Of a stretch of DNA of 64,000 nucleotides, positions 1 to 64,000 are shown piece after piece. This DNA comes from an uncultured Actinomycetes bacterium (GTDB lineage: Bacteria > Actinomycetota > Thermoleophilia > Gaiellales > JALYLC01). Made by a program: the position numbers and the translations under genes. The DNA lies in contig CAVUPB010000009.1 in NCBI GenBank assembly GCA_963743275.1, positions 156,189 to 220,188 of the forward strand, in the 5' to 3' direction. How positions within the stretch are numbered: the first letter of the stretch is position 1; each line of letters begins with the position of its first letter. The notes below the pieces were generated by a model that was not told the origin of the DNA, did not search any database, and worked only from the letters and a program-made list of their open reading frames with translations.

Positions 1-16
1 CCCGACGTCGAACTAC

Positions 17-1318
17 GTGAGCAACTCGCTCACCGTGTTCGAGGGCGCCCTGCACGCAGCGACGTCCGACGCCCCCGGCGAAGGTGACCGCGGCCACGTC
101 TACCGCCATCTCGGCGAGACCGAGTGGGAGGATCTCGGGCAGGTCGGGCGCGAGGGCGCGAGCGGCGTCGGGCCGCTGATCGTGCATCGCGACCGCCTCT
201 ACGCCGCGACCTGGAACTACGACTGGACGCGTGTCCACGACCAGGGCCTCGAGCCCTGCCGCGTCTACCGCTACGAGCGCCCGGGGCGCTGGGAGGACTG
301 CGGACAGCCCGGCAGCTCGAAGCGGCTGTTCAGCCTGGCCTCCTACCGGGGCGACCTTCTGGTCTTCGGCGACGACGCGACGGTGCACGCGTATCGCGGC
401 GACAGGACATGGGAGCAGGTGCAGGCGTTCGGCACGTTCGCGCACCCGGCGACCGTCCACGACGGGCGGCTCGTGATCGGCATGCTGCAGCCGGCGACCG
501 TCCGCGCGTTCGACGGCGACGGCTGGGACGACCTCGGCAATCCCATCGGCGATCCGGAGCGCTGCGACGAGATCCACTCGCTCGTCACGTTCCGCGGGAT
601 GCTGCACGCGGGCACGTGGCCGCTCGGTCGCGTCGCCCGCTTCGATCCGTCGCGCCGCCGCTGGCTGCAGACCGGACGGCTCGGCGACAGCACCGAGGTG
701 ATGGCGCTGAACGTCTACAACGGCAAGCTCTACGGAGCCTCGATCCCGCGGGCCGAAGTCTTCCGCTACGAGCGCGATCGCTCGTGGACGAGCCTCCGCC
801 GCTTCTTCGGCCCTCCGGGCTGGCGGCCGGTCCCGGTGCGCAAGATGGCGCAGCCGCCCGACGGCGATGCCCGCATGCGCGAGTGGACGCGCGTGACTAG
901 CCTGACCCAGCACGACGGCCTGCTGTTCGCCTCGATCGGCAGTTGCACGAGCGCCGCGGTCGACGCGCCGGCGGGGATCCGCGGGTCGGTGCGGGCCTTC
1001 CGCGCGGGTCTCGTCGCGACCACGCCGCGTACGCTCGCGCCCGGCTCGCACCACGTCGCGGCCGTCCGGCGCGCGGACACGCTCGCGATCTTCGTCGACG
1101 GACGCGAGGCCGCGGCCGCCCAGGGCGGGGCGATCGGCTCCGTCGCGACGACTGCGCCGCTGCGCGTCGGCGAGGACGAAGCCGGCTGCTACCGCGGTGC
1201 GATCGACGGCTTCCGCAGCTTCGACCGCGCGCTCGAGCCCCGCGAGATCAACGCGCTGGCGGCGATGGGATCGTCGCCGGCGGCAACCGCTGTGCACTGC
1301 GAGGAGGCACGGACATGA
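17..1318 (+). CDS. Beta-propeller-like repeat protein with C-terminal LamG/concanavalin-type domain (5' end may lie upstream of window)
   Basis: ORF 17..1318. The frame stays open back to nt 2. Recurrent blade-like segments (LTVFEGALHAAT, DRLYAATW, GDLLVFGDD, GMLHAGTW, GKLYGASI, GLLFASIG). C-terminal HHVAAVRRADTLAIFVDGRE...LRVGEDEAGCYRGAIDGFRSFDRAL resembles a LamG fold. Stop overlaps the next start (ATGA). Confidence 0.6.
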   Translation: MSNSLTVFEGALHAATSDAPGEGDRGHVYRHLGETEWEDLGQVGREGASGVGPLIVHRDRLYAATWNYDWTRVHDQGLEPCRVYRYERPGRWEDCGQPGSSKRLFSLASYRGDLLVFGDDATVHAYRGDRTWEQVQAFGTFAHPATVHDGRLVIGMLQPATVRAFDGDGWDDLGNPIGDPERCDEIHSLVTFRGMLHAGTWPLGRVARFDPSRRRWLQTGRLGDSTEVMALNVYNGKLYGASIPRAEVFRYERDRSWTSLRRFFGPPGWRPVPVRKMAQPPDGDARMREWTRVTSLTQHDGLLFASIGSCTSAAVDAPAGIRGSVRAFRAGLVATTPRTLAPGSHHVAAVRRADTLAIFVDGREAAAAQGGAIGSVATTAPLRVGEDEAGCYRGAIDGFRSFDRALEPREINALAAMGSSPAATAVHCEEART

Positions 1319-2352
1319 GGCCATGGAGAGTCGGGATGGTCGGCTACGGATGGGCGGCGGGGGCGCACATCGGCGCACTCGACCTCGTCGATCGTTTCGA
1401 GGTCGCGGCGGTCTGCACCTCGCGGGACGTCTCTGCGCAGGATCTCGAGCGCAGCCACGGGCGCCCGATCGAGATCGTCCGCGACGTGGCCGAGCTGATC
1501 GCCCGGCCCGACATCGACGTGATCGACATCTGCAGCCGCAGCAACCTCCACGCCCAGCAGGCGGTCGCCGCGGCGCGCGCCGGCAAGCACCTGATCATCG
1601 AGAAGCCGATCGCGCTCGACGTCGAGGGCATGCGGGCGGTCGAGGCGGCCGTCGCCGGCGCCGGCGTCCGCACCTGTGTCTGCCTGCAGGTGCGCTTCTC
1701 GCCGCAGTTCACGATGACGAGGAGCCTCGTCGACGGCAGCCTGATCGGGCCCCTGCACTACGGCGAGGCCGACTACTTCCACAACATCGGCCCCGAGGTC
1801 AGCCAGTACGAGTGGAATCTGAAGCGCGACGGGGGCGGCAGCAGCCTGCTCACCGCGGGCTGCCACGCCCTCGACGGGCTGCTCATGTTCATGGACGGCG
1901 ACGTCAGCGAGGTGACGAGCTACGCGACCTCTTCGCCGCATCCGAACTTCTCGCGCTACGAGTACCCGACGTCGTCGGTGACGATCATACGGTTCGCGAG
2001 CGGCGCCGTCGGCAAGGTCGCCTCGATCGTCGACTCCCACCAGCCCTACTACCTGCGCGTGCATCTCGTGGGCAGCGAGGGCGCGATCCTGGACGGCAAG
2101 CTCTGGTCGAAGCAGATCGCGGGCCTCGACCCGGATCGCTGGAGCGAGCTCGGCGTCCAGCTCGAGAGCCTGAACGTCGTCGACGAGCCGTACCTGCTGC
2201 AGTTCCAGGAGTTCGCGGCCGCGCTCGACGACGATCGGGAGATGGTGCTCACGAGCCTCGCCGACTCCGTGCGCACGTTCGAGGTGGTGTTCGCGGCCGA
2301 CCGCTCGGCAGCGCTCGGCCGGCCCGTCGCGATGAGCGAGATCGTGTCGTGA
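1315..2352 (+). CDS. Gfo/Idh/MocA family oxidoreductase
   Basis: ATG 1315 overlaps the upstream stop. Rossmann start RVGMVGYGWAAGAH and AGKHLIIEKP signature. The track ORF upstream of 1315 is an Arg-rich artefact. Confidence 0.85.
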   Translation: MRPWRVGMVGYGWAAGAHIGALDLVDRFEVAAVCTSRDVSAQDLERSHGRPIEIVRDVAELIARPDIDVIDICSRSNLHAQQAVAAARAGKHLIIEKPIALDVEGMRAVEAAVAGAGVRTCVCLQVRFSPQFTMTRSLVDGSLIGPLHYGEADYFHNIGPEVSQYEWNLKRDGGGSSLLTAGCHALDGLLMFMDGDVSEVTSYATSSPHPNFSRYEYPTSSVTIIRFASGAVGKVASIVDSHQPYYLRVHLVGSEGAILDGKLWSKQIAGLDPDRWSELGVQLESLNVVDEPYLLQFQEFAAALDDDREMVLTSLADSVRTFEVVFAADRSAALGRPVAMSEIVS

Positions 2353-2508
2353 CGGAGGCGTTTGCGGTCGGTCGTCGTTGCGGCCATACTCGCGTTCCCA
2401 CCGTGACCGGCCGGCGTACGCCTGCCCGGCGGTCGACGCACGCGATCGCTAACCCGTCCCGGCCGACGCTCGTCCGAGGACGATGACGACCAGACCAGAG
2501 GAGGCACC

Positions 2509-3885
2509 ATGAGGAAACTCGCGCTCGGGGCGATGGCGCTCAGCGTCGCGCTGACGGCCGCGTTGTTCGCAGGTCCCGCGTTCGGCGACACGGCCGGGCA
2601 CAGCTCGAAGGCGGCCGCGCCGCCGAAGACCAGCGGCTTCGGCTCGCTGGGCCCGGTCACGCTCAACGTCTGGTCGTACGACAACCAGAAGCCGGGCCTC
2701 CAGGACGTGATCGAGCAGCTGACGAAGAACTTCGAGAAGAAGTACCCGAACGTCACGATCAAGCTGAAGTTCCTCGACTTCAACTCGCTCGTCAACACGG
2801 TCAACCGGGCGCTCGCGTCGGACAGCGGCCCCGACATCACCGAGGGCAACCAGGGCTACCAGACAGATGCGCTCGAGGTCAAGGCGAAGCTGATCATCCC
2901 GCTCGACCCCTACATCAAGGCGTACGGCTGGAACAAGTGGTGGGGCCCCTCGGTGTGGCAGATCTTCCAGTGGACGCCCGACGGCAAGACGTTCGGCAAG
3001 GGCCCGAAGTGGGGCGTCGCCCAGACCGGGCAGAACGTCGTCCTCTACGTCAACACGAAGAAGCTGGCCGCGGCGGGCATCAAGCTCTCCTCGCTCACGA
3101 CCTTCGCCGCCTTCGACAAGGCCGTGACGACGCTGCGCAGCAAGCTGCCGAAGAGCGATCCCATCATCGAGCTCGGCACGCAGGATTACGGCGCCATCCA
3201 CTTCCTCGGCGGGATCCAGGGCGCCTACGGCACCGCGAAGCCCGTCCGTGACTGGATCTACCACACCCCGGGCGCGACCTGGGTGACTCCCCAGAACACC
3301 AAGGCGCTCCAGAAGATGGCGGACTGGTCGAAGGCCGGCATCTTCAACACCGACCACGACGCGGTCACCTACGACAACGCCGCCAAGCTCTTCGCCAAGG
3401 GCACGGGCGTCTTCCTCTACGAGGGTGACTGGCAGACCGCGGTCGTCAGCGCCGGTCTCGGCAACGACGTCTCGATCATCAACATGCCGCCCGGCCCGAG
3501 CGGCAAGCACGTCGGCATCGGCGCGACCTCCGGCCCGTGGCACATCTCGGCCAAGACGAAGTACCCCGATCTCGCGGCGGCGTGGCTGAACTACATCATC
3601 GGCTCGCCGGATGCGAAGGCCCTGATGTTCAAGTACGCGCAGATCCCGTCCGTCGCGGGGGCCGTGGCGCCTGCGAACAACCGGCTCCTCGGCCAGGCCA
3701 CAAAGGCCTACCAGCAGGTCGTCAAGGACGGCGGGCTGATGCTCTACACCGACTGGGCCTCGACGAGCATGTACGACACGCTCGTGAAGAATTTCGGGCT
3801 CGTGCTCGGCGGCAAGAAGTCGCCTGCGGACGCCGCCAAGGCGATCCAGGCCGACTGGACCAAGTTCGACGCCACGCTCAAGTAG
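2509..3885 (+). CDS. ABC transporter substrate-binding protein (carbohydrate type)
   Basis: 458 aa with an N-terminal signal peptide (MRKLALGAMALSVALTAALFAG). GAGGAGG lies just upstream of the ATG. Followed by two MalF/MalG-type permeases. Confidence 0.85.
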   Translation: MRKLALGAMALSVALTAALFAGPAFGDTAGHSSKAAAPPKTSGFGSLGPVTLNVWSYDNQKPGLQDVIEQLTKNFEKKYPNVTIKLKFLDFNSLVNTVNRALASDSGPDITEGNQGYQTDALEVKAKLIIPLDPYIKAYGWNKWWGPSVWQIFQWTPDGKTFGKGPKWGVAQTGQNVVLYVNTKKLAAAGIKLSSLTTFAAFDKAVTTLRSKLPKSDPIIELGTQDYGAIHFLGGIQGAYGTAKPVRDWIYHTPGATWVTPQNTKALQKMADWSKAGIFNTDHDAVTYDNAAKLFAKGTGVFLYEGDWQTAVVSAGLGNDVSIINMPPGPSGKHVGIGATSGPWHISAKTKYPDLAAAWLNYIIGSPDAKALMFKYAQIPSVAGAVAPANNRLLGQATKAYQQVVKDGGLMLYTDWASTSMYDTLVKNFGLVLGGKKSPADAAKAIQADWTKFDATLK

Positions 3886-3889
3886 CTCG

Positions 3890-4858
3890 GTGTCGGCAAG
3901 CGACAGCGGGCTCGACGAGGCGCGCCGCCCCGGGGCACCCCGGGGCGGCGCTGGCGTTCCCCGGCGCCGGCTCACGGGCCGGGCGCCCGGGGAGCCGCGC
4001 AACGTCGCCTGGCTGTACCTGCTCCCGGGCGTCGCGTTCTTCGGGCTCTTCACGCTCGCGCCGCTCCTGCACGCGGGCTGGCTCTCCTTCTTCGACTGGG
4101 ACGGCCTGACGGGCAAGCGCTACATCGGCTTCGGGAACTACCGTGCCGCGCTCTCCGACCCGGACGTGCGCGCGGCCTTCGAGCACTCGGGCAAGCTCGT
4201 GATCTTCTACGCGGTCATCCCGGTCATGCTCGGCCTGATCCTGACCGGCGTCCTGACCCGCCACCCGGTGCGCGGCATGACGTTCTTCCGCACGGCGCTC
4301 TTCCTGCCGCAGACGATCGCGGGCGTCGTCGTCGCCCAGGCGTTCGTCTGGTTCTACCAGCTCACCGGCCCGTTCAACCGCTTTCTCGAGCTGATCGGGC
4401 TCGGCTCGATCCGCCGCGGCTGGCTCGGCGACTTCGACTGGGCGCTGACGTTCGTCGGCACGATCGGCACGTGGGTCACGTTCGGCCTCTGCATGGTGCT
4501 GTTCCTGGCGGGCGCCCAGAAGATCTCGACCTCGCTCTACGACGCGGCCCGCGTCGACGGCGCGGGCGCGATCCGCGAGTTCTTCACCGTCACGCTCCCG
4601 GGGCTGCGCAACGAGCTCGTGGTCGCGTTCGTGCTGACGACGATCAACGCGCTGCGCAGCTTCGACCTGATCTACAACTCGACGGGCGGCGGCCCGGGCA
4701 ACGAGACCTACGTGCCGTCGCTGCTGATCTTCCAGAACGCGTTCCGGTACAACAAGGTCGGCTATTCGTGCGCCATCGCGGTGATGCTCGCGCTCGTGAT
4801 CTTCGCCGTCGCGATCGTCATCAACCTGCTCGCCGAGCGCGGGAGCGAGGCGGCGTGA
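3890..4858 (+). CDS. Carbohydrate ABC transporter permease (MalF/UgpA-like)
   Basis: WLYLLPGVAFFGLFTLAPLL N-terminal TM and an EAA-type loop LYDAARVDGAGAIREFFTVTLPGL. Starts 5 nt after the SBP stop. Confidence 0.85.
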   Translation: MSASDSGLDEARRPGAPRGGAGVPRRRLTGRAPGEPRNVAWLYLLPGVAFFGLFTLAPLLHAGWLSFFDWDGLTGKRYIGFGNYRAALSDPDVRAAFEHSGKLVIFYAVIPVMLGLILTGVLTRHPVRGMTFFRTALFLPQTIAGVVVAQAFVWFYQLTGPFNRFLELIGLGSIRRGWLGDFDWALTFVGTIGTWVTFGLCMVLFLAGAQKISTSLYDAARVDGAGAIREFFTVTLPGLRNELVVAFVLTTINALRSFDLIYNSTGGGPGNETYVPSLLIFQNAFRYNKVGYSCAIAVMLALVIFAVAIVINLLAERGSEAA

Positions 4859-5700
4859 AGTCCTCGCCGTACGAGCGCGTCGTCACCTACTCCGTGCTGA
4901 TCGCGTTCACCGTGATGGTGCTCTATCCGATCCTCTCGATCCTCTTCCTGGCGCTGCACAAGAAGACCGATCTCGTGACCGGCTTCGCGTTTCCGACGCA
5001 CCCGAACCTGAGCTCGTTCAAGGCGGCGTGGAGCGAGGACGACGGTGCCGGCGGACCTGGCTTCGCGCGGCTCTTCACGAACAGCTTCATCGTCGCCGGC
5101 GTCGTCACGGTCGTCTCCGCGGTGCTCTCGATCGGCACCGGCTACGCCTTCGGCACGATGCGCTTCCGCGGCGACCGCGTGGTCTTCTCGGTCGTTCTGC
5201 TCGGGATTATCTTCCCCTACGAGGCGACGGTGATCCCGCTCTACTACGACTTCCAGCGCTTTCATCTCCTGAACACGTACTGGGCGCTGATCCTGCCGCA
5301 GATCGGCCAGTCGGTCTCGTTCGGGACGTTCTGGATGCGGGCGTTCTTCCGCAGCTCGCCGCAATCGCTGATCGAGGCCGCGCGGATAGACGGCGCGACG
5401 AGCTTCGGCGTCCTCCGACGGGTCCTGCTCCCGCAGGCGCGACCAGCGCTGATGACGCTCTGCACGCTCGTGTTCGTCTACACCTGGAACGAGTTCCTGC
5501 TCGCCCTCGTCCTGATCCAGGACAGCGACAAGCAGACGGCGCCGCTCGGCCTGTCCTACTTCGCCGGCGCCGTCCGCGCCGGCGACCCGACCAAGGTCGC
5601 GGCCGCCGCGGTGCTCGTGGCGGCCCCGGTGCTGGTCGTCTACGTCTTCCTCCAGCGCCACTTCATCCGCGGCATGCTGGCCGGAGCCGTCAAGGAGTGA
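4855..5700 (+). CDS. Carbohydrate ABC transporter permease (MalG-like)
   Basis: GTG 4855 overlaps the upstream stop (GTGA). EAA loop LIEAARIDGATSFGVLRRVLLPQARPAL. The upstream part of track ORF 4471.. is artefact. Confidence 0.85.
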   Translation: MKSSPYERVVTYSVLIAFTVMVLYPILSILFLALHKKTDLVTGFAFPTHPNLSSFKAAWSEDDGAGGPGFARLFTNSFIVAGVVTVVSAVLSIGTGYAFGTMRFRGDRVVFSVVLLGIIFPYEATVIPLYYDFQRFHLLNTYWALILPQIGQSVSFGTFWMRAFFRSSPQSLIEAARIDGATSFGVLRRVLLPQARPALMTLCTLVFVYTWNEFLLALVLIQDSDKQTAPLGLSYFAGAVRAGDPTKVAAAAVLVAAPVLVVYVFLQRHFIRGMLAGAVKE

Positions 5701-6685
5701 GCGGCGGGCTGGGCGGGTCGGAGAGCCACGCCACGTCCGCGCTCGGCTCGCGCCAGATGCAGCTCTTGAGGATTGACGCCGACCGCTCGAGCGCCTCCTC
5801 GACCGGGGCGAGCGCGTCTTCGTGCTCGACGCTCAGCACCCCGTCGTAGCCCACCGCCCGCAGCTGGCTCACGAGCCCGCGCCAGAACGCGAGGTCATGG
5901 CCATGGCCGATCGTGGCGAAGCGCCACGCGCGCTCGTACATGCGGTTCGACGTGGTCTCGAGCACGCCGCTGCGGGCGATCGCGATGTGGTCGAGCGCCG
6001 TGTCCTTGGCGTGCACGTGGAACATCGCGCCCGCGTGAGCGAGCTCGCGCACGACGAGCAGGGGATCCATGCCCTGCCACCAGAGGTGGCTCGGGTCGAA
6101 GTTCGCGCCGATCTCGGGCCCGCACGCCTCGCGCAACTGCAGGAGCGTCGGCAGGTTGTAGACCGACATGCCCGGGTGCATCTCGACCGCGATGCGGCAG
6201 CCGTGCTCCCGCGCGAAGCGGGCTGCCTCGCTCCAGTAGGGGATGACCCGCTCCGACCACTGCCAGTCGAGCAGTTCGGCGAAGTAGGTGGGCCACGGCG
6301 TGCAGACCCAGTTGGGAACGTCGCCGCCGCCCGGCTCTCCCGGGCAGCCCGAGAAGACGATCACGTTCTCGACGCCGAGCGCGGAGGCCGCGGCGACGGT
6401 CTTGCGATAGACGTCGTCGGCGCGCGCCGCGTAGGCGGCATTCGGATGCACCGGGTTGCCGTGGCAGCTCAGGGCCGAGATCTCGAGGCCGGCGGTCGCG
6501 AGGTCGTCGCGCAGCTCGGCGATCCCGGGCCCGCCGTCGACCAGCCGCTCGAGTCCCGCGTGGACGTCGGTCGTGAACTCGCCCGTGCCGAGCTCGACCG
6601 CGTCGAAGCCGAGCTGCTTGATGTACGCGAACGCGGACTTCCGGTCCCGGTCACCGAGAACGCCTGTCAGCAAGCCCAACTTCAC
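5690..6685 (-). CDS. Sugar phosphate isomerase/epimerase (xylose-isomerase-like TIM barrel; IolE/LgdB-like family)
   Basis: 331 aa with LGFDAVELG, ISALSCHGNPVHP, IAVEMHPG and ANFDPSHLWWQG motifs of the AP-endonuclease-2 TIM barrel family. Confidence 0.8.
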   Translation of the reverse strand: MKLGLLTGVLGDRDRKSAFAYIKQLGFDAVELGTGEFTTDVHAGLERLVDGGPGIAELRDDLATAGLEISALSCHGNPVHPNAAYAARADDVYRKTVAAASALGVENVIVFSGCPGEPGGGDVPNWVCTPWPTYFAELLDWQWSERVIPYWSEAARFAREHGCRIAVEMHPGMSVYNLPTLLQLREACGPEIGANFDPSHLWWQGMDPLLVVRELAHAGAMFHVHAKDTALDHIAIARSGVLETTSNRMYERAWRFATIGHGHDLAFWRGLVSQLRAVGYDGVLSVEHEDALAPVEEALERSASILKSCIWREPSADVAWLSDPPSPPLTP

Positions 6686-6777
6686 GGTGCCTCCCTCGTC
6701 GCGGATCGCCGCCCGATCCTACTGAGAAGTCGTTTCAAGAGTCGCGGGGCTCTCCGCGCCGCTGCGAGCTCGTGCGC

Positions 6778-6810
6778 GTGCAAGATTGGGGTCTGACCCC
6801 AATCTTGCAC
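6778..6810. repeat. Perfect 33-bp palindrome GTGCAAGATTGGGGTC-T-GACCCCAATCTTGCAC (REP-like, copy 1)
   Basis: 16-bp arms are exact reverse complements around a single central T. Lies in the divergent intergenic region 6686-6869. The core TTGGGGTCTGACCCCAA recurs at 59594-59622. Confidence 0.9.
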
Positions 6811-6855
6811 CGCTCGACCTGCCGCTCGCGCGGGTAGCCGGATTCGAGTGCTGTG

Positions 6856-6861
6856 CTAGCG
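6856..6861 (+). promoter_or_regulatory. Candidate -10 hexamer TAGCGT, 8 nt before GTG 6870 (leaderless geometry)
   Basis: Fits the TAnnnT pattern. No Shine-Dalgarno sequence between it and the start codon. Confidence 0.35.
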
Positions 6862-6869
6862 TCGCAGCC

Positions 6870-7985
6870 GTGAGCGACGGGGCGATCCGCATCGGCGTGC
6901 TGGGGCTTGGAAGCGTCTTCTACGGCCCGTACATGGCCATGATCGAGCGCCTCGCGAGCGCGGGGCGCGCGCGCGTGACGGCCGTCTACGACGTCGACGA
7001 GGGCAAGCGCCGCGCAGCCGGCCTGCGGCTCGGCCTCGACCCCGGGCTCGCGAGCCCGGAGGCCGTGATCGAGAGCGACGACGTGGACGTCGTGCTCGTG
7101 CTCACGAGCATGAACGCGCACGGCCCGCTCGCGAGCGCGGCGCTCGCGGCCGGCAAGCACGTGCTCGTCGAGAAGCCGATGGCGACGTCGCTCGAGGAGG
7201 CGGCCGCGCTCATGCAGCTGGCGGCCGAGTCGCCGGGGCGCCTGATCTGCGCGCCGCACATCCTGCTCTCGCCGACCTTCCGCGCCGTGCACGCGCACGT
7301 CGCGGCGGGCGACATCGGGCGGCCGCTGCTGGCGCGGGCGCGCTACGGCTGGTCGGGTCCCGATTGGGGGCGCTGGTTCTACGAGCGCGGCGGCGGCGCG
7401 CTCTTCGACCTCGGCGTCTACAACGTGACGGCGCTGTGCGGCCTCTTCGGCCCGGCGCGGCGCGTCACGGCGATGGCCGGCGTCGCGATCCCCGACCGCG
7501 TCGTCGAGGGCGAGACGATGCGCGTGCAGGCCGAGGACAACGCCCACGTCCTGATCGATTTCGGCGAGGCCCGCTTCGCGTCCGTCACGACCGGCTTCAC
7601 GATGCAGAAGTACCGCTCGCCCGCGATCGAGCTGTACGGCTCCGACGGCGTGCTGCAGCTGCTCGGCGACGACTGGGCGCCCGAGGGCTACGAGCTCTGG
7701 CGCAACGCGCGCGGCACCTGGGAGCTGTTCCCCGAGAGCGAGCCCGGCTGGCAGTGGACCGAGGGCCTGCGCCATCTCGTCGACTGCATCGAGCACGGGC
7801 GCGAGCCGGTGACCCGCCCCGAGCACGCTTACCACGCGCTCGAGATCATGCTCGCCGCCAAGGACGCGGCCGCCGACGGCCGCGCGCGCGAGATCGCGAG
7901 CGACTTCCCGCCGCCCGATCTCGCGGCGCTCGAGACGCATTCCGACCGGCGCCGGGTCCACGACCCGCGCTCGGCGCTGATCTAG
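6870..7985 (+). CDS. Gfo/Idh/MocA family oxidoreductase
   Basis: GTG 6870 gives VSDGAIRIGVLGLGSVF (Rossmann) and AGKHVLVEKP. The longer track start 6786 lies inside the palindrome. Confidence 0.8.
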   Translation: MSDGAIRIGVLGLGSVFYGPYMAMIERLASAGRARVTAVYDVDEGKRRAAGLRLGLDPGLASPEAVIESDDVDVVLVLTSMNAHGPLASAALAAGKHVLVEKPMATSLEEAAALMQLAAESPGRLICAPHILLSPTFRAVHAHVAAGDIGRPLLARARYGWSGPDWGRWFYERGGGALFDLGVYNVTALCGLFGPARRVTAMAGVAIPDRVVEGETMRVQAEDNAHVLIDFGEARFASVTTGFTMQKYRSPAIELYGSDGVLQLLGDDWAPEGYELWRNARGTWELFPESEPGWQWTEGLRHLVDCIEHGREPVTRPEHAYHALEIMLAAKDAAADGRAREIASDFPPPDLAALETHSDRRRVHDPRSALI

Positions 7986-8002
7986 CACCAGGAGGTATTG
8001 GC

Positions 8003-9316
8003 ATGGCACGCATCAAGATGGCCTACATCGGCGGCGGCTCCACGCGGGGCGCCGGCACGATGGCGAGCTTCATCCACCAGGGCGAGAACTTCGACGGCTC
8101 CGAGGTCGTGCTGATCGACCTCGATCCCGACCGGCTCGATCTCATCAAGCGGCTGGCCGAGCGCATGGTCAAGGCGCGGGGCATCGATCTCGAGATCACG
8201 GCCACGACCGATCGCCGCGCGGGCCTCGCCGACTGCGACGCGATCCTCTCGAGCTACCGCCCCGGCGGCTTCGCGGCGCGCGTGCTCGACGAGAGGATCC
8301 CGCTCAAGCACGGCATCATCGGCCAGGAGACGCAGGGCCCGGGCGGCTTCTTCATGGCGCTGCGCGCAATCCATGCGATGCAGAGCATCCTCGCCGACGT
8401 CGAGGACGTCTGCCCGGGCGCCAAGATCTTCAACTACACGAACCCGGTCAACGTGCTGGCGCAGGCCGTGACGTCGCACTCGGACGTGCCGTTCGTCTCG
8501 CTCTGCGAGGGCCCGATCTACTTCGCCGACCAGATCGCGCGCGCGGCCGACCTCGATCGCGACGAGCTCGACACCGTGATGGTGGGGCTCAACCACGCGT
8601 GCTGGAGCGTCAAGCACGAGTACAAGGGCGCGGATGCGATGCCGCTCGTGGCGGAGGCCTGGGAGCGGCGCAAGGGCGATCCCGAGCTCACCGGGGCGCT
8701 ACGGCGCCAGCTCCGCATCGCCGCGGAGATGGACGCGATCCCGGCCGACTACTTCCAGTACTACTACTGCCAGGACGAGGTGCTCGCCGAGCTGCAGGCC
8801 AAGCCGACGACGCGCGCCGAGGACATCCTCGGCTGGTCGGCCGGCTACTGGGAGCACTACGCCGAGCAGGCCGAGAGCGACGACCCGAAGCTCGACCCGA
8901 AGTTCTCGCGCGGCGGCATCCACGAGCTCGAGCTCGCGATCGACGCGATGGACGCGGTCTTCAACGCCAAGGACGAGGTGCTGACCGTCAACGTCCCGAA
9001 CACCGGCGGGATGCTGCCCGGCTTCGACGAGACGCTCGTCGTCGAGCTGCTCGGCCGCTGTGGCGGGCCGGGCGGCTGGATCGAGCCGCTGCCCGTGCCG
9101 GCGCCGCTGCCCGTGCACGTGCGCGGGCTCGTGCACGAGCTCGGCGAGTACCAGGCGCTGGCGGCCGACGCGGCCTGGTCGGGCACGCGGCGCGACGCGA
9201 TCCACGCGCTCGCCGCACACCCGCTGATGATCGATCTCGACCGCACCGAGAGCGTCTACGACGAGCTCGCGGCCGCGCACCGCGAGCACCTCCCGGCACG
9301 GCTCCTGCGCGCGTAG
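8003..9316 (+). CDS. Glycoside hydrolase family 4 (NAD/Mn-dependent glycosidase)
   Basis: AGGAGG then ATG 8003. IKMAYIGGGSTRG NAD-binding start plus IFNYTNPVN, SLCEGP and VGLNHACW motifs typical of GH4. Confidence 0.85.
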   Translation: MARIKMAYIGGGSTRGAGTMASFIHQGENFDGSEVVLIDLDPDRLDLIKRLAERMVKARGIDLEITATTDRRAGLADCDAILSSYRPGGFAARVLDERIPLKHGIIGQETQGPGGFFMALRAIHAMQSILADVEDVCPGAKIFNYTNPVNVLAQAVTSHSDVPFVSLCEGPIYFADQIARAADLDRDELDTVMVGLNHACWSVKHEYKGADAMPLVAEAWERRKGDPELTGALRRQLRIAAEMDAIPADYFQYYYCQDEVLAELQAKPTTRAEDILGWSAGYWEHYAEQAESDDPKLDPKFSRGGIHELELAIDAMDAVFNAKDEVLTVNVPNTGGMLPGFDETLVVELLGRCGGPGGWIEPLPVPAPLPVHVRGLVHELGEYQALAADAAWSGTRRDAIHALAAHPLMIDLDRTESVYDELAAAHREHLPARLLRA

Positions 9317-9324
9317 CGGCCCGC

Positions 9325-10275
9325 ATGCTCTACCTCGGGGTCGACGGCGGCAACACCAAGACGATCGCGCTCGCGTGCGGAGCCGACGGCCGCATCGCCG
9401 GGCACGCGCGCACGGGCTGCAGCGACGTCTACGAGGTCGACGCCGAGCTGGCCGTGGGCGAGATCGTGCGCGGCGCGCGGGCGGCGATCGCCGCTGCCGG
9501 CGGTGGCGAGGTCGCGTGCGCCTACTACTCGCTGGCGGGCGCCGACTGGCCGGCCGACATCGCGTACTACGAGGGCGAGCTGTCGCGCCTCGTCCCGGCC
9601 GCGCGCACCGTCGTCGTGAACGACGCGATCGGCGCGATCCGCTGCGGCGCCGAGGACGGCGTCGGCTGCTCCTTCGTGTGCGGCACGGGCACCGCGATCG
9701 GGGCACGGGCGCGCGACGGCCGCCACTGGCACGTCAGCTGGCTGGCGGCGCCGTACTTCACGATCGACCTGACGCGGGCGACGCTCGACGCCGCGGTGCG
9801 GAGCGAGCTCGGGATACTGCCGCCGAGCGTGCTTCCCGCGCGCGTGGCCGCCGCCTACGGGGCGCCCGACGTGGCCGGGGTCATGGAGCGCGTGACCGGG
9901 CGCGCGCCGCGCCCGCCGCGCACGTCGCTCGGCGGGCTCCTGCTCGACTGCGCCGCCGAGGGCGACGAGCTCGCGCTCGCGCGCGTCGCCTGGGTCGCGC
10001 GTGAGAACGCCGGCTACCTGCGCGCGGGAGCACGCGCGTGCGGCCTCGGCGAGCCGACCCCGATCACCCTCGCGGGCGGCGTGATGCGCCACCCCTCGTC
10101 GCTGCTCGTCGACGCGCTCGCGCAGGCACTGCCGGGCTGCGAGCTGCGCCGCCCGCGCCGCGAGCCGGCGCACGGAGCCCTGCTCGCGGCGCTCGAAGAG
10201 GGCGGCGCGGAGCCGGTGGCGCTCGACGACGCGGCGCTCCCTGGGGATCTCTTCGCCACGACGCGCCTGCAGTAA
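9325..10275 (+). CDS. BadF/BadG/BcrA/BcrD-type ATPase (N-acetylglucosamine-kinase-like sugar kinase)
   Basis: LYLGVDGGNTKT phosphate-1 motif and FVCGTGTA of ASKHA-fold kinases. ATG 9325 lies 6 nt after the GH4 stop. Confidence 0.75.
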   Translation: MLYLGVDGGNTKTIALACGADGRIAGHARTGCSDVYEVDAELAVGEIVRGARAAIAAAGGGEVACAYYSLAGADWPADIAYYEGELSRLVPAARTVVVNDAIGAIRCGAEDGVGCSFVCGTGTAIGARARDGRHWHVSWLAAPYFTIDLTRATLDAAVRSELGILPPSVLPARVAAAYGAPDVAGVMERVTGRAPRPPRTSLGGLLLDCAAEGDELALARVAWVARENAGYLRAGARACGLGEPTPITLAGGVMRHPSSLLVDALAQALPGCELRRPRREPAHGALLAALEEGGAEPVALDDAALPGDLFATTRLQ

Positions 10276-10281
10276 GGCGAG

Positions 10282-10362
10282 GCGTACCCGGCGGGGCAGC
10301 AAGCGAGTGCCCCGCCGGGTACGCGGCTCGCCGGGTACATGGTCTTGCCCCGCCGGGTACGC
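10282..10362. repeat. 16-mer GCCCCGCCGGGTACGC: one inverted + two direct copies (+ one 9-nt partial); first pair forms a 16-bp hairpin
   Basis: GCGTACCCGGCGGGGC at 10282-10297. GCCCCGCCGGGTACGC at 10309-10324 and again at 10347-10362. GCCGGGTAC at 10330-10338. Lies between the kinase stop and the yciI start. Confidence 0.85.
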
Positions 10363-10444
10363 AGCCGTTTGACGCCCCTGTCGATTTCCGTCCGCTCCGT
10401 TCGTCCTCGCTACTGTCACCACTCCGCGAGCAAGGAGCGCCACC

Positions 10445-10792
10445 GTGCAGTACATGCTTCTGATCCATGACGATCCGTCCGCCTGGGCCGGCATGACCGA
10501 GGATCAGGTCAACGCGGTCATGGGCGAGTATTTCGCGTACTCGGATGCGATCCGCAAGGAGGGCATCTTCGTCGCGGGGGACGCGTTGCAGGGTCGCGAC
10601 ATGGCCCACACCGTGCGCATGCGCGACGGCGAGCGCATCGTCGCCGACGGCCCGTTCGCCGAGACCAAGGAGATCGTCGGCGGCTACTACCTCGTCGACT
10701 GCGACACGCTCGACCAGGCGCTCGACGCCGCCGCGCGCATCCCGAGCGCCCGCTTCGGTGCGATCGAGGTGCGTCCCGTCGCGCAGATGTGA
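10445..10792 (+). CDS. YciI family protein
   Basis: 115 aa with DGPFAETKEIVGGYYLVDC, the YCII/DGPF-type signature. AAGGAG RBS upstream of GTG 10445. Confidence 0.85.
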   Translation: MQYMLLIHDDPSAWAGMTEDQVNAVMGEYFAYSDAIRKEGIFVAGDALQGRDMAHTVRMRDGERIVADGPFAETKEIVGGYYLVDCDTLDQALDAAARIPSARFGAIEVRPVAQM

Positions 10793-12027
10793 GCACTCCG
10801 CCGCCGCTGCAGCGCGAGGCCATCGGCTGGCTCTACCGGGAATGGTTCGGTCGGGCGGTCGGCGTCCTCGCGCGCAGCGTCGGCGATCTCGACCTCGCGG
10901 AGGAGTCGGTGCAGGACGCGTTCGCGACGGCGCTCGAGCGCTGGCCGCGGGACGGGCTGCCGGACGACCCGGGCGCCTGGATCATCCGCGCGGCGCGCAA
11001 CCGCGCGATCGACCGCCTGCGCCGCCGCCGCATGGCGGGCGAGCGCGAGCGCCAGGCGGTCGAGCTGGAGGCGCTGCGGCGCGCGATCGAGCCCGAGCGC
11101 GACTCGTCGATCCCCGACGAGCGGCTCGGCCTGATGTTCGCGTGCTGCCACCCGTCGCTCGCGCCGGAGGCGAGCGTGGCGCTGACGCTGCGCCTCGTCG
11201 CCGGCCTGGAGGTCGAGGAGATCGCCCGCGCGCTGCTCGCGACGCCGCCGGCGATCGCCCAGCGGCTCGTGCGGGCCAAGCGCACGCTGCGCGAAGGCCG
11301 CGTGAGCGTCGACGTCCCGGCCGACCACGAGCTGCCCGAGCGCCTCGGCGCCGTGCTCGCCGTCGTCTACCTCGTCTTCAACGAGGGGCATTCCGCAACC
11401 GCGGGCGACCACCCCGTGCGCGCCGATCTGTGCGCCGAGGCCATCCGCCTGGCGCGCGTCCTCGCGCGCCTGATGCCCGACGAGACGGAGGTCCGCGGCC
11501 TGCTGGCGCTCTGCCTCGCGACCGACGCGCGCCGCGCCGCGCGCTACGACGGCGCCGGCAGGTACGTGCCGCTCGAGGAGCACGACCGCTCCCTCTACGA
11601 CCCCGACGCCGTCGCCGAGGCCGACGAGCTGGTGCGCGGGACGCTCGCGCAGGGCCCCGGTCCGTACTCGCTCGAGGCGGCCATCTCGTGCCTGCACTCG
11701 CTTGCACCCACGTACGCCGGCACCGACTGGGAGCAGATCGCCGCGCTGTACGCGCTGCTCCTGCGCTCGGATCCGTCGCCCGTGGTCGCGCTCAACCGCG
11801 CCGTCGCCGTGTCGCTGGCCGAGAGCCCCGAGGCGGCGCTGCCGCTGCTCGACGAGCTCGCCGGGCGGCTGGCGGAGTACGCGCCGTTCCACGCCGCGTG
11901 TGCCGACGTCCGGCGGAGGGGCGGCGACGCCGACGGTGCCCGCGCCGCCTACGGGCGGGCGCTCGAGCTCACGGCGAACGACGGCGAGCGAGAGTTCCTG
12001 ACGCGCCGCCTGGCCGAGCTGCGCTGA
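10789..12027 (+). CDS. ECF-type RNA polymerase sigma factor with long C-terminal extension
   Basis: GTG 10789 overlaps the yciI stop. Region 2 (PGAWIIRAARNRAIDRLRRR) and region 4 (LEVEEIARALLATPPAIAQRLVRAKRTL), followed by a ~230-aa helical extension. YciI+sigma pairs are common in Actinobacteria. Confidence 0.85.
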   Translation: MSTPPPLQREAIGWLYREWFGRAVGVLARSVGDLDLAEESVQDAFATALERWPRDGLPDDPGAWIIRAARNRAIDRLRRRRMAGERERQAVELEALRRAIEPERDSSIPDERLGLMFACCHPSLAPEASVALTLRLVAGLEVEEIARALLATPPAIAQRLVRAKRTLREGRVSVDVPADHELPERLGAVLAVVYLVFNEGHSATAGDHPVRADLCAEAIRLARVLARLMPDETEVRGLLALCLATDARRAARYDGAGRYVPLEEHDRSLYDPDAVAEADELVRGTLAQGPGPYSLEAAISCLHSLAPTYAGTDWEQIAALYALLLRSDPSPVVALNRAVAVSLAESPEAALPLLDELAGRLAEYAPFHAACADVRRRGGDADGARAAYGRALELTANDGEREFLTRRLAELR

Positions 12028-12063
12028 CGGCCCCCGGCCAGGCCCGGCTCCGTCAGGACCCGA

Positions 12064-12597
12064 TCAGCGCCCGAACTGGAGGAAGACGTAACGGTTCTGC
12101 AGGCAGTCGAAGACGGCCTTGCCGGAGTAGCGGAACGTCCTCCGACCCTCGCTGAGATCGACCGTGACCGCCAGCCCGATCGACCCGCTGCGGACGTGGT
12201 CGCCGTCGACCACGACCGCGACGAACTGCCGCCTGCGCTTCCGCACCCACGCGTCGAACGCGCGGTCGTCGCCGCTCTGCGCGCGATAGAAGATCTCGTG
12301 GTGCGAGCGGTTGTCGCCCTTGCCTGCGTGCCAGATCACGAGCGTGGCGCGATAGCGCTCGGGATGACCGCCGCGGTGGAGCGCGAGCAGCGAGCGCGCG
12401 CGTGCCGGCTTCTGGTCGGCGATCGCGGCGAAGAGCGCGTCGAGGCGGGACCGCGCCGACTGCTCGGCCTGGTACACGGTGCTGCACGCAGCGGGAGCCG
12501 CGTCGGCAGCGGCCGCCCGCGGCGTGAGAATCCCGTTCGCCGCCAGGCCGGCCGCCGCGAGGGCGAGTGGCACGGCGCAGTGCGTGAGCCGGCGCAT
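12064..12597 (-). CDS. Secreted hypothetical protein
   Basis: 177 aa with signal peptide MRRLTHCAVPLALAAAGLAANG and good GC3. No family recognised. Confidence 0.6.
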   Translation of the reverse strand: MRRLTHCAVPLALAAAGLAANGILTPRAAAADAAPAACSTVYQAEQSARSRLDALFAAIADQKPARARSLLALHRGGHPERYRATLVIWHAGKGDNRSHHEIFYRAQSGDDRAFDAWVRKRRRQFVAVVVDGDHVRSGSIGLAVTVDLSEGRRTFRYSGKAVFDCLQNRYVFLQFGR

Positions 12598-12638
12598 GTG
12601 CCGATTCGGACGTAGAGAGACCCGGCGGGTTAGAACAG

Positions 12639-12668
12639 AAGCGGGCGGCCGAATGGGGCCGCCCGCTT
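12639..12668 (-). terminator. Stem-loop downstream of small-protein gene (12-bp GC stem)
   Basis: AAGCGGGCGGCC / GGCCGCCCGCTT arms with a 6-nt loop, followed on the minus strand by CTGTTCT. A near-identical left arm (ACAGAAGCGGGCGGC) is found behind the paralogue at 44170. Confidence 0.55.
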
Positions 12669-12702
12669 TCCCCCGCCTTCGTCGAGCGGGAGTTGCCAGA
12701 CC

Positions 12703-13122
12703 TCAGGCAGCGCTGGAGCGCTGCGCGACCTCGTGGGTGCGCTTCGCGGTCGCGTCGCTGCCGAGCAGGCTCCGCAGCGCGTCGGCGCCGCGGCGGGCGG
12801 CGAGCGGGTCGCGGCCGTAGAGCGGCGAGGCGATGCCGTCGGTCATGAAGGTGCGGACGGCGTCGATGGATGCGCGTGCGACCGAGACGTCCTCGTTGCG
12901 CAGCAGCGCCGCGACAGGGCTCAGGGACGGCGCGGCGGCGAGGACGACGCTCGGGCGCGCGACGCGGTTGCGCGCCGGGACGGACGAGCGGGTCGCGTCG
13001 CGAACGGCGCCGTCGATGGCGCGGGCCCAGACCTCGCGCTCGTCCATCGTGACCTCGTTGGCCGTGCGCGCGAGCAGCTTGTGGAGCTGGCCGCGGTCTG
13101 TGATTTCCAGGTTGGCGAACAT
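12703..13122 (-). CDS. Small conserved hypothetical protein, family A copy 1 (139 aa)
   Basis: ATG 13122 preceded by GAGGTGA. MFANLEITDRGQLHKLL...TFMTDGIASPLYGRDPLAARRGADALRSLL...RSSAA. Paralogue at 44223-44655. The track start 13230 is unsupported. Confidence 0.7.
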   Translation of the reverse strand: MFANLEITDRGQLHKLLARTANEVTMDEREVWARAIDGAVRDATRSSVPARNRVARPSVVLAAAPSLSPVAALLRNEDVSVARASIDAVRTFMTDGIASPLYGRDPLAARRGADALRSLLGSDATAKRTHEVAQRSSAA

Positions 13123-13183
13123 TTCGATTTCACCTCGGGGGAACGTGCGATGAAGATGACCTCCCGTAGTGTCATGTTCCCCA

Positions 13184-13202
13184 CAAGAAAATGTTGTTCT
13201 TG
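13184..13202. promoter_or_regulatory. Inverted repeat CAAGAA-N7-TTCTTG in AT-richer divergent region
   Basis: Lies between the small-protein start (13122) and the kinase start, in one of the few low-GC patches. Possible operator or promoter element. Confidence 0.25.
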
Positions 13203-13364
13203 AGGAGCAACGCTCCTGGAATCGCGGCAAGTCCCACGCCCGCTGGAGTGCTACTCCTGCGCGTCAGGCCGAGAGGAGGCGGCTGGGCGAGGCGCCCTGG
13301 CCGTGTGCCAGGGCGGCATGATGGTCCCGTGAGCGTGAGCGTGGCAACGACGGGTCTGCACCGC

Positions 13365-14738
13365 ATGACGGCTGCGGCCCGGCGCGGGGACCCGCGGCTC
13401 GGCGTGGCGGCGAGCGTTGGCGCGGTGGTGCTCGTCACCGGCGTGATCGGCGTGCTCGACGATTTCGTGCCGGTTCTGAGTCTGGGCGCGCTCTACGTCT
13501 TCGCCGTGTTGCCGATCGCGATCTTCTGGGGGCTGGCGTTCGCCGTGGGCGCGTCCGTTGCGTCCATGCTCGTGTTCAACTTCCTCTTCCTCCCGCCCGT
13601 GCACTCGCTCACGATGAGCGACTCGCGCAACTGGCTCGCGCTCGCCGTCTACGTCGTCACGTCCGCGGTCGTGAGCGAGCTGGCGGCGCGCTCGCGGCGG
13701 CGCGCGACCGAATCGGCCCTGCTCGCCGAGATCGCGCGGTCGCTGCTCGAGCGGGGGAGCGTGAACGGCGAGCTCGACCAGATCGCAGCAGGCGCGGCCG
13801 CTGCGCTCGGCGCCGGGGAGGCGCGGATCGAGCTGGGCGAGCCGTCGGAGAGGCTGCGCGCCGACAGCGATGCAACGCCGCTGATCGCGGGGTCGCGGCG
13901 CGTCGGCACGATCACGCTGCGCGGGCCGCGCTGGCCCTACCGCAAGTCGGAGTCGCCGCTCCTGCCGGCGCTCGCGTCGCTCCTGGCTGTGGCGATCGAC
14001 CAGGAGCGGCTCGCCGGCGAGGCGCTCGAGGCCGAGGCGCTGCGGCGCTCGGACGCGCTCAAGACGGCGCTGCTGCGCAGCGTGAGTCATGATCTGCGCT
14101 CGCCGCTGATGACGATCCTCACGTCCGCCTCCGCGCTCGCACGCAGCGATCTGAGCCTCGAGGAGGCGGATCGCAGCGAGTTGCTCGCGGGCATCCTCAG
14201 CGAGGCGCAGCGGCTCGACCGCCTCGTCTCCAACCTGCTCGAGCTCTCGCGCCTGCAGGCCGGCGCGGCCACTCCCGAGCCCCAGGTCTGGGCCGCCGAC
14301 AGCCTCGTCGTCCACGCCCTCAGCAGCCTCGGGCCGAGCGCCGATCGTGTCGACGTGACGCTCTCGGACAAGCCTCTGGTCGTGCGCGTCGACGCCCTCC
14401 AGATCGAGCGCGTGCTCGCCAACCTGATCGAGAACGCGGTCAAGTACTCACCCGACCACGCCGCGCGCGTGCTCGTCAGCTCGACGGGGCGCGAGGCGCT
14501 CGTGCGCGTGGTCGACCACGGGCCGGGCCTGGCGGCCGACGAGATCGAGCGCGTGTTCGAGCCGTTCCAGCGCGGGGCTTCCGGCGACGACGAGCGCGGC
14601 GCGGGCCTTGGCCTGGCGATCGCCCGCGGCTTCGCGGAGGCCAACGGCGGCCGCGTCTGGGCCGAGTCGCGCGCGGGCCAGGGTGCCACCTTCGTGCTCG
14701 CCCTGCCGATCGCCCAGGTCGCGGAGGAGGAGGAATGA
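13365..14738 (+). CDS. Sensor histidine kinase, KdpD C-terminal type (DUF4118 membrane module + HisKA + HATPase), no KdpD-N/USP
   Basis: DUF4118-like helices (LSLGALYVFAVLPIAIFWG, SMLVFNFLFLPPVHSL). H-box SVSHDLRSPL, with ANLIENAVKYS, DHGPGL and GAGLGLAIARG. Start uncertain (ATG 13365 or upstream GTGs). Confidence 0.85.
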   Translation: MTAAARRGDPRLGVAASVGAVVLVTGVIGVLDDFVPVLSLGALYVFAVLPIAIFWGLAFAVGASVASMLVFNFLFLPPVHSLTMSDSRNWLALAVYVVTSAVVSELAARSRRRATESALLAEIARSLLERGSVNGELDQIAAGAAAALGAGEARIELGEPSERLRADSDATPLIAGSRRVGTITLRGPRWPYRKSESPLLPALASLLAVAIDQERLAGEALEAEALRRSDALKTALLRSVSHDLRSPLMTILTSASALARSDLSLEEADRSELLAGILSEAQRLDRLVSNLLELSRLQAGAATPEPQVWAADSLVVHALSSLGPSADRVDVTLSDKPLVVRVDALQIERVLANLIENAVKYSPDHAARVLVSSTGREALVRVVDHGPGLAADEIERVFEPFQRGASGDDERGAGLGLAIARGFAEANGGRVWAESRAGQGATFVLALPIAQVAEEEE

Positions 14739-15445
14739 CGGGGGCACGCATCCTCGTCGTCGACGACGAGCGCCAGATCCTGCGGGCGCTGTCGACGAGC
14801 CTGCGCGCGGCGGGCTATACCGTCGACACGGCCGACACGGCCGCGGGCGCGCTCGCCGCTGCGGCGATGCGGCCGCCGGACGCGGTCATTCTCGACCTCG
14901 TGCTGCCGGACGGCACGGGCACGGAGGTCTGCCGCGAGCTGCGCACGTGGTCGAGCGCACCCGTGATCGTCCTCTCCGCGGTCGGGGACGAGCACGAGAA
15001 AATCGCCGCGCTCGACGCCGGAGCGGACGACTACGTGACGAAGCCGGTCGGCCTCGACGAGCTGCTCGCGCGCCTGCGCGCGACGCTGCGGCGCGCCGGG
15101 CCCTCGCTCGAGCCGGTGATCACCATCGGCGGACTCGTCGTCGATCTCGAGAAGCGCCTCGTCACCGTCGAGGGGCGGGAGGCAAACCTGACGCCACACC
15201 AGTTCGACATCCTGCGCGTCCTTGCTCGCGATCCCGGCAAGCTCGTGACGCATCGCGCGCTGCTGCGCGAGGTCTGGGGGCCGGGCTATGGCACTGAGTC
15301 GAACCTGCTGCACGTCCATGTGTCGCAGTTGCGTCGCCGAATCGAGCCCGATCCGGCACGCCCGCGCTATCTGATCACCGCGCCCGGCGCGGGCTATCGC
15401 CTCGTCGACCCGACGCGGCCGGAGGCGAACCCGGCCCGCGCCTGA
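14735..15445 (+). CDS. OmpR/KdpE-family response regulator
   Basis: ATGA overlap with the kinase. Receiver ILVVDDE...AVILDLVLPDG, winged helix LTPHQFDILRVLARDPGKLVTHRALL...VHVSQLRRRIE. Confidence 0.9.
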   Translation: MTGARILVVDDERQILRALSTSLRAAGYTVDTADTAAGALAAAAMRPPDAVILDLVLPDGTGTEVCRELRTWSSAPVIVLSAVGDEHEKIAALDAGADDYVTKPVGLDELLARLRATLRRAGPSLEPVITIGGLVVDLEKRLVTVEGREANLTPHQFDILRVLARDPGKLVTHRALLREVWGPGYGTESNLLHVHVSQLRRRIEPDPARPRYLITAPGAGYRLVDPTRPEANPARA

Positions 15446-15450
15446 GGCGC

Positions 15451-16800
15451 TCACGCCGATGGCGCAGTCTCGGTCGCACCCGCGTACGCGGCGGCAAGCG
15501 CGTCGTATCTGCGCCGGACGTCGGCGCGATCGACCTCCTCCGGCACCGTGGCATCGCATGCGCGCAGGATCATGTCGGCCTGCAGCATCAGGACGGGACG
15601 GCGATCGGCGTCCGTCGTCGCCTCCATGATCTTGGCCATCGCACTGAGCTGCCGGATCATGATCGCGGGCATGCCGCCGCTGGCTTGACGGATCTTCTCG
15701 AACGCCCGCTGCACGAGACGGTCGTAACTGGCCTCTGCGGTGATGACGCGCACGAATCCAGCCTGATCGCGCAGAACCCTCGGCGGATCCCACCGAGTCG
15801 CGATCTTGCAGAGGCTGTCGCCCAGCCAGTCCACGCACGTGACTGCCGTGAACGTGTCGTTGACGGCTGGAGACAGCGCGCGGATGGCGATCTCGACGAG
15901 CTGGTCGATGGCGAACGACAGGTCCTGGTTGAGCGTGCGGTGCGGGCCGGTGAAATGCATGCGCTCGAACCCGCGCGCCACGGCAGGCGCTGCCTCGGCG
16001 GGCCAGACCACCGCGAGCGGCGAGCCCTGGGTCATGAAATGGCCAGGGCGATGCACGAGTCTCACCACCGCCTGGTTGCGCGCCGCGATGGCCGTCAACG
16101 TGTCGTAGCGAACGAATTGCAGGTAGCCGCTGGTCGGCGCCATCACCTTCGAGCCGAACTCCTCGAGGCGGTGGCCGACCTCCATCAGCGACGGGCCGTT
16201 CTCGAGCGCTTCGCCTTCAGGGGCCTTTTCGGCGTCGATCGCGCGCGAGAGGTCGTGGGCGATACCCGCGATCACTTGCGGGAGTTGGATCGACAACGTG
16301 ATTCGGTGGATGAAGTAGATCAGCACGCCGAGATCCACGACGACGAGCGTCAGCGCCACGGTGATCGAGAGGTGCGGCACGAAGTCGCCGTGGGAACCGG
16401 GCGAGATCGAGACGAGGGCGAGGATTGCGTAAACGAACGTCGCGACGAACGTGCCGAGCGTCAGTTGCGTGGCGCGGTCGCGAATGAAGTTGCGGAGCAT
16501 GCGCGGCCCGAACTGGGTCGACGCGAGCGTCAGCGTCACGATCATGATCGAGAAGACCACGCCGACGACGGTGATGACCGCGGCCGCGAGCGCCGTCAGA
16601 ATCTGCCGCGCCGCGTCGGCAGTGCCGCTGATCGTCCAGGATGGCAGCGTCAGGTCGCCGCGATAGGCGGCGCGATCGATCGCATAGGTCACGGCGAAGA
16701 GGGCCACCGCGAGGGCCACCTCGAGACCTGGCACCAACCAGAGGTTCGTGCGCAGAGCCTCGCGGCGCCCCTCGGGAACGAGCGGCGGGCGGCGAGTCAT
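15451..16800 (-). CDS. DUF2254 family membrane protein
   Basis: 449 aa with N-terminal TM helices and the ASTQFGPRMLRNFIRD motif typical of DUF2254. Confidence 0.85.
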   Translation of the reverse strand: MTRRPPLVPEGRREALRTNLWLVPGLEVALAVALFAVTYAIDRAAYRGDLTLPSWTISGTADAARQILTALAAAVITVVGVVFSIMIVTLTLASTQFGPRMLRNFIRDRATQLTLGTFVATFVYAILALVSISPGSHGDFVPHLSITVALTLVVVDLGVLIYFIHRITLSIQLPQVIAGIAHDLSRAIDAEKAPEGEALENGPSLMEVGHRLEEFGSKVMAPTSGYLQFVRYDTLTAIAARNQAVVRLVHRPGHFMTQGSPLAVVWPAEAAPAVARGFERMHFTGPHRTLNQDLSFAIDQLVEIAIRALSPAVNDTFTAVTCVDWLGDSLCKIATRWDPPRVLRDQAGFVRVITAEASYDRLVQRAFEKIRQASGGMPAIMIRQLSAMAKIMEATTDADRRPVLMLQADMILRACDATVPEEVDRADVRRRYDALAAAYAGATETAPSA

Positions 16801-16904
16801 CCGGGAACGCGGTGATTGGGGTGCACAGGTGAGTTTCGGCAGGCCGAAGCGGCGCCGACCAGGCTTCCCGGCTCACCGGCGATCAGGATAGACGAGCGCT
16901 ACCA
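16801..16904 (-). promoter_or_regulatory. Conserved promoter/5'-leader module, copy 1 (upstream of DUF2254 gene)
   Basis: Homologous to 30965-31079. Shared blocks are GGTGATYGGGG, TCGGCAGGC, a 24-mer GCCGACCAGGCTTCCCGGC[T/G]CACC (23/24 identical) and AGACGAG..GC(G)TACCA, whose reverse complement TGGTA(G)CGCT is -10-like. Confidence 0.5.
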
Positions 16905-16967
16905 CCGCTCGCGCGATTCGAGGGGCGACCCTGAGGGATCTCCCCCTGGAGCTGCTCTTGCAGCAGT

Positions 16968-16985
16968 TTCTTCAGATCTTCTTAA
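16968..16985 (+). promoter_or_regulatory. Candidate KdpE-type direct repeat TTCTTCA-N4-TTCTTAA (11-bp period)
   Basis: AT-rich direct repeat centred ~65 nt upstream of ATG 17042, comparable in position to the E. coli KdpE site. OmpR-family regulators bind direct repeats at ~11-bp spacing. Confidence 0.3.
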
Positions 16986-17029
16986 GGCTCATCCGCCGAT
17001 CCTTCAGCCACGGTTCCGGAGCGCGGTCG

Positions 17030-17035
17030 TAGCCT
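17030..17035 (+). promoter_or_regulatory. Candidate -10 hexamer TAGCCT, 6 nt before ATG 17042 (leaderless geometry)
   Basis: TAnnnT with no SD before the ATG. The -35 region (GCCACG) is poor, as expected for an activator-dependent promoter. Confidence 0.35.
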
Positions 17036-17041
17036 GGTTGC

Positions 17042-17125
17042 ATGGCTGACATCGAAGCTCTCGCAATCGCGCTCGCCTGCTTCGCCTTCGCGTTCGCGCT
17101 CCTGTTCGCACTGGAGCGTGTGTGA
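17042..17125 (+). CDS. 27-aa hydrophobic peptide, KdpF-like, translationally coupled to kdpF
   Basis: MADIEALAIALACFAFAFALLFALERV. Its TGA overlaps the kdpF ATG by 1 nt. The ending FALERV echoes the kdpF ending YALLRGERF. GC3 is moderately high. Confidence 0.45.
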   Translation: MADIEALAIALACFAFAFALLFALERV

Positions 17126-17214
17126 TGGCCGCAGGCGACATCTTCGGGCTGATCGTCGCGCTCGGGATATTCATCTACCTCGTGTACGCGCTCCTTCGCG
17201 GGGAGCGGTTCTAG
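17125..17214 (+). CDS. kdpF: K+-transporting ATPase subunit F
   Basis: 29 aa MAAGDIFGLIVALGIFIYLVYALLRGERF (KdpF-type YLVYAL..E.F ending). Its stop abuts the kdpA ATG. Confidence 0.8.
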   Translation: MAAGDIFGLIVALGIFIYLVYALLRGERF

Positions 17215-18921
17215 ATGAGCGCCCAGGGCATCGCACAGATCGTCTTCTACGCCGTCGTCCTGACGGTGCTCGGCTACCCGCTCGGGATCTACATGTCCCG
17301 GATCTACGAGGCGGACACCGCCCCGGGTGGCCGCTTCCTCCGTGCGATCGAGCACCGCTTCCTGCGCTCCGTCGGCGTGCACGACCAGGAAAGCTCCGAG
17401 CAGACCTGGCAGGGCTACGCGAAGACGGTGATGATCTTCTCGGTCGTCTTCTTCGTCGCGCTCTACACGCTGCTGCGGATCCAGGGCCATCTGTTCCTGA
17501 ACCCGGACAAGATGAAGGGCGTCCCGTCGCCGCTCGCGCTGAACACGGCCGCGAGCTTCATCACGAACACCAACTGGCAGTTCTACGGCGGCGAGGCGAC
17601 GATGTCGTACCTCTCGCAGATGGCCGGCCTGGCGGTGCAGAACTTCGTCTCGGCCGGCGTCGGCATGGCCGTGCTCGCGGCCGTCATCCGCGGATTCTCC
17701 CGTCGCAACTCGGGCAGCATCGGCAACTTCTGGCGCGACCTCTACCGCTCGCTCGTCTACATCCTGCTGCCGCTGGCGTTCGTGCTGGCGCTCGTGCTCG
17801 TCTCGCAGGGTGTCGTGCAGACGTTCGACGGACACACGACGGCCACGACGCTCGAAGGGGCACATCAGACGATCACACGCGGCCCGGCTGCGTCGCAGAT
17901 CGCGATCAAGCAACTCGGGACGAACGGCGGCGGGTTCTTCGACTCGAACTCGGCCGTGCCGTTCGAGAACCCGAATGGCCTCACGAACTTCCTCGAGATG
18001 CTGGCCATCCTGCTCATCCCCGTCGCGCAGGTCTTCATGTTCGGGCGCATGGTCAAGGCGATGCGCCAGGCGGTCGCGATCTTCGCGGCCATGTTCGTGC
18101 TGATGGTCGCGGGCATCGGCATCTCGGTGCCGGCCGAGCAGCACGGCTCCGCGGTGCTACGGAGCTCGGGCGTCAACCTCGGCCAGACACAGCAGAGCGG
18201 CGGCAACATGCAGGACAAGGAGGTGCGCTTCGGCATCGCCAACAGCTCCCTCTGGTCGGTCGTGACGACCAACGCCTCCAACGGCTCCGTCAACTCGGGC
18301 CACGATGCCTATACGCCGGTCGGCGGTGCCGTGCCGCTCGTGAACATCTTCTTCGGCGAGGTGATCTGGGGCGGCGTGGGCTCAGGCCTCTACGGCATGT
18401 TCTTCTACGTCATCATCGCGGTCTTCGTGGCCGGTTTGATGGTGGGCCGCACGCCCGAGTACCTGGGCAAGAAGATCGAGGCGCGCGAGATCAAGTACGC
18501 CGCGATCGGGGCGCTGACGGTGCCCACGGTGGCGCTTGCGCTGACGGCGATCAGCATCGTCACGCATGGCGGTCTCGTGTCGCTCTACAACACAGGCGCG
18601 CACGGCTTCACGGAGGCGCTGTACGCCTACACGTCGCAGTCGAACAACAATGGCAGCGCCTTCGCGGGCTATGGCGGCAAGACGTTCTCCGAGCAGCTCG
18701 GCAGCATCGGGTTGTTCCTCGGTCGCTTCGCGCCGCTCCTGGCCGCGCTCGCGGTCGGAGGCTCGCTCGCCGCCAAGAAGACCGTCCCGGCATCGGCCGG
18801 CACATTCCGCACGGACGGCGGGACGTTCACCGTCCTGCTCATCGCCGTGATCATCCTCACCGCCGGACTGATGATCCTCCCGGCTCTCACGCTCGGGCCG
18901 ATCGTGGAGGCACTGCAGTGA
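17215..18921 (+). CDS. kdpA: K+-transporting ATPase subunit A
   Basis: 568 aa polytopic protein with the NTNWQFYGGE and TNGGGFF selectivity-filter-like motifs of KdpA. Confidence 0.95.
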   Translation: MSAQGIAQIVFYAVVLTVLGYPLGIYMSRIYEADTAPGGRFLRAIEHRFLRSVGVHDQESSEQTWQGYAKTVMIFSVVFFVALYTLLRIQGHLFLNPDKMKGVPSPLALNTAASFITNTNWQFYGGEATMSYLSQMAGLAVQNFVSAGVGMAVLAAVIRGFSRRNSGSIGNFWRDLYRSLVYILLPLAFVLALVLVSQGVVQTFDGHTTATTLEGAHQTITRGPAASQIAIKQLGTNGGGFFDSNSAVPFENPNGLTNFLEMLAILLIPVAQVFMFGRMVKAMRQAVAIFAAMFVLMVAGIGISVPAEQHGSAVLRSSGVNLGQTQQSGGNMQDKEVRFGIANSSLWSVVTTNASNGSVNSGHDAYTPVGGAVPLVNIFFGEVIWGGVGSGLYGMFFYVIIAVFVAGLMVGRTPEYLGKKIEAREIKYAAIGALTVPTVALALTAISIVTHGGLVSLYNTGAHGFTEALYAYTSQSNNNGSAFAGYGGKTFSEQLGSIGLFLGRFAPLLAALAVGGSLAAKKTVPASAGTFRTDGGTFTVLLIAVIILTAGLMILPALTLGPIVEALQ

Positions 18922-19502
18922 TCCGCACAACGGTTCGTTCCCTCATCGTCGTGGTCGTCACGACGCTCTTCTTCGGCGGCGTCTATCCGCTCGTCGTCAC
19001 GGGCATCGCCAAGGTCGCGTTCTCACACGAGGCCAACGGCAGCTTGGTCAAGAAGGACGGCAAGATCGTCGGCTCCGAGCTCGACGGCCAGGCCTTCGCC
19101 AAGGCGCAGTACTTCCACTCGCGCCCCTCGGCGACGAGCCCGGCCTACAACCCGGAGTACTCGACGTTCGCCAACCTCGGGCCGACCAGCTCTGCGCTGA
19201 CCGATCAGGTCAAGAAGGAGCTCGCCGGCGTCCTCAAGACCGAGGGCCCGTACAACCCCGGCCTCAAGGCCAGTGACATTCCGGTGGACGCCGTGACGAC
19301 CTCGGGCTCGGGGCTCGACCCCCACATCTCCCCGGCCAACGCGCAGCTCCAGGCGCACCGTGTCGCCGCAGTTCGGCACCTGTCCCTGGCGCGCGTCATG
19401 CAGCTCGTCAGGTCCCACACGGACGGGCGCAGCTTCAGCTTCCTCGGCGAGCCCGGCGTCAACGTGCTCGCTCTCAACCTCGCCCTCGACAAGGAGCACT
19501 AG
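18918..19502 (+). CDS. kdpC: K+-transporting ATPase subunit C
   Basis: GTG 18918 overlaps the kdpA stop (GTGA). [38 protein letters not shown] and [10 protein letters not shown] match E. coli KdpC along its length. Confidence 0.95.
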
Positions 19503-19504
19503 GC

Positions 19505-21565
19505 GTGGCACGCAGCTCCGCATCCATCTTCTCGCGCGACATCGTCATGTCGTCGATCCGCGCGTCCTTCCCCAAGCTCGATCCGCGCCTCCAGATCCGC
19601 AATCCGGTGATGTTCATCGTCGAGATCGGCAGCGTCATCACGACCGCGATCTTCGTCAAGCAGATCGTCCAGGGGGACACGAGCGGACTTTGGTTCGTCG
19701 CGACGATCGCGGTCTGGCTGTGGCTGACCGTGCTCTTCGCGAACTTCGCCGAGGCGATCGCCGAGAGCCGCGGCAAGGCCCAGGCCAGCGCGCTGCGGGC
19801 CACCCGCACGACGACGCTGGCGCACCGCCGGCGCGCCGACGGCAGCCTCGAGGAAGTCCCGGCGCCCGATCTCCAGAGGGGCGACGTGGTCGTCTGCGAC
19901 GCCGGCCAGGTCATCCCGGCGGACGGCGACGTGATCGAGGGCGTCGGCTCGGTGGACGAGTCGGCCATCACCGGGGAATCCGCGCCCGTCATCCGCGAGG
20001 CCGGCGGCGATCGCTCGGCCGTCACCGGCGGCACGCGCCTGCTCTCGGACCAGCTCGTGATCCAGGTCACGCAGGAGCCCGGGCAATCGTTCCTCGACCG
20101 CATGATCGCGCTCGTCGAGGGCGCCGAGCGGCGCAAGACGCCGAACGAGATCGCCCTCAACATCCTGCTCGCAGGGCTCACGATCACGTTCGTGGCGGCG
20201 GTCGTCACGCTGCGGCCGTTCGCCATCTATGCGCACACGCCGACCTCGCAGACCGTCCTGATCGCGCTGCTCGTCGCGCTCATCCCGACGACGATCGGCG
20301 CGCTGCTATCGGCGATCGGCATCGCCGGCATGGATCGCCTCATCCAGCGCAACGTGCTCGCGATGTCGGGCCGAGCGGTCGAGGCATCCGGCGACGTCGA
20401 CGTGCTGCTGCTCGACAAGACCGGCACGATCACGCTCGGCAACCGCCAGGCCACCGAGTTCGTCCCGCTGGACGGCGTCAGCGAGCAGGAGCTCGCCGAG
20501 GCGGCCCAGCTCTCGTCGCTCGCCGACGAGACGCCCGAGGGGCGCTCGATCGTCGTGCTCGCGAAGGAGAGGTACGGGCTGCGCGAGCGCGAGCTCGCGA
20601 GCCACGAGGCGATGTTCGTCCCGTTCTCCGCGACCACGCGCATGTCCGGGGTGGATTTCGACGGCAAGCGCCTGCGCAAGGGCGCGGCCGACTCCGTCAA
20701 GAAGTTCGTCGCCGAGAACGGCGGCTCGGGCGATGCGACACAGCTCGACGCCGAGGTCGAGAAGATCGCGCGTCTCGGCGGGACGCCGCTCGTCGTCGCG
20801 CAGGACAACTTCGTGCTCGGCGTGATCCACCTCAAGGACATCGTCAAGGGCGGCATGAGCGAGCGCTTCGACGAGCTGCGCCGCATGGGCATCCGCACGG
20901 TCATGATCACGGGCGACAACCGCGTGACGGCCGGCGTGATCGCCAGCGAGTCCGGTGTCGACGACTTCCTCGCGGAAGCCACGCCCGAGGCCAAGATGGC
21001 GCTGATCCGCGAGGAGCAGGCCCTGGGGCGGATGGTCGCGATGACGGGCGACGGCACGAACGACGCGCCGGCGCTCGCACAAGCCGATGTCGGCGTCGCC
21101 ATGAACACCGGCACGTCGGCGGCGAAGGAAGCCGGCAACATGGTCGACCTCGACTCCAATCCGACCAAGCTGATCGAGATCGTCGAGGTCGGCAAGCAGT
21201 TGCTGATCACGCGCGGCGCGCTGACCACGTTCTCGATCGCCAACGACGTCGCCAAGTACTTCGCAATCCTGCCGGCGATGTTCGCGTTCACGTATGGCAC
21301 CAACGGAGGGCGCGGGCCGCTCGACTCGCTCAACGTCATGAGCCTGGGCACGCCCAAGAGCGCGATCACGAGCGCGATCATCTTCAACGCGTTGATCATC
21401 CCGGCGCTCGTGCCGCTGGCGCTGAAGGGCGTGAAGTACCGCGCGATCGGCGCGACCGCGCTGCTGCGCCGCAACCTGCTCATCTACGGCGCCGGCGGGG
21501 TGATCCTGCCGTTCGTCGGCATCAAGCTGATCGACCTGATCGTGCACAACCTGCTCGGCGCTTGA
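19505..21565 (+). CDS. kdpB: K+-transporting ATPase subunit B (P-type ATPase)
   Basis: DKTGTIT phosphorylation motif with MITGDN and [11 protein letters not shown]-terminus ...[21 protein letters not shown] is KdpB-like. Confidence 0.95.
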
Positions 21566-21601
21566 CCCCCGGCCTGGGCTCGCCCAGGCGGCTCCCCACG
21601 A

Positions 21602-21631
21602 CGCGGGCCCGCTCATCCGAGCGGGCCCGCG
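21602..21631. terminator. 13-bp GC hairpin between convergent kdpB and kdpE
   Basis: CGCGGGCCCGCTC-ATCC-GAGCGGGCCCGCG followed by GTCGTTCTC. A second small palindrome GCCTGGGC-TC-GCCCAGGC lies at 21571-21589. Confidence 0.6.
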
Positions 21632-21638
21632 GTCGTTC

Positions 21639-22349
21639 TCAGGCGGTCTCGCTCTGCCCGTCGAAGAAGCGGTAGCCGAGGCCCGGCTCGGTCACGATCA
21701 GGGCCGGGTGACGCGGATCCTGCTCGATACGGCGGCGCAGTTGCGAGATCTGCACGCGCAGGTTGTCGGCGGCGGCGGCGTCCGGGTCGCCCCAGACCTC
21801 GGCCACGATGGCACGGTGGGTCAACAGCCTTCCGGGGTGACGCATGAAGCACGCGAGCAGCGCGAACTGCGTGCGCGTGAGCTGCACGGGCTCGCCGCGC
21901 ACGCGCGCCGTGTGCTCGGCGAGATCGAGCTGCACCGGGCCTCGCTCCATCCGCGCCGACTCGGCGCGGGCGTCCGCGGCATTGCCATGGCGGAGCGCCA
22001 CGCGCACGCGTGCGAGCAGCTCGCGCACCGAGAACGGCTTCGAGACGTAGTCGTCGGCCCCGAGGTCGAGCGCCTCGACCTTGACGGCGTCCTCGCCCTG
22101 GGCCGAGAGCACGATGATCGGCAGCGCCGGGTACAGCACGCGCACGCGGCGGATGACCTCGAAGCCGCTGACGCCGGGCAGGCCGAGGTCGAGCAGGAGG
22201 AGGTCGAACGCGCCGTTCGTGACGCGTGCGAGCGCATCCTCGCCGGTGAGCGTGGCCGTTACCACGTACCCCTGGGCCTCGAGTGCGATGCGCAGCGCGC
22301 GCAGGACGACCGGCTCGTCGTCGACGAGCAGGATCATCGGTCGCTTCAT
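21639..22349 (-). CDS. kdpE: KdpE response regulator (OmpR family)
   Basis: MKRPMILLVDDEP...LLLLDLGLPG receiver, C-terminal winged helix LTRTQFALLACFMRHPGRLLTHRAIV...LRVQISQLRRRIE. ATG 22349 overlaps the kinase stop (ATGA). Confidence 0.9.
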   Translation of the reverse strand: MKRPMILLVDDEPVVLRALRIALEAQGYVVTATLTGEDALARVTNGAFDLLLLDLGLPGVSGFEVIRRVRVLYPALPIIVLSAQGEDAVKVEALDLGADDYVSKPFSVRELLARVRVALRHGNAADARAESARMERGPVQLDLAEHTARVRGEPVQLTRTQFALLACFMRHPGRLLTHRAIVAEVWGDPDAAAADNLRVQISQLRRRIEQDPRHPALIVTEPGLGYRFFDGQSETA

Positions 22350-23861
22350 GCCGCGAGCGGCAGCTCGACGACGAAGGTCGCGCCGCCGCCCGCTGTGGGC
22401 TCGACGTGGATCGAGCCGCCGTGGGCCTCGACGAACCCTCTGCTGATCGTGAGCCCGAGGCCGGTGCCCATGCTGCTGTCGCGGCCCTTGCGCAGCCGGT
22501 AGTACGGCTCGAAGATGCGCCGGCGCTCGGCCTCGGGCACGCCCGGCCCGTGGTCGACCACCGAGATGCGCAGCGCGGTGCCCGTGCTCGTCGCGTACAG
22601 CCCGATCGCTTCGTCCCGGTCGGCGCGGCTCGCGTTCTCGAGCAGGTTCACGAGCACCTGGCGGATCATCGTCTCGTCGACGTTCACCGGCGGCAGCTCC
22701 GCGACGACGTCGACGTCGACGTACTGGCCTTCGAGCGCCGCCGCCGCGTCGTCGACCGCTGCGTAGAGCAGCTCGTCGACGGGCATCAGCGTGCGCCGGG
22801 GATGCAGCGCGCCGGCCTCGATGCGCGAGAGCTCGAGCATGTTGTCGACCAGCCGCGTGAGCCGGCGGGCCTCGGTCTCGATCCCGCCGATCAGCGCCTC
22901 GCGCTCGTGCTCGGGCACGCTCTCGCGCAGGGCGGAGGCCGATGCGGTGATCGCCGTCAGAGGGGTGCGCAGGTCGTGCGAGACGGACTGCAGGAGCGCG
23001 GTGCGCAAGCGATCCGTCTCCTTGAGCGCCTGCAGCATCACGCCCTCGTGCTCGAGGCGGGCGCGCCCGAGCGCGAGGCCGAGGATCCCGCAGAACGACT
23101 CCAGCACCGCCACCGTCTCGCTGTCGATGCGCCGGGTCCCGGTGTCGGCGGCGAGGTAGCCGAACGTGATGCCGCTGTCGGCGATCGGCAGTGCGAGCAC
23201 GCCGCCCTCGCCGCGCAGCGCGACGAGGGCGGGTCCGTCGGCCGGGCTCATGGTCTGCTCGAGGTGCGCACCCGCGGCGTCGTGCGTGCCCACCCGCTCG
23301 TCGAGCTCCTGACCGCGCACGGCGACGCGCAGCGCGGCGCCGCGCAGGGCGAGGCCCTGCGGTGATGTCGGCCAGCGTCCTGCGCAGCGCGGGCCGCAGG
23401 TCGTCGGTGCGGATCAGGTCGGTCGCCAGCGCCTGCAGCATCTCCATGCGCAGCGCGCGTCGCTTCGCCGCTGCGCTCGCCGACCGGAAGCCGCCCACGT
23501 AGTTGGCGAGGACGACCGCGATCAGCGTGTAGATGATGAAGGCCGCAATGCTCGCGGACGCCTCGATGCGGAACGAGTAGTACGGGTGGGTGAAGAGGAA
23601 GTTGAACGTCAGCGCACTGACGAGCGCGAGCGCGAGCGCGAGGATGCGCCCGCCGTTCGTGGCGATCAGCGGCGGCAGCAGCAGGACGAGCGCGAACGTC
23701 CCGGTGTCGAGGTCGTCGCGCGCGGGCAGCAGCACGGCGACGGCGACGATCAGCATGAACAGCGACGCCGCGCCCGCCAGCGCACCGCGCCAGGCCGCCT
23801 CCTCGTCGAGCTCGGGGAGATGCCGGCGGATCGCAGCGACGGTCTGTGCGCGCGCGCTCAC
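22346..23861 (-). pseudogene. kdpD: KdpD C-terminal half: DUF4118-GAF-HisKA-HATPase kinase, reading frame broken once near 23353
   Basis: Frame A (23861 down) encodes the DUF4118 helices ...LVSALTFNFLFTHPYYSFRIEAS...RTLADITAG. Frame B continues LALRGAALRVAVRGQELDERVG...SVSHDLRTPL...GLGLTISRG to stop 22346. Length is 3n+1, so an extra C in GGGCCTC is implied. The 5' start (GTG 23861) is uncertain. Confidence 0.8.
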
Positions 23862-24028
23862 GACGACCAGCGCGTCGCGCGCACGAGGTGTCGCTGCGGC
23901 ATGCCGCCCATGATGCCGCACATGGTCACGGCTCGACCGTACAGCGCGCGCGTGAAGCCGCGCCAAAGGATGCGCGCGAACGTCTGAAGCGCGCCTAAAG
24001 CCGTCGCGCCACGGGCGGTCGCGGAGCC

Positions 24029-24034
24029 TAGACT
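24029..24034 (+). promoter_or_regulatory. Candidate -10 hexamer TAGACT, 6 nt before GTG 24041 (leaderless geometry)
   Basis: TAnnnT. The GGGAG directly abutting the GTG is too close to act as an SD. Confidence 0.35.
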
Positions 24035-24040
24035 CGGGAG

Positions 24041-25136
24041 GTGGCGGCTCCGCTCCAGGTTGCACGCGGATTCCTGCGCATCTACCTCGGCGCGGCCGCC
24101 GGCGTGGGCAAGACCTACCAGATGCTGGGGGACGCGCGCCTCGCCGCCGAGGAGGGCACCGACATCGTGATCGGCTATCTCGAGCCGCACGGGCGCGTCG
24201 CGACCGAGGAGCGCGCGCGCGGCCTCGAGGCCGCGCCCGTGGTGCGCTACGGATCGGGCAGCCGCGCCGAGACCGAGCCCGATGTCGCGTGGCTGATCGA
24301 GCGCCGTCCGAGCGTCGCGATCGTCGACGAGCTGGCGCACACGAACCCGCCGGAGGCGCCGCGGCCCAAGCGCTACGACGATGTCGCCGTCCTGCTCGCG
24401 AACGGCATCGACGTCTGGACGACCGTCAACATCCAGCACCTCGAGAGCCTCGGCAACCGCATCCGCTCGCTCACCGGAGTCGAGGTCCGCGAGACGTTCC
24501 CGGATCGGCTCCTGCACGAAGCCGACGAGATCAAGCTCGTCGACCTCAGCCCGGCATCGCTGCGCGAGCGCATCGCGCGCGGTCTCGTCTATCCCACGGA
24601 TCGCGTCGAGCAGGCGCTGACGGGCTTCTTCACGATCGAGAACCTCACCGCCCTGCGCGCGCTCGTCCTGCACGAGCTCGCCGAGGTCGCGGCGGCGCAT
24701 CTCGACACGACGAATCCCGACGCGCGGCCGAGCGAGCGGGTGCTCGTGGCGATCAGCGCTCGCCGCGACTCGTACGCGATCCTCATCCGGAACGGCGAGC
24801 GCCTGGCGCGCCGCAGCGACTCCGAGCTCTACGTGCTGTACGTCGAGCCTCCGGGCGGCCGCAACGGACGCGGACACCGCGCGCGTGCTCGCCGACGCCG
24901 AGGCGCTCACGCGCTCGCTCGGGGGCGTCTTCCTGCGCCGGCGCGCCGAGAACCCGGCGAGCGAGATCATCCGCGAGGCGGAGGCCCAGCGCATCACGCA
25001 GATCGTCGTCGGCAAGAGCCGCCGCTCGGGTCTGCGCCTGCGTCTCGGCGGCTCGCTCGTCGAGGCCGTGCTGCGCGGCACCTCGGGCATCGACGTGCAC
25101 GTCGTCGACGATCAGGCTCCGCGCGCCGGCGCGTGA
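24041..25136 (+). pseudogene. Stand-alone KdpD N-terminal sensor domain + USP domain, reading frame broken once near 24859
   Basis: RIYLGAAAGVGKTYQML...VDELAHTN...WTTVNIQHLESL matches KdpD-N. The USP domain ERVLVAISARRDS...ELYVLYVEPPGG then continues in the +1 frame as ATDADTARVLADAEALTRSLGG...GIDVHVVDDQ. Length is 3n+1. Confidence 0.8.
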
Positions 25137-25208
25137 GAAACCCGCACGGCGCGCGCCGTGCATCCGGTAGCCTCGCGCCGTGCCGGCCATCACGTACGAC
25201 GGGTCGGC

Positions 25209-28200
25209 ATGAGCGCGCCCGGGCGCAGCTTCAAGCGCACGCTCGTCGGCCGCCGCATGCCGATGGGCAGCCTCGAGGACGAGCTGCTCCCGCGCTGGGT
25301 CGCGCTCCCGATCTTCGCCTCGGACCCGCTCTCGTCGGTGGCCTACGCGACCGAGGCGGGACTCGTCGTGCTCGTCGCCACCTCGCTGACCTCCCGCGGC
25401 CTGATCGTGCCGATCTCGGCGGTCATCGCGGCGTTGCTGGTGATCGTCGTCCTCTCGTATCGCCAGACGATCTTCGCCTACCCCAACGGGGGCGGCTCGT
25501 ACGTCGTCGCGAAGGAGAACCTCGGCCAGACCGCGGGGCTCGTGGCTGCGGCGTCGCTGCTCACGGACTACGTCCTGACGGCTGCCGTGTCGATCGCGTC
25601 GGGCGTGCTCGCGGTCACCTCGGCGGTTCCCGAGCTCTCGTCGCATGCCGTCGAGCTGAGCCTCGGCGTGCTCGTCGTGCTGGTGCTCGTCAACCTCCGC
25701 GGCGTGCGCGAGTCGGGCTTCGTGTTCGCGCTGCCCACGTACGGCTTCATCATCGCGATCGGCGCCACGATCGCGGTCGGCTTCGTGCGCGGGATGGTCA
25801 GCGGCTGGCCCACTGCGCACGTCCCCGACCCGGCCCAGGCCGGCCTGGCAGGCGGCGTCGGCCTCGTCGTGCTCCTGCGCGCGTTCGCGTCGGGCTGCAG
25901 CGCCCTGACGGGCGTCGAGGCGATCTCGAACGGCGTGACCGCGTTCCGCCGGCCGCAGGCGCGGAACGCCGCGAGCACGCTGATGTCGATGGGCGTGATC
26001 GCCGTCGTGCTGTTCCTCGGCGTCTCGGTCCTGGCCTGGAAGATCGACGCGCGGCCGAGCGGGTCGGTCTCGGTGCTCTCGGAGATCGCTCGCGCCGTGT
26101 TCCCGCCCGGGGGGTCGTCGTTCGGCTACTACGCCGTGCAGGCGACGACGGCCGCGGTGCTCGCGCTCGCCGCCAACACGGCGTTCCAGGGCTTCCCGCG
26201 CCTCGCCGCCCTGCTCGCGAGCGACAGCTTCCTGCCCCGGCAGTTCTCGAACCTCGGCGACCGCCTCGTCTACTCCAACGGCATCCTCGTGCTGGCCCTG
26301 GCGGCCGGCGCGCTCATTGTCGGGTTCCACGCCGACGTGCTCAGCCTGATCCACCTCTACCTGCTGGGCGTGTTCACGGCGTTCACGCTCTCGCAGTTCG
26401 GCATGGTGCGGCACAACTGGAACCGCCGCGCATCCGTCGTCTCGGCGCGTTCGCTCGTCTATCCGATCGCGCTCAACGCCACCGGCGGCCTCCTCACCGG
26501 CCTCGTCGGTGCGGTCGTGATCGCGACGAAGTTCGGCGAGGGCGCGTGGATGGTGATGATCGCGATCCCGACGCTCGTGCTCGGGTTCGTCGTCGTCGGC
26601 CGGCACTACGCCGACGTGCGCACGCGCCTGCGCGACCCGGGGGGCGCCTACGCCGCGGTGCGCGGGCCGGTGGTGCTGTACGTCAGCGCACTCGACGATG
26701 CGACCGCAGCGGCGCTCCGTTACGTGCGCTCGATCGCGGGCGACCGCTACCAGGCGATCCACGTCGCCGATCCCGCGGGCGTGACCGGCATCGCCGAGGC
26801 CTGGCGCGGGTTCAGCGGTGACGGGCCTCCGCTCCTGTCCCTGCCGCGCGAGCGCACGGTCTCGGGCACGGTCGCGCGCCACGTGCGGGAGCTCGAGCAC
26901 GGCCCCGGCGAGGTCACCACGCTGGTCGTGCCGGAGCTGTTCAAGCGCAGGTCGCTGCTCGCGATCGTGCGCGGCCGGACGACGCTCGCCCTGCGTCTGC
27001 GGCTGCAGGGCGAGGAGGACGTCGTGCTCGCCGATGTCCCCGTCGTGGCCGGCTCCACGGGCGTTCCGCGCCCGCGCTCGGGCGAGGGGCGCACCAGCGT
27101 CCTCCTGCCCATCGCCGAGCTCAGCGCCGCATCGCGCCACGCGCTCGGATACGCGCTCGGCCTCGGGAGCGAGCATGTCCTCGGCCTGCACGTCGAGCTC
27201 GGCGCCGACGACGTGTCGCAGACCCGCGCGGCCTGGGCCGCGCGGGCCCTGCCGATCCCGGTCAAGGTCGTGCCGTCGCCCTATCGCGACCTCGGGCAGC
27301 CGCTGCTCGCCGAGATCCGCGCGATCACCGCCGACCCCGACGCGGTCTGCGTGGTCGTCATGCCCGAGATCATCAGCCCGCACCGCTGGCAGCGGATCCT
27401 GCACAACCAGCGGGCGCTGTTCATCAAGCGGCTGCTCCTGTTCGAGGAGCGTGTCGTATTGACGAGCGTGCCCTATCGCCTCCCGGAGGCGGGCGAGGTT
27501 GCGCCCGCGACCCCGGACACGGCGGGCGCACTCGAGCGCGCGCGGGAGTTCGCCGTCCCGAGCGCGCCGCTGCGGTCTCCGGGCATTGCGGTCGAGCGCG
27601 CGGCTCGTGCGCCCGCTGCCCCCGAGCCGCGGATGTCGACCGAGGCGATCTGGCGCGCGTTCGAGGGCTTCGCGGGCTCGCTGGCGCTGCTGGCGGTCAC
27701 GCTCGTCGGTCTGCTGCTGCTGCGCGACCACCTGAGCGCCGAGACGGTTGCGCTCGTCATGCTCCTGCCCCCGCTCGTCGCGGCGCTCTCGGGCCGCGCG
27801 CTCGCGCTCGTGATGGCGGCCTTCGGCGCGCTGCTCTTCAACTTCTTCTTCCTGAAGCCGTACTACTCGCTCTCGATCGAGAGCAGCGACAGCATCGGCG
27901 CCTTTCTCGCGTACGCGTCGGTGGCGATGCTCGTCGCGATCGTCGCGGGGCGCCTGCGGCAGGCGCGGGCCGATGCCGACCGGCGCATCCGCCAGGAGCA
28001 GGTGCTGCACGACGTCGCGCTCGCCCTGCTCGCGGGTGAGACGCGCGAGGATGTCCTGCGCGCGCACCTGCAGCGCCTGGCGGATGCGCTCGGCGTGAGC
28101 GCGGCCGCGACCGTCGACGGCACGCGTGCGATCGTCGCCGGCGATGCCGCGCCGGCCCTGCTGCGCGCCGAGCTGCAGGGCGTCCGCTACCACGGTGCGG

Positions 28201-28373
28201 CGTTCGGCGAGCGCGGGCGCATCGTCATCGACGGCGGGCTGCGTCTCGGCCGCGCGCAGATCCAGGTGGCCGACACGCTCGCCCGCCTGCTCGACGCCGG
28301 GCGCGCCGGTTGCGGGACATCCGCGGACGGCGGCGCTCAGGTGTCGTCGACGCGCACCTCGTCGGACCCCTGA
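25209..28373 (+). CDS. KimA-type (APC-fold) K+ importer with two tandem cytoplasmic domains fused to DUF4118 membrane module + GAF-position domain (no kinase)
   Basis: One frame of 1054 aa. Motifs DPLSSVAYATE, YPNGGGSYVVAKENLG, FASGCSALTGVEAISNG and ISPHRWQRILHNQRALF match remembered B. subtilis KimA. From ATG 27633, helices ...FGALLFNFFFLKPYYSLSIESSDSIGAFLAYASVAMLVAIVAG align to the DUF4118 of both kinases here. Confidence 0.8.
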   Translation: MSAPGRSFKRTLVGRRMPMGSLEDELLPRWVALPIFASDPLSSVAYATEAGLVVLVATSLTSRGLIVPISAVIAALLVIVVLSYRQTIFAYPNGGGSYVVAKENLGQTAGLVAAASLLTDYVLTAAVSIASGVLAVTSAVPELSSHAVELSLGVLVVLVLVNLRGVRESGFVFALPTYGFIIAIGATIAVGFVRGMVSGWPTAHVPDPAQAGLAGGVGLVVLLRAFASGCSALTGVEAISNGVTAFRRPQARNAASTLMSMGVIAVVLFLGVSVLAWKIDARPSGSVSVLSEIARAVFPPGGSSFGYYAVQATTAAVLALAANTAFQGFPRLAALLASDSFLPRQFSNLGDRLVYSNGILVLALAAGALIVGFHADVLSLIHLYLLGVFTAFTLSQFGMVRHNWNRRASVVSARSLVYPIALNATGGLLTGLVGAVVIATKFGEGAWMVMIAIPTLVLGFVVVGRHYADVRTRLRDPGGAYAAVRGPVVLYVSALDDATAAALRYVRSIAGDRYQAIHVADPAGVTGIAEAWRGFSGDGPPLLSLPRERTVSGTVARHVRELEHGPGEVTTLVVPELFKRRSLLAIVRGRTTLALRLRLQGEEDVVLADVPVVAGSTGVPRPRSGEGRTSVLLPIAELSAASRHALGYALGLGSEHVLGLHVELGADDVSQTRAAWAARALPIPVKVVPSPYRDLGQPLLAEIRAITADPDAVCVVVMPEIISPHRWQRILHNQRALFIKRLLLFEERVVLTSVPYRLPEAGEVAPATPDTAGALERAREFAVPSAPLRSPGIAVERAARAPAAPEPRMSTEAIWRAFEGFAGSLALLAVTLVGLLLLRDHLSAETVALVMLLPPLVAALSGRALALVMAAFGALLFNFFFLKPYYSLSIESSDSIGAFLAYASVAMLVAIVAGRLRQARADADRRIRQEQVLHDVALALLAGETREDVLRAHLQRLADALGVSAAATVDGTRAIVAGDAAPALLRAELQGVRYHGAAFGERGRIVIDGGLRLGRAQIQVADTLARLLDAGRAGCGTSADGGAQVSSTRTSSDP

Positions 28374-28816
28374 GGACGCGCCAAGCCGGCTTCGATGCGG
28401 CCGAGCGCGAGGCGCGCGGCGGCCAGCTCGCGCGCCAGGAAGTCGGTCTCGGCGCGCATCTCGGCGGCCATGCGCCGGTCCTCCTCGTACTGCCGGCGGT
28501 CGCGGAAGGCCTGGCGGTTCTGGGCCAGGAGGATGAGCGGCGCGGCGTATGCGGCCTGGGTCGAGAACGCGAGGTTGAGCAGGATGAACGGGTAGGGATC
28601 CCAGCGGCCGGCCGCCCAGACCGCGTTGACGCCGATCCAGGCGATCACGAGCGCGGTCTGGATCACGAGGTAGCGCGCCGTGCCGAAATAGCGCGCGATG
28701 CCCTCGGACACGCGCCCGAACGCCTCGGGGTCGTAGTGGGGCGCGACCGCCAGCGACCGCCTCGGCTGATCGAGGCGGCGGTTGCCGGCGACGTGCCAGG
28801 TCACGCGCTTGCGCAT
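28337..28816 (-). CDS. DUF1003 family membrane protein
   Basis: PYPFILLNLAFSTQAAYAAPLILLAQNRQ core motif and a C-terminal coiled-coil-like tail. GAAAGGAG RBS. The 3' end overlaps the convergent KimA-fusion gene by 37 nt. Confidence 0.85.
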   Translation of the reverse strand: MRKRVTWHVAGNRRLDQPRRSLAVAPHYDPEAFGRVSEGIARYFGTARYLVIQTALVIAWIGVNAVWAAGRWDPYPFILLNLAFSTQAAYAAPLILLAQNRQAFRDRRQYEEDRRMAAEMRAETDFLARELAAARLALGRIEAGLARPQGSDEVRVDDT

Positions 28817-28911
28817 CGCCGGCTCCTTTCGTGTGCGACTTCCCGGCCAGTGGTAGCCCGGCCTGGGCGCCGCGTCCTCCTACGATCGGACGATGCGGCG
28901 GTCGGAGCGCG

Positions 28912-29595
28912 CTAGCCGGGATCGCCGCCCGGCACTCCCGTCGCCAGCAGGAACCGGATCCGGGTCAGCTCCTGGACGAGGGCATCGGCGGGGCCGTCGT
29001 ACAGCATCGAGCTGTACCCGCCGCAGACGAGCCGGTCGAGCAGGGCGACGCCGCGCACGGGCGTCCGCACGTCGCGGACGAGTTGCGCGACCTCGCGCGT
29101 CGCCTCGGCGCACGCGAGCAGGTTACGAACGCCGGGCGGCGGTCGTGTCGAGATCCAGAGCTCGGGCCAGTGCTCGGCGGCGAGCAGGGCGCGCTCGAGC
29201 GTGTGGGCGAGGCGCTTGCGGTGTGCCGGCCGGGCCAGTCGCTCCCGCTCGGCGGCGATCTCCGCGACGCGGAGCCCGCCGTCGCCGTCGGCGATGACGT
29301 CGCGTGCGCGCTCGTGCAGGCAGGAGGCCGCGCGGGCGAACCCGCACGCGAGGGCGAGCTCGACGACGAACGCGGCCGATGCCGCCGTGACGGCCTCTCC
29401 ACCGCGTCCGACGGCGGCGATCAGGACGATCGCGAGCAGGGCGCTCGTGACCGTGAGCTGCCCGCCGAGAAGTGAGCGCGTGCGTGCCGCGCGCGCCACC
29501 GGGTGGGCCGGACCGAGCGCCGCGGCAGCGGGCGGGTACGCCGCCCGCCCGGCCGCCGCGCGCACCTGGCGGCGATGGACGTGCGGGATCGCCAC
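28912..29595 (-). CDS. Membrane-anchored hypothetical protein, family B copy 1 (2 TM + cytoplasmic domain related to family A)
   Basis: GTG 29595 lies 1 nt after the permease stop. TM helices LTVTSALLAIVLIAAVG and AFVVELALACGFA. C-terminus ...RGVALLDRLVCGGYSSMLYDGPADALVQELTRIRF. Paralogue at 44751-45396. Confidence 0.65.
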   Translation of the reverse strand: MAIPHVHRRQVRAAAGRAAYPPAAAALGPAHPVARAARTRSLLGGQLTVTSALLAIVLIAAVGRGGEAVTAASAAFVVELALACGFARAASCLHERARDVIADGDGGLRVAEIAAERERLARPAHRKRLAHTLERALLAAEHWPELWISTRPPPGVRNLLACAEATREVAQLVRDVRTPVRGVALLDRLVCGGYSSMLYDGPADALVQELTRIRFLLATGVPGGDPG

Positions 29596-29596
29596 G

Positions 29597-30964
29597 TCAG
29601 GCGTCCGCCTCTGCGAGCCGCTCGACCTCCTCGATGCCGGCCGGCCGCCCGGCGCGAACCCAGAGCCGTTGGAGCGCCGCCGCGATGACGAGCATGGCGA
29701 CGAGCGAGAGCAGCGGGTAGCCGCGCGCGAGGTTGACGGCCAGCGTGAAGGCCACGGCCGCCGCGCCGAGCAGGTTGACGGCCGCGAGCACGTGCCGGCC
29801 CTCGCGGCGCGAGAACCGCGCAATCGCGGCCAGGCCGGCGAGGAAGCTCACGAACACCGCGACGGCGTAGAACAGGACGAGCTCCTGCTCGAGGCCGCCC
29901 GCGGCCAGGAGCACCGCGGCGGAGACGGCGAGATAGACGCAGACCGACCAGTAGGGCGTGTGATGGCGGTTGGTATGGCCGAGCGCGCGCGGCAGGATGC
30001 CCACGCCCGCGCTCTCGGCGTGGCGCGAGAGCGCCTTGAGCAGGCCCGGGCCCGCCTGGAACGACGAGCTGGCAGCCGCCAGCAGCAGCATCGAGCTGGC
30101 ACCCTGGAAGAGCGCGAAGACGAGTCCGTCGCCGGTGGCGGCGCGCGCGACGTCGGCGATCTGCGTCGAGTCGGCCGAGGGGATGCCGACGTGCAGCCGC
30201 ACGGCGAGCGCTGCGATCCCGATCGTGAGCGCGGCGACGATGACGAACGTCAGCACGAGCGTGCCGCGCGCGAAGCGACGGCGGTCGTCGGCCCCGAGCT
30301 GCCCGAGCTGCCCGATGGCCGTCGCCGGCGCTTCGGTACCCGTTGCCAGGGCCATGGCCACGGGGAACGAGAGCAGCACGGCCAGCGCGGCGGGCCCGGT
30401 ATCGCCGGTCACCCGCGCGTGTCCGCCTCCGCCGGCGGCGTGGACGTAGCCGTGGACGAGCACGACGATCGCGATCGCCACGAACAGCAGGGTCATGGCC
30501 GCGAACACGAGCCGGCCGCCGTGCCCGAACCAGGTCAGCCCCGCCACGAATGCGAGCAGGCCGAGGCCGAGCAGCAGGCGCAGCGGTGCGAGACCCGGGA
30601 GGTAGGCGATCAGTGCGCTCACGGCCGCTGCGATCGAGATCGTGATCGTGAGCACGAAATCGACGATCAGCGCGCCGATCGGCACGAACACCCAGCCGGT
30701 GCCGAAGGCGCGCGCCGCGGCCTCGGGCGAGCCCCCGCCGAGCGGAAAACGCGCAACGAGGTGCCAGTAGTTGACGTCCACGAGCGCGATCACGCCGAGC
30801 ACGAGCAACTGGGTCGGCAGGAGCAGGCCCAGATGCCCGTCGAGCGCGCGCAGCGATGCCTCGATCGTGTAGGCGACGGACGACACCGGGTCGGCCATGA
30901 CCGCGAACGCGAAGCCGACGAAGAGCAGCGCGCGGAACGCGCGCCGGTGGGCCGCGCGCGGCAT
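29597..30964 (-). CDS. APC-superfamily permease, KimA-core-like (no cytoplasmic domain)
   Basis: ADPVSSVAYTIEA motif and ~12 TM helices. Start ATG 30964 is preferred by homology of its upstream region to the DUF2254 leader. Alternative ATG 30991. Track start 31123 is unlikely. Confidence 0.8.
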   Translation of the reverse strand: MPRAAHRRAFRALLFVGFAFAVMADPVSSVAYTIEASLRALDGHLGLLLPTQLLVLGVIALVDVNYWHLVARFPLGGGSPEAAARAFGTGWVFVPIGALIVDFVLTITISIAAAVSALIAYLPGLAPLRLLLGLGLLAFVAGLTWFGHGGRLVFAAMTLLFVAIAIVVLVHGYVHAAGGGGHARVTGDTGPAALAVLLSFPVAMALATGTEAPATAIGQLGQLGADDRRRFARGTLVLTFVIVAALTIGIAALAVRLHVGIPSADSTQIADVARAATGDGLVFALFQGASSMLLLAAASSSFQAGPGLLKALSRHAESAGVGILPRALGHTNRHHTPYWSVCVYLAVSAAVLLAAGGLEQELVLFYAVAVFVSFLAGLAAIARFSRREGRHVLAAVNLLGAAAVAFTLAVNLARGYPLLSLVAMLVIAAALQRLWVRAGRPAGIEEVERLAEADA

Positions 30965-31079
30965 GGTCGAGGTGATCGGGGAGGAGTCCATCGGCAGGCG
31001 TTCGCGCTTGCCGACCAGGCTTCCCGGCGCACCTGCCCGGCCCCGGCACTCGCCGTGGGCAGACGAGATGAGCGTACCA
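30965..31079 (-). promoter_or_regulatory. Conserved promoter/5'-leader module, copy 2 (upstream of APC permease)
   Basis: See 16801-16904. The 24-mer is at 31010-31033, GGTGATCGGGG at 30971-30981 and TCGGCAGGC at 30991-30999. The reverse complement of 31071-31079 gives TGGTACGCT (extended -10-like). Confidence 0.5.
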
Positions 31080-31145
31080 GGACGTCGCGAGAGGTGCCCA
31101 AGGCGAGACCGTGTGTATGCCAAAGCGTCTCGAAAGCGCCCCGGC

Positions 31146-31151
31146 TAGCCT
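31146..31151 (+). promoter_or_regulatory. Candidate -10 hexamer TAGCCT, 6 nt before ATG 31158 (leaderless geometry)
   Basis: TAnnnT with no SD. Confidence 0.35.
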
Positions 31152-31157
31152 GCTGCG

Positions 31158-32000
31158 ATGCCTTCGTTCCTCGCTCCGCGCGGCCCGGCCGTGCGCGCCA
31201 ACACGCAGCGCAACGCGCGTGCGACAGCCGAGCGCCTCGCGCGCTGGCAACCGGCGCGCGACGCGCTCTGGGCCGTGCTCGAGCGCCGTCTCGTCCCGGG
31301 CGGGCGCGTGGCCGTCGTCGGTGCCGGCAACGGCCACGACGTGCCGCTGCAGCGCCTCGCCGAGCACTCGCTGCGCGTCGACCTGATCGACGTCGACGCG
31401 CGCGCGGCGCGGGGCGCGCGGGGGCGGCTGCCCGGCGAGCTGCGCCGCCGTGTGCACGTCGTGCGCCAGGACGCCACGGAGGGCCTCGCCGACGACCTCG
31501 TGCGCGCGGCCGCGCGCGGCGACCTGCCCGCCGCGCGCGAGGCCGAGCCGGCGGCGCTCGGCACCGGCGCGTACGACCTCGTGATCGGCGACCTGCTCTA
31601 CAGCCAGCTGCTGTACCCCGCGCTGCGCGACACCACGCTGCCGCGCGAGCGCATCGGCGTCGTGCTGGCGCGCGTCGACCGCCCGCTCGTGGCCTCCGTC
31701 GTGCGTCGCCTGCACGCCAGCGCGGCGCCGGGGCAGGCGGTCGTGCACGTCCACGACCCGCTCGGCTGGTGGGACGGCCACGTGCAGCCGGTGACGCTCG
31801 ACGAGATCCTCGCGGCGGCGGCGACCGACGTCGATGCGGCCCTCGCGCTGATCGCGAAGGGGCACGGGCCGAGTGCCTGCGACCCGCGCGCGATCGCCGT
31901 CGAGGCGGGCATCGAGCCGCTCGAGACCACCTTCTGGCGCTGGCCGTTCCAGGAGGGCGTCGACTACCTCGCCTGCGCAACGGTCGTGCGTCCGGGCTAG
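31158..32000 (+). CDS. Hypothetical protein, class I SAM-methyltransferase-like Rossmann motif
   Basis: 280 aa. GGRVAVVGAGNGHDVPL followed by an acidic strand end (LIDVD). Good GC3. Family not firmly recognised. Confidence 0.55.
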   Translation: MPSFLAPRGPAVRANTQRNARATAERLARWQPARDALWAVLERRLVPGGRVAVVGAGNGHDVPLQRLAEHSLRVDLIDVDARAARGARGRLPGELRRRVHVVRQDATEGLADDLVRAAARGDLPAAREAEPAALGTGAYDLVIGDLLYSQLLYPALRDTTLPRERIGVVLARVDRPLVASVVRRLHASAAPGQAVVHVHDPLGWWDGHVQPVTLDEILAAAATDVDAALALIAKGHGPSACDPRAIAVEAGIEPLETTFWRWPFQEGVDYLACATVVRPG

Positions 32001-32010
32001 CCTCCCGCCA

Positions 32011-32631
32011 ATGGACGAGCTCGAGCAGTACCTGTCGGAGCGCTACTGGACGGAGGACGATCTCCTGCGCGAGGTGCGCGCGGACATCGCCGAGCGCGGT
32101 CCCCAGATCCAGGTCAGCGCCGAGGCCGGGCGCCTGCTCGCTCTGCTCGTGCGAGCGGCAGGCGCGACGCGTGTGCTCGAGGTCGGGACGCTCTTCGGCT
32201 ACAGCGGCATCTGGATGGCGCGCGAGCTCCCGGCGGGCGGGCGGCTCGACACGATCGAGATCGAGAAGCTGCACGCCGATGCTGCCGAGCACTGGTTCGA
32301 GCGGGCGGGCCTGGCCGACCGCGTGACGGTGCACCGCGGCGCCGGCGCGGAGGTGCTCGCGACGCTCACCGGCCCCTACGACGTCGCATTCATCGACGCC
32401 GACAAGGCCGGCTACCCGGCCTACGTGCGCCGCTCGCTCGAGCTGCTCCGGCCGGGCGGCATCGTGATCGCCGACAACGCGATCCGCCGCGGCGGCATCG
32501 TGCGCGCCGGCGTCGACGCCGACATGGACGGCATCCGCGCGATGCACGATCTCCTGGCGGCGGACCGCTCGCTCGTCGCGACTGCGGTGCCGGTCGGCGA
32601 CGGGCTCGCGATCGCCGTGAAGGGGAGCTGA
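32011..32631 (+). CDS. Class I O-methyltransferase (caffeoyl-CoA O-MT/YrrM family)
   Basis: VLEVGTLFGYSGIWMA, DVAFIDADKAGYPAY and GGIVIADNA motifs. Confidence 0.85.
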   Translation: MDELEQYLSERYWTEDDLLREVRADIAERGPQIQVSAEAGRLLALLVRAAGATRVLEVGTLFGYSGIWMARELPAGGRLDTIEIEKLHADAAEHWFERAGLADRVTVHRGAGAEVLATLTGPYDVAFIDADKAGYPAYVRRSLELLRPGGIVIADNAIRRGGIVRAGVDADMDGIRAMHDLLAADRSLVATAVPVGDGLAIAVKGS

Positions 32632-32637
32632 GCCGCC

Positions 32638-33471
32638 GTGACGACGTACCGCCCCTCGCCCCGCCCGACGTTCGCCGGCCCGGCCGCGATCCCGTACGCG
32701 AGCGTCACGCGGCACATCTGGGGCGATCCCGAGGCCGGCGAGGTCGCCGACTGGATCTACGCCTCGACCGAGTGCGTGCACGCGCTCGTGTTCGGCCTCG
32801 CCCCGGGGGCGTGGTTCCGGCACTCGCCCGAGTTCCGCACCATCTTCGGCGCCGACGAGCTGCTCTACGTCCTGCGCGGGACGATGGTGCTGGCCAACCC
32901 CGAGACCGGCGAGGTCCTGCGCGTGCCGCGCGGCGGCACCGCGTTCTTCCGCGCCGACACCTGGCATCACGTGCACGCGCACGGCAACGAGGAGCTGCGC
33001 GTGCTCGAGCTCTACGCGCCCCCGCCGGCGAAGGGCTCGTCGGGCGCGCACGCGCGCACACGGCCCTACCTCGAGCCCGCCGACTGGCGCTACGGCGACG
33101 ACTCGCTGCTCGGCCGCCTGCCCGGAGCCGAGCCCGCGCGGCGCACGCTCGTCGAGCCCGCGATCACGTGGCGGCGCTCGCTGGGCGTGCTGGAGGGCAT
33201 CTACGCGAGCACCGAGCACCTCACCGCGGGCGTGCTCGAGCTGAATCCCGGCGAGATCTCCACAGCGCACGCCCACGGCGGCGACGAGGTCGTCTACTGC
33301 CTCGAGGGCGTCCTGCACGTGCGCGCCCTGGGCGCCGACGCCAACAGCGTCTTCGAGCTCGGCCCCGACGACGCGGCCTACATCCCGCAGGGCGTCGCGC
33401 ACGAGTACCGCAGCTACGGCTCCGCTCCCGTACGCGCGCTCTTCGGCGTCGCGCCGTCCTACCTGCCGTGA
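32638..33471 (+). CDS. Bicupin domain protein
   Basis: Two cupin cores: ELLYVLRGTMVL...GGTAFFRADTWHHVH and HAHGGDEVVYCLEGVLHV...AAYIPQGVAHEY. Confidence 0.75.
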   Translation: MTTYRPSPRPTFAGPAAIPYASVTRHIWGDPEAGEVADWIYASTECVHALVFGLAPGAWFRHSPEFRTIFGADELLYVLRGTMVLANPETGEVLRVPRGGTAFFRADTWHHVHAHGNEELRVLELYAPPPAKGSSGAHARTRPYLEPADWRYGDDSLLGRLPGAEPARRTLVEPAITWRRSLGVLEGIYASTEHLTAGVLELNPGEISTAHAHGGDEVVYCLEGVLHVRALGADANSVFELGPDDAAYIPQGVAHEYRSYGSAPVRALFGVAPSYLP

Positions 33472-34277
33472 CCCGCGCGATCGGCATCGACGTCGGGGGC
33501 ACGAAGATCGCGGCCGGTCTGGTCGACACCGCGACGGGGGCGTGCGAGGCTCGCTTCGAGCGCGTGACGCGCCCCGAGCGCGATCCGGCGGTCATCCTCG
33601 GCGAGTGCGTCGCGATGGCGCAGCGGCTGGCGGCGGGCGCCGGCGACGTGCCGATCGGCATCGGCGTCTGCGAGCTCGTCGACCGCGAGGGCCACACGCG
33701 ATCGGCGCAGACGATCGACTGGCGCGCGGTCGACGTCGCGGGGGCGTTCGCGGGCATCGGGCCTGCCGTCGTCGAGAGCGACGTGCGCGCCGCGGCCGTC
33801 GCCGAGGCGCGCTTCGGCGGCGGCCGGGGCGTCGGCGAGCTGCTGTTCGTGACGGTCGGGACAGGCATCTCCTGCTGCCTGGTACTGGACGGGAGCGCCT
33901 ACGAGGGCGCCCGCGGCAACGCCATCTGCTTCGGTGCGCCGCCGGTCGAGGACGCCGCCAGCGGCCTCGCCCTGGCCGCCGCGGGCGGGCGCGCGTGGGC
34001 CGAGGAGGTGCTCGCAGACCCCGCGCTCGACGGCGTGGTCGAGACCGCCGCGACGGCGCTGGGCGCGGGCCTCGCCTGGCTCGTCAACGCGCTCGATCCC
34101 GGCGCCGTCGTGATCGGCGGCGGTCTCGGCCTGGTCGACCGCTACCGCGAGCTCGCGGTGGCGGCGATGCGACCGATGATCTTCGCCGACAACACGCGCG
34201 ACGTGCCGGTCGTCCCGGCGCAGCTGGGCGCCGATGCGGGGGTGATCGGCGCGGCGCTCGCCGCCGTGCCCGGCTGA
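33468..34277 (+). CDS. ROK family kinase/regulator-type protein
   Basis: GTG 33468 overlaps the upstream stop. IGIDVGGTKIAAGLVD, FVTVGTGISCCLVLDG and VVIGGGLG motifs. Confidence 0.8.
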   Translation: MTRAIGIDVGGTKIAAGLVDTATGACEARFERVTRPERDPAVILGECVAMAQRLAAGAGDVPIGIGVCELVDREGHTRSAQTIDWRAVDVAGAFAGIGPAVVESDVRAAAVAEARFGGGRGVGELLFVTVGTGISCCLVLDGSAYEGARGNAICFGAPPVEDAASGLALAAAGGRAWAEEVLADPALDGVVETAATALGAGLAWLVNALDPGAVVIGGGLGLVDRYRELAVAAMRPMIFADNTRDVPVVPAQLGADAGVIGAALAAVPG

Positions 34278-34373
34278 ATGCGCCGCGCCTTGGCGCTGGG
34301 CTTCGAATGAGCCGCGCGGCGCGTATCGACCCCCGGTAGGTTCCCGTGAACAGCGACGCAGGGGAGCCCAGAC

Positions 34374-34736
34374 ATGACACCGAGCGAGGCACTGCAGGCG
34401 ATCTGCGAGGCGTGGAACCGCCTCGACAAGGACGCGCTCGCCGACCTCTTCAGCGAGGACGGCCTCTTCGAGGATCCGCTCAACGAGCGCGCGGCGCGCG
34501 GTCGCGAGGACGTGCGCGAGATCATCGCGCCCGGGATGGCGGCGCTCTCGGAGTGCGAGGTCACGCTCGCTGCCACGCTCGAGCGCGGCGACCTCGCGCT
34601 CTGCGAGGGCATGTTCCGCTCGGCCCTCGCCGACGGCGGCGCGCGCTTCGACTTCCCGTTCGCAATGGCGATCGAGATGAAGGACGGGCGCATCGCGCGC
34701 CTCACGGAGTACTTCGACACCGCGCCGCTCGTATGA
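34374..34736 (+). CDS. NTF2/SnoaL-like fold protein
   Basis: 120 aa. ICEAWNRLDKDALADLFSEDGLFEDP... and IARLTEYFD are typical of the SnoaL-like family. Confidence 0.7.
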   Translation: MTPSEALQAICEAWNRLDKDALADLFSEDGLFEDPLNERAARGREDVREIIAPGMAALSECEVTLAATLERGDLALCEGMFRSALADGGARFDFPFAMAIEMKDGRIARLTEYFDTAPLV

Positions 34737-35848
34737 CCGCAGCGCGCGAGCGCGAGCCGCTCTCGTACACCGTGCGCCGCTCGCCCTACTTCGAGCGGAC
34801 GCTCGCCGCGGGCGCGCTCGGGTTCATGGTCTACAACCACACGTACATGCCGATCGACTACGGGCGCGACCCCGAGGTCGAGTACCGGGCGATCACCGAG
34901 GGCGTGACGCTGTGGGACGTCGGCGCCGAGCGGCAGGCGCAGCTGCGCGGCCCCGACGCGCTGAGCTTCGCCGACTACCTCAGCCCGCGCGACCTGCTCG
35001 ATCTCGCGGTCGGGCGCTGCCGCTTCACGCCGGTCTGCGACCCGCGCGGCGAGATCATGGCCGACTGCATCGTCCTGCGGCCGTTCGTGGACACGGTCTG
35101 GTACTCGCACTCGGATTGCGACATCTCGTTGTGGGCCTACGGGCTCGCGCTCGCACGCGGCGCGCGGGTCGAGGTCGAGGAGGCCGACGTCGCGCCGCTG
35201 CAGCTGCAGGGCCCGCTCGCGCGGGCGGTGCTCGAACCGCTCTACGGCGGCGATCTCTCGGCGCTCCGGCGCTTCGACTGCGCGGCGGTGAGCGTCGCGT
35301 CGGTCCCGTGCGTCGTCTCGAACACCGGCTGGAGCAAGGAGGCCGGGTACGAGATCTACCCGCTCGGCTCCGAGCGCTGCCTCGAGCTCTGGGACGCGCT
35401 CGTCGCGGCCGGCGAGCCGCACGGCCTGCTCGTGACCGGGCCCAACATCACGCGCGCCGTCGAGCAGGGCATCACCGACACGCAGTACCGCATGAACTCG
35501 CACATGACGGCGCTCGAGGCCGGGCTCGAGTCGATGCTGCAGCTCGACGGCGAGCCGTTCATGGGCCGGGAGGCGCTGCTCGCGGAACGTGCCCGCGGGC
35601 CGCGCCGCCGCACCGTCGGGCTTGCGGTCGACGGCGCGCCATTCCCGTTCCTCGAGGACTTCTGGCCCGTGCTCGACCGCGGCGGCGAGGAGGTCGGAGT
35701 GGCGCGCTGGGCGGTCTACTCCTACGCGCTCGGCCGCAACATCGCGATCGCGCTCGTGGACGCGGCGGCCGACGACGCCGGCGAACTGGTCGTGCGAGCG
35801 CCCGACGGCGATCGCACGGCGCGCGTCCACCCGATCCCGTTCGTCTGA
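34733..35848 (+). CDS. Aminomethyltransferase (GcvT) family protein
   Basis: ATGA overlap with the upstream gene. GVTLWDVGAERQAQLRGPDALSFADYL and folate-binding GcvT-type architecture. Specific substrate unknown. Confidence 0.8.
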   Translation: MTAAREREPLSYTVRRSPYFERTLAAGALGFMVYNHTYMPIDYGRDPEVEYRAITEGVTLWDVGAERQAQLRGPDALSFADYLSPRDLLDLAVGRCRFTPVCDPRGEIMADCIVLRPFVDTVWYSHSDCDISLWAYGLALARGARVEVEEADVAPLQLQGPLARAVLEPLYGGDLSALRRFDCAAVSVASVPCVVSNTGWSKEAGYEIYPLGSERCLELWDALVAAGEPHGLLVTGPNITRAVEQGITDTQYRMNSHMTALEAGLESMLQLDGEPFMGREALLAERARGPRRRTVGLAVDGAPFPFLEDFWPVLDRGGEEVGVARWAVYSYALGRNIAIALVDAAADDAGELVVRAPDGDRTARVHPIPFV

Positions 35849-35855
35849 GCGATCC

Positions 35856-36143
35856 CTAGGTGCCCGTGTCGAAGGCGTGGAACGCCGCCTTCTCGAGCGC
35901 ATGCTGCGGATCGCCGAGTGCGTGCGTGCTCACGGCCATCTCGAGCCACAGGTTCGCATCGCCGGCGCCCGCCGCGAGGTCGATCCCGTGCTTCGCGAGC
36001 GCCGCCCGCACCTCGGATTGCCGAGGCGTGGCCGTGCTCGAGCCACCGCATGCCGCCAGGATCAGCGCGACAGCGGGAGGATCGCCGCAAGGGCGGCTTC
36101 GCGGCGGGTGGGAGGGCTCGGCATCCGCCGGCTCTCCCCGCAT
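35856..36143 (-). CDS. Possible small lipoprotein
   Basis: Lipobox-like ALILAACGG. GC3 is high only from that point on. The N-region is atypically long, so the start is uncertain. Confidence 0.35.
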   Translation of the reverse strand: MRGEPADAEPSHPPRSRPCGDPPAVALILAACGGSSTATPRQSEVRAALAKHGIDLAAGAGDANLWLEMAVSTHALGDPQHALEKAAFHAFDTGT

Positions 36144-36276
36144 CTCGCACCTCCCAACCGCGGCGCGCGGCCTGCGGCGCGAGCGCGACCGCCGGCTCGG
36201 CCTCCTCGAAAGCGACTACGCGGTTAGGGGAGAACCTCGGATCTCCGGGTGCGTGCCGCACGTCGATGAACCGTGC

Positions 36277-36921
36277 ATGCACACGTCTCTCCCGACCTTT
36301 GCCGAGGCCCGCGCCCGCGCGGGCGCCGACCGATCTCCCCGGCGGGCAGCACGCCAATCCGCCGTCAAGGACGGGCTGCTCGAGATGCTCGCCGCGCGCG
36401 ACGCGGACATGCTCGCGCATCTCGCCCGCATCGCAGAGCTCGCCGGAAGCACCGCGATCATCCTCGGCCTCGGGCGCGCCGACATTCGCCTGACGCGCCT
36501 GGGGGCCGAGTTCCACGACATCGGGAAGCTTGGAATCCCCGAGTCGATCCTGGCGAAGTCAGGCCCGCTCAGCCCCGAGGAGGAGTGGTTCATGCAGCGT
36601 CACAGCGAGATCGGCGAAAGCCTGGTGGCCGCCACGCCCGCGCTCAGGGCGATCGCTCCGATCGTGCGCGCCGTGCACGAGCGGCCCGACGGCAGGGGCT
36701 ACCCCGACGGTCTCGAGCTCCGCGAGATCCCGATCGCCTCGCGCATCATCGCGGTGGCCGACGCGTTCGACGCGATGACGCACGACCGGCCCTACCAGAG
36801 GGCAATGCCGGTCGGGCAGGCGCTCGCCGAGCTGCGGCGACATGCGGGCACGCAGTTCGACCACGCCGTCGTCGAGGCGTTCGGCAGCGCGATCGCGTAC
36901 CGGGACGCGGCGGCCGCGTAG
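36277..36921 (+). CDS. HD-GYP domain phosphohydrolase (cyclic-di-GMP phosphodiesterase type)
   Basis: EFHDIGKLGIPESIL, VRAVHERPDGRGYPDGL and VADAFDAMTHDRPY motifs. Confidence 0.85.
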   Translation: MHTSLPTFAEARARAGADRSPRRAARQSAVKDGLLEMLAARDADMLAHLARIAELAGSTAIILGLGRADIRLTRLGAEFHDIGKLGIPESILAKSGPLSPEEEWFMQRHSEIGESLVAATPALRAIAPIVRAVHERPDGRGYPDGLELREIPIASRIIAVADAFDAMTHDRPYQRAMPVGQALAELRRHAGTQFDHAVVEAFGSAIAYRDAAAA

Positions 36922-36932
36922 CCCGGCCCGCC

Positions 36933-36938
36933 TAGACT
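36933..36938 (+). promoter_or_regulatory. Candidate -10 hexamer TAGACT, 7 nt before ATG 36946 (leaderless geometry)
   Basis: TAnnnT with no SD. Confidence 0.35.
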
Positions 36939-36945
36939 GACGGCC

Positions 36946-38388
36946 ATGGCATCGCCTTCGGCTTCGTACAGCTTCACGATCCGCGTCGTGCTGCCGTCGG
37001 CGCCTGGGAGCTTCGCGCAGATCGCGGCCGCCATCGGCGCCGCGGGCGGCGATCTCGGCGCGATCGACCTCGTGCGCGCCGGCCCGGAGGGCACGGTGCG
37101 CGACGTCACGGTCAACGCGGGCGACTCGGACCAGGGCAAGCAGATCGTCGACGCGGTCAGGGCGCTGCCGGGCGTCGACGTCCAGAGCGTCTCCGACCGC
37201 ACGTTCCTGCTGCACCTCGGCGGCAAGATCGAGGTCGTCGCGAAGTCGCCGATCCGCACGCGCGACGACCTCTCGATGGCGTACACGCCGGGCGTCGCGC
37301 GCGTCTGCCTCGCGATCGCCGAGGCTCCCGAGCGGGCCTGGTCGCTCACGATCAAGCGCAACACGGTCGCCGTGGTGTCCGACGGCACCGCGGTGCTCGG
37401 CCTCGGCGACATCGGCCCCGAAGCCGCCATGCCCGTGATGGAGGGCAAGGCGATGCTGTTCAAGGAGTTCGGCGGCATCGACGCCTTCCCGATCTGCCTC
37501 GCGACGAAGGATGCCGACGAGATCGTGCGCACCGTCAAGGCGATCGCCCCGGGCTTCGGCGGCATCAACCTCGAGGACATCTCGGCCCCGCGGTGCTTCG
37601 AGATCGAGCGCCGCCTGCGCGAGGAGCTCGACATCCCGGTCTTCCACGACGACCAGCACGGGACGGCGGTGGTCGTGCTCGCCGCGTTCCTGAACTCGCT
37701 GCGCGTCGTCGGCAAGCAGGCGAAGGACGTCTCGGTCGTGATGGTCGGCGCCGGCGCCGCCGGCATCGCCTGCACGAAGATGCTGCTGACGGCCGGGGTC
37801 GAGCAGATCATCGGCGTCGACCGTGCGGGGGCGATCCACCGCGGCCGCGCCGGGCTCGACGGGATGAAGAGCTGGTACGCCGAGCACACGAATCCCGGCG
37901 GCTTCGCGGGCAGCGCCGACGAGGCGCTGCGCGGAGCGGATGTCTTCATCGGGCTGTCGGGGCCCGGAGCCGTGTCCGTCGACGCCGTGCTCTCGATGGC
38001 CGACGACGCGATCGTCTTCGCGATGGCGAACCCGACGCCCGAGGTGCCGCCGGAGGCGCTGGCCGGGCGCGTGGCCGTGGTCGCGACGGGCCGCTCCGAC
38101 TACCCGAACCAGATCAACAACGTGCTGGCGTTCCCCGGCATCTTCCGCGGGGCGCTCGACGTGCGCGCGAGCGAGATCAACGAGGAGATGAAGCACGCCG
38201 CCGGCGAGGCCCTCGCGTCGGTCGTCACCGAGGACGAGCTCTCGCCCGAGTACGTGATCCCGAGCGTCTTCAACCGCGACGTCGCGACCGTGATCGCCGA
38301 GGCCGTGGCGCAGGCCGCGATCGACAGCGGCGTCGCGCGGCGCGACCGCTCGGCGAGCCCGCAGGCGGAGGCCGAGCTCTACCCCTGA
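36946..38388 (+). CDS. NAD(P)-dependent malic enzyme with N-terminal ACT domain
   Basis: ACT-like first ~80 aa, then LSMAYTPGVARVC, VVSDGTAVLGLGDIGP, AMPVMEGKAMLFKEFGG and FGGINLEDISAPRCFEIE. Confidence 0.9.
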   Translation: MASPSASYSFTIRVVLPSAPGSFAQIAAAIGAAGGDLGAIDLVRAGPEGTVRDVTVNAGDSDQGKQIVDAVRALPGVDVQSVSDRTFLLHLGGKIEVVAKSPIRTRDDLSMAYTPGVARVCLAIAEAPERAWSLTIKRNTVAVVSDGTAVLGLGDIGPEAAMPVMEGKAMLFKEFGGIDAFPICLATKDADEIVRTVKAIAPGFGGINLEDISAPRCFEIERRLREELDIPVFHDDQHGTAVVVLAAFLNSLRVVGKQAKDVSVVMVGAGAAGIACTKMLLTAGVEQIIGVDRAGAIHRGRAGLDGMKSWYAEHTNPGGFAGSADEALRGADVFIGLSGPGAVSVDAVLSMADDAIVFAMANPTPEVPPEALAGRVAVVATGRSDYPNQINNVLAFPGIFRGALDVRASEINEEMKHAAGEALASVVTEDELSPEYVIPSVFNRDVATVIAEAVAQAAIDSGVARRDRSASPQAEAELYP

Positions 38389-38434
38389 GCGAGCGCGGGC
38401 GGGGTCAGTCCTCTTCCATCCAGCCGCGGCGCGG

Positions 38435-39286
38435 CTACTTCGTCCCGGCGGCCACGATCAGCTCGCACGGCGCGGCAAACCCGTCGCGCCCCTCGAAGCG
38501 CCGGAGCTCGCTCTCGATCTCGTCCCAGGCCTCGGCGCGGCCGGCCTCGTCGAGTCCGGCCAGCATCTGGTGGAGAGCGCCGAACGACTCCTGCTCGAAA
38601 CGCAGGCAGTCGGCCACCGACGGCAGCCGCAGCGGCGCTGCGACCTTGCGCACCTCGACGTCGCGGAAGCCCGCGGCCCCGTACGCCTCCTCGATCTTGC
38701 CGTCCGCCCCGAGGCTGAACGGCCCCGGCTGCCCGGGCGCCGGTGCGGGCAGGCCTGCGCGGCGCCGGATCACCGACACCGGGATCGAGAAGAACTCGTT
38801 GCGTTCCGGCGTCGTGTAGTTGATCGTCGAGACGCGCCCGCCGGGCCGGAGCGCAGTGTGGATGCCCGCGAGGGCGCGGTCGCGGTCGGGCAGGTAGATC
38901 AGCCCGAGGCGCGAGATGACCGCGTCGTACACGCCGGGATCGACGTCCAGCGCCTCGCCGTCCATCTCGAGCGTGGCGACGTTTGCGTAGCCGGCCTCGC
39001 GCGCGCTGCGCTCGGCGTACGCGAGGATGGCCGGCGAGATGTCGGTCGCGAGGACGGCACCCGTTGGGCCGACGCGCCCGGCCGCACGCAGCGTCTGGCC
39101 GCCTGCGCCCGCCGCGATGTCAAGCACACGGGATCCGCGCTCGATCGCCGCCAGGTCGAGCATCAGCTCGGTCGCCTCGCCGAGCCAGCTCTCGATCGTC
39201 GGCCCCCACGCGTGCCACGGCTCCGCGGCCCGCTGCCACTGCTCGCGCGTCACCTGCTTGTACGCCGCGGAATCGAACGCTGCCAT
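38435..39286 (-). CDS. Class I SAM-dependent methyltransferase
   Basis: RVLDIAAGAGGQT motif I and GVYDAVISRLGLIYL. Confidence 0.8.
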   Translation of the reverse strand: MAAFDSAAYKQVTREQWQRAAEPWHAWGPTIESWLGEATELMLDLAAIERGSRVLDIAAGAGGQTLRAAGRVGPTGAVLATDISPAILAYAERSAREAGYANVATLEMDGEALDVDPGVYDAVISRLGLIYLPDRDRALAGIHTALRPGGRVSTINYTTPERNEFFSIPVSVIRRRAGLPAPAPGQPGPFSLGADGKIEEAYGAAGFRDVEVRKVAAPLRLPSVADCLRFEQESFGALHQMLAGLDEAGRAEAWDEIESELRRFEGRDGFAAPCELIVAAGTK

Positions 39287-39428
39287 TGCTCTGCCGCCCT
39301 TCCTGCCGATTGTCGGATCCGGCGCGATTGCGCGGGAGCAGGCACGTTATCGACCCCGGGCGTTGGGGAACCGCTGGCGGAGCGTTGCCGCGCGGCCGTC
39401 GCGACGCGGCGGTCGGCGATCGAGGCAG

Positions 39429-41869
39429 CTACCCCTGCGCCACCCACTCGACGATCTGCTCGGCCGTGATCGGCAGCGACGTGACCTGGACGCCGTAGGG
39501 CGACAGCGCGTCCTCGATCGCGGCGCTCATGATCGCGGGCGAGAGCATGCGGCCGCCCTCGCCGGCCCCTTTGATGCCGTACGGGGTGTAGGGCGACGGC
39601 GTCTCCTGGTGGTCGACGGTCATCTCGGGCACATCCATCGACGACGGCAGGTGGTAGTACTCGAAGTCTGCGTTGAGGACGCGGCCCTGGTCGTCGTACT
39701 TGTATTCCTCGAGCAGCGCCGTGCCGAGCCCCTGCACCGTGCCGCCGATGATCTGGCCGTCGAGCGTCTTCGGATTGACGATCGTGCCGGCGTCGTGCAC
39801 CGCCGCGTAGCGCAGGAACGTGAACTTGCCGGTCTCGGGATCGACCTCGATGACGGCGATGTGCCAGGCGTGGCCGACGAAGGGGTAGAAGATGCCGAGA
39901 TCGGAGCGGTCGGCGTTCGGCAGCGTCGTCAGGGGGTGGTCGTAGGTCGACTGCGAGGCGAGGCCGCTCTCCATGTCGGGCGGCAGGTCGAGCCGGAACA
40001 GGTACGCGCTGAGCGCGATCTCGGCGAGCGTCAGCTGGCGGTCGGCGACTCCGCGCACGCCCACCGCGCCGTCGCGGAACTCGAGGTCGCCCTCGTCGAC
40101 CTCGAGCTTGTGGGCGACGAGGCGCTTGATCTTGTCCTTCAGCTGCGCCGCGGCGCCCGCCACCGCGCCCGAGACCATGACCGTGTAGCGCGAGCCGCCG
40201 GGGCCCGTGCCGGGCAGCGCGTGCTGCGAGTCGGCGTAGGTCACCGTGATCGACTCCGGCGCGACGTCGAACTCCTCCGCCACGACCTGGGAGACGACGG
40301 TCTCGGGGCTGTTGCCCCAGAGCGACTGCGAGTGCAGCGTGACGACGATCTGGCCCGTCGGGTCGATCTGCAGGCTCGCGCTCTCGGGGCTCGAGGTCGG
40401 CGTGAACGCGGGCTGGTCGAACCAGAACCAGAATTCCGTCGAGGAGAAGACGCTGCGCTCGTTCGATGCGACAACGCCGATGCCGACGTGCCGGCCCTCC
40501 GCGCGTGCGCGCTCGCGCTCGGCCACCCAGTGGTCGTAGTCGACCGCTGCGAGCACCTTGTCGAGCACGCCCTCGTAGTTGCCGCTGTCGTAGATGTTGC
40601 CGGTCGGCGTGCGGTACGGGAACTCGCCGGGCCCGATCAGGTTGCGGCGCCGGATCTCGACGCGGTCGACGCCGAGATCCTGGGCTGCGAGATCGACGAG
40701 CCGCTCGAGCACCCAGTTGCTGACCTCCGCCCCGAAGCCGCGGTAGGCGCCCTGCTGGTTCTTGTTCGTGAGGATCGCGGCGAGCCCGTACTCGACGTGC
40801 TGGATCTGGTACGGGCCGACGATCTGCGAGAGCGAGTTCCCGTGCGTTCCCGTGCCGAACTGCAGGTACGCGCCGTAGTCGTCCACGCACTGGATGCGCA
40901 GCGCCTGGAAGCGGCCGTCGTCGTCGAACGCGAGCGCGGCGTCGTAGTGGCGATCCGACCCGCAGTGGTCGTTGTTCACGATGTGCGTGACGCGGTCTTC
41001 GACGTACTTGACGGGGCACCCGGCGAACATCGAGAGGAAGCCCGCGAGTATCGGCACCTTGTGCATGAAGAACTTCGAGCCGAAGCTGCCGCCGGCCGCG
41101 ACGGGCACGAGGCGCAGCTTGCTCGCCGGGATCTTGAGCGTCGCGGCGAAGAGCCACAGGAAGTACGTGAAGTTCATCGAGTTGGCGTAGATCGTGCAGA
41201 CGCCGGTGCCGCGGTCGAAGTCGCCGATCGCGCCGTTGGTCTCCATCGGCATGCCGGTCGAGCGCGGCCAGTAGAGCTTGGCCTGGACGCTGCGGTCGGC
41301 GTCGGCAAAGGCCCTGTCGACCTCTCCGAACGAGAACGTGCGCTCGTAGGCGACGTTCGTTCCGAGCGATTCGTGGACGAGCGGGCCGCCCTCCGTGCGC
41401 GCCTCGAGCGGGTCGAGCACGACGGGCAGCTGCTCGTAGTCCACCTCGATGAGATCGCAGGCGTCCTCGGCGACGTAGCGGTTCTCGGCGACCACCGCGG
41501 CCACGGCCTCGCCGAAGTGGCGCACCTTGTCGACCGCGAGCAGGTCCTGCGAGATCCCGCCGAAGGACGGCAGGGGCGCGACGCGGTCCGCGAGGTCGCG
41601 CCCCGTCACGACCGCGATCACCCCGGGGAGCCGCTCGGCCGCCTCGCTGCGGATCGCGACGATCTTCGCGTGGGCGTGGGGCTGCGCACGATCGCCGCGT
41701 GCGCCATGCCGGGCAGCTTGATGTCGTCGATGTAGCGGCCCTCACCGCGCAGGAAGCGCGGGTCCTCGACGCGGTTGATGCTCTTGCCCAGCCAGCGCCG
41801 TGTGGCGCCATCCTCGCCGGCGGTCTCGCGCGCGACCTTGGCGGCGTTCGGATCCTGCTCGATGATCAT
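39429..41869 (-). pseudogene. Xanthine dehydrogenase/CoxL-family molybdopterin-binding large subunit, frame broken once at 41678-41681
   Basis: N-terminal 64 aa (MIIEQD...GKSINRVEDPRFLRGEGRYIDDIKLPGMAHAAIVRSP) are in one frame and the remaining 730 aa (IAVVTGRDLAD...) in another. Adding one C to the C4 run restores HAHAKIVAIRSEAAERLPGV. GGGAGGA RBS. Active-site region GAYRGFGAEV. Confidence 0.85.
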
Positions 41870-42375
41870 TGGGATCCTCCCTCGCCTGCCCCGACGACGA
41901 CCTGCGAGGCGGCCTGGATCGCCTCGACGATCTGCTGGTATCCGGTGCAGCGGCAGAGAACGCCGCTGATCGCCTCGCGGATCTCCTCGGCGCTCCCGCC
42001 GCCGGGGTGCGCGCGCATGAACTCGACCGCCGTCATCAGCATCGCGGGGGTGCAGAAGCCGCACTGCAAGGCGTGGTGCTCGGTGAACGCCTGCTGCAGC
42101 GCGCTCAGCGTCCCGTCCCGCTCGGCGAGGCCCTCGACGGTCTCGACGGAGTGCCCGTCGGCCTGCACCGCGAGCATCAGGCACGAGCGGATGCTCTGCC
42201 CGTCGAGCAGGACGTTGCAGCTGCCGCAGAAGCCGTGCTCGCAGGCCAGGTGCGTACCGGTGAGGTCGAGGTCGTCGCGCAGGAAGTCGGCGAGCGAGCG
42301 CCGGGGCTCCACGCTGCCTTCGCGCCAGGTGCCGTTGACCTGCATGCGCACGGGGTAGGCCTGCTCGGCGCTCAC
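41866..42375 (-). CDS. (2Fe-2S)-binding small subunit (CoxS-like)
   Basis: CEHGFCGSCNVLLDG and CGFCTPAML...CRCTGY cysteine motifs. GTGA overlap upstream and ATGA overlap downstream. Confidence 0.9.
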   Translation of the reverse strand: MSAEQAYPVRMQVNGTWREGSVEPRRSLADFLRDDLDLTGTHLACEHGFCGSCNVLLDGQSIRSCLMLAVQADGHSVETVEGLAERDGTLSALQQAFTEHHALQCGFCTPAMLMTAVEFMRAHPGGGSAEEIREAISGVLCRCTGYQQIVEAIQAASQVVVGAGEGGSQ

Positions 42376-43244
42376 GCTGTCTCCTCGTCTCCGGCGCGCG
42401 CGGCGGCAGCGCGCAGGGCGCGGCGCGCGAGCGCCGCGGCGACGCGCCGCCGGTAGGTGCCGGAGACCTCGATGTCGTCCGGTGGGGTCAGGTCGCCGAG
42501 CGATGCGGCGACCGCGTCGAGCGTCGCCTCGTCGAGACGCTTGCCCGTGACGATCGAGTCGATGGGCGCGCGGTGGGGCGTCGCCGCCACGCGCAGCAGG
42601 ACGAGCGTCGCGGAGGCGCACGCGCCGTCGCCGTCGAGCGCGACCACGGCCGCGGCGCCGACCTGCGCATAGTCGCGGTAGCGCGCGCTGACCTCGTGGA
42701 ACGCCGCGCCGCTGCGGGGAGCGGGTGCGGGGAAGCGCACGCAGGTGATGAGCTCGTCGTCCTCGAGCGCGGTCTGGTTGGGCCCCCGGAAGAAGTCGCT
42801 CGCCGCGATCGTGCGCGCGCCGCGCCGCGAGCGCACGTCGATCTGCGCGCCGAGCGCGACGGCCACGGCCGTCAGCTCGGCCCAGGCCGCCGCGAACGCG
42901 AGCGACCCGCCGACCGTCCCGCGGTGCCGTGTGGCGCGGTAGCCGACGTAGCCGAGCGCCTCCCGGATGAGCGGCCAGGAGCGCGCGGCGACCGGATCGT
43001 CGAGCAGCGTCTGCTGGCGCACGAGCGCGCCGACCACGAGCTCGCCGTCGCGCTCCTCGATTGCGCCGAGCCCCGCCACCCGGTTGATGTCGACGAGGAC
43101 GCGCGGCTTGGCGCGGCGCAGCTTCATGAGCCCCATCAGGCTCTGCCCGCCGGCGAGCACGCGCACGTCTCCGCCCGGCTCGAGCAGTGCGACCGCCTCG
43201 TCGATCGTCGCGGGGGCGTGGTAGGCGAACGGCGCCGGCTTCAT
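42372..43244 (-). CDS. FAD-binding medium subunit (CoxM-like)
   Basis: MKPAPFAYHAPATIDEAVALL...VLAGGQSL...TVGGSLA motifs. ATG 43244 overlaps the cupin stop (ATGA). Confidence 0.85.
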   Translation of the reverse strand: MKPAPFAYHAPATIDEAVALLEPGGDVRVLAGGQSLMGLMKLRRAKPRVLVDINRVAGLGAIEERDGELVVGALVRQQTLLDDPVAARSWPLIREALGYVGYRATRHRGTVGGSLAFAAAWAELTAVAVALGAQIDVRSRRGARTIAASDFFRGPNQTALEDDELITCVRFPAPAPRSGAAFHEVSARYRDYAQVGAAAVVALDGDGACASATLVLLRVAATPHRAPIDSIVTGKRLDEATLDAVAASLGDLTPPDDIEVSGTYRRRVAAALARRALRAAAARAGDEETA

Positions 43245-43670
43245 GTGCGGGAGGCGACGGGGAGGGGGAGTGGCGCGTTCGCGCTGTCGAGCAGCTCGAC
43301 GGTCGTGAACACGATGTCGGCGCTGCCGGCGTTGACGAGGTCGTGGATCATCGACTCGCCGTCGCCGAACGAGAGCGCGCGCGTCTCGGAGACCGCGTAG
43401 TGGCGGGCGTGCGTGGCGCCGTCGCCATCGCGGCTGACGGCCTCGCCGCCGCTCACGCACGTCCAGAAGTAGTCGAGGACGTGGCGGTGGAAGGCGAGGC
43501 GCTCGCCGGGGCGCGAGGCGGATCTCCCAGACCCGGGTGCGGGCGTCCTGCATGAGGAGGCGGGTGCCGACGAGCGGGTTCGCCGCGTGCGTCTCGAGCT
43601 CCTCGCGCAGCTCGGGCGACCAGTCCGCGAATGCGCCGGCGTCGACGTTCGGAGCGGGTGTCGTCGTCAT
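43241..43670 (-). pseudogene. Cupin-like protein, first gene of the molybdoenzyme operon, frame broken once at 43508-43511
   Basis: MTTTPAPNVDAGAF...RVWEIRLAP in one frame. GERLAFHRHVLDYFWTCVSGGEAVSRDGDG...FTTVELLD follows only if one C is removed from the C4 run. Length is 3n+1. Confidence 0.6.
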
Positions 43671-43737
43671 GGCCCGCCGATGCTACGCCGCGCGGAGCGG
43701 CTCTACAATGCGCAATTCATGCGTGACCCGTTAGGCA

Positions 43738-44109
43738 TTGCCTATCGCTCGGCCCGCCGGTGAACTCCGCCAGCTGGCCTATCTGATCGCGATCGCGGAG
43801 GACGGATCGTTTCGCGCGGCGGCACATCGCCTGCACGTCGCCGCGCCGTCGATCTCGCAGCAGATCCGTCTGCTCGAGCAGGAGGTCGGCGGCCCGCTGC
43901 TCGAGCGCCTGCCCCGCGGTGCACGTCTGACGCCCGCCGGGCGCGCGTTCCTCCCGGAGGCCCGCAGCGCGCTGCTGGCCGCCCAGCGCGCCCAGCGCGC
44001 GGGCCGCGCGGCGCTCGCGCTCGAGCTCGCCGCGATCGAGATCGCGACGGTGCTCTCGCTCGCGGTCGGGCTGCTGCCGCCCGCGATCCAGCGGATGTGC
44101 CTCGAGTGA
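43738..44109 (+). pseudogene. LysR-family regulator, 3'-truncated (HTH domain + first strand of effector domain only)
   Basis: ELRQLAYLIAIAEDGSFRAAAHRLHVAAPSISQQIRLLEQEVGGPLLERLPRG is a classic LTTR N-terminus. The ORF stops after 123 aa, whereas LTTRs are ~300 aa. Divergent from the cupin/molybdoenzyme operon. Confidence 0.8.
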
Positions 44110-44169
44110 GCCGTCGGGTACGAGCCGCGCCGCAAGGGGAACCGCGCCTGATCGCCCCGGGGACACAGA

Positions 44170-44197
44170 AGCGGGCGGCGCTTGCGCGCCGCCCGCT
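44170..44197 (-). terminator. 12-bp GC hairpin downstream of family A copy 2
   Basis: AGCGGGCGGCGC-TTGC-GCGCCGCCCGCT. The left flank ACAGAAGCGGGCGGC is shared with the hairpin at 12639. Its position supports stop 44223 as the authentic end. Confidence 0.55.
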
Positions 44198-44222
44198 CCG
44201 GGACGGACGAGATGGCGGGGTC

Positions 44223-44655
44223 TCAGGCAGCGCTGTGCTGCCGCACGGACTCCCGGGTCCGCTGCGCGGTCCGCTGCGCGGTCTGCTGCGCGACGAACCG
44301 GCGGCGAAGCGCGTCGGCGCCACGGCGGGCGGCCGAGCGGGTCGCGGCCGAAGAGCGGGGACTCGATCCCGTCGGTCATGAAGCTGCGGACGGCGTCGAG
44401 CGACTCGCGGCTCACCGCGGCGGTCTCGTCGCGCAGCACCTCTGCGACGGCCGAGAGCGCGGGTGCGGCGGCGAGGACGACGACGGGCCGTGCGACACGG
44501 TTGCGGAGCGGGACGGACGACCGGGAGGCGTCCTTGATGGCGCCCTCGATGGAGCGGGCCCAGACCTTGCGCTCGTCCATCGTCACCTCGAGGGCCGCCT
44601 TCCGGAGCACGCGAGCGAGCATGCCGCGGTTGGTGATCTCGTTGTTGACGAACAT
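44223..44655 (-). pseudogene. Small conserved hypothetical protein, family A copy 2, frame broken once near 44333
   Basis: MFVNNEITNRGMLARVL...SFMTDGIESPLFGRDPL, then the conserved tail AARRGADALRRRF...RQHSAA* is in the -1 frame (extra G in CTCGGCC). GAGGTGA RBS as in copy 1. Length is 3n+1. Confidence 0.7.
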
Positions 44656-44750
44656 CGCTTATCTCACCTCTGAGAGACGACGGTTGATACTGACACTCAG
44701 AGCTTCTCAGGTACGGCGTGAAGGCCGCCTGACGGTTGCTTTCGCGCATG

Positions 44751-45396
44751 TCAAGTTCGCGACAAGACGGCGCTACTCATGCCCGAATTGCCGCGCCTGT
44801 CCGCTGCGAGGTTGAAGCGGATGCGCCCGAGCTCGCGCCGGAGCGCCTCGCCGTCACGGCCGAAGAGCGGGGAGGTAGACGCCGTCGCTCAGCAGCCATT
44901 CGCACAGCGCGACGCCGCGTACCCGCGGGACGGAATCCCTGCGCAGGAGGCGCTGGATCTCGCGCACGTCGTCGGCGAGGGGCAGGAGCAGCCGCACGTT
45001 GCTGAGCGGCCGCATGGACGGCATGGTGCGGTGCCACTGATCCGCGGCGCGCATGCTGCGATCGAGCGCATGCGCCAGACGGGCGCGGTAACGCGGGTTC
45101 TCCAGGCGGCGCCGCACCGGATCGAGCTCCGCGAGCGGCAACTCCTCGTCGCCCGCGATGATCACCTCGAACGCGCGCCGGCGCCGGCCGCACCATGCCG
45201 AGAGGGCGAGGCCCGCGAGGATCAGGCAGATCGCTGCGGCGGCGACGATCTCGACCGACCGCGCCGGCCCGCGCGCGAAGCACACGAACCCTGCGAGGAC
45301 CAGGAGCCCGCTCAGGAGGTGCAGACAGGCGGTCTCGAAGCGGCGGGTCGCCCGCGCGAGGGGGTGACCCGAGCCCAGCAGGTCGGCGGCGGTCAT
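44751..45396 (-). pseudogene. Membrane-anchored hypothetical protein, family B copy 2, frame broken once at 44869-44872
   Basis: MTAADLLGSGHPLARATRRF..., 2 TM, ...RGVALCEWLLSDGVY. The conserved tail LPLFGRDGEALRRELGRIRFNLAA is read only if one C of the C4 run is removed. Length is 3n+1. Confidence 0.65.
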
Positions 45397-45579
45397 TGCT
45401 CTCACAGCGTTGCCGGGCGTGCGCGAACGCCGTCTGAAGCTTCGCCGCGCTGGCCTGAAGATTCCCTGAAGCGCGCCCGCGAGGATCATCGGCCGCCGTT
45501 GTCCCGGGCGAAGCCGCGTGCCGATCGCGAGGCCGAGTCCGAACGCCGCAAGTGTGCGCGAGGACGTCCCGAAGGCGGA

Positions 45580-45605
45580 AGAGGGCCGCCCGGGGGCGGC
45601 CCTCT
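45580..45605 (-). terminator. 11-bp GC hairpin behind the peptidase remnant
   Basis: AGAGGGCCGCC-CGGG-GGCGGCCCTCT, 20 nt downstream of stop 45626. Confidence 0.5.
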
Positions 45606-45625
45606 CCGTCATCCGCTGCCCGGAG

Positions 45626-45835
45626 CTACCAGCCCCAGGCGATCTCGTCGAGGCACTTCGGCGTCGGTGCGCCGACGCCGGTGACGTCGTCCCAGCCTGG
45701 TGCGACGAACAGCGACGTGTCCTCGTCGAACGTCCGTACCGAGTAGGAGACGCCGTCGTCGGCGTTGATGCCGTTGACGTAGTCGTCGCGCGCATTGGCG
45801 ATGTCGCCCTGCGGCGTCACGTCGTAGTACGTCCC
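45626..45835 (-). pseudogene. C-terminal remnant (~70 aa) of a secreted peptidase-like gene (S8/S53-type ending)
   Basis: GTYYDVTPQGDIANARDDYVNGINADDGVSYSVRTFDEDTSLFVAPGWDDVTGVGAPTPKCLDEIAWGW* has near-total GC3. There is no upstream continuation, because the opposite strand is coding from ~45836. Confidence 0.5.
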
Positions 45836-45852
45836 TCGCCCTCGCGCTCGCC

Positions 45853-46281
45853 ATGGCTGCGAGCGCCGCGGCGTCGAACCCCGCGAGCGAAGCCTCGGCC
45901 GTCCTCTCGCCCGCCAGGCTGGGCGCGAAGAACGTCATGCTCACGGTCTCGCTGCGCACCGAGCTGCGCTGCGGCCGTCTCGCGGGGACGAAGCCGCTCG
46001 TGCTCGCGCTGCCCGCCCGGGCGCGCGTCCCCTCCGCGATCCCCGCCTCGGCGGTGCTGATCGGCGGCCGGGCGGCCGGCAAGGTGGCGGTCGCCGGGCA
46101 CACGCTCACGATCTCGCCGGCGCCGCCGCGCGGCGTGATGTGCAACTCGATCAGGGTCGGGGTCGTGAAGATCGTCGTCCTGCCGGCGGCGGGTCTCGGC
46201 AATCCCCGCGCCCCCGGGGCGTACGTCGTCCGCCTGACGTACGGCCCGGGGATATTCCCGCTGCCGCTGCGCATCCGGTAG
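45853..46281 (+). CDS. Hypothetical protein (142 aa), probably 5'-truncated secreted beta-sandwich-like protein
   Basis: By my manual count nearly all third positions are G/C. The in-frame upstream codons read ...RRSTSLALALA before Met1 (MAASAAAS), i.e. a signal-peptide core without a start codon. Confidence 0.6.
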   Translation: MAASAAASNPASEASAVLSPARLGAKNVMLTVSLRTELRCGRLAGTKPLVLALPARARVPSAIPASAVLIGGRAAGKVAVAGHTLTISPAPPRGVMCNSIRVGVVKIVVLPAAGLGNPRAPGAYVVRLTYGPGIFPLPLRIR

Positions 46282-46329
46282 CGGGAGATCCGCAGCGTGT
46301 AACGCGTACATGCGCGAAGATCAGCCCCT

Positions 46330-47265
46330 GTGAGCCTCGAGCTGGTCACCATCGGGCGCGTCAGCGTCGATCTCTACGCGCGCGAGCAGGGCGTCGGCTT
46401 CGCGCAGGTCGAGACGTTCGCGAAGTCGGTCGGCGGCAGCCCCACGAACGTCGCCGTCGCCGCCGCGCGCCTCGGGCGGCGCGCCGCCGTCATCACGGCG
46501 GTGGGCGACGACCCGTTCGGCGAGTACGTGCGCGGCGCACTGGCCGGCCGCTTCGGCGTCGACGTGCGCTTCGTCGGCACGCACCCGACGCTGCGCACGC
46601 CGCTCGCGTTCGCCGCCATGGATCCCCCCGAGGAGCCCAAGCTGCTCTTCTACCGCGAGCCCGACGCCCCCGACATGCAGATCGAGCTGGCGGCGATCGA
46701 CCGCGACGCGGTGCGCGAAGCGCAGATCCTGTGGGTCAGCGCGTCGGCGCTCTCGGCCGAGCCCTCGCGCGGCACGACGCTCGCGCTGATGGCCGATCGC
46801 GAGCGCGCGACGACGATCCTCGATCTCGACTACCGCCCCACGTTCTGGCGCGACGAGGCCGAGGCGAGCGCCGTGATCGGCGCCGCGCTCGACGGCGCCG
46901 GCACCGCGGTCGGCAACCGCGAGGAGTGCCGGGTGGCCGTCGGCAGCGACGATCCGCAGCGCGCGGCCGATGCGCTGCTCGCCCGCGGCTGCGGGCTCGC
47001 CGTCGTCAAGCAGGGCGGCGCGGGCGTGCTCGTGGCGACGCCGGGCGAGCGCGAGGTCGTGCCCGGGCTGCACGTGCAGGTCGTGTGCGGCCTCGGCGCG
47101 GGCGATGCGTTCGGGGGCGCGCTCTGCCACGGGCTGCTCGCCGGCCGGCCGCCCGCCGAGTGCGTGCGCTTCGCCAACGCCGCAGGTGCGATCGTCGCAT
47201 CGCGCCTGCTGTGCGCCGACGCGATGCCCGACGAGGGCGAAGTCCGGGCCCTGCTCGCGACATGA
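46330..47265 (+). CDS. iolC: 5-dehydro-2-deoxygluconokinase (PfkB family)
   Basis: VGGSPTNVAVAAARLG, DLDYRPTFW and GLGAGDAFGGAL motifs, with the iolB/iolD neighbours. Confidence 0.8.
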   Translation: MSLELVTIGRVSVDLYAREQGVGFAQVETFAKSVGGSPTNVAVAAARLGRRAAVITAVGDDPFGEYVRGALAGRFGVDVRFVGTHPTLRTPLAFAAMDPPEEPKLLFYREPDAPDMQIELAAIDRDAVREAQILWVSASALSAEPSRGTTLALMADRERATTILDLDYRPTFWRDEAEASAVIGAALDGAGTAVGNREECRVAVGSDDPQRAADALLARGCGLAVVKQGGAGVLVATPGEREVVPGLHVQVVCGLGAGDAFGGALCHGLLAGRPPAECVRFANAAGAIVASRLLCADAMPDEGEVRALLAT

Positions 47266-47278
47266 GGGAGGTCGTGCG

Positions 47279-48172
47279 ATGAAGCTCCATCTGCCCGCCG
47301 GCAGCGCCGCTGCCGGAGGCGATCCGCTGCTGGTGACGCCCGAGAGCGCCGGCTGGCAGCGCTGCGGTCTGCGCATCGTGCGCCTGGCGCCCGGCGAGGC
47401 GCGCGAGCTCGCGAGCGGGCGCGACGAGATCGCGATCCTGCCGCTCGCCGGCGGCGCCTGCACGGTCGAGGTCGAGGGGCGGCGCTTCGAGCTCGAGGGG
47501 CGTGAGAGCGTGTTCGCGCGGATCACCGACTGGGCGTACGTCCCGATCGACGCGGAGGTGCGCCTGTCCTCGGCGGCGGGCTGCGAGCTGGCGCTCGCCT
47601 CGGCGCGCGCGACCCGCCGCTTCGATCCCGCCTATCTCGAGGCCGGGGGCGTGCCGATCGAGCTGCGCGGCGCCGGTCCGGCGACCCGCCAGGTGGCCAA
47701 CTTCATGGTGCCCGAGGTCTTCGACGGCGCCGACCGGCTGATCTGCTGCGAGCTCCTGACGCCCGACGGCAACTGGTCGAGCTACCCGCCGCACAAGCAC
47801 GACGCCACGCCCGAGTGCGAGGTGGACAACGAGGAGATCTACTACTTCCGCGTCGGGCGCCTGGGCTCGCTCGGGTACTCGGCCGACGGCTTCGGCGTGC
47901 ACCGCACCTACAGCGACGACCGCTCGATCGACGAGACGGCGATCGTGCACGACGGCGACGCCTTCCTCGTGCCGGCCGGATATCACGGCCCCTGCATCGC
48001 GGCCCCCGGCTACCCGCTCTACTACCTCAACGTGATGGCCTCCGACGCCGGTCCCCGCAAGCTCGCGTTCGTCGACGACGAGCCGCACCACTGGGTGCGC
48101 GCGACCTGGGACGGCATGGCGACCGACCCGCGCCTGCCGATGACGTCGGCCGCGGGCGTGGTGGCAGCCTGA
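47279..48172 (+). CDS. iolB: 5-deoxy-glucuronate isomerase
   Basis: GGGAGG RBS. WSSYPPHKHD...EEIYYF...YHGPCIAAPGYPLYYLNVMA is a characteristic IolB cupin. Confidence 0.9.
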   Translation: MKLHLPAGSAAAGGDPLLVTPESAGWQRCGLRIVRLAPGEARELASGRDEIAILPLAGGACTVEVEGRRFELEGRESVFARITDWAYVPIDAEVRLSSAAGCELALASARATRRFDPAYLEAGGVPIELRGAGPATRQVANFMVPEVFDGADRLICCELLTPDGNWSSYPPHKHDATPECEVDNEEIYYFRVGRLGSLGYSADGFGVHRTYSDDRSIDETAIVHDGDAFLVPAGYHGPCIAAPGYPLYYLNVMASDAGPRKLAFVDDEPHHWVRATWDGMATDPRLPMTSAAGVVAA

Positions 48173-50016
48173 TGCGCACCGTCCGGCTCACGACCGCACA
48201 GGCGATCGTCCGCTACCTGACCGCCCAGCGCACGATCGTCGACGGGGAGGAGCGGCCGCTGCTCGCCGGCGTGTTCGGCATCTTCGGGCACGGCAACGTG
48301 ACCTGCCTGGGCGAGGCCCTGTACGACGCGCGCGAGGTGCTCCCCACCTACCGCGGCCAGAGCGAGCAGGGGATGGCGCTGGCCGCGATCGGATTCGCGA
48401 AGGCGATGCGGCGGCGGCAGTTCATGGCCGCGACGTCCTCGGTCGGCCCGGGTGCGATGAACATGGTCACGGCCGCGGCCGTCGCGCACGCCAACCGGCT
48501 GCCGCTCCTGCTGCTCGCCGGCGACACGTTCCACTCGCGCATCCCCGACCCCGTGCTGCAGCAGGTCGAGCAGTTCGACCAGCCCTCGGTCACGGTCAAC
48601 GACGCGTTCCGGCCCGTGACCCGCTACTGGGATCGCATCACGAGCCCCGCCCAGGTCGCGCAGTCGCTCCCGCTCGCGCTCGCGACGATGCTCGACCCGG
48701 CCGACTGCGGCCCGGCCTTCATCGGCCTCCCGCAGGACGTCCAGGCCGAGGCCTACGACTATCCCGTGCGGCTGTTCGAGCCCGTCGTGCACGAGCTGCG
48801 GCGCCAGCGCCCCGATCACCGCGAGCTCGCTGCGGCCGCTGCGGCTCTGCGCGACGCACGAGCGCCGCTGATCGTGGCCGGCGGCGGCGTGCACTACGCG
48901 CTCGCCGAGCAGCAGCTGCGCAGCTTCGCCGAGCAGCACCACCTGCCCGTCGTCGAGACGATGGCGGGCAAGTCGACGCTGCTCGCCGACCATCCGCTCT
49001 ACGCCGGCCCGATCGGGGTCACGGGCTGCCCGCAGGCCAACGCGCTCGCAGCGCAGGCCGACGTCGTGCTCGCCGTCGGGACCCGGCTGCAGGACTTCAC
49101 GACGGGCTCGTGGACGGTCTTCGGCAACGAGGATCTGCGCATCGTCGGGCTCAACGCCGCGCGCTTCGACGCGGCCAAGCACCGCAGCCTGCCGCTCGTG
49201 TGCGACGCGCTCGAGGGCCTGGAGGCGCTCGGCTCGGCGCTCGCCGGCTGGTCGGCGCCCGAGCCCTGGCGCGAGGAGACGCGCACGCAGGCCCGTGCGT
49301 TCCACGAGCACGTGCGCGCGGCCGTCGCCGCGCGCCCGGGAGCGAGCGCGCCGTCCTACGCGCAGGTCATCGCCGCTGTGAACGCGGCGGCCGCGCCCGA
49401 GGACTATGCGGTCTCGTCGGCCGGGGGCTTCCCCGGCGAGCTCAACGTCAACTGGCTCGCGCGCGGCGTCGCCACGTTCGACTGCGAGTACGGCTTCTCG
49501 TGCATGGGCTACGAGCTCGCGGGCGCGTGGGGGGCGAGCATGGCGCGGCCGCGCGGCGAGGTCTTCGCGTTCGTCGGCGACGGCTCGTACCTGATGCTCA
49601 ACTCCGAGCTGCTGAGCTCGGTGATCTCGGGCCACAAGCTCATCGCGCTGCTCTGCGACAACGGCGGCTTCGCCGTGATCGAGCGCCTCCAGGTGGGACA
49701 GGGCGGCGCCTCGTTCAACAACATGTTCGACGCGATCGGGCCGAACCGGGTCGAGGTCGACTGGGTGGCGCATGCGCGCGCGCTCGGCTGCGAGGCCGAG
49801 CGCGTCGATGCGATCGACGACCTGCCGGCGGCCCTGGGACGCGCGCGCGCGTCCGAGCGCAGCTACGTGATCGCCCTGCGCACCGCTCCCGACGCGTGGA
49901 CGGACGGCGGGGCCTTCTGGCAGGTCGGCGTGCCCGAGGTCTCCGGGCGCCCACAGGTCGACGAGGCGCGCGCGCGTCAGTCCGAGGGCCGCGGCGGTCA
50001 GCGGGTCGGCTGGTGA
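48172..50016 (+). CDS. iolD: 3D-(3,5/4)-trihydroxycyclohexane-1,2-dione acylhydrolase (ThDP enzyme)
   Basis: ATG overlaps the iolB stop. MRTVRLTTAQAIVRYL, GIFGHGNV and GDGSYLMLNSEL (ThDP motif). Confidence 0.9.
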   Translation: MRTVRLTTAQAIVRYLTAQRTIVDGEERPLLAGVFGIFGHGNVTCLGEALYDAREVLPTYRGQSEQGMALAAIGFAKAMRRRQFMAATSSVGPGAMNMVTAAAVAHANRLPLLLLAGDTFHSRIPDPVLQQVEQFDQPSVTVNDAFRPVTRYWDRITSPAQVAQSLPLALATMLDPADCGPAFIGLPQDVQAEAYDYPVRLFEPVVHELRRQRPDHRELAAAAAALRDARAPLIVAGGGVHYALAEQQLRSFAEQHHLPVVETMAGKSTLLADHPLYAGPIGVTGCPQANALAAQADVVLAVGTRLQDFTTGSWTVFGNEDLRIVGLNAARFDAAKHRSLPLVCDALEGLEALGSALAGWSAPEPWREETRTQARAFHEHVRAAVAARPGASAPSYAQVIAAVNAAAAPEDYAVSSAGGFPGELNVNWLARGVATFDCEYGFSCMGYELAGAWGASMARPRGEVFAFVGDGSYLMLNSELLSSVISGHKLIALLCDNGGFAVIERLQVGQGGASFNNMFDAIGPNRVEVDWVAHARALGCEAERVDAIDDLPAALGRARASERSYVIALRTAPDAWTDGGAFWQVGVPEVSGRPQVDEARARQSEGRGGQRVGW

Positions 50017-50999
50017 CGGGTCTCGCGCTCGTCGGCGTGGGCCGCATGGGGGCGCTGCACCTGCGCGCGCTGCCGCGCGCGCGCCGCGTGCAGTTGCGCG
50101 TGATCTGCGACCCTGCGCCGGCCGCGGCCGCGTTCGGCGAGCTCGCAGGCGTGCCGGTCGAGGCCGAGTTCGAGCAGACGCTGCGGCGCGACGACGTCGA
50201 CTTCGTCCTGATCGCGGCGCCCACGCCCGAGCACGAGTCGCTGGTCGCGGCGGCCCTGGCGGCGGGCAAGCACGTGCTCTGCGAGCGGCCGCTGACGTTC
50301 GACGCGCACACCGACATGCGCCTGGCCGCCGAGGCCGATCGCCGGGGCCTCGGCCTGCACGTCGGCTTCTGGCGCCGGCACGCCTGGCCCTATCGCGAGG
50401 CGCGCCGCCTGATCGCGGAAGGCGAGATCGGCGCCCCGCGCATGCTGCGCCTCGCGCAGTGGGACGCCGAGCCGCTCTCGCCCGCGTTCTGCGATCCGGC
50501 CGTGAGCGGCGGCATCGAGATCGACTGCGGCGTGCACGAATGCGATCTGGCCGCCTGGCTCTGCGGCTCGCCGGTCGTCGAGGCGTTCGCCCGGGGCGCG
50601 CCCACGCGCCCCGAGATCGCGGCGGTCGGCGACGTGGAGTCGCTGATCGGGCTGCTCGTGCTGAAGGCGGGCCAGCCGGTCTCGCTCGATCTCGCGCGCA
50701 CGGCCACGCACGCCGATCTCGTGCGCAGCGAGATCGTGGGCGAGCACGGCTCGCTGATCTGCGAGGCGCACGGCGCCGGCGCGCTGCTCGTGAGCCAGGA
50801 GGACGGCTTCCGCGAGGTGCTGCCCATGACCGACGACGTGATGCTCGACGCGCTGGCCCGCCAGATCGATGCCCTGGCGGCGGCCGCGGCGGGCGGGCCC
50901 GTACCCGATGCGGCGCGGCCTTCGGACGCCGCGGCGGCGCTGCGCGCGGCGCAGGCGATGCGGCAGTCGCGGCGGACCGGCGCTGCGGTGACGCTCTAG
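50013..50999 (+). CDS. Gfo/Idh/MocA oxidoreductase (inositol 2-dehydrogenase-like by context)
   Basis: GTGA overlap with iolD. LALVGVGRMGALH Rossmann and AGKHVLCERP. Confidence 0.75.
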   Translation: MTGLALVGVGRMGALHLRALPRARRVQLRVICDPAPAAAAFGELAGVPVEAEFEQTLRRDDVDFVLIAAPTPEHESLVAAALAAGKHVLCERPLTFDAHTDMRLAAEADRRGLGLHVGFWRRHAWPYREARRLIAEGEIGAPRMLRLAQWDAEPLSPAFCDPAVSGGIEIDCGVHECDLAAWLCGSPVVEAFARGAPTRPEIAAVGDVESLIGLLVLKAGQPVSLDLARTATHADLVRSEIVGEHGSLICEAHGAGALLVSQEDGFREVLPMTDDVMLDALARQIDALAAAAAGGPVPDAARPSDAAAALRAAQAMRQSRRTGAAVTL

Positions 51000-51037
51000 G
51001 CAGGACATCGAGGCGCCGAGCGGCGAGGGCCGGTTCC

Positions 51038-51120
51038 TGGCACGAAGTCGTGCCAGATTCAGGCACTCATTCGCGATCGGGTGCCAAGAATCAGCACGAA
51101 ATGGTGCGCAATTGCGGCAC
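51038..51120. repeat. Array of alternating GGCAC / GTGCC half-sites in a lower-GC intergenic region
   Basis: TGGCACGA-AG-TCGTGCCA (51038-51055, perfect). GGCAC-N14-GTGCC (51062-51085). GCAC-N6-GTGC (51094-51107). GTGCGCAATTGCGGCAC (51104-51120). All lie just upstream of GTG 51144. Confidence 0.6.
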
Positions 51121-51143
51121 TAGAGGTAAGCTGAGTCCGCACC

Positions 51144-52289
51144 GTGATCACCGACGTCAATCCCTTCGTCTACTCCCACCCGCTCGCGCCCGATGACATC
51201 ATCGATCGCGACGACGAGACGCGGCAGCTCCTGACCGCCGCCGTCGGCGGCCACTACACGCGTCTCTACGCGCCGCGCAAGTACGGGAAGACGAGTCTCC
51301 TGCGGCGCGTCCTCCGCGACGCCGACCGCCAGGAGGGGATGATCCCGATCCTCGTCGACCTCTACGGCGTGCTCTCGCTCACCGACGTCACGGTGCGCTT
51401 CGAGCGCGCCTACGCCCGTCAGCTCAAGGGCAAGATGCGGGCGCGGGTCGAGGAGTTCCTCCAGAGCACCGGCCTCGGCCTCTCGCTCGGCGCGCTCGGG
51501 GTGAGTGCGCGGTTGCAGATCGAGCCGAAGACCGATCCCCTCCCGGCCCTGCACGCGCTGCTCGATCTCCCGCTGCGCCTCGAGCAGGGCGGAGGCTTCC
51601 GCGCCCTGATCGTGCTGGACGAGTTCCAGGACGTCACCAAGGTCAAGGAGATGGACGCCATCCTCCGCAGCCACATCCAGTTCCAGGGCGAGGTCGCGTC
51701 GTTCATCTTCGCCGGCTCGGAGCCCGGGCTGATGCGCGAGCTGTTCGAGGCCAAGGAGCGACCGCTCTACGGGCAGGCGGTGCCGATGCGGCTCGGGCGG
51801 CTCGCCGACGCGGACATCGCGCCCTACGTGATCGAGCGCTTCCGCGAGACGGGGCGCAGCGCAGGCGACGCGCCGAACGCGCTGCTCGCGAGCGCGCGCG
51901 GGCACCCGCAGCGCACCATGCTGCTCGCCCACCACCTCTGGGCCGAGGTCGAGCCGGGCGCGACCGCGACCCTGGCGGACTGGTCGCGCGCCCGGGCGAC
52001 GGCGCTCGCGGAGCTCCACCCCGAGTTCGACGCGCACTGGCGCCGGCTCTCCACGAACGAGCAGAAGGCGCTCCGCGCAGTGATCGCGGGCAGCGGGTCG
52101 CCGTTCGCCACGCGCGTGCTCGAGCAGCTCGACCTCAAGAAGAGCACCGCGCGGGCCGCGCTCAACGGCCTCGTCGCCGGCGCCGACGTCGAGCGCGAGG
52201 GCGACGCCTACGTCGTCGTCGACCCGCTCTTCGCGGAATGGATCGGCGGTCTGCGCGAGCACGCGGGCGGCGAGGCGCAGGACGCCTGA
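51144..52289 (+). CDS. AAA ATPase of the archaeal-ATPase/DUF234 type with C-terminal winged-helix
   Basis: NPFVYSHPLAPDDIIDRDDE, Walker A APRKYGKTSLL, Walker B LIVLDEFQ, and a C-terminal LSTNEQKALRAV... wHTH-like region. Confidence 0.75.
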   Translation: MITDVNPFVYSHPLAPDDIIDRDDETRQLLTAAVGGHYTRLYAPRKYGKTSLLRRVLRDADRQEGMIPILVDLYGVLSLTDVTVRFERAYARQLKGKMRARVEEFLQSTGLGLSLGALGVSARLQIEPKTDPLPALHALLDLPLRLEQGGGFRALIVLDEFQDVTKVKEMDAILRSHIQFQGEVASFIFAGSEPGLMRELFEAKERPLYGQAVPMRLGRLADADIAPYVIERFRETGRSAGDAPNALLASARGHPQRTMLLAHHLWAEVEPGATATLADWSRARATALAELHPEFDAHWRRLSTNEQKALRAVIAGSGSPFATRVLEQLDLKKSTARAALNGLVAGADVEREGDAYVVVDPLFAEWIGGLREHAGGEAQDA

Positions 52290-52353
52290 AAACGGCAAGG
52301 GGCAGCGCCTCGCCCGCCGGGGCGAGACGCTGCCGCGAACCGGCGCGTGGGAT

Positions 52354-52872
52354 CTACTGGTGGTTCGGGCCGTCGTCCAGGCCGGAGTGGCGGCCGTGGT
52401 CGTCGCCGATCGGGTCGTCGGTGGGGGTCGTCGCGCCGGCGGTGAGGCCGCCGCGATCGTCGCCGATGGGGTCGTCGCCGGGCTTCGCCGCGCCGGCGGT
52501 GAGGCCGCCGCGGTCGTCGCCGGGCTGGGTGCCGGCGGCGGGGGCCGGGCTCCCGGTGCCGGCGATGCGATCCTCGAGGTGGATGCTCGAGAGGCGCAGG
52601 GTGCCCTTGCGCACTGCGCCCTCGGCCTCGACGCCCGCGCCGACGGCGATGCCGGCGAGCGAGACGTTGCCGCGAGCGAACGTCTTCGACTTCGCGCCGT
52701 TCACGACCGTGACGGCGGTGGCGGTGATCGCGCTCACCGTGCCGGAGATCCGGACGTGGCTCGAGTGCACCTTGAGCGAGGACTTGTGATGGGCGTCCGG
52801 CGTCTGTGTGGCGCCGGCGGCGGCCGGCACGCTGAGTGCTGCAAGTGCGAGAACGAGGGTGAAGCGCTTCAT
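52354..52872 (-). CDS. Secreted protein with C-terminal 19-aa tandem repeats
   Basis: GGAGGA RBS and signal peptide MKRFTLVLALAALSVPAAAGA. The tail has GDDRGGLTAGAAKPGDDPI / GDDRGGLTAGATTPTDDPI / GDDHGRHSGLDDG (57-nt DNA period, 52432 and 52489). Confidence 0.7.
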   Translation of the reverse strand: MKRFTLVLALAALSVPAAAGATQTPDAHHKSSLKVHSSHVRISGTVSAITATAVTVVNGAKSKTFARGNVSLAGIAVGAGVEAEGAVRKGTLRLSSIHLEDRIAGTGSPAPAAGTQPGDDRGGLTAGAAKPGDDPIGDDRGGLTAGATTPTDDPIGDDHGRHSGLDDGPNHQ

Positions 52873-52995
52873 CGGATCTCCTCCGGGATCGTGCGCTCGA
52901 CGGTGTGTCGTGCGCTGATCACCAGGTTGTCCGAGCGCCGGTCCGCATCTCAATGCGACATTGGTCGCACGGCCGGCTGCGACCCATCGGTACTG

Positions 52996-53024
52996 TTGAC
53001 AATTGCCAACAGAAGGGCTAGGTT
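52996..53024 (+). promoter_or_regulatory. Candidate promoter: -35 TTGACA, 17-nt spacer, -10 TAGGTT, 7 nt before GTG 53032
   Basis: Consensus -35 hexamer at 52996-53001 and TAnnnT at 53019-53024, in a low-GC patch. The geometry implies a leaderless transcript. Confidence 0.4.
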
Positions 53025-53031
53025 GTGGCGG

Positions 53032-53265
53032 GTGCCGCCTCGGCCCCGCCATCCGAAGAAGGAAGTCGAAGAAGCCTTGCAGTACGCCGAGTCACGCGGT
53101 TTCACGATCGAAGCCGGACGCGCGGGCCACGCCTGGGGTCGTGGCGTCTGCACCGGCGGATGCTCGTTCTCCGTGTGGAGCACGCCGAGAAATGCAGGGA
53201 ATGCCGCGAAGCAGATATGCAGAGTCGCGGGGCGCTGCGACCACCACGAATCCGAGCCCGAATGA
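53032..53265 (+). CDS. Small HicA-like protein (putative toxin of a two-gene module)
   Basis: VPPRPRHPKKEVEEALQYAESRGFTIEAGRAGHAWGRGVC..CSFSVWSTPRNAGNAAKQI resembles the HicA layout (small alpha/beta protein with a G-H motif). An alternative TTG 53023 start exists. Stop overlaps the next ATG (ATGA). Confidence 0.45.
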   Translation: MPPRPRHPKKEVEEALQYAESRGFTIEAGRAGHAWGRGVCTGGCSFSVWSTPRNAGNAAKQICRVAGRCDHHESEPE

Positions 53266-53819
53266 CCACGCATGCCTTCACCCTGGTCGTCGCCGGTCCT
53301 GACCTGCAGGAGCCGAGCCGATTGGACGCGCTGTTCGAGGCGGGCTGTGACGATGCAACCTTCGGTCGCCAGTCGGGACTCCAGATTGCAGAATTCGATC
53401 GAGAGGCGGAGAGCCTTGCCGATGCCGTCCGGAGCGCCGTGGTCGCGATCGAGAAGACGGTCGAGGGCGCGCGTGTTTTCGCCGTGCAGCCCAGCGAATT
53501 CGTGACACAGGCGGCGATCGCCGAGCGGATCGGCCGAACGCGCGAAAGCGTGCGCCTTCTCATCGAAGGCCGCAGGGGGCCAGGCAATTTTCCGGCGCCG
53601 CTCGCGGTGCTGGCCGATACCCGTCCGGTCTACGCGTGGACGCTGGTCGTCCGCTGGCTCGCCGAGTACGACAGGACGATTCCGCGAGATGCCGTGGAGT
53701 CGGCAGATGTTCTCGCAGCCATGAACGACGCGCTGTCAGCCGCAGCGAGCGACGAGGCGAGCAAGCGGCGCCGCGCATTGGCGAGGAGATTCCGGCACGA
53801 GATCCACTCGCAGACGTAG
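53262..53819 (+). CDS. DNA-binding protein (N-terminal alpha/beta domain + HTH), putative antitoxin partner
   Basis: 185 aa. AFTLVVAGPDLQEPSRLDALFEAGCDDATFG... then HTH VTQAAIAERIGRTRESVRLLIEG. Translationally coupled to the upstream small gene. Confidence 0.55.
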   Translation: MTTHAFTLVVAGPDLQEPSRLDALFEAGCDDATFGRQSGLQIAEFDREAESLADAVRSAVVAIEKTVEGARVFAVQPSEFVTQAAIAERIGRTRESVRLLIEGRRGPGNFPAPLAVLADTRPVYAWTLVVRWLAEYDRTIPRDAVESADVLAAMNDALSAAASDEASKRRRALARRFRHEIHSQT

Positions 53820-53827
53820 CCGCCGGC

Positions 53828-54784
53828 TCAGGCGAACCAGTCGCGCGGCGGCGCGGCGACCGTGCCGATGCGGTCGCGCCAGGGGCGGCCGCTCTGCGCG
53901 ATGTCGCGCAGCGAGTGCAGGAGCGGCACGCCGACGCGCCGCAGCCAGGTCTCGGTCTCGTCGTCGTCGCCGATCACGCCCGTCCAGAGCGTGCGGCCGG
54001 CGATGAAGCCCGAGGCGCCTGCGCGGCAGGCGATGCGGAGGTCGCGCGTGAACACCTCGGGCGAGCCGCCGCCGCCCAGCAGCACCCACGGCGTCGGGCC
54101 GCAGGCCACGTCGAGCTGCTTGCACCAGTCGGACTCGTCGCCGCGGTCGTCGCGCGGGAACTGCACCTTGAGGATGTCGGGCCCGAGCGCCTGCAGGCGC
54201 GTCGCGGCCGCGACGACGAGCGCGGGGAATGCCGCGGCGAACGCCTCCGGCGCCTCCTCCGGCAGGGCGTAGACGATCGGCTCGAGGATCAGGGGCAGCC
54301 CCTCGGCGTGGCAGCCGGCGACGGCCTCGCGCACGACCTCGTCCTGCCGCGACGCCGAGGCCTCGTGATCGGGCCGGTAGGGCAGGAGCAGCTTGCAGCC
54401 GGCCGCTCCGAGCGTGCGGGCGAGTGCGGGCGAGAACCCCGGCAGGAAGGACGTGACCCGGCCGGCGGCGACATCCTCGTAGCCCTGCGCCTCGAGCGGC
54501 ACGACGATGCCGCAGGGCCCCGCGGCGCCCTGCGCGATGGCCGGTGCGCCGAGCTCGACGTCGATCAGGAGGCCCGTCGCATGCGGCGCGAGCGCGCGCG
54601 CGATCGTCGTCTTGAGCTCGGCGATCCGCTCGGGAGACGGCGCCGGGTAGCCCGCCGCCTCGAACGCGACGCCGAGCGAATCGCGGTGGTCGATCGCCGC
54701 GAGCGCGAAGATCCCGCGCGTGTCGCTGAGCGTGTCGAGGCCGCGCAGGCGCCCGAGGCTGCCGGCTGTCTCGCGGGCGGTCAT
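53828..54784 (-). CDS. Class I aldolase of the LacD/DUF2090 family (candidate 5-dehydro-2-deoxyphosphogluconate aldolase)
   Basis: GIFALAAIDHRDSL, CKLLLPYRPD and LKVQFP motifs of the tagatose-bisphosphate-aldolase-like fold. Lies near the iolCBD genes. Confidence 0.65.
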   Translation of the reverse strand: MTARETAGSLGRLRGLDTLSDTRGIFALAAIDHRDSLGVAFEAAGYPAPSPERIAELKTTIARALAPHATGLLIDVELGAPAIAQGAAGPCGIVVPLEAQGYEDVAAGRVTSFLPGFSPALARTLGAAGCKLLLPYRPDHEASASRQDEVVREAVAGCHAEGLPLILEPIVYALPEEAPEAFAAAFPALVVAAATRLQALGPDILKVQFPRDDRGDESDWCKQLDVACGPTPWVLLGGGGSPEVFTRDLRIACRAGASGFIAGRTLWTGVIGDDDETETWLRRVGVPLLHSLRDIAQSGRPWRDRIGTVAAPPRDWFA

Positions 54785-54842
54785 GATCGTCTGCGCTCTT
54801 CCATCGGCCGCCCATCGTAACCCGACGGCCCGCGCGCCACGG

Positions 54843-55286
54843 CTAGTTGCCGGGCCGGTCGCCCGGTGGCTGTGCGAGATGCTGCGAGAGCGCCTGCGTC
54901 AGCTCGAGCGTCTGGGTCTGCAGGCCGTGGATCTGCTGCGAGAGGTCGTGGATCCGCTGCGTGAGGTCGAGCAGGTGCTGGTTCTGGTCGTCTTCCTTCT
55001 GGATGATCTCCCACTCGTGCTGGCTGAGGACTTCGCGCTTCGCGTCGGCACGGTTCTGCGAGATCATCACGAACGTCGAGAGGAAGATCGCCTCGAGCGA
55101 GACGATCATCGTCAGCAGCCCGAACGGGTAGCTCTCGACCCGGAGGGCGATCCAGATCGCGAACCAGGCGATGTGGACGTAGACGAAGATCATCGAGCCC
55201 GCGAAGGCGGTGATCCCGTCGGCCACGCGGTTCTGCAGGCTCTGCGCGCGCTGCTCGGCGTACTTCGTCAGGGCGGGATGTGGCAT
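54843..55286 (-). CDS. DUF1003 family membrane protein (second copy)
   Basis: YPFGLLTMIVSLEAIFLSTFVMISQNRAD core and a coiled-coil-like Q/L-rich tail. ATG 55286 preferred over track start 55352. Confidence 0.8.
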   Translation of the reverse strand: MPHPALTKYAEQRAQSLQNRVADGITAFAGSMIFVYVHIAWFAIWIALRVESYPFGLLTMIVSLEAIFLSTFVMISQNRADAKREVLSQHEWEIIQKEDDQNQHLLDLTQRIHDLSQQIHGLQTQTLELTQALSQHLAQPPGDRPGN

Positions 55287-55435
55287 ACGGCGCAGGGTAG
55301 TAGGGGTGCGTCTCGGCAGACCCGTGGCGCCTGGCGCCTCCTCGAGCCTCACACGGAGCCACGCTCGAGCCGATGAGATCCGCGCCTCGGTGCGGTCATG
55401 ACGAGAATGACCGCGAGGAGAGAAAGGACGAGCCC

Positions 55436-56065
55436 ATGAAGCTGACGACCATGACGCAGGTCACCGTCGATGGGGTGATGCAGGGCAACGGCGGCGCGTC
55501 GGATGAGGACCGCAGGAACGGATTCGAGCGCGGCGGTTGGGCGATGGGGGTGGGCGACGACGAGACCATGGCGTTCATCAGCCAGACCTACCGGCGCGCC
55601 GACGCGTTCCTGTTCGGCCGGCGGACCTACGAGCTCTTCGCCGGCTACTGGGGCGCGGAGGAGCGGGCTCGCGCCGCGGCGGAGGATCCGGGCAACCACC
55701 CGATCGCAGCTGCCTTGAACACGAAGCCCAAGTACCTCGCATCGAGCACGCTCAGCGAACCGCGCTGGGCGAACACGACCGTCCTCTCGGGTGACCTCGC
55801 GGCTGCCATCGGCGAGCTGAAGGCCACGCCGAGGGGTGAGCTGCAGGTGCACGGCAGCGGTGCCCTGATCCGCTGGCTGCTCGCAAACGGCCTCGTCGAC
55901 GAGATCAACCTGCTCATCGTCCCCGTCGTCCTCGGCCAGGGCATGCGGCTATTCCCCGACGCCGGCCCGGACATCGCGCTCGACCTCGTCGACTCGCGAG
56001 CCGACTCGAAGGGCGTGACGATCCAGGTCTACCGGCCCAACGGGCGCCCGCAGTACGCCGACTGA
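55436..56065 (+). CDS. Dihydrofolate-reductase-like (RibD C-terminal domain) family protein
   Basis: AAAGGA RBS. TQVTVDGVMQG...FLFGRRTYELFAGYW...LQVHGSGALIRWLL...DEINLLIVPVVLGQG. Confidence 0.85.
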   Translation: MKLTTMTQVTVDGVMQGNGGASDEDRRNGFERGGWAMGVGDDETMAFISQTYRRADAFLFGRRTYELFAGYWGAEERARAAAEDPGNHPIAAALNTKPKYLASSTLSEPRWANTTVLSGDLAAAIGELKATPRGELQVHGSGALIRWLLANGLVDEINLLIVPVVLGQGMRLFPDAGPDIALDLVDSRADSKGVTIQVYRPNGRPQYAD

Positions 56066-56212
56066 AGCACGTGACACAGGTGCCGCAGTCGGTGAGGGTC
56101 GATCATGGGCGGGTGCGGGCCGCAGCGTGGACAGCCGGCGCCTTCGAGCCCCCGACCACGAACGCGACTCCTGAATTCGGTTCTCGGGCGTGCGCAGGCG
56201 CAGAGGTTCTGC

Positions 56213-56243
56213 TTGTAATGGGAATGAGTATCGATTAAATTCT
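56213..56243 (+). promoter_or_regulatory. AT-rich box TTGTAATGGGAATGAGTATCGATTAAATTCT: candidate Fur/Zur operator overlapping -10 TAAATT (56236-56241), 6 nt before GTG 56248
   Basis: The only strongly AT-rich stretch for kilobases. Partial dyad TAAT...ATTA. Sits directly in front of the metal ABC operon, and a Fur-family gene lies at the other end of the operon. Confidence 0.3.
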
Positions 56244-56247
56244 GCCC

Positions 56248-58005
56248 GTGCTCGACCCCTTCCAGCTCGAGTTCGTCCAGCGCGGGGTGCTCGAGGTGCT
56301 GCTGCTGTCGGGCGCGGCCGGCCTGCTCGGCACCTGGATCGTGATGCGCGGCCTCTCGTTCTACGCGCACGCAGTGGGCACGGCGGCGTTCCCCGGCCTC
56401 GTGCTCGCCGACGGCCTCGGCTTCTCGGCTCCCCTCGGAGCCTTCGCGGCCGCGCTCGTCTTCGCGTTCGGCGTCGAGCGCCTGGCGCGGCGGCCGCGCG
56501 CGGGCTACGACAGCCTCACGGCCCTGGTCCTCGTCGCGGCGCTCGCGGGCGGGGTCGTGCTCGCGAGCGACGTCTTCCAGTCGGGCGGCAATGTCGACTC
56601 GCTGCTGTTCGGCAGCCTGCTGCTCACGGGCACGCGCGATCTCGTGCTCGCCGGAATCGCCAGCGCCGCGGCGATCGCCGCCACGCTGGCGCTCGGCCCG
56701 CGCTGGCTCGCGCGCGGCTTCGACCCGGTCGCGGCTCGTTCGATGGGCCTGCGCTCGCAATGGCCCGACGCGCTCTTGCTCGTGCTGATCGCGTTCGCCG
56801 TGGTCGCCTCCCTGACGGCGATCGGCGCCCTGCTCGCGACCGCGCTGTTCGTCGTGCCGGCGGCGACCATGCGGCTGTGGACGGGGCGACTCGCCGTCTG
56901 GCAGGGCGGCGCGGTCGCGCTGGCCGCCGCGCAGGGCATCGCCGGACTCTGGCTCTCGGTCGAGCTGAACACGCCGCCCGGGCCGACCGTCGCCGTGCTG
57001 GGCGGCGCGCTCTTCGCGCTGTCGCTCGCACGCGAGCCGATCGCGGCCGTCGTGCGCGGGCGCGCCGCGCTCGCCGGGACGGCCATCCTGCTCGCGCTCG
57101 CCCTGACGGCCTGCGGCGGCGGCGCGGCGCCGAAGAGCTCCGGCCCCGACGTCGTCGCGACCACGACGCAGATCGGCGACTGGGCGCGGGCAGTGGCCGG
57201 CGATGCGGCGAACGTGCACCAGATCCTCCGTCCCAACACGGATCCGCACGAGTACGAGCCGCGCCCCGCCGACGTGGAGGCCGTCGCGGGCGCGAAGCTC
57301 GTGCTCGAGAACGGCGATGGCCTCGACGCCTGGATGGGCACCGTGCTCTCGAACGCGGGCGGCTCGCCCGTCGTCGTCGACCTCGGCGCGAAGGTGCCGG
57401 TGCGGCTGCCGGGCGAGAGCTCCGGCTCGGAGGCGTCGCGCTACGACCCGCACTGGTGGCACGACCCGCGCAACGCCGAGGCCGCCGTCGGGGCGATTCG
57501 CTCGGCGCTCGCCGCCGCCGACCCGGGGGCCGCGGCGACCTACCGGGCGAACGCGAGCGCCTATCTGCGGCGCCTGCGCGCGCTCGACGCCGGCATTCGC
57601 GCCTGCATGGCGAGCGTGCCCGCGGCGCAGCGCAGGCTCGTCTCCGACCACGACGCGTTCGGCTACTTCGCGCACCGCTACGGCATCGCCGTCGTCGGCG
57701 CCGTGATCCCGTCGCAGACGACCCAGGCGCAGGCCTCCGCCGGCGACATCGCGGCGCTCGTGCGCCTCGTGCGCCGCGAGGGCGTGCGCGCGATCTTCCC
57801 CGAGCATGCTCTCAGCCCGAAGCTGGCCGAGCAGATCGCCCGCGAGACGGGCGCGCGCGCCGGCGCGGAGCTCTACGGCGACTCGCTCGGCGCGAGCGAC
57901 TCGCGCGGCGCGACGTACCTCGCCATGGAGCAGGCGAATGCCGATGCCATGACGCGCGGCTTCACGGGCGGCGCCCGCGGCTGCCGCATCGAGGGCCTCG
58001 CGTGA
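56248..58005 (+). CDS. Metal (Zn/Mn-type) ABC transporter: ABC-3 permease fused in-frame to TroA/ZnuA-type substrate-binding lipoprotein
   Basis: First ~285 aa are an ABC-3 permease. Then VRGRAALAGTAILLALALTACGGG (complete lipoprotein signal + lipobox) and an SBP with DPHEYEP, DPHWWHD and SDHDAFGYF motifs. There is no stop between the two parts. Confidence 0.8.
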   Translation: MLDPFQLEFVQRGVLEVLLLSGAAGLLGTWIVMRGLSFYAHAVGTAAFPGLVLADGLGFSAPLGAFAAALVFAFGVERLARRPRAGYDSLTALVLVAALAGGVVLASDVFQSGGNVDSLLFGSLLLTGTRDLVLAGIASAAAIAATLALGPRWLARGFDPVAARSMGLRSQWPDALLLVLIAFAVVASLTAIGALLATALFVVPAATMRLWTGRLAVWQGGAVALAAAQGIAGLWLSVELNTPPGPTVAVLGGALFALSLAREPIAAVVRGRAALAGTAILLALALTACGGGAAPKSSGPDVVATTTQIGDWARAVAGDAANVHQILRPNTDPHEYEPRPADVEAVAGAKLVLENGDGLDAWMGTVLSNAGGSPVVVDLGAKVPVRLPGESSGSEASRYDPHWWHDPRNAEAAVGAIRSALAAADPGAAATYRANASAYLRRLRALDAGIRACMASVPAAQRRLVSDHDAFGYFAHRYGIAVVGAVIPSQTTQAQASAGDIAALVRLVRREGVRAIFPEHALSPKLAEQIARETGARAGAELYGDSLGASDSRGATYLAMEQANADAMTRGFTGGARGCRIEGLA

Positions 58006-58760
58006 GGCTCGTCGCCGCCGAGGGGCTCGCCGTCGGCTACGGCGGGCGGCCCGTGCTGGAGGGTCTCGAGTTCAGCGTCGAGCCCGGCCAGCGGCTCGGC
58101 GTCCTCGGCCCGAACGGCGGCGGCAAGTCGACGCTCCTGCGCGCGCTGCTCGGCGAGCTGCCGCCGCTCGCGGGCCGGCTCGAGCTGTCGGCGCGCTGCA
58201 GCGTCGTGCCGCAGACCGAGCGCTCGCGTCTCGACTACCCGGTCACGGCGCTCGACGTGGCGGTCATGGGCTCGGTCGCGCAGCTCCCGTGGTGGCGCCG
58301 CCCGGGACGCCACGAGCGCAGGCGTGCGCTCGAGGCGCTCGCGGAGGTGCGCCTCGCGGAGCTCGCGGGGCGCTCGTTCGGCGAGCTCTCGGGCGGCCAG
58401 CGCCAGCGCGTGCTGGTGGCGCGCGCGCTCGTCCAGGATGCCGCCCTCGTGCTGCTCGACGAGCCGTTCACGGGCGTCGACTCCGCCAGCGCCGAGGTGC
58501 TCGCAGCGCTCATCGACCGCCTCGCGGGCGAGGGCCGCGGCGTGCTCGTCGCGACGCACGACGTCGACCAGGCGCGCGGCTTCGACCGCGTGCTCTGCCT
58601 CAACGGCCGCCAGGTCGCGTTCGGGCCGCCGAGCGTGCTGACCCTCCCCGTGCTCGAGGCGACGTACGGCGGCGAGATCGTCGAGGTCGGCGACAGCGAC
58701 CACCCTGGGCGCGGGATCCTGCCGGCACACCACCACGACCACGGCGACGGGCATGACTGA
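58002..58760 (+). CDS. Metal ABC transporter ATP-binding protein with His-rich tail
   Basis: GTGA overlap. GPNGGGKST, LSGGQRQR and LLLDEP motifs. C-terminus PAHHHDHGDGHD. Confidence 0.9.
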   Translation: MRLVAAEGLAVGYGGRPVLEGLEFSVEPGQRLGVLGPNGGGKSTLLRALLGELPPLAGRLELSARCSVVPQTERSRLDYPVTALDVAVMGSVAQLPWWRRPGRHERRRALEALAEVRLAELAGRSFGELSGGQRQRVLVARALVQDAALVLLDEPFTGVDSASAEVLAALIDRLAGEGRGVLVATHDVDQARGFDRVLCLNGRQVAFGPPSVLTLPVLEATYGGEIVEVGDSDHPGRGILPAHHHDHGDGHD

Positions 58761-59577
58761 CGCGTGGAACTGGCTGAGCGAGCCGTGGACGCAGGCCTTC
58801 ATGCAGCATGCGTTCCTCGAGGTCGCGCTCGTCGGCCTCGTGGGCGGCTGGCTCGGCTGCTGGGTGCTGCTCTACGGCGTCTCCTACAGCGCCGAGAGCC
58901 TGTCGCACGGCATGTTCCCGGGGCTCGTCGGCGCCTCGCTGCTCGGGCTGCCGCTGGTCGCCGGCGGTGCCGTCGGCGCGGGCGCGGCCGCGAGCGGCAT
59001 CGCGAGCCTCGGCAGCCGCCGGGGGATCGACCGCGACACGTCCGTCGGCGTCGTGATCACGTCGGCGTTCGGCCTCGGCGCGCTGCTCGCGCTCATGCCC
59101 GACTCGCCGCCGGGCATCCAGGAGCTGCTGTTCGGCGACGTGCTGGCGGTGTCGAGGCAGGATCTGGTCGTGACGGCGCTCATCGCCCTGCCGCTGCTGG
59201 CGCTCCTGTGGGTGCTGCACGAGCGCCTGCTGGCCGTGGGCTTCGACCGCTCGTCGGCGCGCGCGATCGGCATCGCGCCGCGCCCGGTCGAGCTGGCAGT
59301 GATGCTGCTCGTGGCCGCGGCCGTCGTCGTCGGCGTGCAGGCGCTCGGCAGCCTGCTCGTCGTCGCCGTCCTCGTCGCTCCTGCGGCCTGCGCGCGCCTG
59401 CTCGCGCACCGCGTCGGGCCGATGCTGTGGGCCGGCATCGCCGTCGCGATCGCGGGCGGCGTCGCCGGCCTCTACCTGTCGTACTACGCGGGCACCGCGG
59501 CCGGCGCCTCGATCGCGCTCTGCCTCGTCGGCGCCTATCTCGCCGCGCTGGCGGTCGACGTCGTGCGCCCCCGCTGA
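58753..59577 (+). CDS. Metal ABC transporter permease (ABC-3 family), second permease
   Basis: 274 aa, paralogous to the first 285 aa of 56248-58005 (FMQHAFLEVALVGLVGGWLG...). Confidence 0.9.
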   Translation: MTDAWNWLSEPWTQAFMQHAFLEVALVGLVGGWLGCWVLLYGVSYSAESLSHGMFPGLVGASLLGLPLVAGGAVGAGAAASGIASLGSRRGIDRDTSVGVVITSAFGLGALLALMPDSPPGIQELLFGDVLAVSRQDLVVTALIALPLLALLWVLHERLLAVGFDRSSARAIGIAPRPVELAVMLLVAAAVVVGVQALGSLLVVAVLVAPAACARLLAHRVGPMLWAGIAVAIAGGVAGLYLSYYAGTAAGASIALCLVGAYLAALAVDVVRPR

Positions 59578-59593
59578 GAGCGCAGCTGCGACC

Positions 59594-59622
59594 GCAACGT
59601 TGGGGTCTGACCCCAACTTTGC
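59594..59622. repeat. REP-like palindrome GCAACGTTGGGGTC-T-GACCCCAACTTTGC (copy 2)
   Basis: Same 17-bp core TTGGGGTCTGACCCCAA and GCAA..TTGC flanks as 6778-6810. Here it lies between convergent 3' ends (59577 and 59639). Confidence 0.85.
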
Positions 59623-59638
59623 GGCCCCGGCGGTCGTC

Positions 59639-60079
59639 CTAGCGGCAGTTCGGGCAGGTGCCGCGCAGCACGACGTCGTGCTCGTCGATCGCGAAGTCGA
59701 GCCGTTGCGAGAGCGTCGCGATCGCCTGCTCCAGGCCATCGTCGGCGAACTGCGCCACGCGCCCGCAGTGGTTGCAGACCACGTGGTGATGGTGCTCGCC
59801 GCCCGGGTGCGCGGCCTCGTAGCGCGCGGTGCCGTCGCCGACGTCGAGGCGGTGAACGAGGCCGAGGCGGTCGAGCACCTCGAGCGCGCGGTAGACGCTC
59901 GCGATGCCCACGCGGGCGTCGTCGGCGCGCAGCTCGTCGGCGATGTCCTGGGCGGTCGCGCAGCAGTCCTGCCGGGCCAGCGCGTCGACCACGCGGCCGC
60001 GGGCGGCGCCGGCGCGGAAGCCCTCGCGCTCGAGCGTCGCGTGCGCATGGGCGCGCCAGCCGTGGTCGTGCGTGCTCAC
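59639..60079 (-). CDS. Fur-family metalloregulator (Zur-like by context)
   Basis: 146 aa. ASVYRALEVLDRLGLVHRL wHTH, HHHHVVCNHCG and CPNC metal-site motifs. GTG 60079. Confidence 0.85.
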   Translation of the reverse strand: MSTHDHGWRAHAHATLEREGFRAGAARGRVVDALARQDCCATAQDIADELRADDARVGIASVYRALEVLDRLGLVHRLDVGDGTARYEAAHPGGEHHHHVVCNHCGRVAQFADDGLEQAIATLSQRLDFAIDEHDVVLRGTCPNCR

Positions 60080-60117
60080 GTCTCGATGGTAGCCGAGACT
60101 CACTATCGCTTGGCTTC

Positions 60118-60918
60118 TCAGCCCCTGCGGTAGCGCCACGTCGCGAGCGGCGCGAACACGAGCAGCATCCCGCCGATCCAGAGCAGGGCGACGACGACAT
60201 CGCGGGTCGACGCCGTGCCGAGCGAGAGCCCGCGCACCGCGTTGGCGACCTTCGTGATGGGCTGGTGCTGGGCGAACGCGCGGAGCCACGAGGGCATCGT
60301 CTGCGGAGAGACGAAGATCGAGCTCGCGAAGACGAGCGGGAAGAGCGGCACGAAGCCCGCCACCTGCGCGGTCTCGGGGTCGCGCACGAGCAACCCGACG
60401 AGCGCGAAGAACCACGAGAACGCATACCCGAAGAGCAGCGCGATGCCCATCGCCCCGATGGCCTCGAGCAGGCCGCCCTGGAAGCGGAAGTCGACGGCGT
60501 ACCCCACCGCGACCATGAGCATGATCACGAAGAGGTTGCGCACGCCGTCCGCCGCGGTGCGGCCGGCGAGCACGGCCGAGCGCGCCATCGGCAGCGAGCG
60601 GAAGCGGTCGATCATGCCGCCCTTGAGGTCGTAGGCCAGCGCGACCGCGGCCGTCGTGGAGCCGAACACGACCGTCTGCACGAACACGCCGGGCAGCAGG
60701 AAGCTCGCGTAGCTCTTCGTGGGCACGTTGATCGCGCCGCCGAAGACGTAGCGGAAGAGCAGCACGAACATGACCGGCTGGATCGTCGAGAAGACGAGCA
60801 GCTGGGGCGTGCGGATGATCGTGAGCAGATTGCGGCGCGCGATCACGATGGCGTCGCTGAAGACGGCCGACGGCGGCAGGTGCGCCGGCGGCAGGGAGTG
60901 GCGGTCGCCGGGGCTCAC
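60118..60918 (-). CDS. ABC-2 type exporter permease
   Basis: Six TM helices. NLLTIIRTPQLLVFSTIQPVMFVLLF and MPSWLRAFAQHQPIT motifs. GTGA overlap with the ATPase. Confidence 0.85.
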   Translation of the reverse strand: MSPGDRHSLPPAHLPPSAVFSDAIVIARRNLLTIIRTPQLLVFSTIQPVMFVLLFRYVFGGAINVPTKSYASFLLPGVFVQTVVFGSTTAAVALAYDLKGGMIDRFRSLPMARSAVLAGRTAADGVRNLFVIMLMVAVGYAVDFRFQGGLLEAIGAMGIALLFGYAFSWFFALVGLLVRDPETAQVAGFVPLFPLVFASSIFVSPQTMPSWLRAFAQHQPITKVANAVRGLSLGTASTRDVVVALLWIGGMLLVFAPLATWRYRRG

Positions 60919-61934
60919 GCGCCGCCTCCGCGCTTGCGGCGGCGCCCCTTCGGCGCCGGGCCGTCGCCGTCCTCGGGCGCGTCGGGCGTCGCGCCGCGTC
61001 CGGTCAGCGCCAGGAACACGTCGTCGAGCGACGGGCGGCGGAGGCTCAGGTCGCTGGGCACGATTCCCTCCTCGTCGAGACGGCGGACGGCGCTCATGAG
61101 ATCGCTCGCGCCCTGGTGGACCGGGAGCGTGATGCGGCGCTCGCCGGCGTCCACGCTCGCCTCGCCGCTGCCGATGCCGGCGAGGGCCGCGGCGGTCTGC
61201 TCGAGCGAGGCGCCGTCGGCCAGGTGCAGCTCGAGCACGTCGGCGCCCATGCGGGCCTTGAGCTCGTTGGGGGTGCCCCGCGCGATCACCTTGCCGTGGT
61301 CGATGACCACGATGTGGCCGGCGAGGTTGTCGGCCTCGTCCAGGTACTGGGTCGTGAGCAGCACCGTGGTGCCGTCGTCGACGAGCTCGCGGATGAACGC
61401 CCACACGTCGTTGCGCGACTGCGGATCGAGGCCGGTCGTCGGCTCGTCGAGGAGCAGCAGCCGCGGGCGGCCGACGAGGCTCGCGCCGAGGTCGAGCCGG
61501 CGGCGCATGCCGCCCGAGTAGCCGCGCACGACGCGGTCGGCGGCCTCGGTCAGGCCGAGGAGCTCGAGCGACTCGCCGGCGCGCCGCTTGGCCTCGGCGC
61601 GGCCGAGGCGGTAGAGGCGGCCGACCATCTCGAGGTTCTCGCGGCCGGTGAGCGTGCCGTCGACGGCGGCGAACTGCCCGGCGAGGCCGATCAGCGCGCG
61701 CACGCGCGTCGCCTCGTGGACGACGTCGCAGCCGAACACGCGCGCGCTGCCCGCATCCGGCGCGAGCAGCGTCGCGAGCACGCGCACGAGCGTCGTCTTC
61801 CCGGCGCCGTTCGGCCCCAGCAGACCCTGGACGGTCCCGGCCGGGACGGCGAGGTCGACGCCGTCGAGCGCGCGCGTCTCGCCGAACGAGACGGCCACGC
61901 CCTCGACCTCGACTGCGGGTGCGGAAGCGTCCAT
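60915..61934 (-). CDS. ABC exporter ATP-binding protein (DrrA-like)
   Basis: GPNGAGKTT, YSGGMRRRL and LLLDEPTTGLDP motifs. ATG 61934. Confidence 0.9.
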   Translation of the reverse strand: MDASAPAVEVEGVAVSFGETRALDGVDLAVPAGTVQGLLGPNGAGKTTLVRVLATLLAPDAGSARVFGCDVVHEATRVRALIGLAGQFAAVDGTLTGRENLEMVGRLYRLGRAEAKRRAGESLELLGLTEAADRVVRGYSGGMRRRLDLGASLVGRPRLLLLDEPTTGLDPQSRNDVWAFIRELVDDGTTVLLTTQYLDEADNLAGHIVVIDHGKVIARGTPNELKARMGADVLELHLADGASLEQTAAALAGIGSGEASVDAGERRITLPVHQGASDLMSAVRRLDEEGIVPSDLSLRRPSLDDVFLALTGRGATPDAPEDGDGPAPKGRRRKRGGGA

Positions 61935-61997
61935 CGAACGTGTAGAGGTAGCAGACGTCGCGCCGCCCGACCGCAGGCACCGCGCGGTGCGAGCGGG

Positions 61998-62003
61998 TAC
62001 GGT
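61998..62003 (+). promoter_or_regulatory. Candidate -10 hexamer TACGGT, 6 nt before GTG 62010 (leaderless geometry)
   Basis: TAnnnT with no SD. Confidence 0.3.
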
Positions 62004-62009
62004 GGCCGC

Positions 62010-62570
62010 GTGGCGAGGACGTGGCTCTCGGTGACGGTCGAGCTCGTGGAGGGTGCGGGCTATCGCTTCTGGCCGCGGCCGGGGCGCGTGTTCGCGGCCG
62101 CGCGCACCCACACGTTCGCGCAGCTCGCGACGGCGATCGACGTCTCGTTCGGGCGCTGGGACCTCTCGCACCTGTGGCAGTTCGAGCTCGCGGGGCACGT
62201 CTACGTGGCGCCGGAGGACCCCGAGTGGGCAAGCGCCGAGAGCGACAGCGTGCTCAACGGGAACTCGCGCCTCAGCCGGCTCGCCGTGGGCGACGTGTTC
62301 GTGTACCAGTTCGATCCGGCCGATGCCTGGCTGCACGTCTGCCGCGTCGCCGAGGGCCGCATCGACCCGGTCGAGGAGCTCGGTGAGACGCCGCCCGAGC
62401 CGACCGCGTACGACGGCTGGGGCATCCTGCCCGATCAGTACCTGCGGCGCTTCGCGGCCGATGACGGCGAGCAGCCCGTGCCGCCCGATCTGCGCAATCG
62501 CGACCTCCCGCCGCTGCGGCCCTGGTGGGGCCCCGGAGCGGCGCTGCCGCCCGCCTCAGGCGACGAGTAG
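62010..62570 (+). CDS. pRiA4b ORF-3-like (PF07929-type) domain protein
   Basis: WLSVTVELVEGAGYRFWPRPGRVFAAARTHTFAQLATAIDVSFGRWDLSHLWQFEL...VFVYQFDPADAWLHVCRV follows the family pattern (...W.H.F.. / Y.YDFGD.W.H...V). Confidence 0.6.
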   Translation: MARTWLSVTVELVEGAGYRFWPRPGRVFAAARTHTFAQLATAIDVSFGRWDLSHLWQFELAGHVYVAPEDPEWASAESDSVLNGNSRLSRLAVGDVFVYQFDPADAWLHVCRVAEGRIDPVEELGETPPEPTAYDGWGILPDQYLRRFAADDGEQPVPPDLRNRDLPPLRPWWGPGAALPPASGDE

Positions 62571-64000
62571 GCGCTGTTTGACGGTGCGCGGGGCGCCCGC
62601 GCCGTTGCGGTAGGCGGCGCGCACGACGACCGCCGCGCCGGTGAGCGAGGCGGCGCCCCCGGCCGGCGCGAGCTCGACGACGCCTCCGGGCGAGCGCAGG
62701 GAGAAGTGGCCGCTCGCGACGGCGTGACCGCCCGCGAGCACGCGCAGCGATCCGGCGCATCTGCGCTCGCCGCGCGCGCAGCGCAGCGAGAGCGAGAGCG
62801 TGCCGTCGCTCGCCACGCCGACGGCGGCGATGCGCAGGCCGACGCGCGCGCGTGCGCTCTTGCTGGTGGCGGTGGTGTGGGCGCCGGCGGCGCTCGCGGT
62901 GACGCGGCACGCCAGCGGGCGCCCGCGATCGGCGAGCGCGACGCGGTAGCGCGCGTCCGTCGCGCTCGCGATCGGCTTGCCGCCGCGCAGCCATTGGTAG
63001 GACAGGTGCGGGCTCCCCTGCCACTTGCCGGGGAGGCAGCGCGTGCGCCCGCCGACGACCGGGATCTCGGGCTGCAGCGACGGGCGGACGAGGTCTGCGA
63101 CCGCCCCGTCGTCGCCGCCCTTGACGACGCTGAGCTCGACCCCCGCCGCCGTGTAGGAGGCGTTCCAGGCCCGCCCGCCGCCGAGCGGCGCCGCGACCTT
63201 CGCGAACGTCCCGTGCGGCTTGGCCGCAGTCGCCAGCACGAGCGGCGTCGCCGTCGCGGCCGGCGCGTAGCCCGTGGTGACCGCGAGCGTCCCCGCCAGG
63301 GACGTCGAGCCCTCGACGTGCAGCGAGTCGCCGTCGCCGGCGCCGCGCAGGTCGAGCGCGAGCGTTCCCGACGCGCCCTGGGAGTACTCGCCGGTGATGC
63401 GCAGCGCGCCATTCGGCGAGACGGTGCCCGCGCCGTTGTCGAGCGCGGCGTCGAGCGTGCCCGAGCCGCTCAGGCTGCCGTTGCCGGTGAGCGCGAGCGC
63501 GCCGGCGCCGCCGTCGACGGCGAGGCTGCCGCCGGCGGCGATCGCGATCTCGTCGCCGAGGACGTCGGGCGGCGCCGACTCGCCGGCGGGGCCGCCCGGG
63601 CCGTCGTTGATGCTGACGTCGACGGCCCCCTTCGCCCCGACGGCGAAACGGTGCAGCGCGGGTGCGCCCGGCAGGACGAGCGAGACGTCCGCCCCCGGCT
63701 CGACCTCGAGCGTCCCGCCCGCCATGTCGATGGCCGGTGGCACGATCTGCAGCCCCGAGCCCGCGAGGCCGAGCGTCGCGCCGGCGGCGATCGCGAGCGA
63801 GCCCGCGCCCTGGAAGTTCCCGATCAGCTTGCCGGCGGCGACCTGGATGGCGGCGCCGTCGATGAGCACGTCGACGGCGAGGTCGCTGGTCGTGGCGTCC
63901 TGCTTGACGAGCGTCGAGCCGCCGTCGAGCTGGATGGCCGCATCGCCGCTGCCCGTGAACTGCGCCGCCGTCGCCCCGGCGATCGCGAGCTGCGCGCCGA
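62556..64000 (-). CDS. Large secreted/surface protein, 3' part only (beta-helix-like G/A/L repeats + Ig-like domain); continues beyond window
   Basis: The frame is open to nt 64000. Repetitive GxLxLxG segments. Ig-like C..GKW.G.P.LSYQWLRGG..I.....RY.....D.G..L.C.VTA motif. The stop overlaps the convergent gene by 15 nt. Confidence 0.7.
   Translation of the reverse strand, partial: GAQLAIAGATAAQFTGSGDAAIQLDGGSTLVKQDATTSDLAVDVLIDGAAIQVAAGKLIGNFQGAGSLAIAAGATLGLAGSGLQIVPPAIDMAGGTLEVEPGADVSLVLPGAPALHRFAVGAKGAVDVSINDGPGGPAGESAPPDVLGDEIAIAAGGSLAVDGGAGALALTGNGSLSGSGTLDAALDNGAGTVSPNGALRITGEYSQGASGTLALDLRGAGDGDSLHVEGSTSLAGTLAVTTGYAPAATATPLVLATAAKPHGTFAKVAAPLGGGRAWNASYTAAGVELSVVKGGDDGAVADLVRPSLQPEIPVVGGRTRCLPGKWQGSPHLSYQWLRGGKPIASATDARYRVALADRGRPLACRVTASAAGAHTTATSKSARARVGLRIAAVGVASDGTLSLSLRCARGERRCAGSLRVLAGGHAVASGHFSLRSPGGVVELAPAGGAASLTGAAVVVRAAYRNGAGAPRTVKQRLLVA

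Follow-up and report, generated by a model that had tools for sequence, protein, structure and literature searches.

An Uncatalogued 5'-UTR RNA Family of Actinomycetota That Looks Like a Riboswitch-Type Switch for Ion Homeostasis

Two sites in a 64-kb stretch of DNA from an uncultured member of the Thermoleophilia (the whole stretch is referred to as the window) are members of an uncatalogued, Actinomycetota-wide 5'-UTR RNA family. The family is defined by a nearly invariant 24-nt core with the consensus GGUG-N-GCCGGGAAG-N-CUGGUCGGC, and the genes behind it encode a broad set of cation transporters, most commonly the Na+/H+ antiporter NhaA. The element looks like an undescribed riboswitch-type switch for ion homeostasis, and we believe that it is probably a new class of 5'-UTR switch that controls translation initiation, perhaps in response to a monovalent-cation signal.

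Two copies of the element in a K+-homeostasis island

The initial annotation of the window described a promoter or leader module shared by two minus-strand membrane-protein genes, and all four of its sequence blocks were recovered. The minus-strand 24-mer GGTG[A/C]GCCGGGAAGCCTGGTCGGC occurs at 16854-16877 and 31010-31033 with 23 of 24 positions identical (two matches in the window versus 0.00 expected from 100 dinucleotide shuffles); on the minus strand, 16877-16854 reads GGTGAGCCGGGAAGCCTGGTCGGC and 31033-31010 reads GGTGCGCCGGGAAGCCTGGTCGGC. The remaining blocks are GGTGATTGGGG at 16811-16821, with its counterpart GGTGATCGGGG at 30971-30981; TCGGCAGGC at 16836-16844 and 30991-30999; and AGACGAG..GC(G)TACCA at 16890-16904 and 31061-31079. 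Beyond these blocks, pairwise alignment found nothing alignable between the two upstream regions. A covariance model built solely from copies in other genomes (model R1) found exactly two sites in the 64 kb, copy 1 at 33.5 bits and copy 2 at 34.8 bits (E ~1e-7), and the next best score was 12.7 bits. Both copies have no mismatch to the family core and lie in sense orientation upstream of an open reading frame (ORF) (Table 1).

Table 1. Positions of the element's parts and of neighboring genes in the window
Feature	Positions	Strand	Remarks
Copy 1, -10-like hexamer TATCCT	16885-16890	-	7 nt upstream of G1; read from sequence
Copy 1, 24-nt core GGUGAGCCGGGAAGCCUGGUCGGC	16854-16877	-	G1 = 16877, C24 = 16854; 33.5 bits
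Copy 1, variable insert (inner hairpin CCG-CUU-CGG) and 3' arm GCCGA (16836-16840)	16836-16853	-	arm with U20-C24 forms P2
Copy 1, CUCACC	16828-16833	-	complement of G1-G6 (GGUGAG); alternative 5'-end partner; from sequence
Copy 1, CCCCAAUCACC, common to copy 2	16811-16821	-	complements GGUGA and GGG of the core; at the usual Shine-Dalgarno place
Copy 1, UUCCCGG (16801-16807), AUG (16798-16800), CUCGCC (16791-16796)	16791-16807	-	predicted partners of C7-A13 and G1-G6
Copy 2, extended -10-like box TGGTACGCT	31071-31079	-	~37 nt upstream of G1; from sequence
Copy 2, 24-nt core GGUGCGCCGGGAAGCCUGGUCGGC	31010-31033	-	G1 = 31033; 34.8 bits; position 5 C, position 25 A
Copy 2, variable insert (inner hairpin GCG-CGAA-CGC) and 3' arm UGCCGA (30991-30996)	30991-31009	-	arm with U20-A25 forms P2
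Copy 2, CCCCGAUCACC	30971-30981	-	6 nt before AUG; predicted to pair with the core's GGUG and GGG
KdpD-like histidine kinase	13191-14738
KdpE	14735-15445
DUF2254 membrane protein (regulated gene 1)	15451-16800	-	Pfam PF10011, E=6e-116
kdpF	17125-17214		divergent from the DUF2254 gene
kdpA	17215-18921
kdpC	18936-19502
kdpB	19505-21565
Second histidine kinase	22346-23320	-
1071-aa protein	25158-28373		K_trans-like and DUF4118 regions
DUF1003 protein	28337-28816	-	followed by the KimA-like gene
KimA-like APC-family K+ permease (regulated gene 2)	29597-30964	-	AUG 30962-30964; PDB 6s3k, E=4e-16

The two regulated genes are unrelated, as had been stated: Pfam identifies the first as DUF2254, and the second, for which Pfam and NCBIfam give no match, is an APC-family permease by its match to KimA. 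KimA-like homologues are preceded by the same element at two other loci (L077 and L112). This part of the window is a K+-homeostasis island, with kdpFACB, the KdpD-like and KdpE genes, and the other genes of Table 1 between or beside the two copies. Linkage to kdp was rejected as a general rule, since kdpA lies near DUF2254 at only 9 of 83 loci. We know of no function assigned to the DUF2254 family, and a structure model of the protein (pLDDT 83.6) had no significant fold match in the PDB (best E=0.024, TM 0.22), so the fold offers no functional clue.

Neither window gene is preceded by a recognizable Shine-Dalgarno (SD) sequence, which most family members have. The 3' arms GCCGA and UGCCGA of the window copies are a shifted variant of the family consensus CCGACC described below. 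The block CCCCRAUCACC, which reads GGTGATYGGGG on the plus strand, and the promoter-proximal block are common only to the two window copies (a similar AAUCACC occurs at loci L098 and L101), so these two leaders have more in common with one another than with the wider family. A coding origin of copy 2 was considered and rejected: the ORF that runs through it (TTG 31123) is merely an open frame, homologous permeases have their start at the MPR... methionine, and neither the distance nor the frame is constant among copies.

A nearly invariant core across the Actinomycetota

Three DUF2254 orthologues fetched by protein (83, 74, and 69% identity) are preceded by the same 24-mer, differing only at position 15, in leaders that are otherwise unalignable, and an identical core lies upstream of DUF2254 orthologues with 62 to 83% protein identity. 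Scanning one genome per species for exact matches to GGTGNGCCGGGAAGNCTGGTCGG yielded at least 120 loci. Among the matches listed, 118 of 120 are labeled Actinomycetota, the remainder being an unclassified MAG and a 3-kb contig binned as Burkholderiales, and they span Streptomyces, Nocardia, Mycobacterium/Mycolicibacterium, Amycolatopsis, Arthrobacter, Microbacterium, Frankia, Acidimicrobiia, and Solirubrobacterales. As a test free of motif bias, we used 80 metagenome DUF2254 loci picked by protein similarity only (62 to 72% identity). The core is present at two or fewer mismatches in 68 of them (61 exact, five with one mismatch, and two with two) within unalignable flanks; three loci have no upstream DNA and about nine have no element. 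Both copies in the window are real, but the module is not local to two genes as first described, being spread across the phylum.

Few variants of the core were found, namely, A or G in place of U3, U in place of C7 or of C24, and a single double variant, G19U+C21U, at loci L135 and L141. All four bases occur at position 15 (U 113, C 54, A 22, G 5), and at position 5 DUF2254 leaders have A and other leaders U or C.

Two copies 14 kb apart in one window might also be read as a dispersed repeat (REP- or MITE-like) or as chance or recombinational similarity with no regulatory meaning, short repeats being abundant in GC-rich genomes. The initial annotation had itself named a dispersed repeat as the counter-case, and this check failed to overturn its proposal. 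The window holds only two copies, in the same orientation and directly upstream of start codons, and elsewhere the element stands in sense orientation upstream of ORFs, with copies at 120 or more loci tied to -10 boxes and to one functional gene class. We find this reading hardly credible. No terminal repeats or intragenic copies were seen among the matches examined.

Position at the promoter and genes downstream

Of 194 non-redundant copies, 70% have a TAnnnT hexamer that ends 6 to 9 nt upstream of G1, versus 0.4% in the background, with a spacer of 7 nt in 81 copies and 8 nt in 46. This placement predicts that the mRNA normally begins with the 24 nt of the core. Copy 1 conforms to the family pattern with TATCCT at a 7-nt spacer. 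Copy 2 has no TAnnnT box adjoining G1, as is also the case for about 30% of family copies; its nearest box is the extended -10-like one about 37 nt upstream, which implies a leader with some 30 extra 5' nucleotides (31034-31060) able to form their own hairpin. The extended -10 proposed initially, TGGTACGCT, therefore holds up for copy 2 but not for copy 1, where the family-typical box is TATCCT rather than TGGTAGCGCT. Downstream, a same-strand ORF with GC3 codon bias begins 25 to 130 nt from most of the copies listed; for about 10 of the 129 copies listed, the ORF call is only distant (>150 nt) or doubtful.

We defined the regulon by Pfam searches of 129 downstream ORFs among the matches listed. 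NhaA (PF06965) predominates, with 62 of the 129, followed by Na_H_Exchanger (17/129) and DUF2254, which is the third most common class (11/129). The other classes among the matches listed are CBS-pair proteins (6/129), ABC_tran proteins of the NatA-like type (3/129), CitMHS/NhaB-like transporters and PPDK_N proteins (2/129 each), and Mrp, Na_Ca_ex, TrkH, and SulP/STAS (the last at locus L070; 1/129 each). A single element before many non-homologous cation transporters is the kind of pattern through which the Na+-I and Li+ riboswitches came to light (PMC5737381, PMC9337991, PMC9646797).

Evidence for a probable action at the RNA level

A second conserved block, with the consensus CCGACC, is complementary to G18-G23 (GGUCGG) of the core and would pair with it in a helix referred to as P2. 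CGACC occurs in 43 of 89 leaders, compared with a median of about 4 for 5-mers of the same composition. The block mostly stands 0 to 4 nt before the SD sequence: in 25% of leaders, CGACC and the SD are no more than 4 nt apart, as against 1.4% for 570 other SDs taken from these loci (p=3e-10). Between core and 3' arm lies an insert of 3 to about 60 nt, often with its own hairpin. In the 106 copies aligned by R1, P2 is 84.7% paired versus 24 to 60% in slid registers, and RNAalifold predicts it independently. Variation in P2 consists of one-sided changes from G-C to G-U only. Mutual information of N5, N15, and N25 with positions around the 3' arm disclosed no further covariation.

This arm bears directly on whether the core might instead be a DNA operator, at which a conserved actinobacterial transcription factor bound to +1 to +24 would block or activate RNA polymerase while the RNA folds would be incidental. 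The initial annotation had left open an operator or a structured leader; the second is strengthened and the first becomes less likely, since an operator fails to explain why the complement of GGTCGG lies at a variable distance (3 to 60 nt) from the core and yet is tied to the SD. The core does contain an imperfect dyad, GCCGG-N9-TCGGC, as an operator might, and it is conserved in sequence rather than through compensatory change.

The bases on either side of this dyad argue in the other direction. Positions 5 and 25 stand just outside two complementary segments, GCCGG (6-10) and UCGGC (20-24), and their states are U:G in 64 copies, C:A in 35, A:A in 50, A:G in 27, U:A in 9, U:C in 4, and neither C:G nor A:U in any (Fisher 2e-20 for the U/C by G/A table). 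In a phylogeny of 48 NhaA proteins, these states are interspersed and changed independently 13 times or more, and the window copies (A:G in copy 1 and C:A in copy 2) both fit the family's non-Watson-Crick rule. The exchange is of a wobble type, G.U to A.C, with Watson-Crick pairs avoided, which makes sense for an RNA hairpin of capped stability and not for a DNA palindrome. A rule that favors U:G and C:A and excludes C:G and A:T is the opposite of what a palindromic operator would give, and the hairpin GCCGG/UCGGC holds an invariant G10.U20, which in DNA would be a mismatch. Although the distance from core to -10 box appears fixed, which speaks for an operator, the roughly 30% of copies with no adjacent box, copy 2 included, suggest that it is not obligatory; near-invariance of 21 of 24 bases across a phylum would also be unusual for a transcription-factor site. 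The weak thermodynamic results on masking of the ribosome-binding site (see below) count on the operator's side. Overall, we consider an operator improbable and hold that the element is, quite probably, a cis-regulator that acts at the RNA level.

Support for the helices consists of one-sided variation, block enrichment, and the unusual 5:25 pattern. The model alignment and RNAalifold showed no pair with two-sided compensatory change in any helix, because the 5' arms in the core never vary. Further signals concern the 5' end, which covaries with its downstream partners. Among leaders with A5, 20 of 80 contain CUCAYC (complementary to GGUGAG), compared with 1 of 37 with C5 and 4 of 77 with U5, and the 5'-end pair changes from U3.G in locus L147 (partner CUCGCU) to A3-U in L168 (partner CUCUCU). 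One DUF2254 subgroup has GGCUCAUC immediately upstream of the AUG, where its pairing with GGUGAGCC covers the SD.

Predicted folds and a proposed switching mechanism

The minimum-free-energy (MFE) structure of copy 1 in RNAfold (-34.3 kcal/mol) pairs C7-A13 with UUCCCGG (16807-16801) and G1-G6 with CUCGCC (16796-16791, codons 2 to 4), leaving the AUG in an internal loop, and contains P2 (UCGGC:GCCGA) together with the inner CCG-CUU-CGG hairpin. The pairing of CCGGGAA with UUCCCGG beside the ATG, pointed out in the initial annotation, is accordingly part of this fold. The duplex energy is -21.6 kcal/mol, compared with -16.7 kcal/mol for shuffled partners. In the predicted fold of copy 2, P2 is UCGGCA:UGCCGA around an inner GCG-CGAA-CGC hairpin, and GGUG and GGG pair with CCCCGAUCACC. 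The spacer hairpins of the two copies differ in sequence with pairing kept, as had been noticed from the letters and as an operator would not lead one to expect, and TCGGCAGGC corresponds to the hairpin 3' arm. The shared blocks map onto one RNA architecture, which, with the related genomes, strengthens the original view that the module is a cis-element or structured leader and not a gene duplication.

Energetic tests of start-site masking gave less. In partition-function calculations, opening the SD costs 4.17 kcal/mol in native leaders versus 3.74 kcal/mol with the core shuffled (p=0.05), a marginal difference. RNAduplex energies of the first 14 nt against DUF2254 leaders are the same as those against shuffled partners (-16.0 versus -16.0 kcal/mol). 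TTCCC is only modestly enriched near starts, and this partly reflects coding for MFP. The GC-rich core also allows rival pairings, of C7-G11 with N15-G19 and of G14-C16 with G22-C24.

Because the local 5' hairpin and P2 both use U20-C24, only one of them can form at a time, an arrangement typical of a switch. We propose that the element would begin at or near the transcription start, with the 24-nt core followed by the variable insert and then the 3' arm just upstream of the ribosome-binding region. In one state, the local 5' hairpin would form by pairing of G6-G10 with U20-C24, flanked by positions 5 and 25. In the other, closed state, G18-C24 would pair with the 3' arm (P2), and the freed G1-G14 could pair with SD or start-codon sequences. 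Switching between these folds would set ribosome access, and a cellular signal may shift the balance. Because of the regulon, the likeliest signal is monovalent-cation status, that is, Na+ or Li+ excess or the Na+/K+ balance, which the RNA might sense directly as in a riboswitch. Judging from the regulon, expression would presumably rise under Na+/Li+ excess or a high Na+/K+ ratio, a direction that would co-induce Na+ exporters and K+ importers.

The local hairpin is predicted at about -7 kcal/mol, 8 to 13 kcal/mol above the closed fold. If functional, this less stable state would need a stabilizer, which could be a ligand, tertiary contacts, a protein, or folding kinetics. Direct sensing is one possibility, which we put forward tentatively: the element may be a cation-sensing riboswitch, unusually small (core about 25 nt) and the first of the alkali-cation kind known in Actinomycetota. 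In such a riboswitch, the capped, wobble-flanked hairpin and the invariant GAAG-N-CUGG loop would sense Na+/Li+ or the Na+/K+ balance.

The same RNA-level evidence and data would also fit an element that senses no ligand, being bound by a protein or an sRNA or serving as a passive 5' stabilizer or constitutive mask of the ribosome-binding site. An aptamer of this size would be very small, and the stand-alone CBS-pair genes in the regulon are what autoregulation by a co-regulated CBS-pair protein predicts. We rate this reading as rather doubtful. The regulon is made up of many non-homologous ion transporters, and A12, A13, G14, C16, and U17, which lie in loops and bulges, are invariant, a combination seen in the metal-ion riboswitches Na+-I, Li+-I, and Li+-II (PMC9337991, PMC9646797). 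An unsystematic look identified no candidate partner consistently encoded nearby, and a passive stabilizer would need neither phylum-wide invariance nor two competing helices.

A different kind of direct sensor would be a two-tetrad RNA G-quadruplex built from G1G2, G9G10, G18G19, and G22G23, whose K+-dependent folding would compete with the hairpins and report the K+/Na+ ratio. The four GG tracts are invariant and spaced by 6, 7, and 2 nt, the single-base variants U3, N5, C7, N15, and C24 all fall outside them, and the regulon concerns K+ and Na+. Two-tetrad quadruplexes with loops of 6 to 7 nt, however, are expected to be unstable, and the "loop" bases here vary no more than the G tracts do, a constancy that a quadruplex would not require. 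The G19U+C21U variant breaks a GG tract, the sole variant to hit one, and the 5:25 covariation and the CCGACC arm would be left unexplained. We regard a quadruplex as very improbable.

Comparison with known riboswitch classes

The initial annotation had matched the module to no known riboswitch, and database searches agree. At the gathering score, cmscan with Rfam 15 gave no family match on the window or on 18 to 19 other loci, and at E<=10 on three leader regions there was nothing relevant, with chance matches to CRISPR-DR29 and HOXA11-AS1 at E ~1. The DUF1646 (Na+-I), nhaA-I, nhaA-II, and ydaO-yuaA models did not match the window copies, and the models of nhaA-I and of nhaA-II did not match even the copies directly upstream of nhaA (L012, L019, L027, and L036). 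In the searchable literature, neither the sequence nor an actinobacterial antiporter riboswitch is described; a publication outside that literature is possible. The element resembles alkali-ion riboswitches in regulon and placement and belongs to none of them.

In gene content, the element resembles the Na+-I riboswitch (DUF1646 motif; White et al. 2022, PMC9337991), which is also a 5'-UTR element before many non-homologous genes for Na+ extrusion or use, including NhaA-like antiporters, a DUF protein, ABC/ATPase exporters, and kefB-annotated genes. Invariant unpaired bases are common to the two, and an ON switch would be physiologically sensible. The element likewise lies upstream of diverse Na+-transport genes, a functional resemblance rather than membership, since there is no match in sequence or structure. 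Na+-I, which is reported from Firmicutes, Proteobacteria, Acidobacteria, and Verrucomicrobia (PMC9337991), has two extended hairpins and usually intrinsic terminators, whereas the present element, among the matches listed, is confined almost entirely to Actinomycetota, has a 24-nt core at the extreme 5' end, abuts the SD, and has no terminator.

The Li+-I and Li+-II riboswitches (nhaA-I and nhaA-II) share with the element nhaA as the most common downstream gene and a candidate role in cation detoxification at an antiporter mRNA. The representatives tested are from Proteobacteria, namely, Azorhizobium, Pseudomonas, and Brevundimonas, and these classes were never linked to nhaB (PMC9646797), whereas the actinobacterial element also precedes NhaB/CitMHS-like, CPA1, and K+ uptake genes as well as DUF2254.

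The c-di-AMP riboswitch (ydaO/kimA; cited in PMC9337991 and PMC6488665) controls kimA, kdp, and other K+ or osmotic genes in other phyla. The window copies, which precede a KimA-like permease and a gene beside kdpFACB, are similarly placed. However, the c-di-AMP aptamer is pseudo-symmetric and about 130 nt long and has its own Rfam model, to which the element gives no match. Na+/H+ antiporters are not known as typical targets of c-di-AMP riboswitches, whereas they dominate the regulon found here.

The dauA motif (Narunsky et al. 2024, PMC11109978) is likewise an actinobacterial 5'-UTR candidate whose fold includes the SD, and it precedes SulP/STAS genes, as does one copy of our element (L070). 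The dauA motif is a three-stem junction with 57 representatives, from Streptomyces only and before one gene class (PMC11109978). The wider taxonomic and gene range of the element argues against identity with it, a separation made by description only.

Implications for ion homeostasis in Actinomycetota

To our knowledge, little is known about the sensing of Na+, Li+, or K+ by which Actinomycetota regulate their antiporters. Riboswitch classes for Na+ and Li+ have so far been reported from other phyla (PMC9337991, PMC9646797). A nearly invariant 24-nt RNA before nhaA and more than 10 other transporter gene classes is a testable candidate for such a sensor, and membership in this regulon provides a functional hint for DUF2254. 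In the window, the element joins the DUF2254 gene beside kdpFACB and the KimA-like permease in what may be one post-transcriptional circuit. The element may also offer a compact natural switch for high-GC biotechnology hosts. If it is indeed a cation riboswitch, Na+ exporters and K+ importers would be switched together at translation, DUF2254 proteins and KimA-like permeases would be assigned by association to monovalent-cation homeostasis, and the class would cover Streptomyces, Nocardia, and the mycobacteria.

Translation starts of the element-linked genes

No Shine-Dalgarno sequence was found before either of the two element-linked genes of the window (regions 16798-16821 and 30962-30981), unlike the nearby kdpF, which has a GGGAG. 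In these same regions the AUG of both genes is preceded by C-rich sequence with AUCACC (in copy 2, GAUCACCUC), a motif that we take to resemble the 3' end of 16S rRNA.

Variation among family copies

Copies ahead of stand-alone CBS-pair genes in loci from other genomes (L011, L023, L026, L049, L058, L067, and L094) have in common a conserved box, TTTACGGCATCTTTAC, 20 to 25 nt 5' of the core, and in several of them core positions 1 to 4 read GGAG, not GGUG. Among the Streptomyces copies ahead of nhaA, a subgroup that includes L014, L028, L032, L039, L064, and L076 has a recurrent AACGCGTCAA-like box approximately 15 to 30 nt 5' of the core in place of the adjacent -10 hexamer, which suggests a different promoter or an additional protein site in this subgroup. 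The core itself is badly degraded, with 6 to 7 mismatches, in two DUF2254 loci, L144 (~2431-2454) and L162 (~2432-2455). Decay of the element or a faulty assembly may lie behind these two cases; 3' of its degraded core, the L144 leader closely matches that of L142, whose core is intact.

Genes around the window copies

The AlphaFold model of the DUF2254 protein (window 15451-16800; pLDDT 83.6) is mainly helical with a small beta domain. A comparison of this model with the PDB gave no significant fold match (best E=0.024, TM 0.22), and on the basis of the model the DUF2254 family is without a relative of solved structure. The kdp genes are usually ordered kdpFABC, from which the window operon differs. 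The DUF2254-kdpF intergenic region contains a single AT-richer patch, which may be the kdp promoter or a KdpE-binding region. An unusual fusion protein is encoded between element copies 1 and 2; its DUF4118 part is a membrane domain typical of KdpD.

Features near the two element copies in the window
Feature	Position	Strand	Description
AT-richer patch	16948-16990		repeated TCTTC (TTTCTTCAGATCTTCTTAAGG)
kdp operon	17125-21565	+	gene order kdpF-kdpA-kdpC-kdpB
KdpC	18936-19502	+	
KdpB	19505-21565	+	P-type ATPase
1071-aa protein	25158-28373	+	weak K_trans (KUP-like) N-terminal match; DUF4118 domain

Paired copies and a neighboring RNA

At L012, the actinobacterial sRNA Ms_IGR-5 has an Rfam match (83.5 bits; 7551-7801, + strand) approximately 50 nt 3' of an element-bearing nhaA gene. 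The 8-kb loci L040, L049, L058, L061, L064, L094, L101, and L123 each carry two element copies ahead of different genes, in some cases divergently (L040, 3654- and 3802+). These two-copy loci suggest that the regulon is locally clustered, as in the window.

Follow-up and report, generated by a model that had tools for sequence, protein, structure and literature searches.

A two-chain KdpD within a probable potassium-uptake gene island of a Gaiellales actinobacterium

In a soil actinobacterium of the Gaiellales (Thermoleophilia), KdpD is encoded by two genes, one for its serine-kinase part and one for its membrane histidine-kinase part. We consider it likely that this locus holds the known two-chain form of KdpD, set within an island of K+-uptake genes. 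Two-chain KdpD is a known class, which Silberberg et al. (2024, PMC11018627) already count as one of the common forms of KdpD; the novelty is its lineage, the Gaiellales. The relevant features of the window, by which we mean the whole 64,000-nt stretch of DNA that was analysed, are as follows.

13191-15445, + strand: HK2 and RR2, a second DUF4118-HisKA-HATPase kinase and its OmpR-type response regulator (Pfam)
17125-21565, + strand: kdpF (17125-17214), kdpA (17215-18921), kdpC (18918-19502) and kdpB (19505-21565) (translations, homologues in related loci)
21639-22349, - strand: RR1, OmpR/KdpE-type response regulator (Response_reg 6.1e-31, Trans_reg_C 3.1e-22)
22346-23861, - strand: HK1, KdpD-type membrane histidine kinase (Pfam, repaired protein)
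23862-24040, no strand: divergent control region, 179 bp (four-assembly alignment)
24041-25136, + strand: short kdpD (KdpD-N and Usp), predicted atypical serine kinase (PF02702, PF00582, PDB 2R8R)
25137-25208, + strand: spacer of 72 nt between short kdpD and kimA
25209-28373, + strand: KimA-type K+/H+ symporter, 1054 aa (PDB 6S3K, DUF4118 2e-17)

Domains, catalytic residues and gene order

The original prediction had placed KdpD-N and Usp on the plus strand and DUF4118, GAF, HisKA and HATPase on the minus strand, with 179 bp between the two halves. Pfam searches assigned both products to the KdpD family, and the strands and the intervening distance proved correct. In short KdpD, a complete KdpD-N domain (PF02702, E=7.8e-76, profile positions 2-208 of 210) is followed by Usp (PF00582, E=1.5e-11), and the protein matches the P. 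syringae structure PDB 2R8R with E=5.6e-54. The chain stops after Usp (stop codon at 25134-25136) and contains no TM, GAF or DHpCA domains. It is 92% identical to P0001, an intact protein of 364 aa.

The catalytic residues published for the KdpD serine kinase comprise a Walker A motif (G-X5-GKT), a Walker B D/E and the adenine pair W39/R190 (PMC11018627). Across 12 homologues of short KdpD, Walker A (GAAAGVGKT, G17-T25), D96/E97 and R177 are invariant; R177 corresponds to R190, and the W39 position is occupied by Y26, the same residue as in the P. syringae structure. KdpD-N is known to phosphorylate Ser162 of KdpB (Silberberg et al. 2024, PMC11018627). KdpB of the window carries TGES at residues 156-159, with E158-S159, making Ser159 the predicted target. 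Furthermore, the P0117 cluster is a fusion of KdpC with KdpD-N and Usp, which ties these domains to the pump. Since KdpB Ser162, and not KimA, is the established target of KdpD-N, short KdpD is more readily interpreted as a Kdp-pump regulator within a K+ gene island.

The repaired HK1 protein matches DUF4118 (3.6e-15), HisKA (4.2e-17) and HATPase_c (1.2e-24), and its H-box reads SHDLRTP. The expected GAF domain fared less well: the region between the TM segments and DHp scores only E=0.08 against PF01590, below the cut-off for significance. Nevertheless, this region aligns with GAF-bearing KdpD-type sensors, and the HK1 orthologue of locus L084 gives a weak GAF_3 match. The HK1 stop codon overlaps the RR1 start in the tetranucleotide ATGA (22349-22346), as had been stated, and RR1 is convergent with kdpB.

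HK1 had also been treated as the sole kinase half of KdpD. The window holds a second DUF4118 kinase/regulator pair, HK2/RR2, upstream of the kdp operon and on the far side of kdpFACB from HK1; HK1 is therefore not the unique candidate. RR1 is 61% identical to the kdp-linked regulators of L083 and L084, and in L084 the HK1/RR1 orthologues stand in a kdpFABC-HK-RR arrangement. HK2/RR2 come from a family that commonly precedes kdpFA(C)B-short kdpD in loci of the Gaiellales and Solirubrobacterales (50-65% and 67-79% identity), and the Streptomyces KdpE is closer to RR2 than to RR1. HK2/RR2 would be an equally good or better candidate for control of kdp than HK1/RR1.

What had been taken as a splitting of KdpD at this locus is the rule in the lineage, where KdpD-N/Usp and TM/GAF/DHpCA form separate chains. 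All of the best 120 homologues of short KdpD contain KdpD(+Usp) domains only; most are about 360 aa long, and each has its own stop codon. The short form was present in 39 of 80 genome loci, including 10 of 10 from Solirubrobacterales, Gaiellaceae and Thermoleophilaceae. Relatives carry short kdpD in every orientation with respect to the kinase and kdpFABC: in L085, short kdpD, kinase and regulator lie in tandem with a 2-nt gap; in L084, kdpFABC, kinase and regulator diverge from short kdpD; and in L083, short kdpD is followed by a regulator. Among the matches listed (at least 600) when an alignment profile of short KdpD was searched against genome contigs, no relative exceeded 48% identity.

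Integrity of the two genes and of the divergent layout

The original prediction took both genes as intact, although their extents of 1516 and 1096 nt are not multiples of three. Compared with intact orthologues, HK1 contains one extra nucleotide at about 23353-23357 and short kdpD one at about 24860-24864, and each frame breaks once. Deletion of one base restores both reading frames to their native stops, giving 504 aa for HK1 and 364 aa for short KdpD. Intact 504-aa orthologues of HK1 occur in L002 and L086 (82% identity). Beyond the shift, dN/dS is 0.12-0.36, similar to the 0.16-0.23 before it. A GC3 frame plot marked only the two kdp frameshifts and missed at least one other, in a CO/xanthine-dehydrogenase large subunit; this gene was found to be frameshifted in a Pfam check that also revealed a truncated LysR gene in the window. 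Because of the dehydrogenase lesion, we no longer argue that only the kdp regulators are frameshifted. Sister assemblies each have indels of their own. Programmed +1 frameshifting was rejected as an explanation, the two sites having no common motif and the orthologues simply being without the extra base.

Taken together, the single-base insertions in HK1 and short kdpD are, on the comparison with orthologues, probably assembly errors. The alternative is that both are true pseudogenes and that control of kdp has been left to HK2/RR2. Two frame-breaking insertions within 1.5 kb, in functionally linked genes, could reflect such a loss, and the presence of the redundant HK2/RR2 pair, of a family usually linked to kdp, means that HK1 could be dispensable and its inactivation real. 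We nevertheless hold this to be improbable, given a single lesion per gene with no further stops, an unchanged dN/dS past the lesions, orthologues intact at 82-92% identity, frame breaks in unrelated genes of the window and the scattered indels of sister assemblies. The divergent layout could a priori also be an artefact, an assembly inversion of one kdpD gene, as the original prediction itself had raised. This can be set aside with near certainty: the same layout recurs in L001, L002 and L086, assemblies from three other samples, and is therefore not an assembly inversion. Moreover, a conserved, promoter-like region of 179 bp lies between the two starts, and the short form ends at a stop codon of its own in its best homologues.

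Within this control region (23862-24040), the four-assembly alignment revealed two conserved direct repeats, TGAAG-N6-YAAAG, at 23953-23968 and 23985-24000, 32 nt apart. The repeat was absent from the region preceding kdpF and from more distant loci, and hence the label of KdpE box is not warranted. A scan of the region for sigma-70 consensus promoters found nothing. The sequence TAGACT (24029-24034) is invariant and ends 6 nt 5' of the GTG start, which suggests a -10 box and a leaderless short kdpD mRNA.

The KimA fusion and second-messenger control

As predicted, a KimA-like gene begins with ATG at 25209, 72 nt beyond the Usp stop. Its product is 100% identical to P0121 (1054 aa), a KimA-type symporter whose cytosolic part has two PPAT-like domains in tandem and whose C-terminus carries a paralogue of the KdpD-type TM/GAF sensor (approximately residues 809-1040) but no kinase domains. 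The tail matches DUF4118 in Pfam (2e-17) and is 45% identical to HK1 over 152 aa (E=1e-21); hhalign aligns residues 2-228 of the tail with 19-268 of HK1 at 99.9%, and the tail ends where DHp begins in HK1. Compared with B. subtilis KimA (PDB 6S3K, 8B70), the gene product aligns over the whole transmembrane domain (6S3K, E=4e-112) and retains D36, Y43, T230 and Y377 of the K+ site. Of the residues of the c-di-AMP pocket (PMC10284832), R337, P479, V506, H579, N580 and Q581 are kept and S582 is replaced by R; the fusion differs further by its additional PPAT-like domain and its C-terminal KdpD-type TM/GAF module.

Short kdpD is followed by the KimA fusion in the window and, likewise, in L001, L002 and L086, and five further contig pairs (43615, 55203, 8823, 13236 and 211978 bp) are shared between the homologue lists of short KdpD and KimA. 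In L090, short KdpD, kinase and KimA fusion remain together as a trio at 65% identity, with short kdpD and the fusion on opposite strands; in L091 the fusion occurs without kdp genes nearby. A profile of the fusion tail detected at least three loci among metagenome contigs, and the KimA-TM/GAF fusion is confined to a single cluster, at 50% identity, out of 1.84 billion representatives. In the literature searched, no link between DUF4118 and KimA was found. A KimA gene that closes with a paralogous copy of the HK1 sensor, as part of a trio conserved in a Gaiellales clade, appears to be new. In the window, Usp and KimA are in the same frame, parted only by TGA at 25134-25136. A terminator scan found none in the spacer (25137-25208), which has a fold z of -1.4. 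The spacer is variable and is deleted in L086, giving a single ORF of 1177 aa that joins short KdpD and KimA.

The original prediction proposed that KdpD-N had been re-associated with a K+ importer under second-messenger control, by analogy with c-di-AMP binding by the KdpD Usp domain of S. aureus and c-di-AMP inhibition of B. subtilis KimA. S. aureus KdpD Usp is a c-di-AMP receptor (PMC4686210, PMC8214093), and the Usp domain of short KdpD has the same fold in the same place after KdpD-N. However, the S. aureus motifs, (A/G/C)XSXSX2N(Y/F) or SXS-X20-FTAXY, are absent from it. The corresponding site reads A-I-S-A-R-R-D-S-Y, then LYVLY, with S246 replaced by R and N249 by S; not even the orthologue at 92% identity conserves S244, region I is similar to the E. 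coli type (RXXXR-X8-WXAVY), unlike that of S. aureus, and phmmer gave no match between short KdpD and the solved S. aureus Usp domain. Rfam searches returned nothing at the gathering threshold over 64 kb, nor at E<=1 over 16.5-25.4 kb, and thus no c-di-AMP (ydaO) riboswitch was detected in the window. A regex search of the window for diadenylate-cyclase motifs gave nothing convincing. Second-messenger control of the locus is plausible: the short KdpD of Deinococcus geothermalis (Q1J2K3; KdpD-N and Usp, about 360 aa) phosphorylates KdpB and is stimulated by c-di-AMP (PMC11018627), and the c-di-AMP pocket of KimA is conserved here.

A model for the locus and its relation to known systems

In the two-chain model that we favor, the 364-aa KdpD-N/Usp protein would be a soluble atypical serine kinase that phosphorylates the serine of the KdpB TGES motif and so shuts off KdpFABC at sufficient K+; its Usp domain would probably receive the input and might bind a nucleotide messenger. 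HK1, with its TM, GAF-like, DHp and CA regions, and the overlapping RR1 would then provide K+-dependent transcriptional control. Short kdpD and HK1 are independent genes throughout the lineage, in reshuffled surroundings, and in this clade short kdpD stands directly upstream of the KimA importer, probably on one transcript.

The locus shares with published two-chain KdpD (PMC11018627) the partition of domains, the KdpD-N catalytic motifs, a KdpE-type regulator and the KdpB TGES serine. It differs in its host, the main phyla there being Acidobacteriota and Chloroflexota, and in having two kinase/regulator pairs and a serine-kinase gene that precedes KimA. Compared by layout and size, short KdpD is like D. 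geothermalis Q1J2K3. As summarised in PMC11018627, kdpD of Alicyclobacillus acidocaldarius is split and lies in two kdp operons that diverge (Schleussinger et al. 2006), and Alicyclobacillus, Anabaena and D. radiodurans, as here, have the N-terminal and kinase parts in separate genes. In the same account, their short gene remains in the kdp operon, after the pump genes, whereas here it lies outside the operon, ahead of kimA and not behind the pump genes or the kinase. [quoted passage not shown] Thus, K+ sensing by TM/GAF cannot control KdpD-N in cis.

The tight tandem of short kdpD and KimA, together with the KdpD-sensor tail on KimA, suggests a KimA link outside the published model. Short KdpD may have been recruited to KimA, forming with the TM/GAF tail a kinase-less, disassembled KdpD that makes KimA-mediated K+ uptake, KdpB phosphorylation or both depend on K+ sensing and on c-di-AMP. 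The conserved gene order, the clustering of the trio in L090, a tail that stops where DHp begins, the single ORF of L086, the KimA pocket and the stimulation of one short KdpD by c-di-AMP (PMC11018627) would all fit. Yet KdpD-N has its established target in KdpB, and there is no precedent for its acting on KimA. The L086 ORF comes from an indel-rich assembly, L090 has short kdpD on the opposite strand and L091 has the fusion alone. Moreover, many Streptomyces and other Actinomycetota have KimA-like genes close to kdpDE that lack the fusion, and the neighborhood may therefore only reflect a K+ island. With the Usp domain being without the known c-di-AMP motif, and no ydaO riboswitch having been found, we regard recruitment to KimA as unlikely, and retain the reading of short KdpD as a Kdp-pump regulator.

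For annotation, the short gene should be named as a KdpB serine kinase, not as "sensor histidine kinase KdpD", and both kdpD-type genes need frameshift review. If functional, the KimA tail would represent a natural experiment on a KdpD sensor module moved onto a transporter. It is tempting to speculate, as a long shot, that the operon of short kdpD and KimA-TM/GAF holds all the non-kinase parts of a KdpD (KdpD-N, Usp, TM and GAF) rebuilt around a K+ importer, with the tail docking the serine kinase and/or pairing with the homologous HK1 sensor, such that the transport state of KimA or local K+ sets KdpB phosphorylation and kdp transcription. Were this true, KimA would be a co-sensor coordinating medium-affinity and high-affinity K+ uptake.

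KdpD as two divergent genes

The original prediction placed KdpD in two divergently transcribed genes, and this layout is present. Short kdpD opens at GTG 24041 with a frame encoding a complete KdpD-N and the beginning of Usp; the frame breaks after "...YVLYVEPPGG", beyond which the sequence is nonsense in that frame, and the remaining Usp ("...TDADTARVLADAEAL...GIDVHVVDD") is encoded in a second frame, closed by TGA 25134-25136. The kinase gene, HK1, starts its DUF4118 membrane domain at GTG 23861 and breaks after "...RRTLADITA", with a different frame carrying the GAF-like, HisKA and HATPase_c parts to the stop at 22346. Neither predicted range (1096 and 1516 nt) is divisible by three, so these breaks were missed in the original prediction. 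Otherwise the observation was real: the 179-bp spacer, the ATGA overlap of kinase and regulator and the 72 nt separating short kdpD from the KimA gene, whose true start is ATG 25209, are as described.

Features of the locus (window coordinates; G+C of the window ~72%)
13191-15445, upstream of the kdp operon: HK2 (DUF4118-HisKA-HATPase) and RR2 (OmpR-type)
15451-16800, strand opposite to HK2/RR2 and the kdp operon: DUF2254 gene between the two
22349-21639, - strand: RR1, OmpR-type regulator, ATGA overlap with HK1
23861-22346, - strand: HK1
24041-25136, + strand: short kdpD
25209-28373, + strand: KimA fusion gene
26660-27485, + strand: two tandem PPAT-like cytosolic domains, KimA fusion residues ~485-758
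27633-28370, + strand: kinase-less TM/GAF tail, last 246 residues of the KimA fusion, paralogue of the adjacent HK1 sensor

Pfam matches to the conceptually repaired proteins bear out KdpD-N plus Usp on the + strand (KdpD 7.8e-76, Usp 1.5e-11) and, on the - strand, DUF4118 (3.6e-15), HisKA (4.2e-17) and HATPase_c (1.2e-24); the predicted GAF region reaches only E=0.08.

An assembly inversion between the halves, raised in the original prediction, can be ruled out, as the layout, with regulator and kinase pointing left and short kdpD with the KimA fusion pointing right, recurs in assemblies L001, L002 and L086, from three samples other than the window's. The homologue and synteny survey likewise rejects a local split. 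The best 120 homologues of the N-terminal half all carry the KdpD domain only, usually with Usp, and most are ~360 aa. The position of the short gene varies among more distant loci: in tandem with kinase and regulator across a 2-nt gap (L085, 57% identity), alone and divergent from kdpFABC-HK-RR (L084), or followed by a regulator (L083). Among the matches listed, the short form occupies 39 of 80 genome loci, including 10 of 10 from Solirubrobacterales, Gaiellaceae and Thermoleophilaceae, and occurs also in cyanobacteria, Chloroflexota and Paenibacillus; the fused form (830-900 aa) occurs in Streptomyces and Nocardioides. On this distribution, separate genes are the ancestral state of this lineage.

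Silberberg et al. 2024 (PMC11018627) count the two-chain form (KdpD/Usp with a separate TM/GAF/DHpCA chain) as one of the common versions of KdpD. Split kdpD genes, as cited in PMC11018627, are found in D. radiodurans, Anabaena and Alicyclobacillus, in the last "within two divergent kdp operons". According to Silberberg et al. 2024 (PMC11018627), KdpD-N acts as an atypical serine kinase whose phosphorylation of KdpB Ser162 inhibits KdpFABC, and c-di-AMP stimulates the D. geothermalis short KdpD. The catalytic residues reported there are kept in our short KdpD and invariant in its family (Walker A GAAAGVGKT, D96/E97, R177); Y26 replaces W39, as in PDB 2R8R. TGES occupies residues 156-159 of the window's KdpB. 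In P0117 (KdpC-KdpD-N-Usp, 508 aa; cluster of 51 member sequences) the serine-kinase module is naturally fused to a pump subunit. The Usp of short KdpD does not match the c-di-AMP motifs known from S. aureus (PMC4686210, PMC8214093); its loop reads A-I-S-A-R-R-D-S-Y and its region I resembles the E. coli type. No ydaO riboswitch was detected in the window.

Assembly error or decay

Against the intact L002 orthologues (504-aa kinase, 364-aa short KdpD, ~82% nucleotide identity), alignment reveals exactly one surplus base per gene, and deleting one base in each regains full-length ORFs.

Frame disruptions
~23353-23357, - strand: surplus base in HK1, GGGCC context (alignment with L002)
~24860-24864, + strand: surplus base in short kdpD (alignment with L002)
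~41618-41830, - strand: frameshifted CO/xanthine-dehydrogenase large subunit, Ald_Xan_dh_C divided between ORFs 41618-42184(-) and 39429-41621(-)

A GC3 frame plot of the window initially flagged just the HK1 and short kdpD sites. Pfam later exposed the dehydrogenase frameshift (~41.6-41.7 kb), which the plot had missed. The dN/dS values against L002 and L086 (0.16-0.23 upstream of the shifts, 0.12-0.36 downstream) give no sign of relaxed selection downstream of either shift. The sister assemblies carry scattered indels of their own: kdpE is broken in both L002 and L086, at different bases, kdpA, kdpB and kdpC are broken in L086, and L001 has many indels. Given these dN/dS values, the other broken genes in the window and the sister-assembly indels, assembly error is a more likely origin of both shifts than pseudogenisation. 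In the stretch 43738-45900, a LysR-type regulator retains only its HTH domain (123 aa); the ~1.8 kb after it, lacking a clean ORF or Pfam match, is possibly decayed or mis-assembled.

Kinase/regulator pairs and the control region

Two KdpD-type kinase/regulator pairs lie on either side of kdpF-A-C-B, so that "the kinase half" is ambiguous. The family of HK1 (the kinase of the original prediction) and RR1 is linked to short KdpD in L083-L085 and L090; that of HK2/RR2 usually lies upstream of kdpFA(C)B-short kdpD in related loci. RR2 is 55% identical to Streptomyces KdpE, versus 45% for RR1. The kdp order F-A-C-B (17125-21565), shared with L085 and L092, differs from the canonical F-A-B-C, which L083 and L084 have; the kdpC start, GTG 18918, overlaps the kdpA stop. 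Directly 5' of kdpF, a 27-codon hydrophobic ORF (MADIEALAIALACFAFAFALLFALERV; 17042-17125) has a stop overlapping the kdpF start (TGATG).

Within the 179-bp spacer, at 23953-24034, lie two conserved direct repeats of TGAAG-N6-YAAAG, 32 nt apart, and an invariant TAGACT ending 6 nt 5' of the short kdpD GTG. These elements would be consistent with a promoter that depends on a regulator and with a leaderless mRNA. Upstream of kdpF (16960-17010), TGAAG-N27-TGAAG occurs on the opposite strand with the same 32-nt period.

The KimA fusion and its linkage to short kdpD

The gene downstream of short kdpD encodes a KimA homologue (PDB 6S3K, E=4e-112) with a conserved K+ site (D36, Y43, T230, Y377) and c-di-AMP pocket (R337, P479, V506, H579, N580, Q581), S582 being replaced by R. 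The B. subtilis KimA cytosolic domain aligns only with the second PPAT-like domain, which has the H-N-Q pocket. The tail is 45% identical to the HK1 sensor over 152 aa; by hhalign (99.9%), tail residues 2-228 match HK1 19-268, the alignment stopping where DHp starts. Fusions of ~1040 aa are seen only down to ~63% identity, more distant homologues (745-785 aa) having no tail. A single full-length representative was found among 1.84 billion representatives; the family falls in essentially one 50%-identity cluster and is Gaiellales wherever annotated. We found no DUF4118-KimA link in the searchable literature.

L090 keeps short kdpD (65%), kinase and KimA fusion (66%) in one cluster, but with short kdpD in the opposite orientation; L091 carries only the fusion; in L092 an unfused KimA diverges from Usp-HK2-RR2-kdpACB-short kdpD; and many Streptomyces carry KimA-like genes within a few kb of kdpDE. 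This linkage therefore amounts to a conserved K+ island, the predicted co-transcription of short kdpD and KimA being kept only in the clade to which the window belongs. Within the window, Usp and KimA share an identical frame, TGA 25134-25136 being the sole separator, and in the error-prone L086 assembly the spacer corresponding to the 72 nt is deleted, leaving short KdpD and KimA in one 1177-aa ORF (L086 10001-13534).

The "split" is therefore a known KdpD architecture, here in a new lineage, and the proposed coupling of short KdpD to KimA is possible and is the sole potentially novel element.
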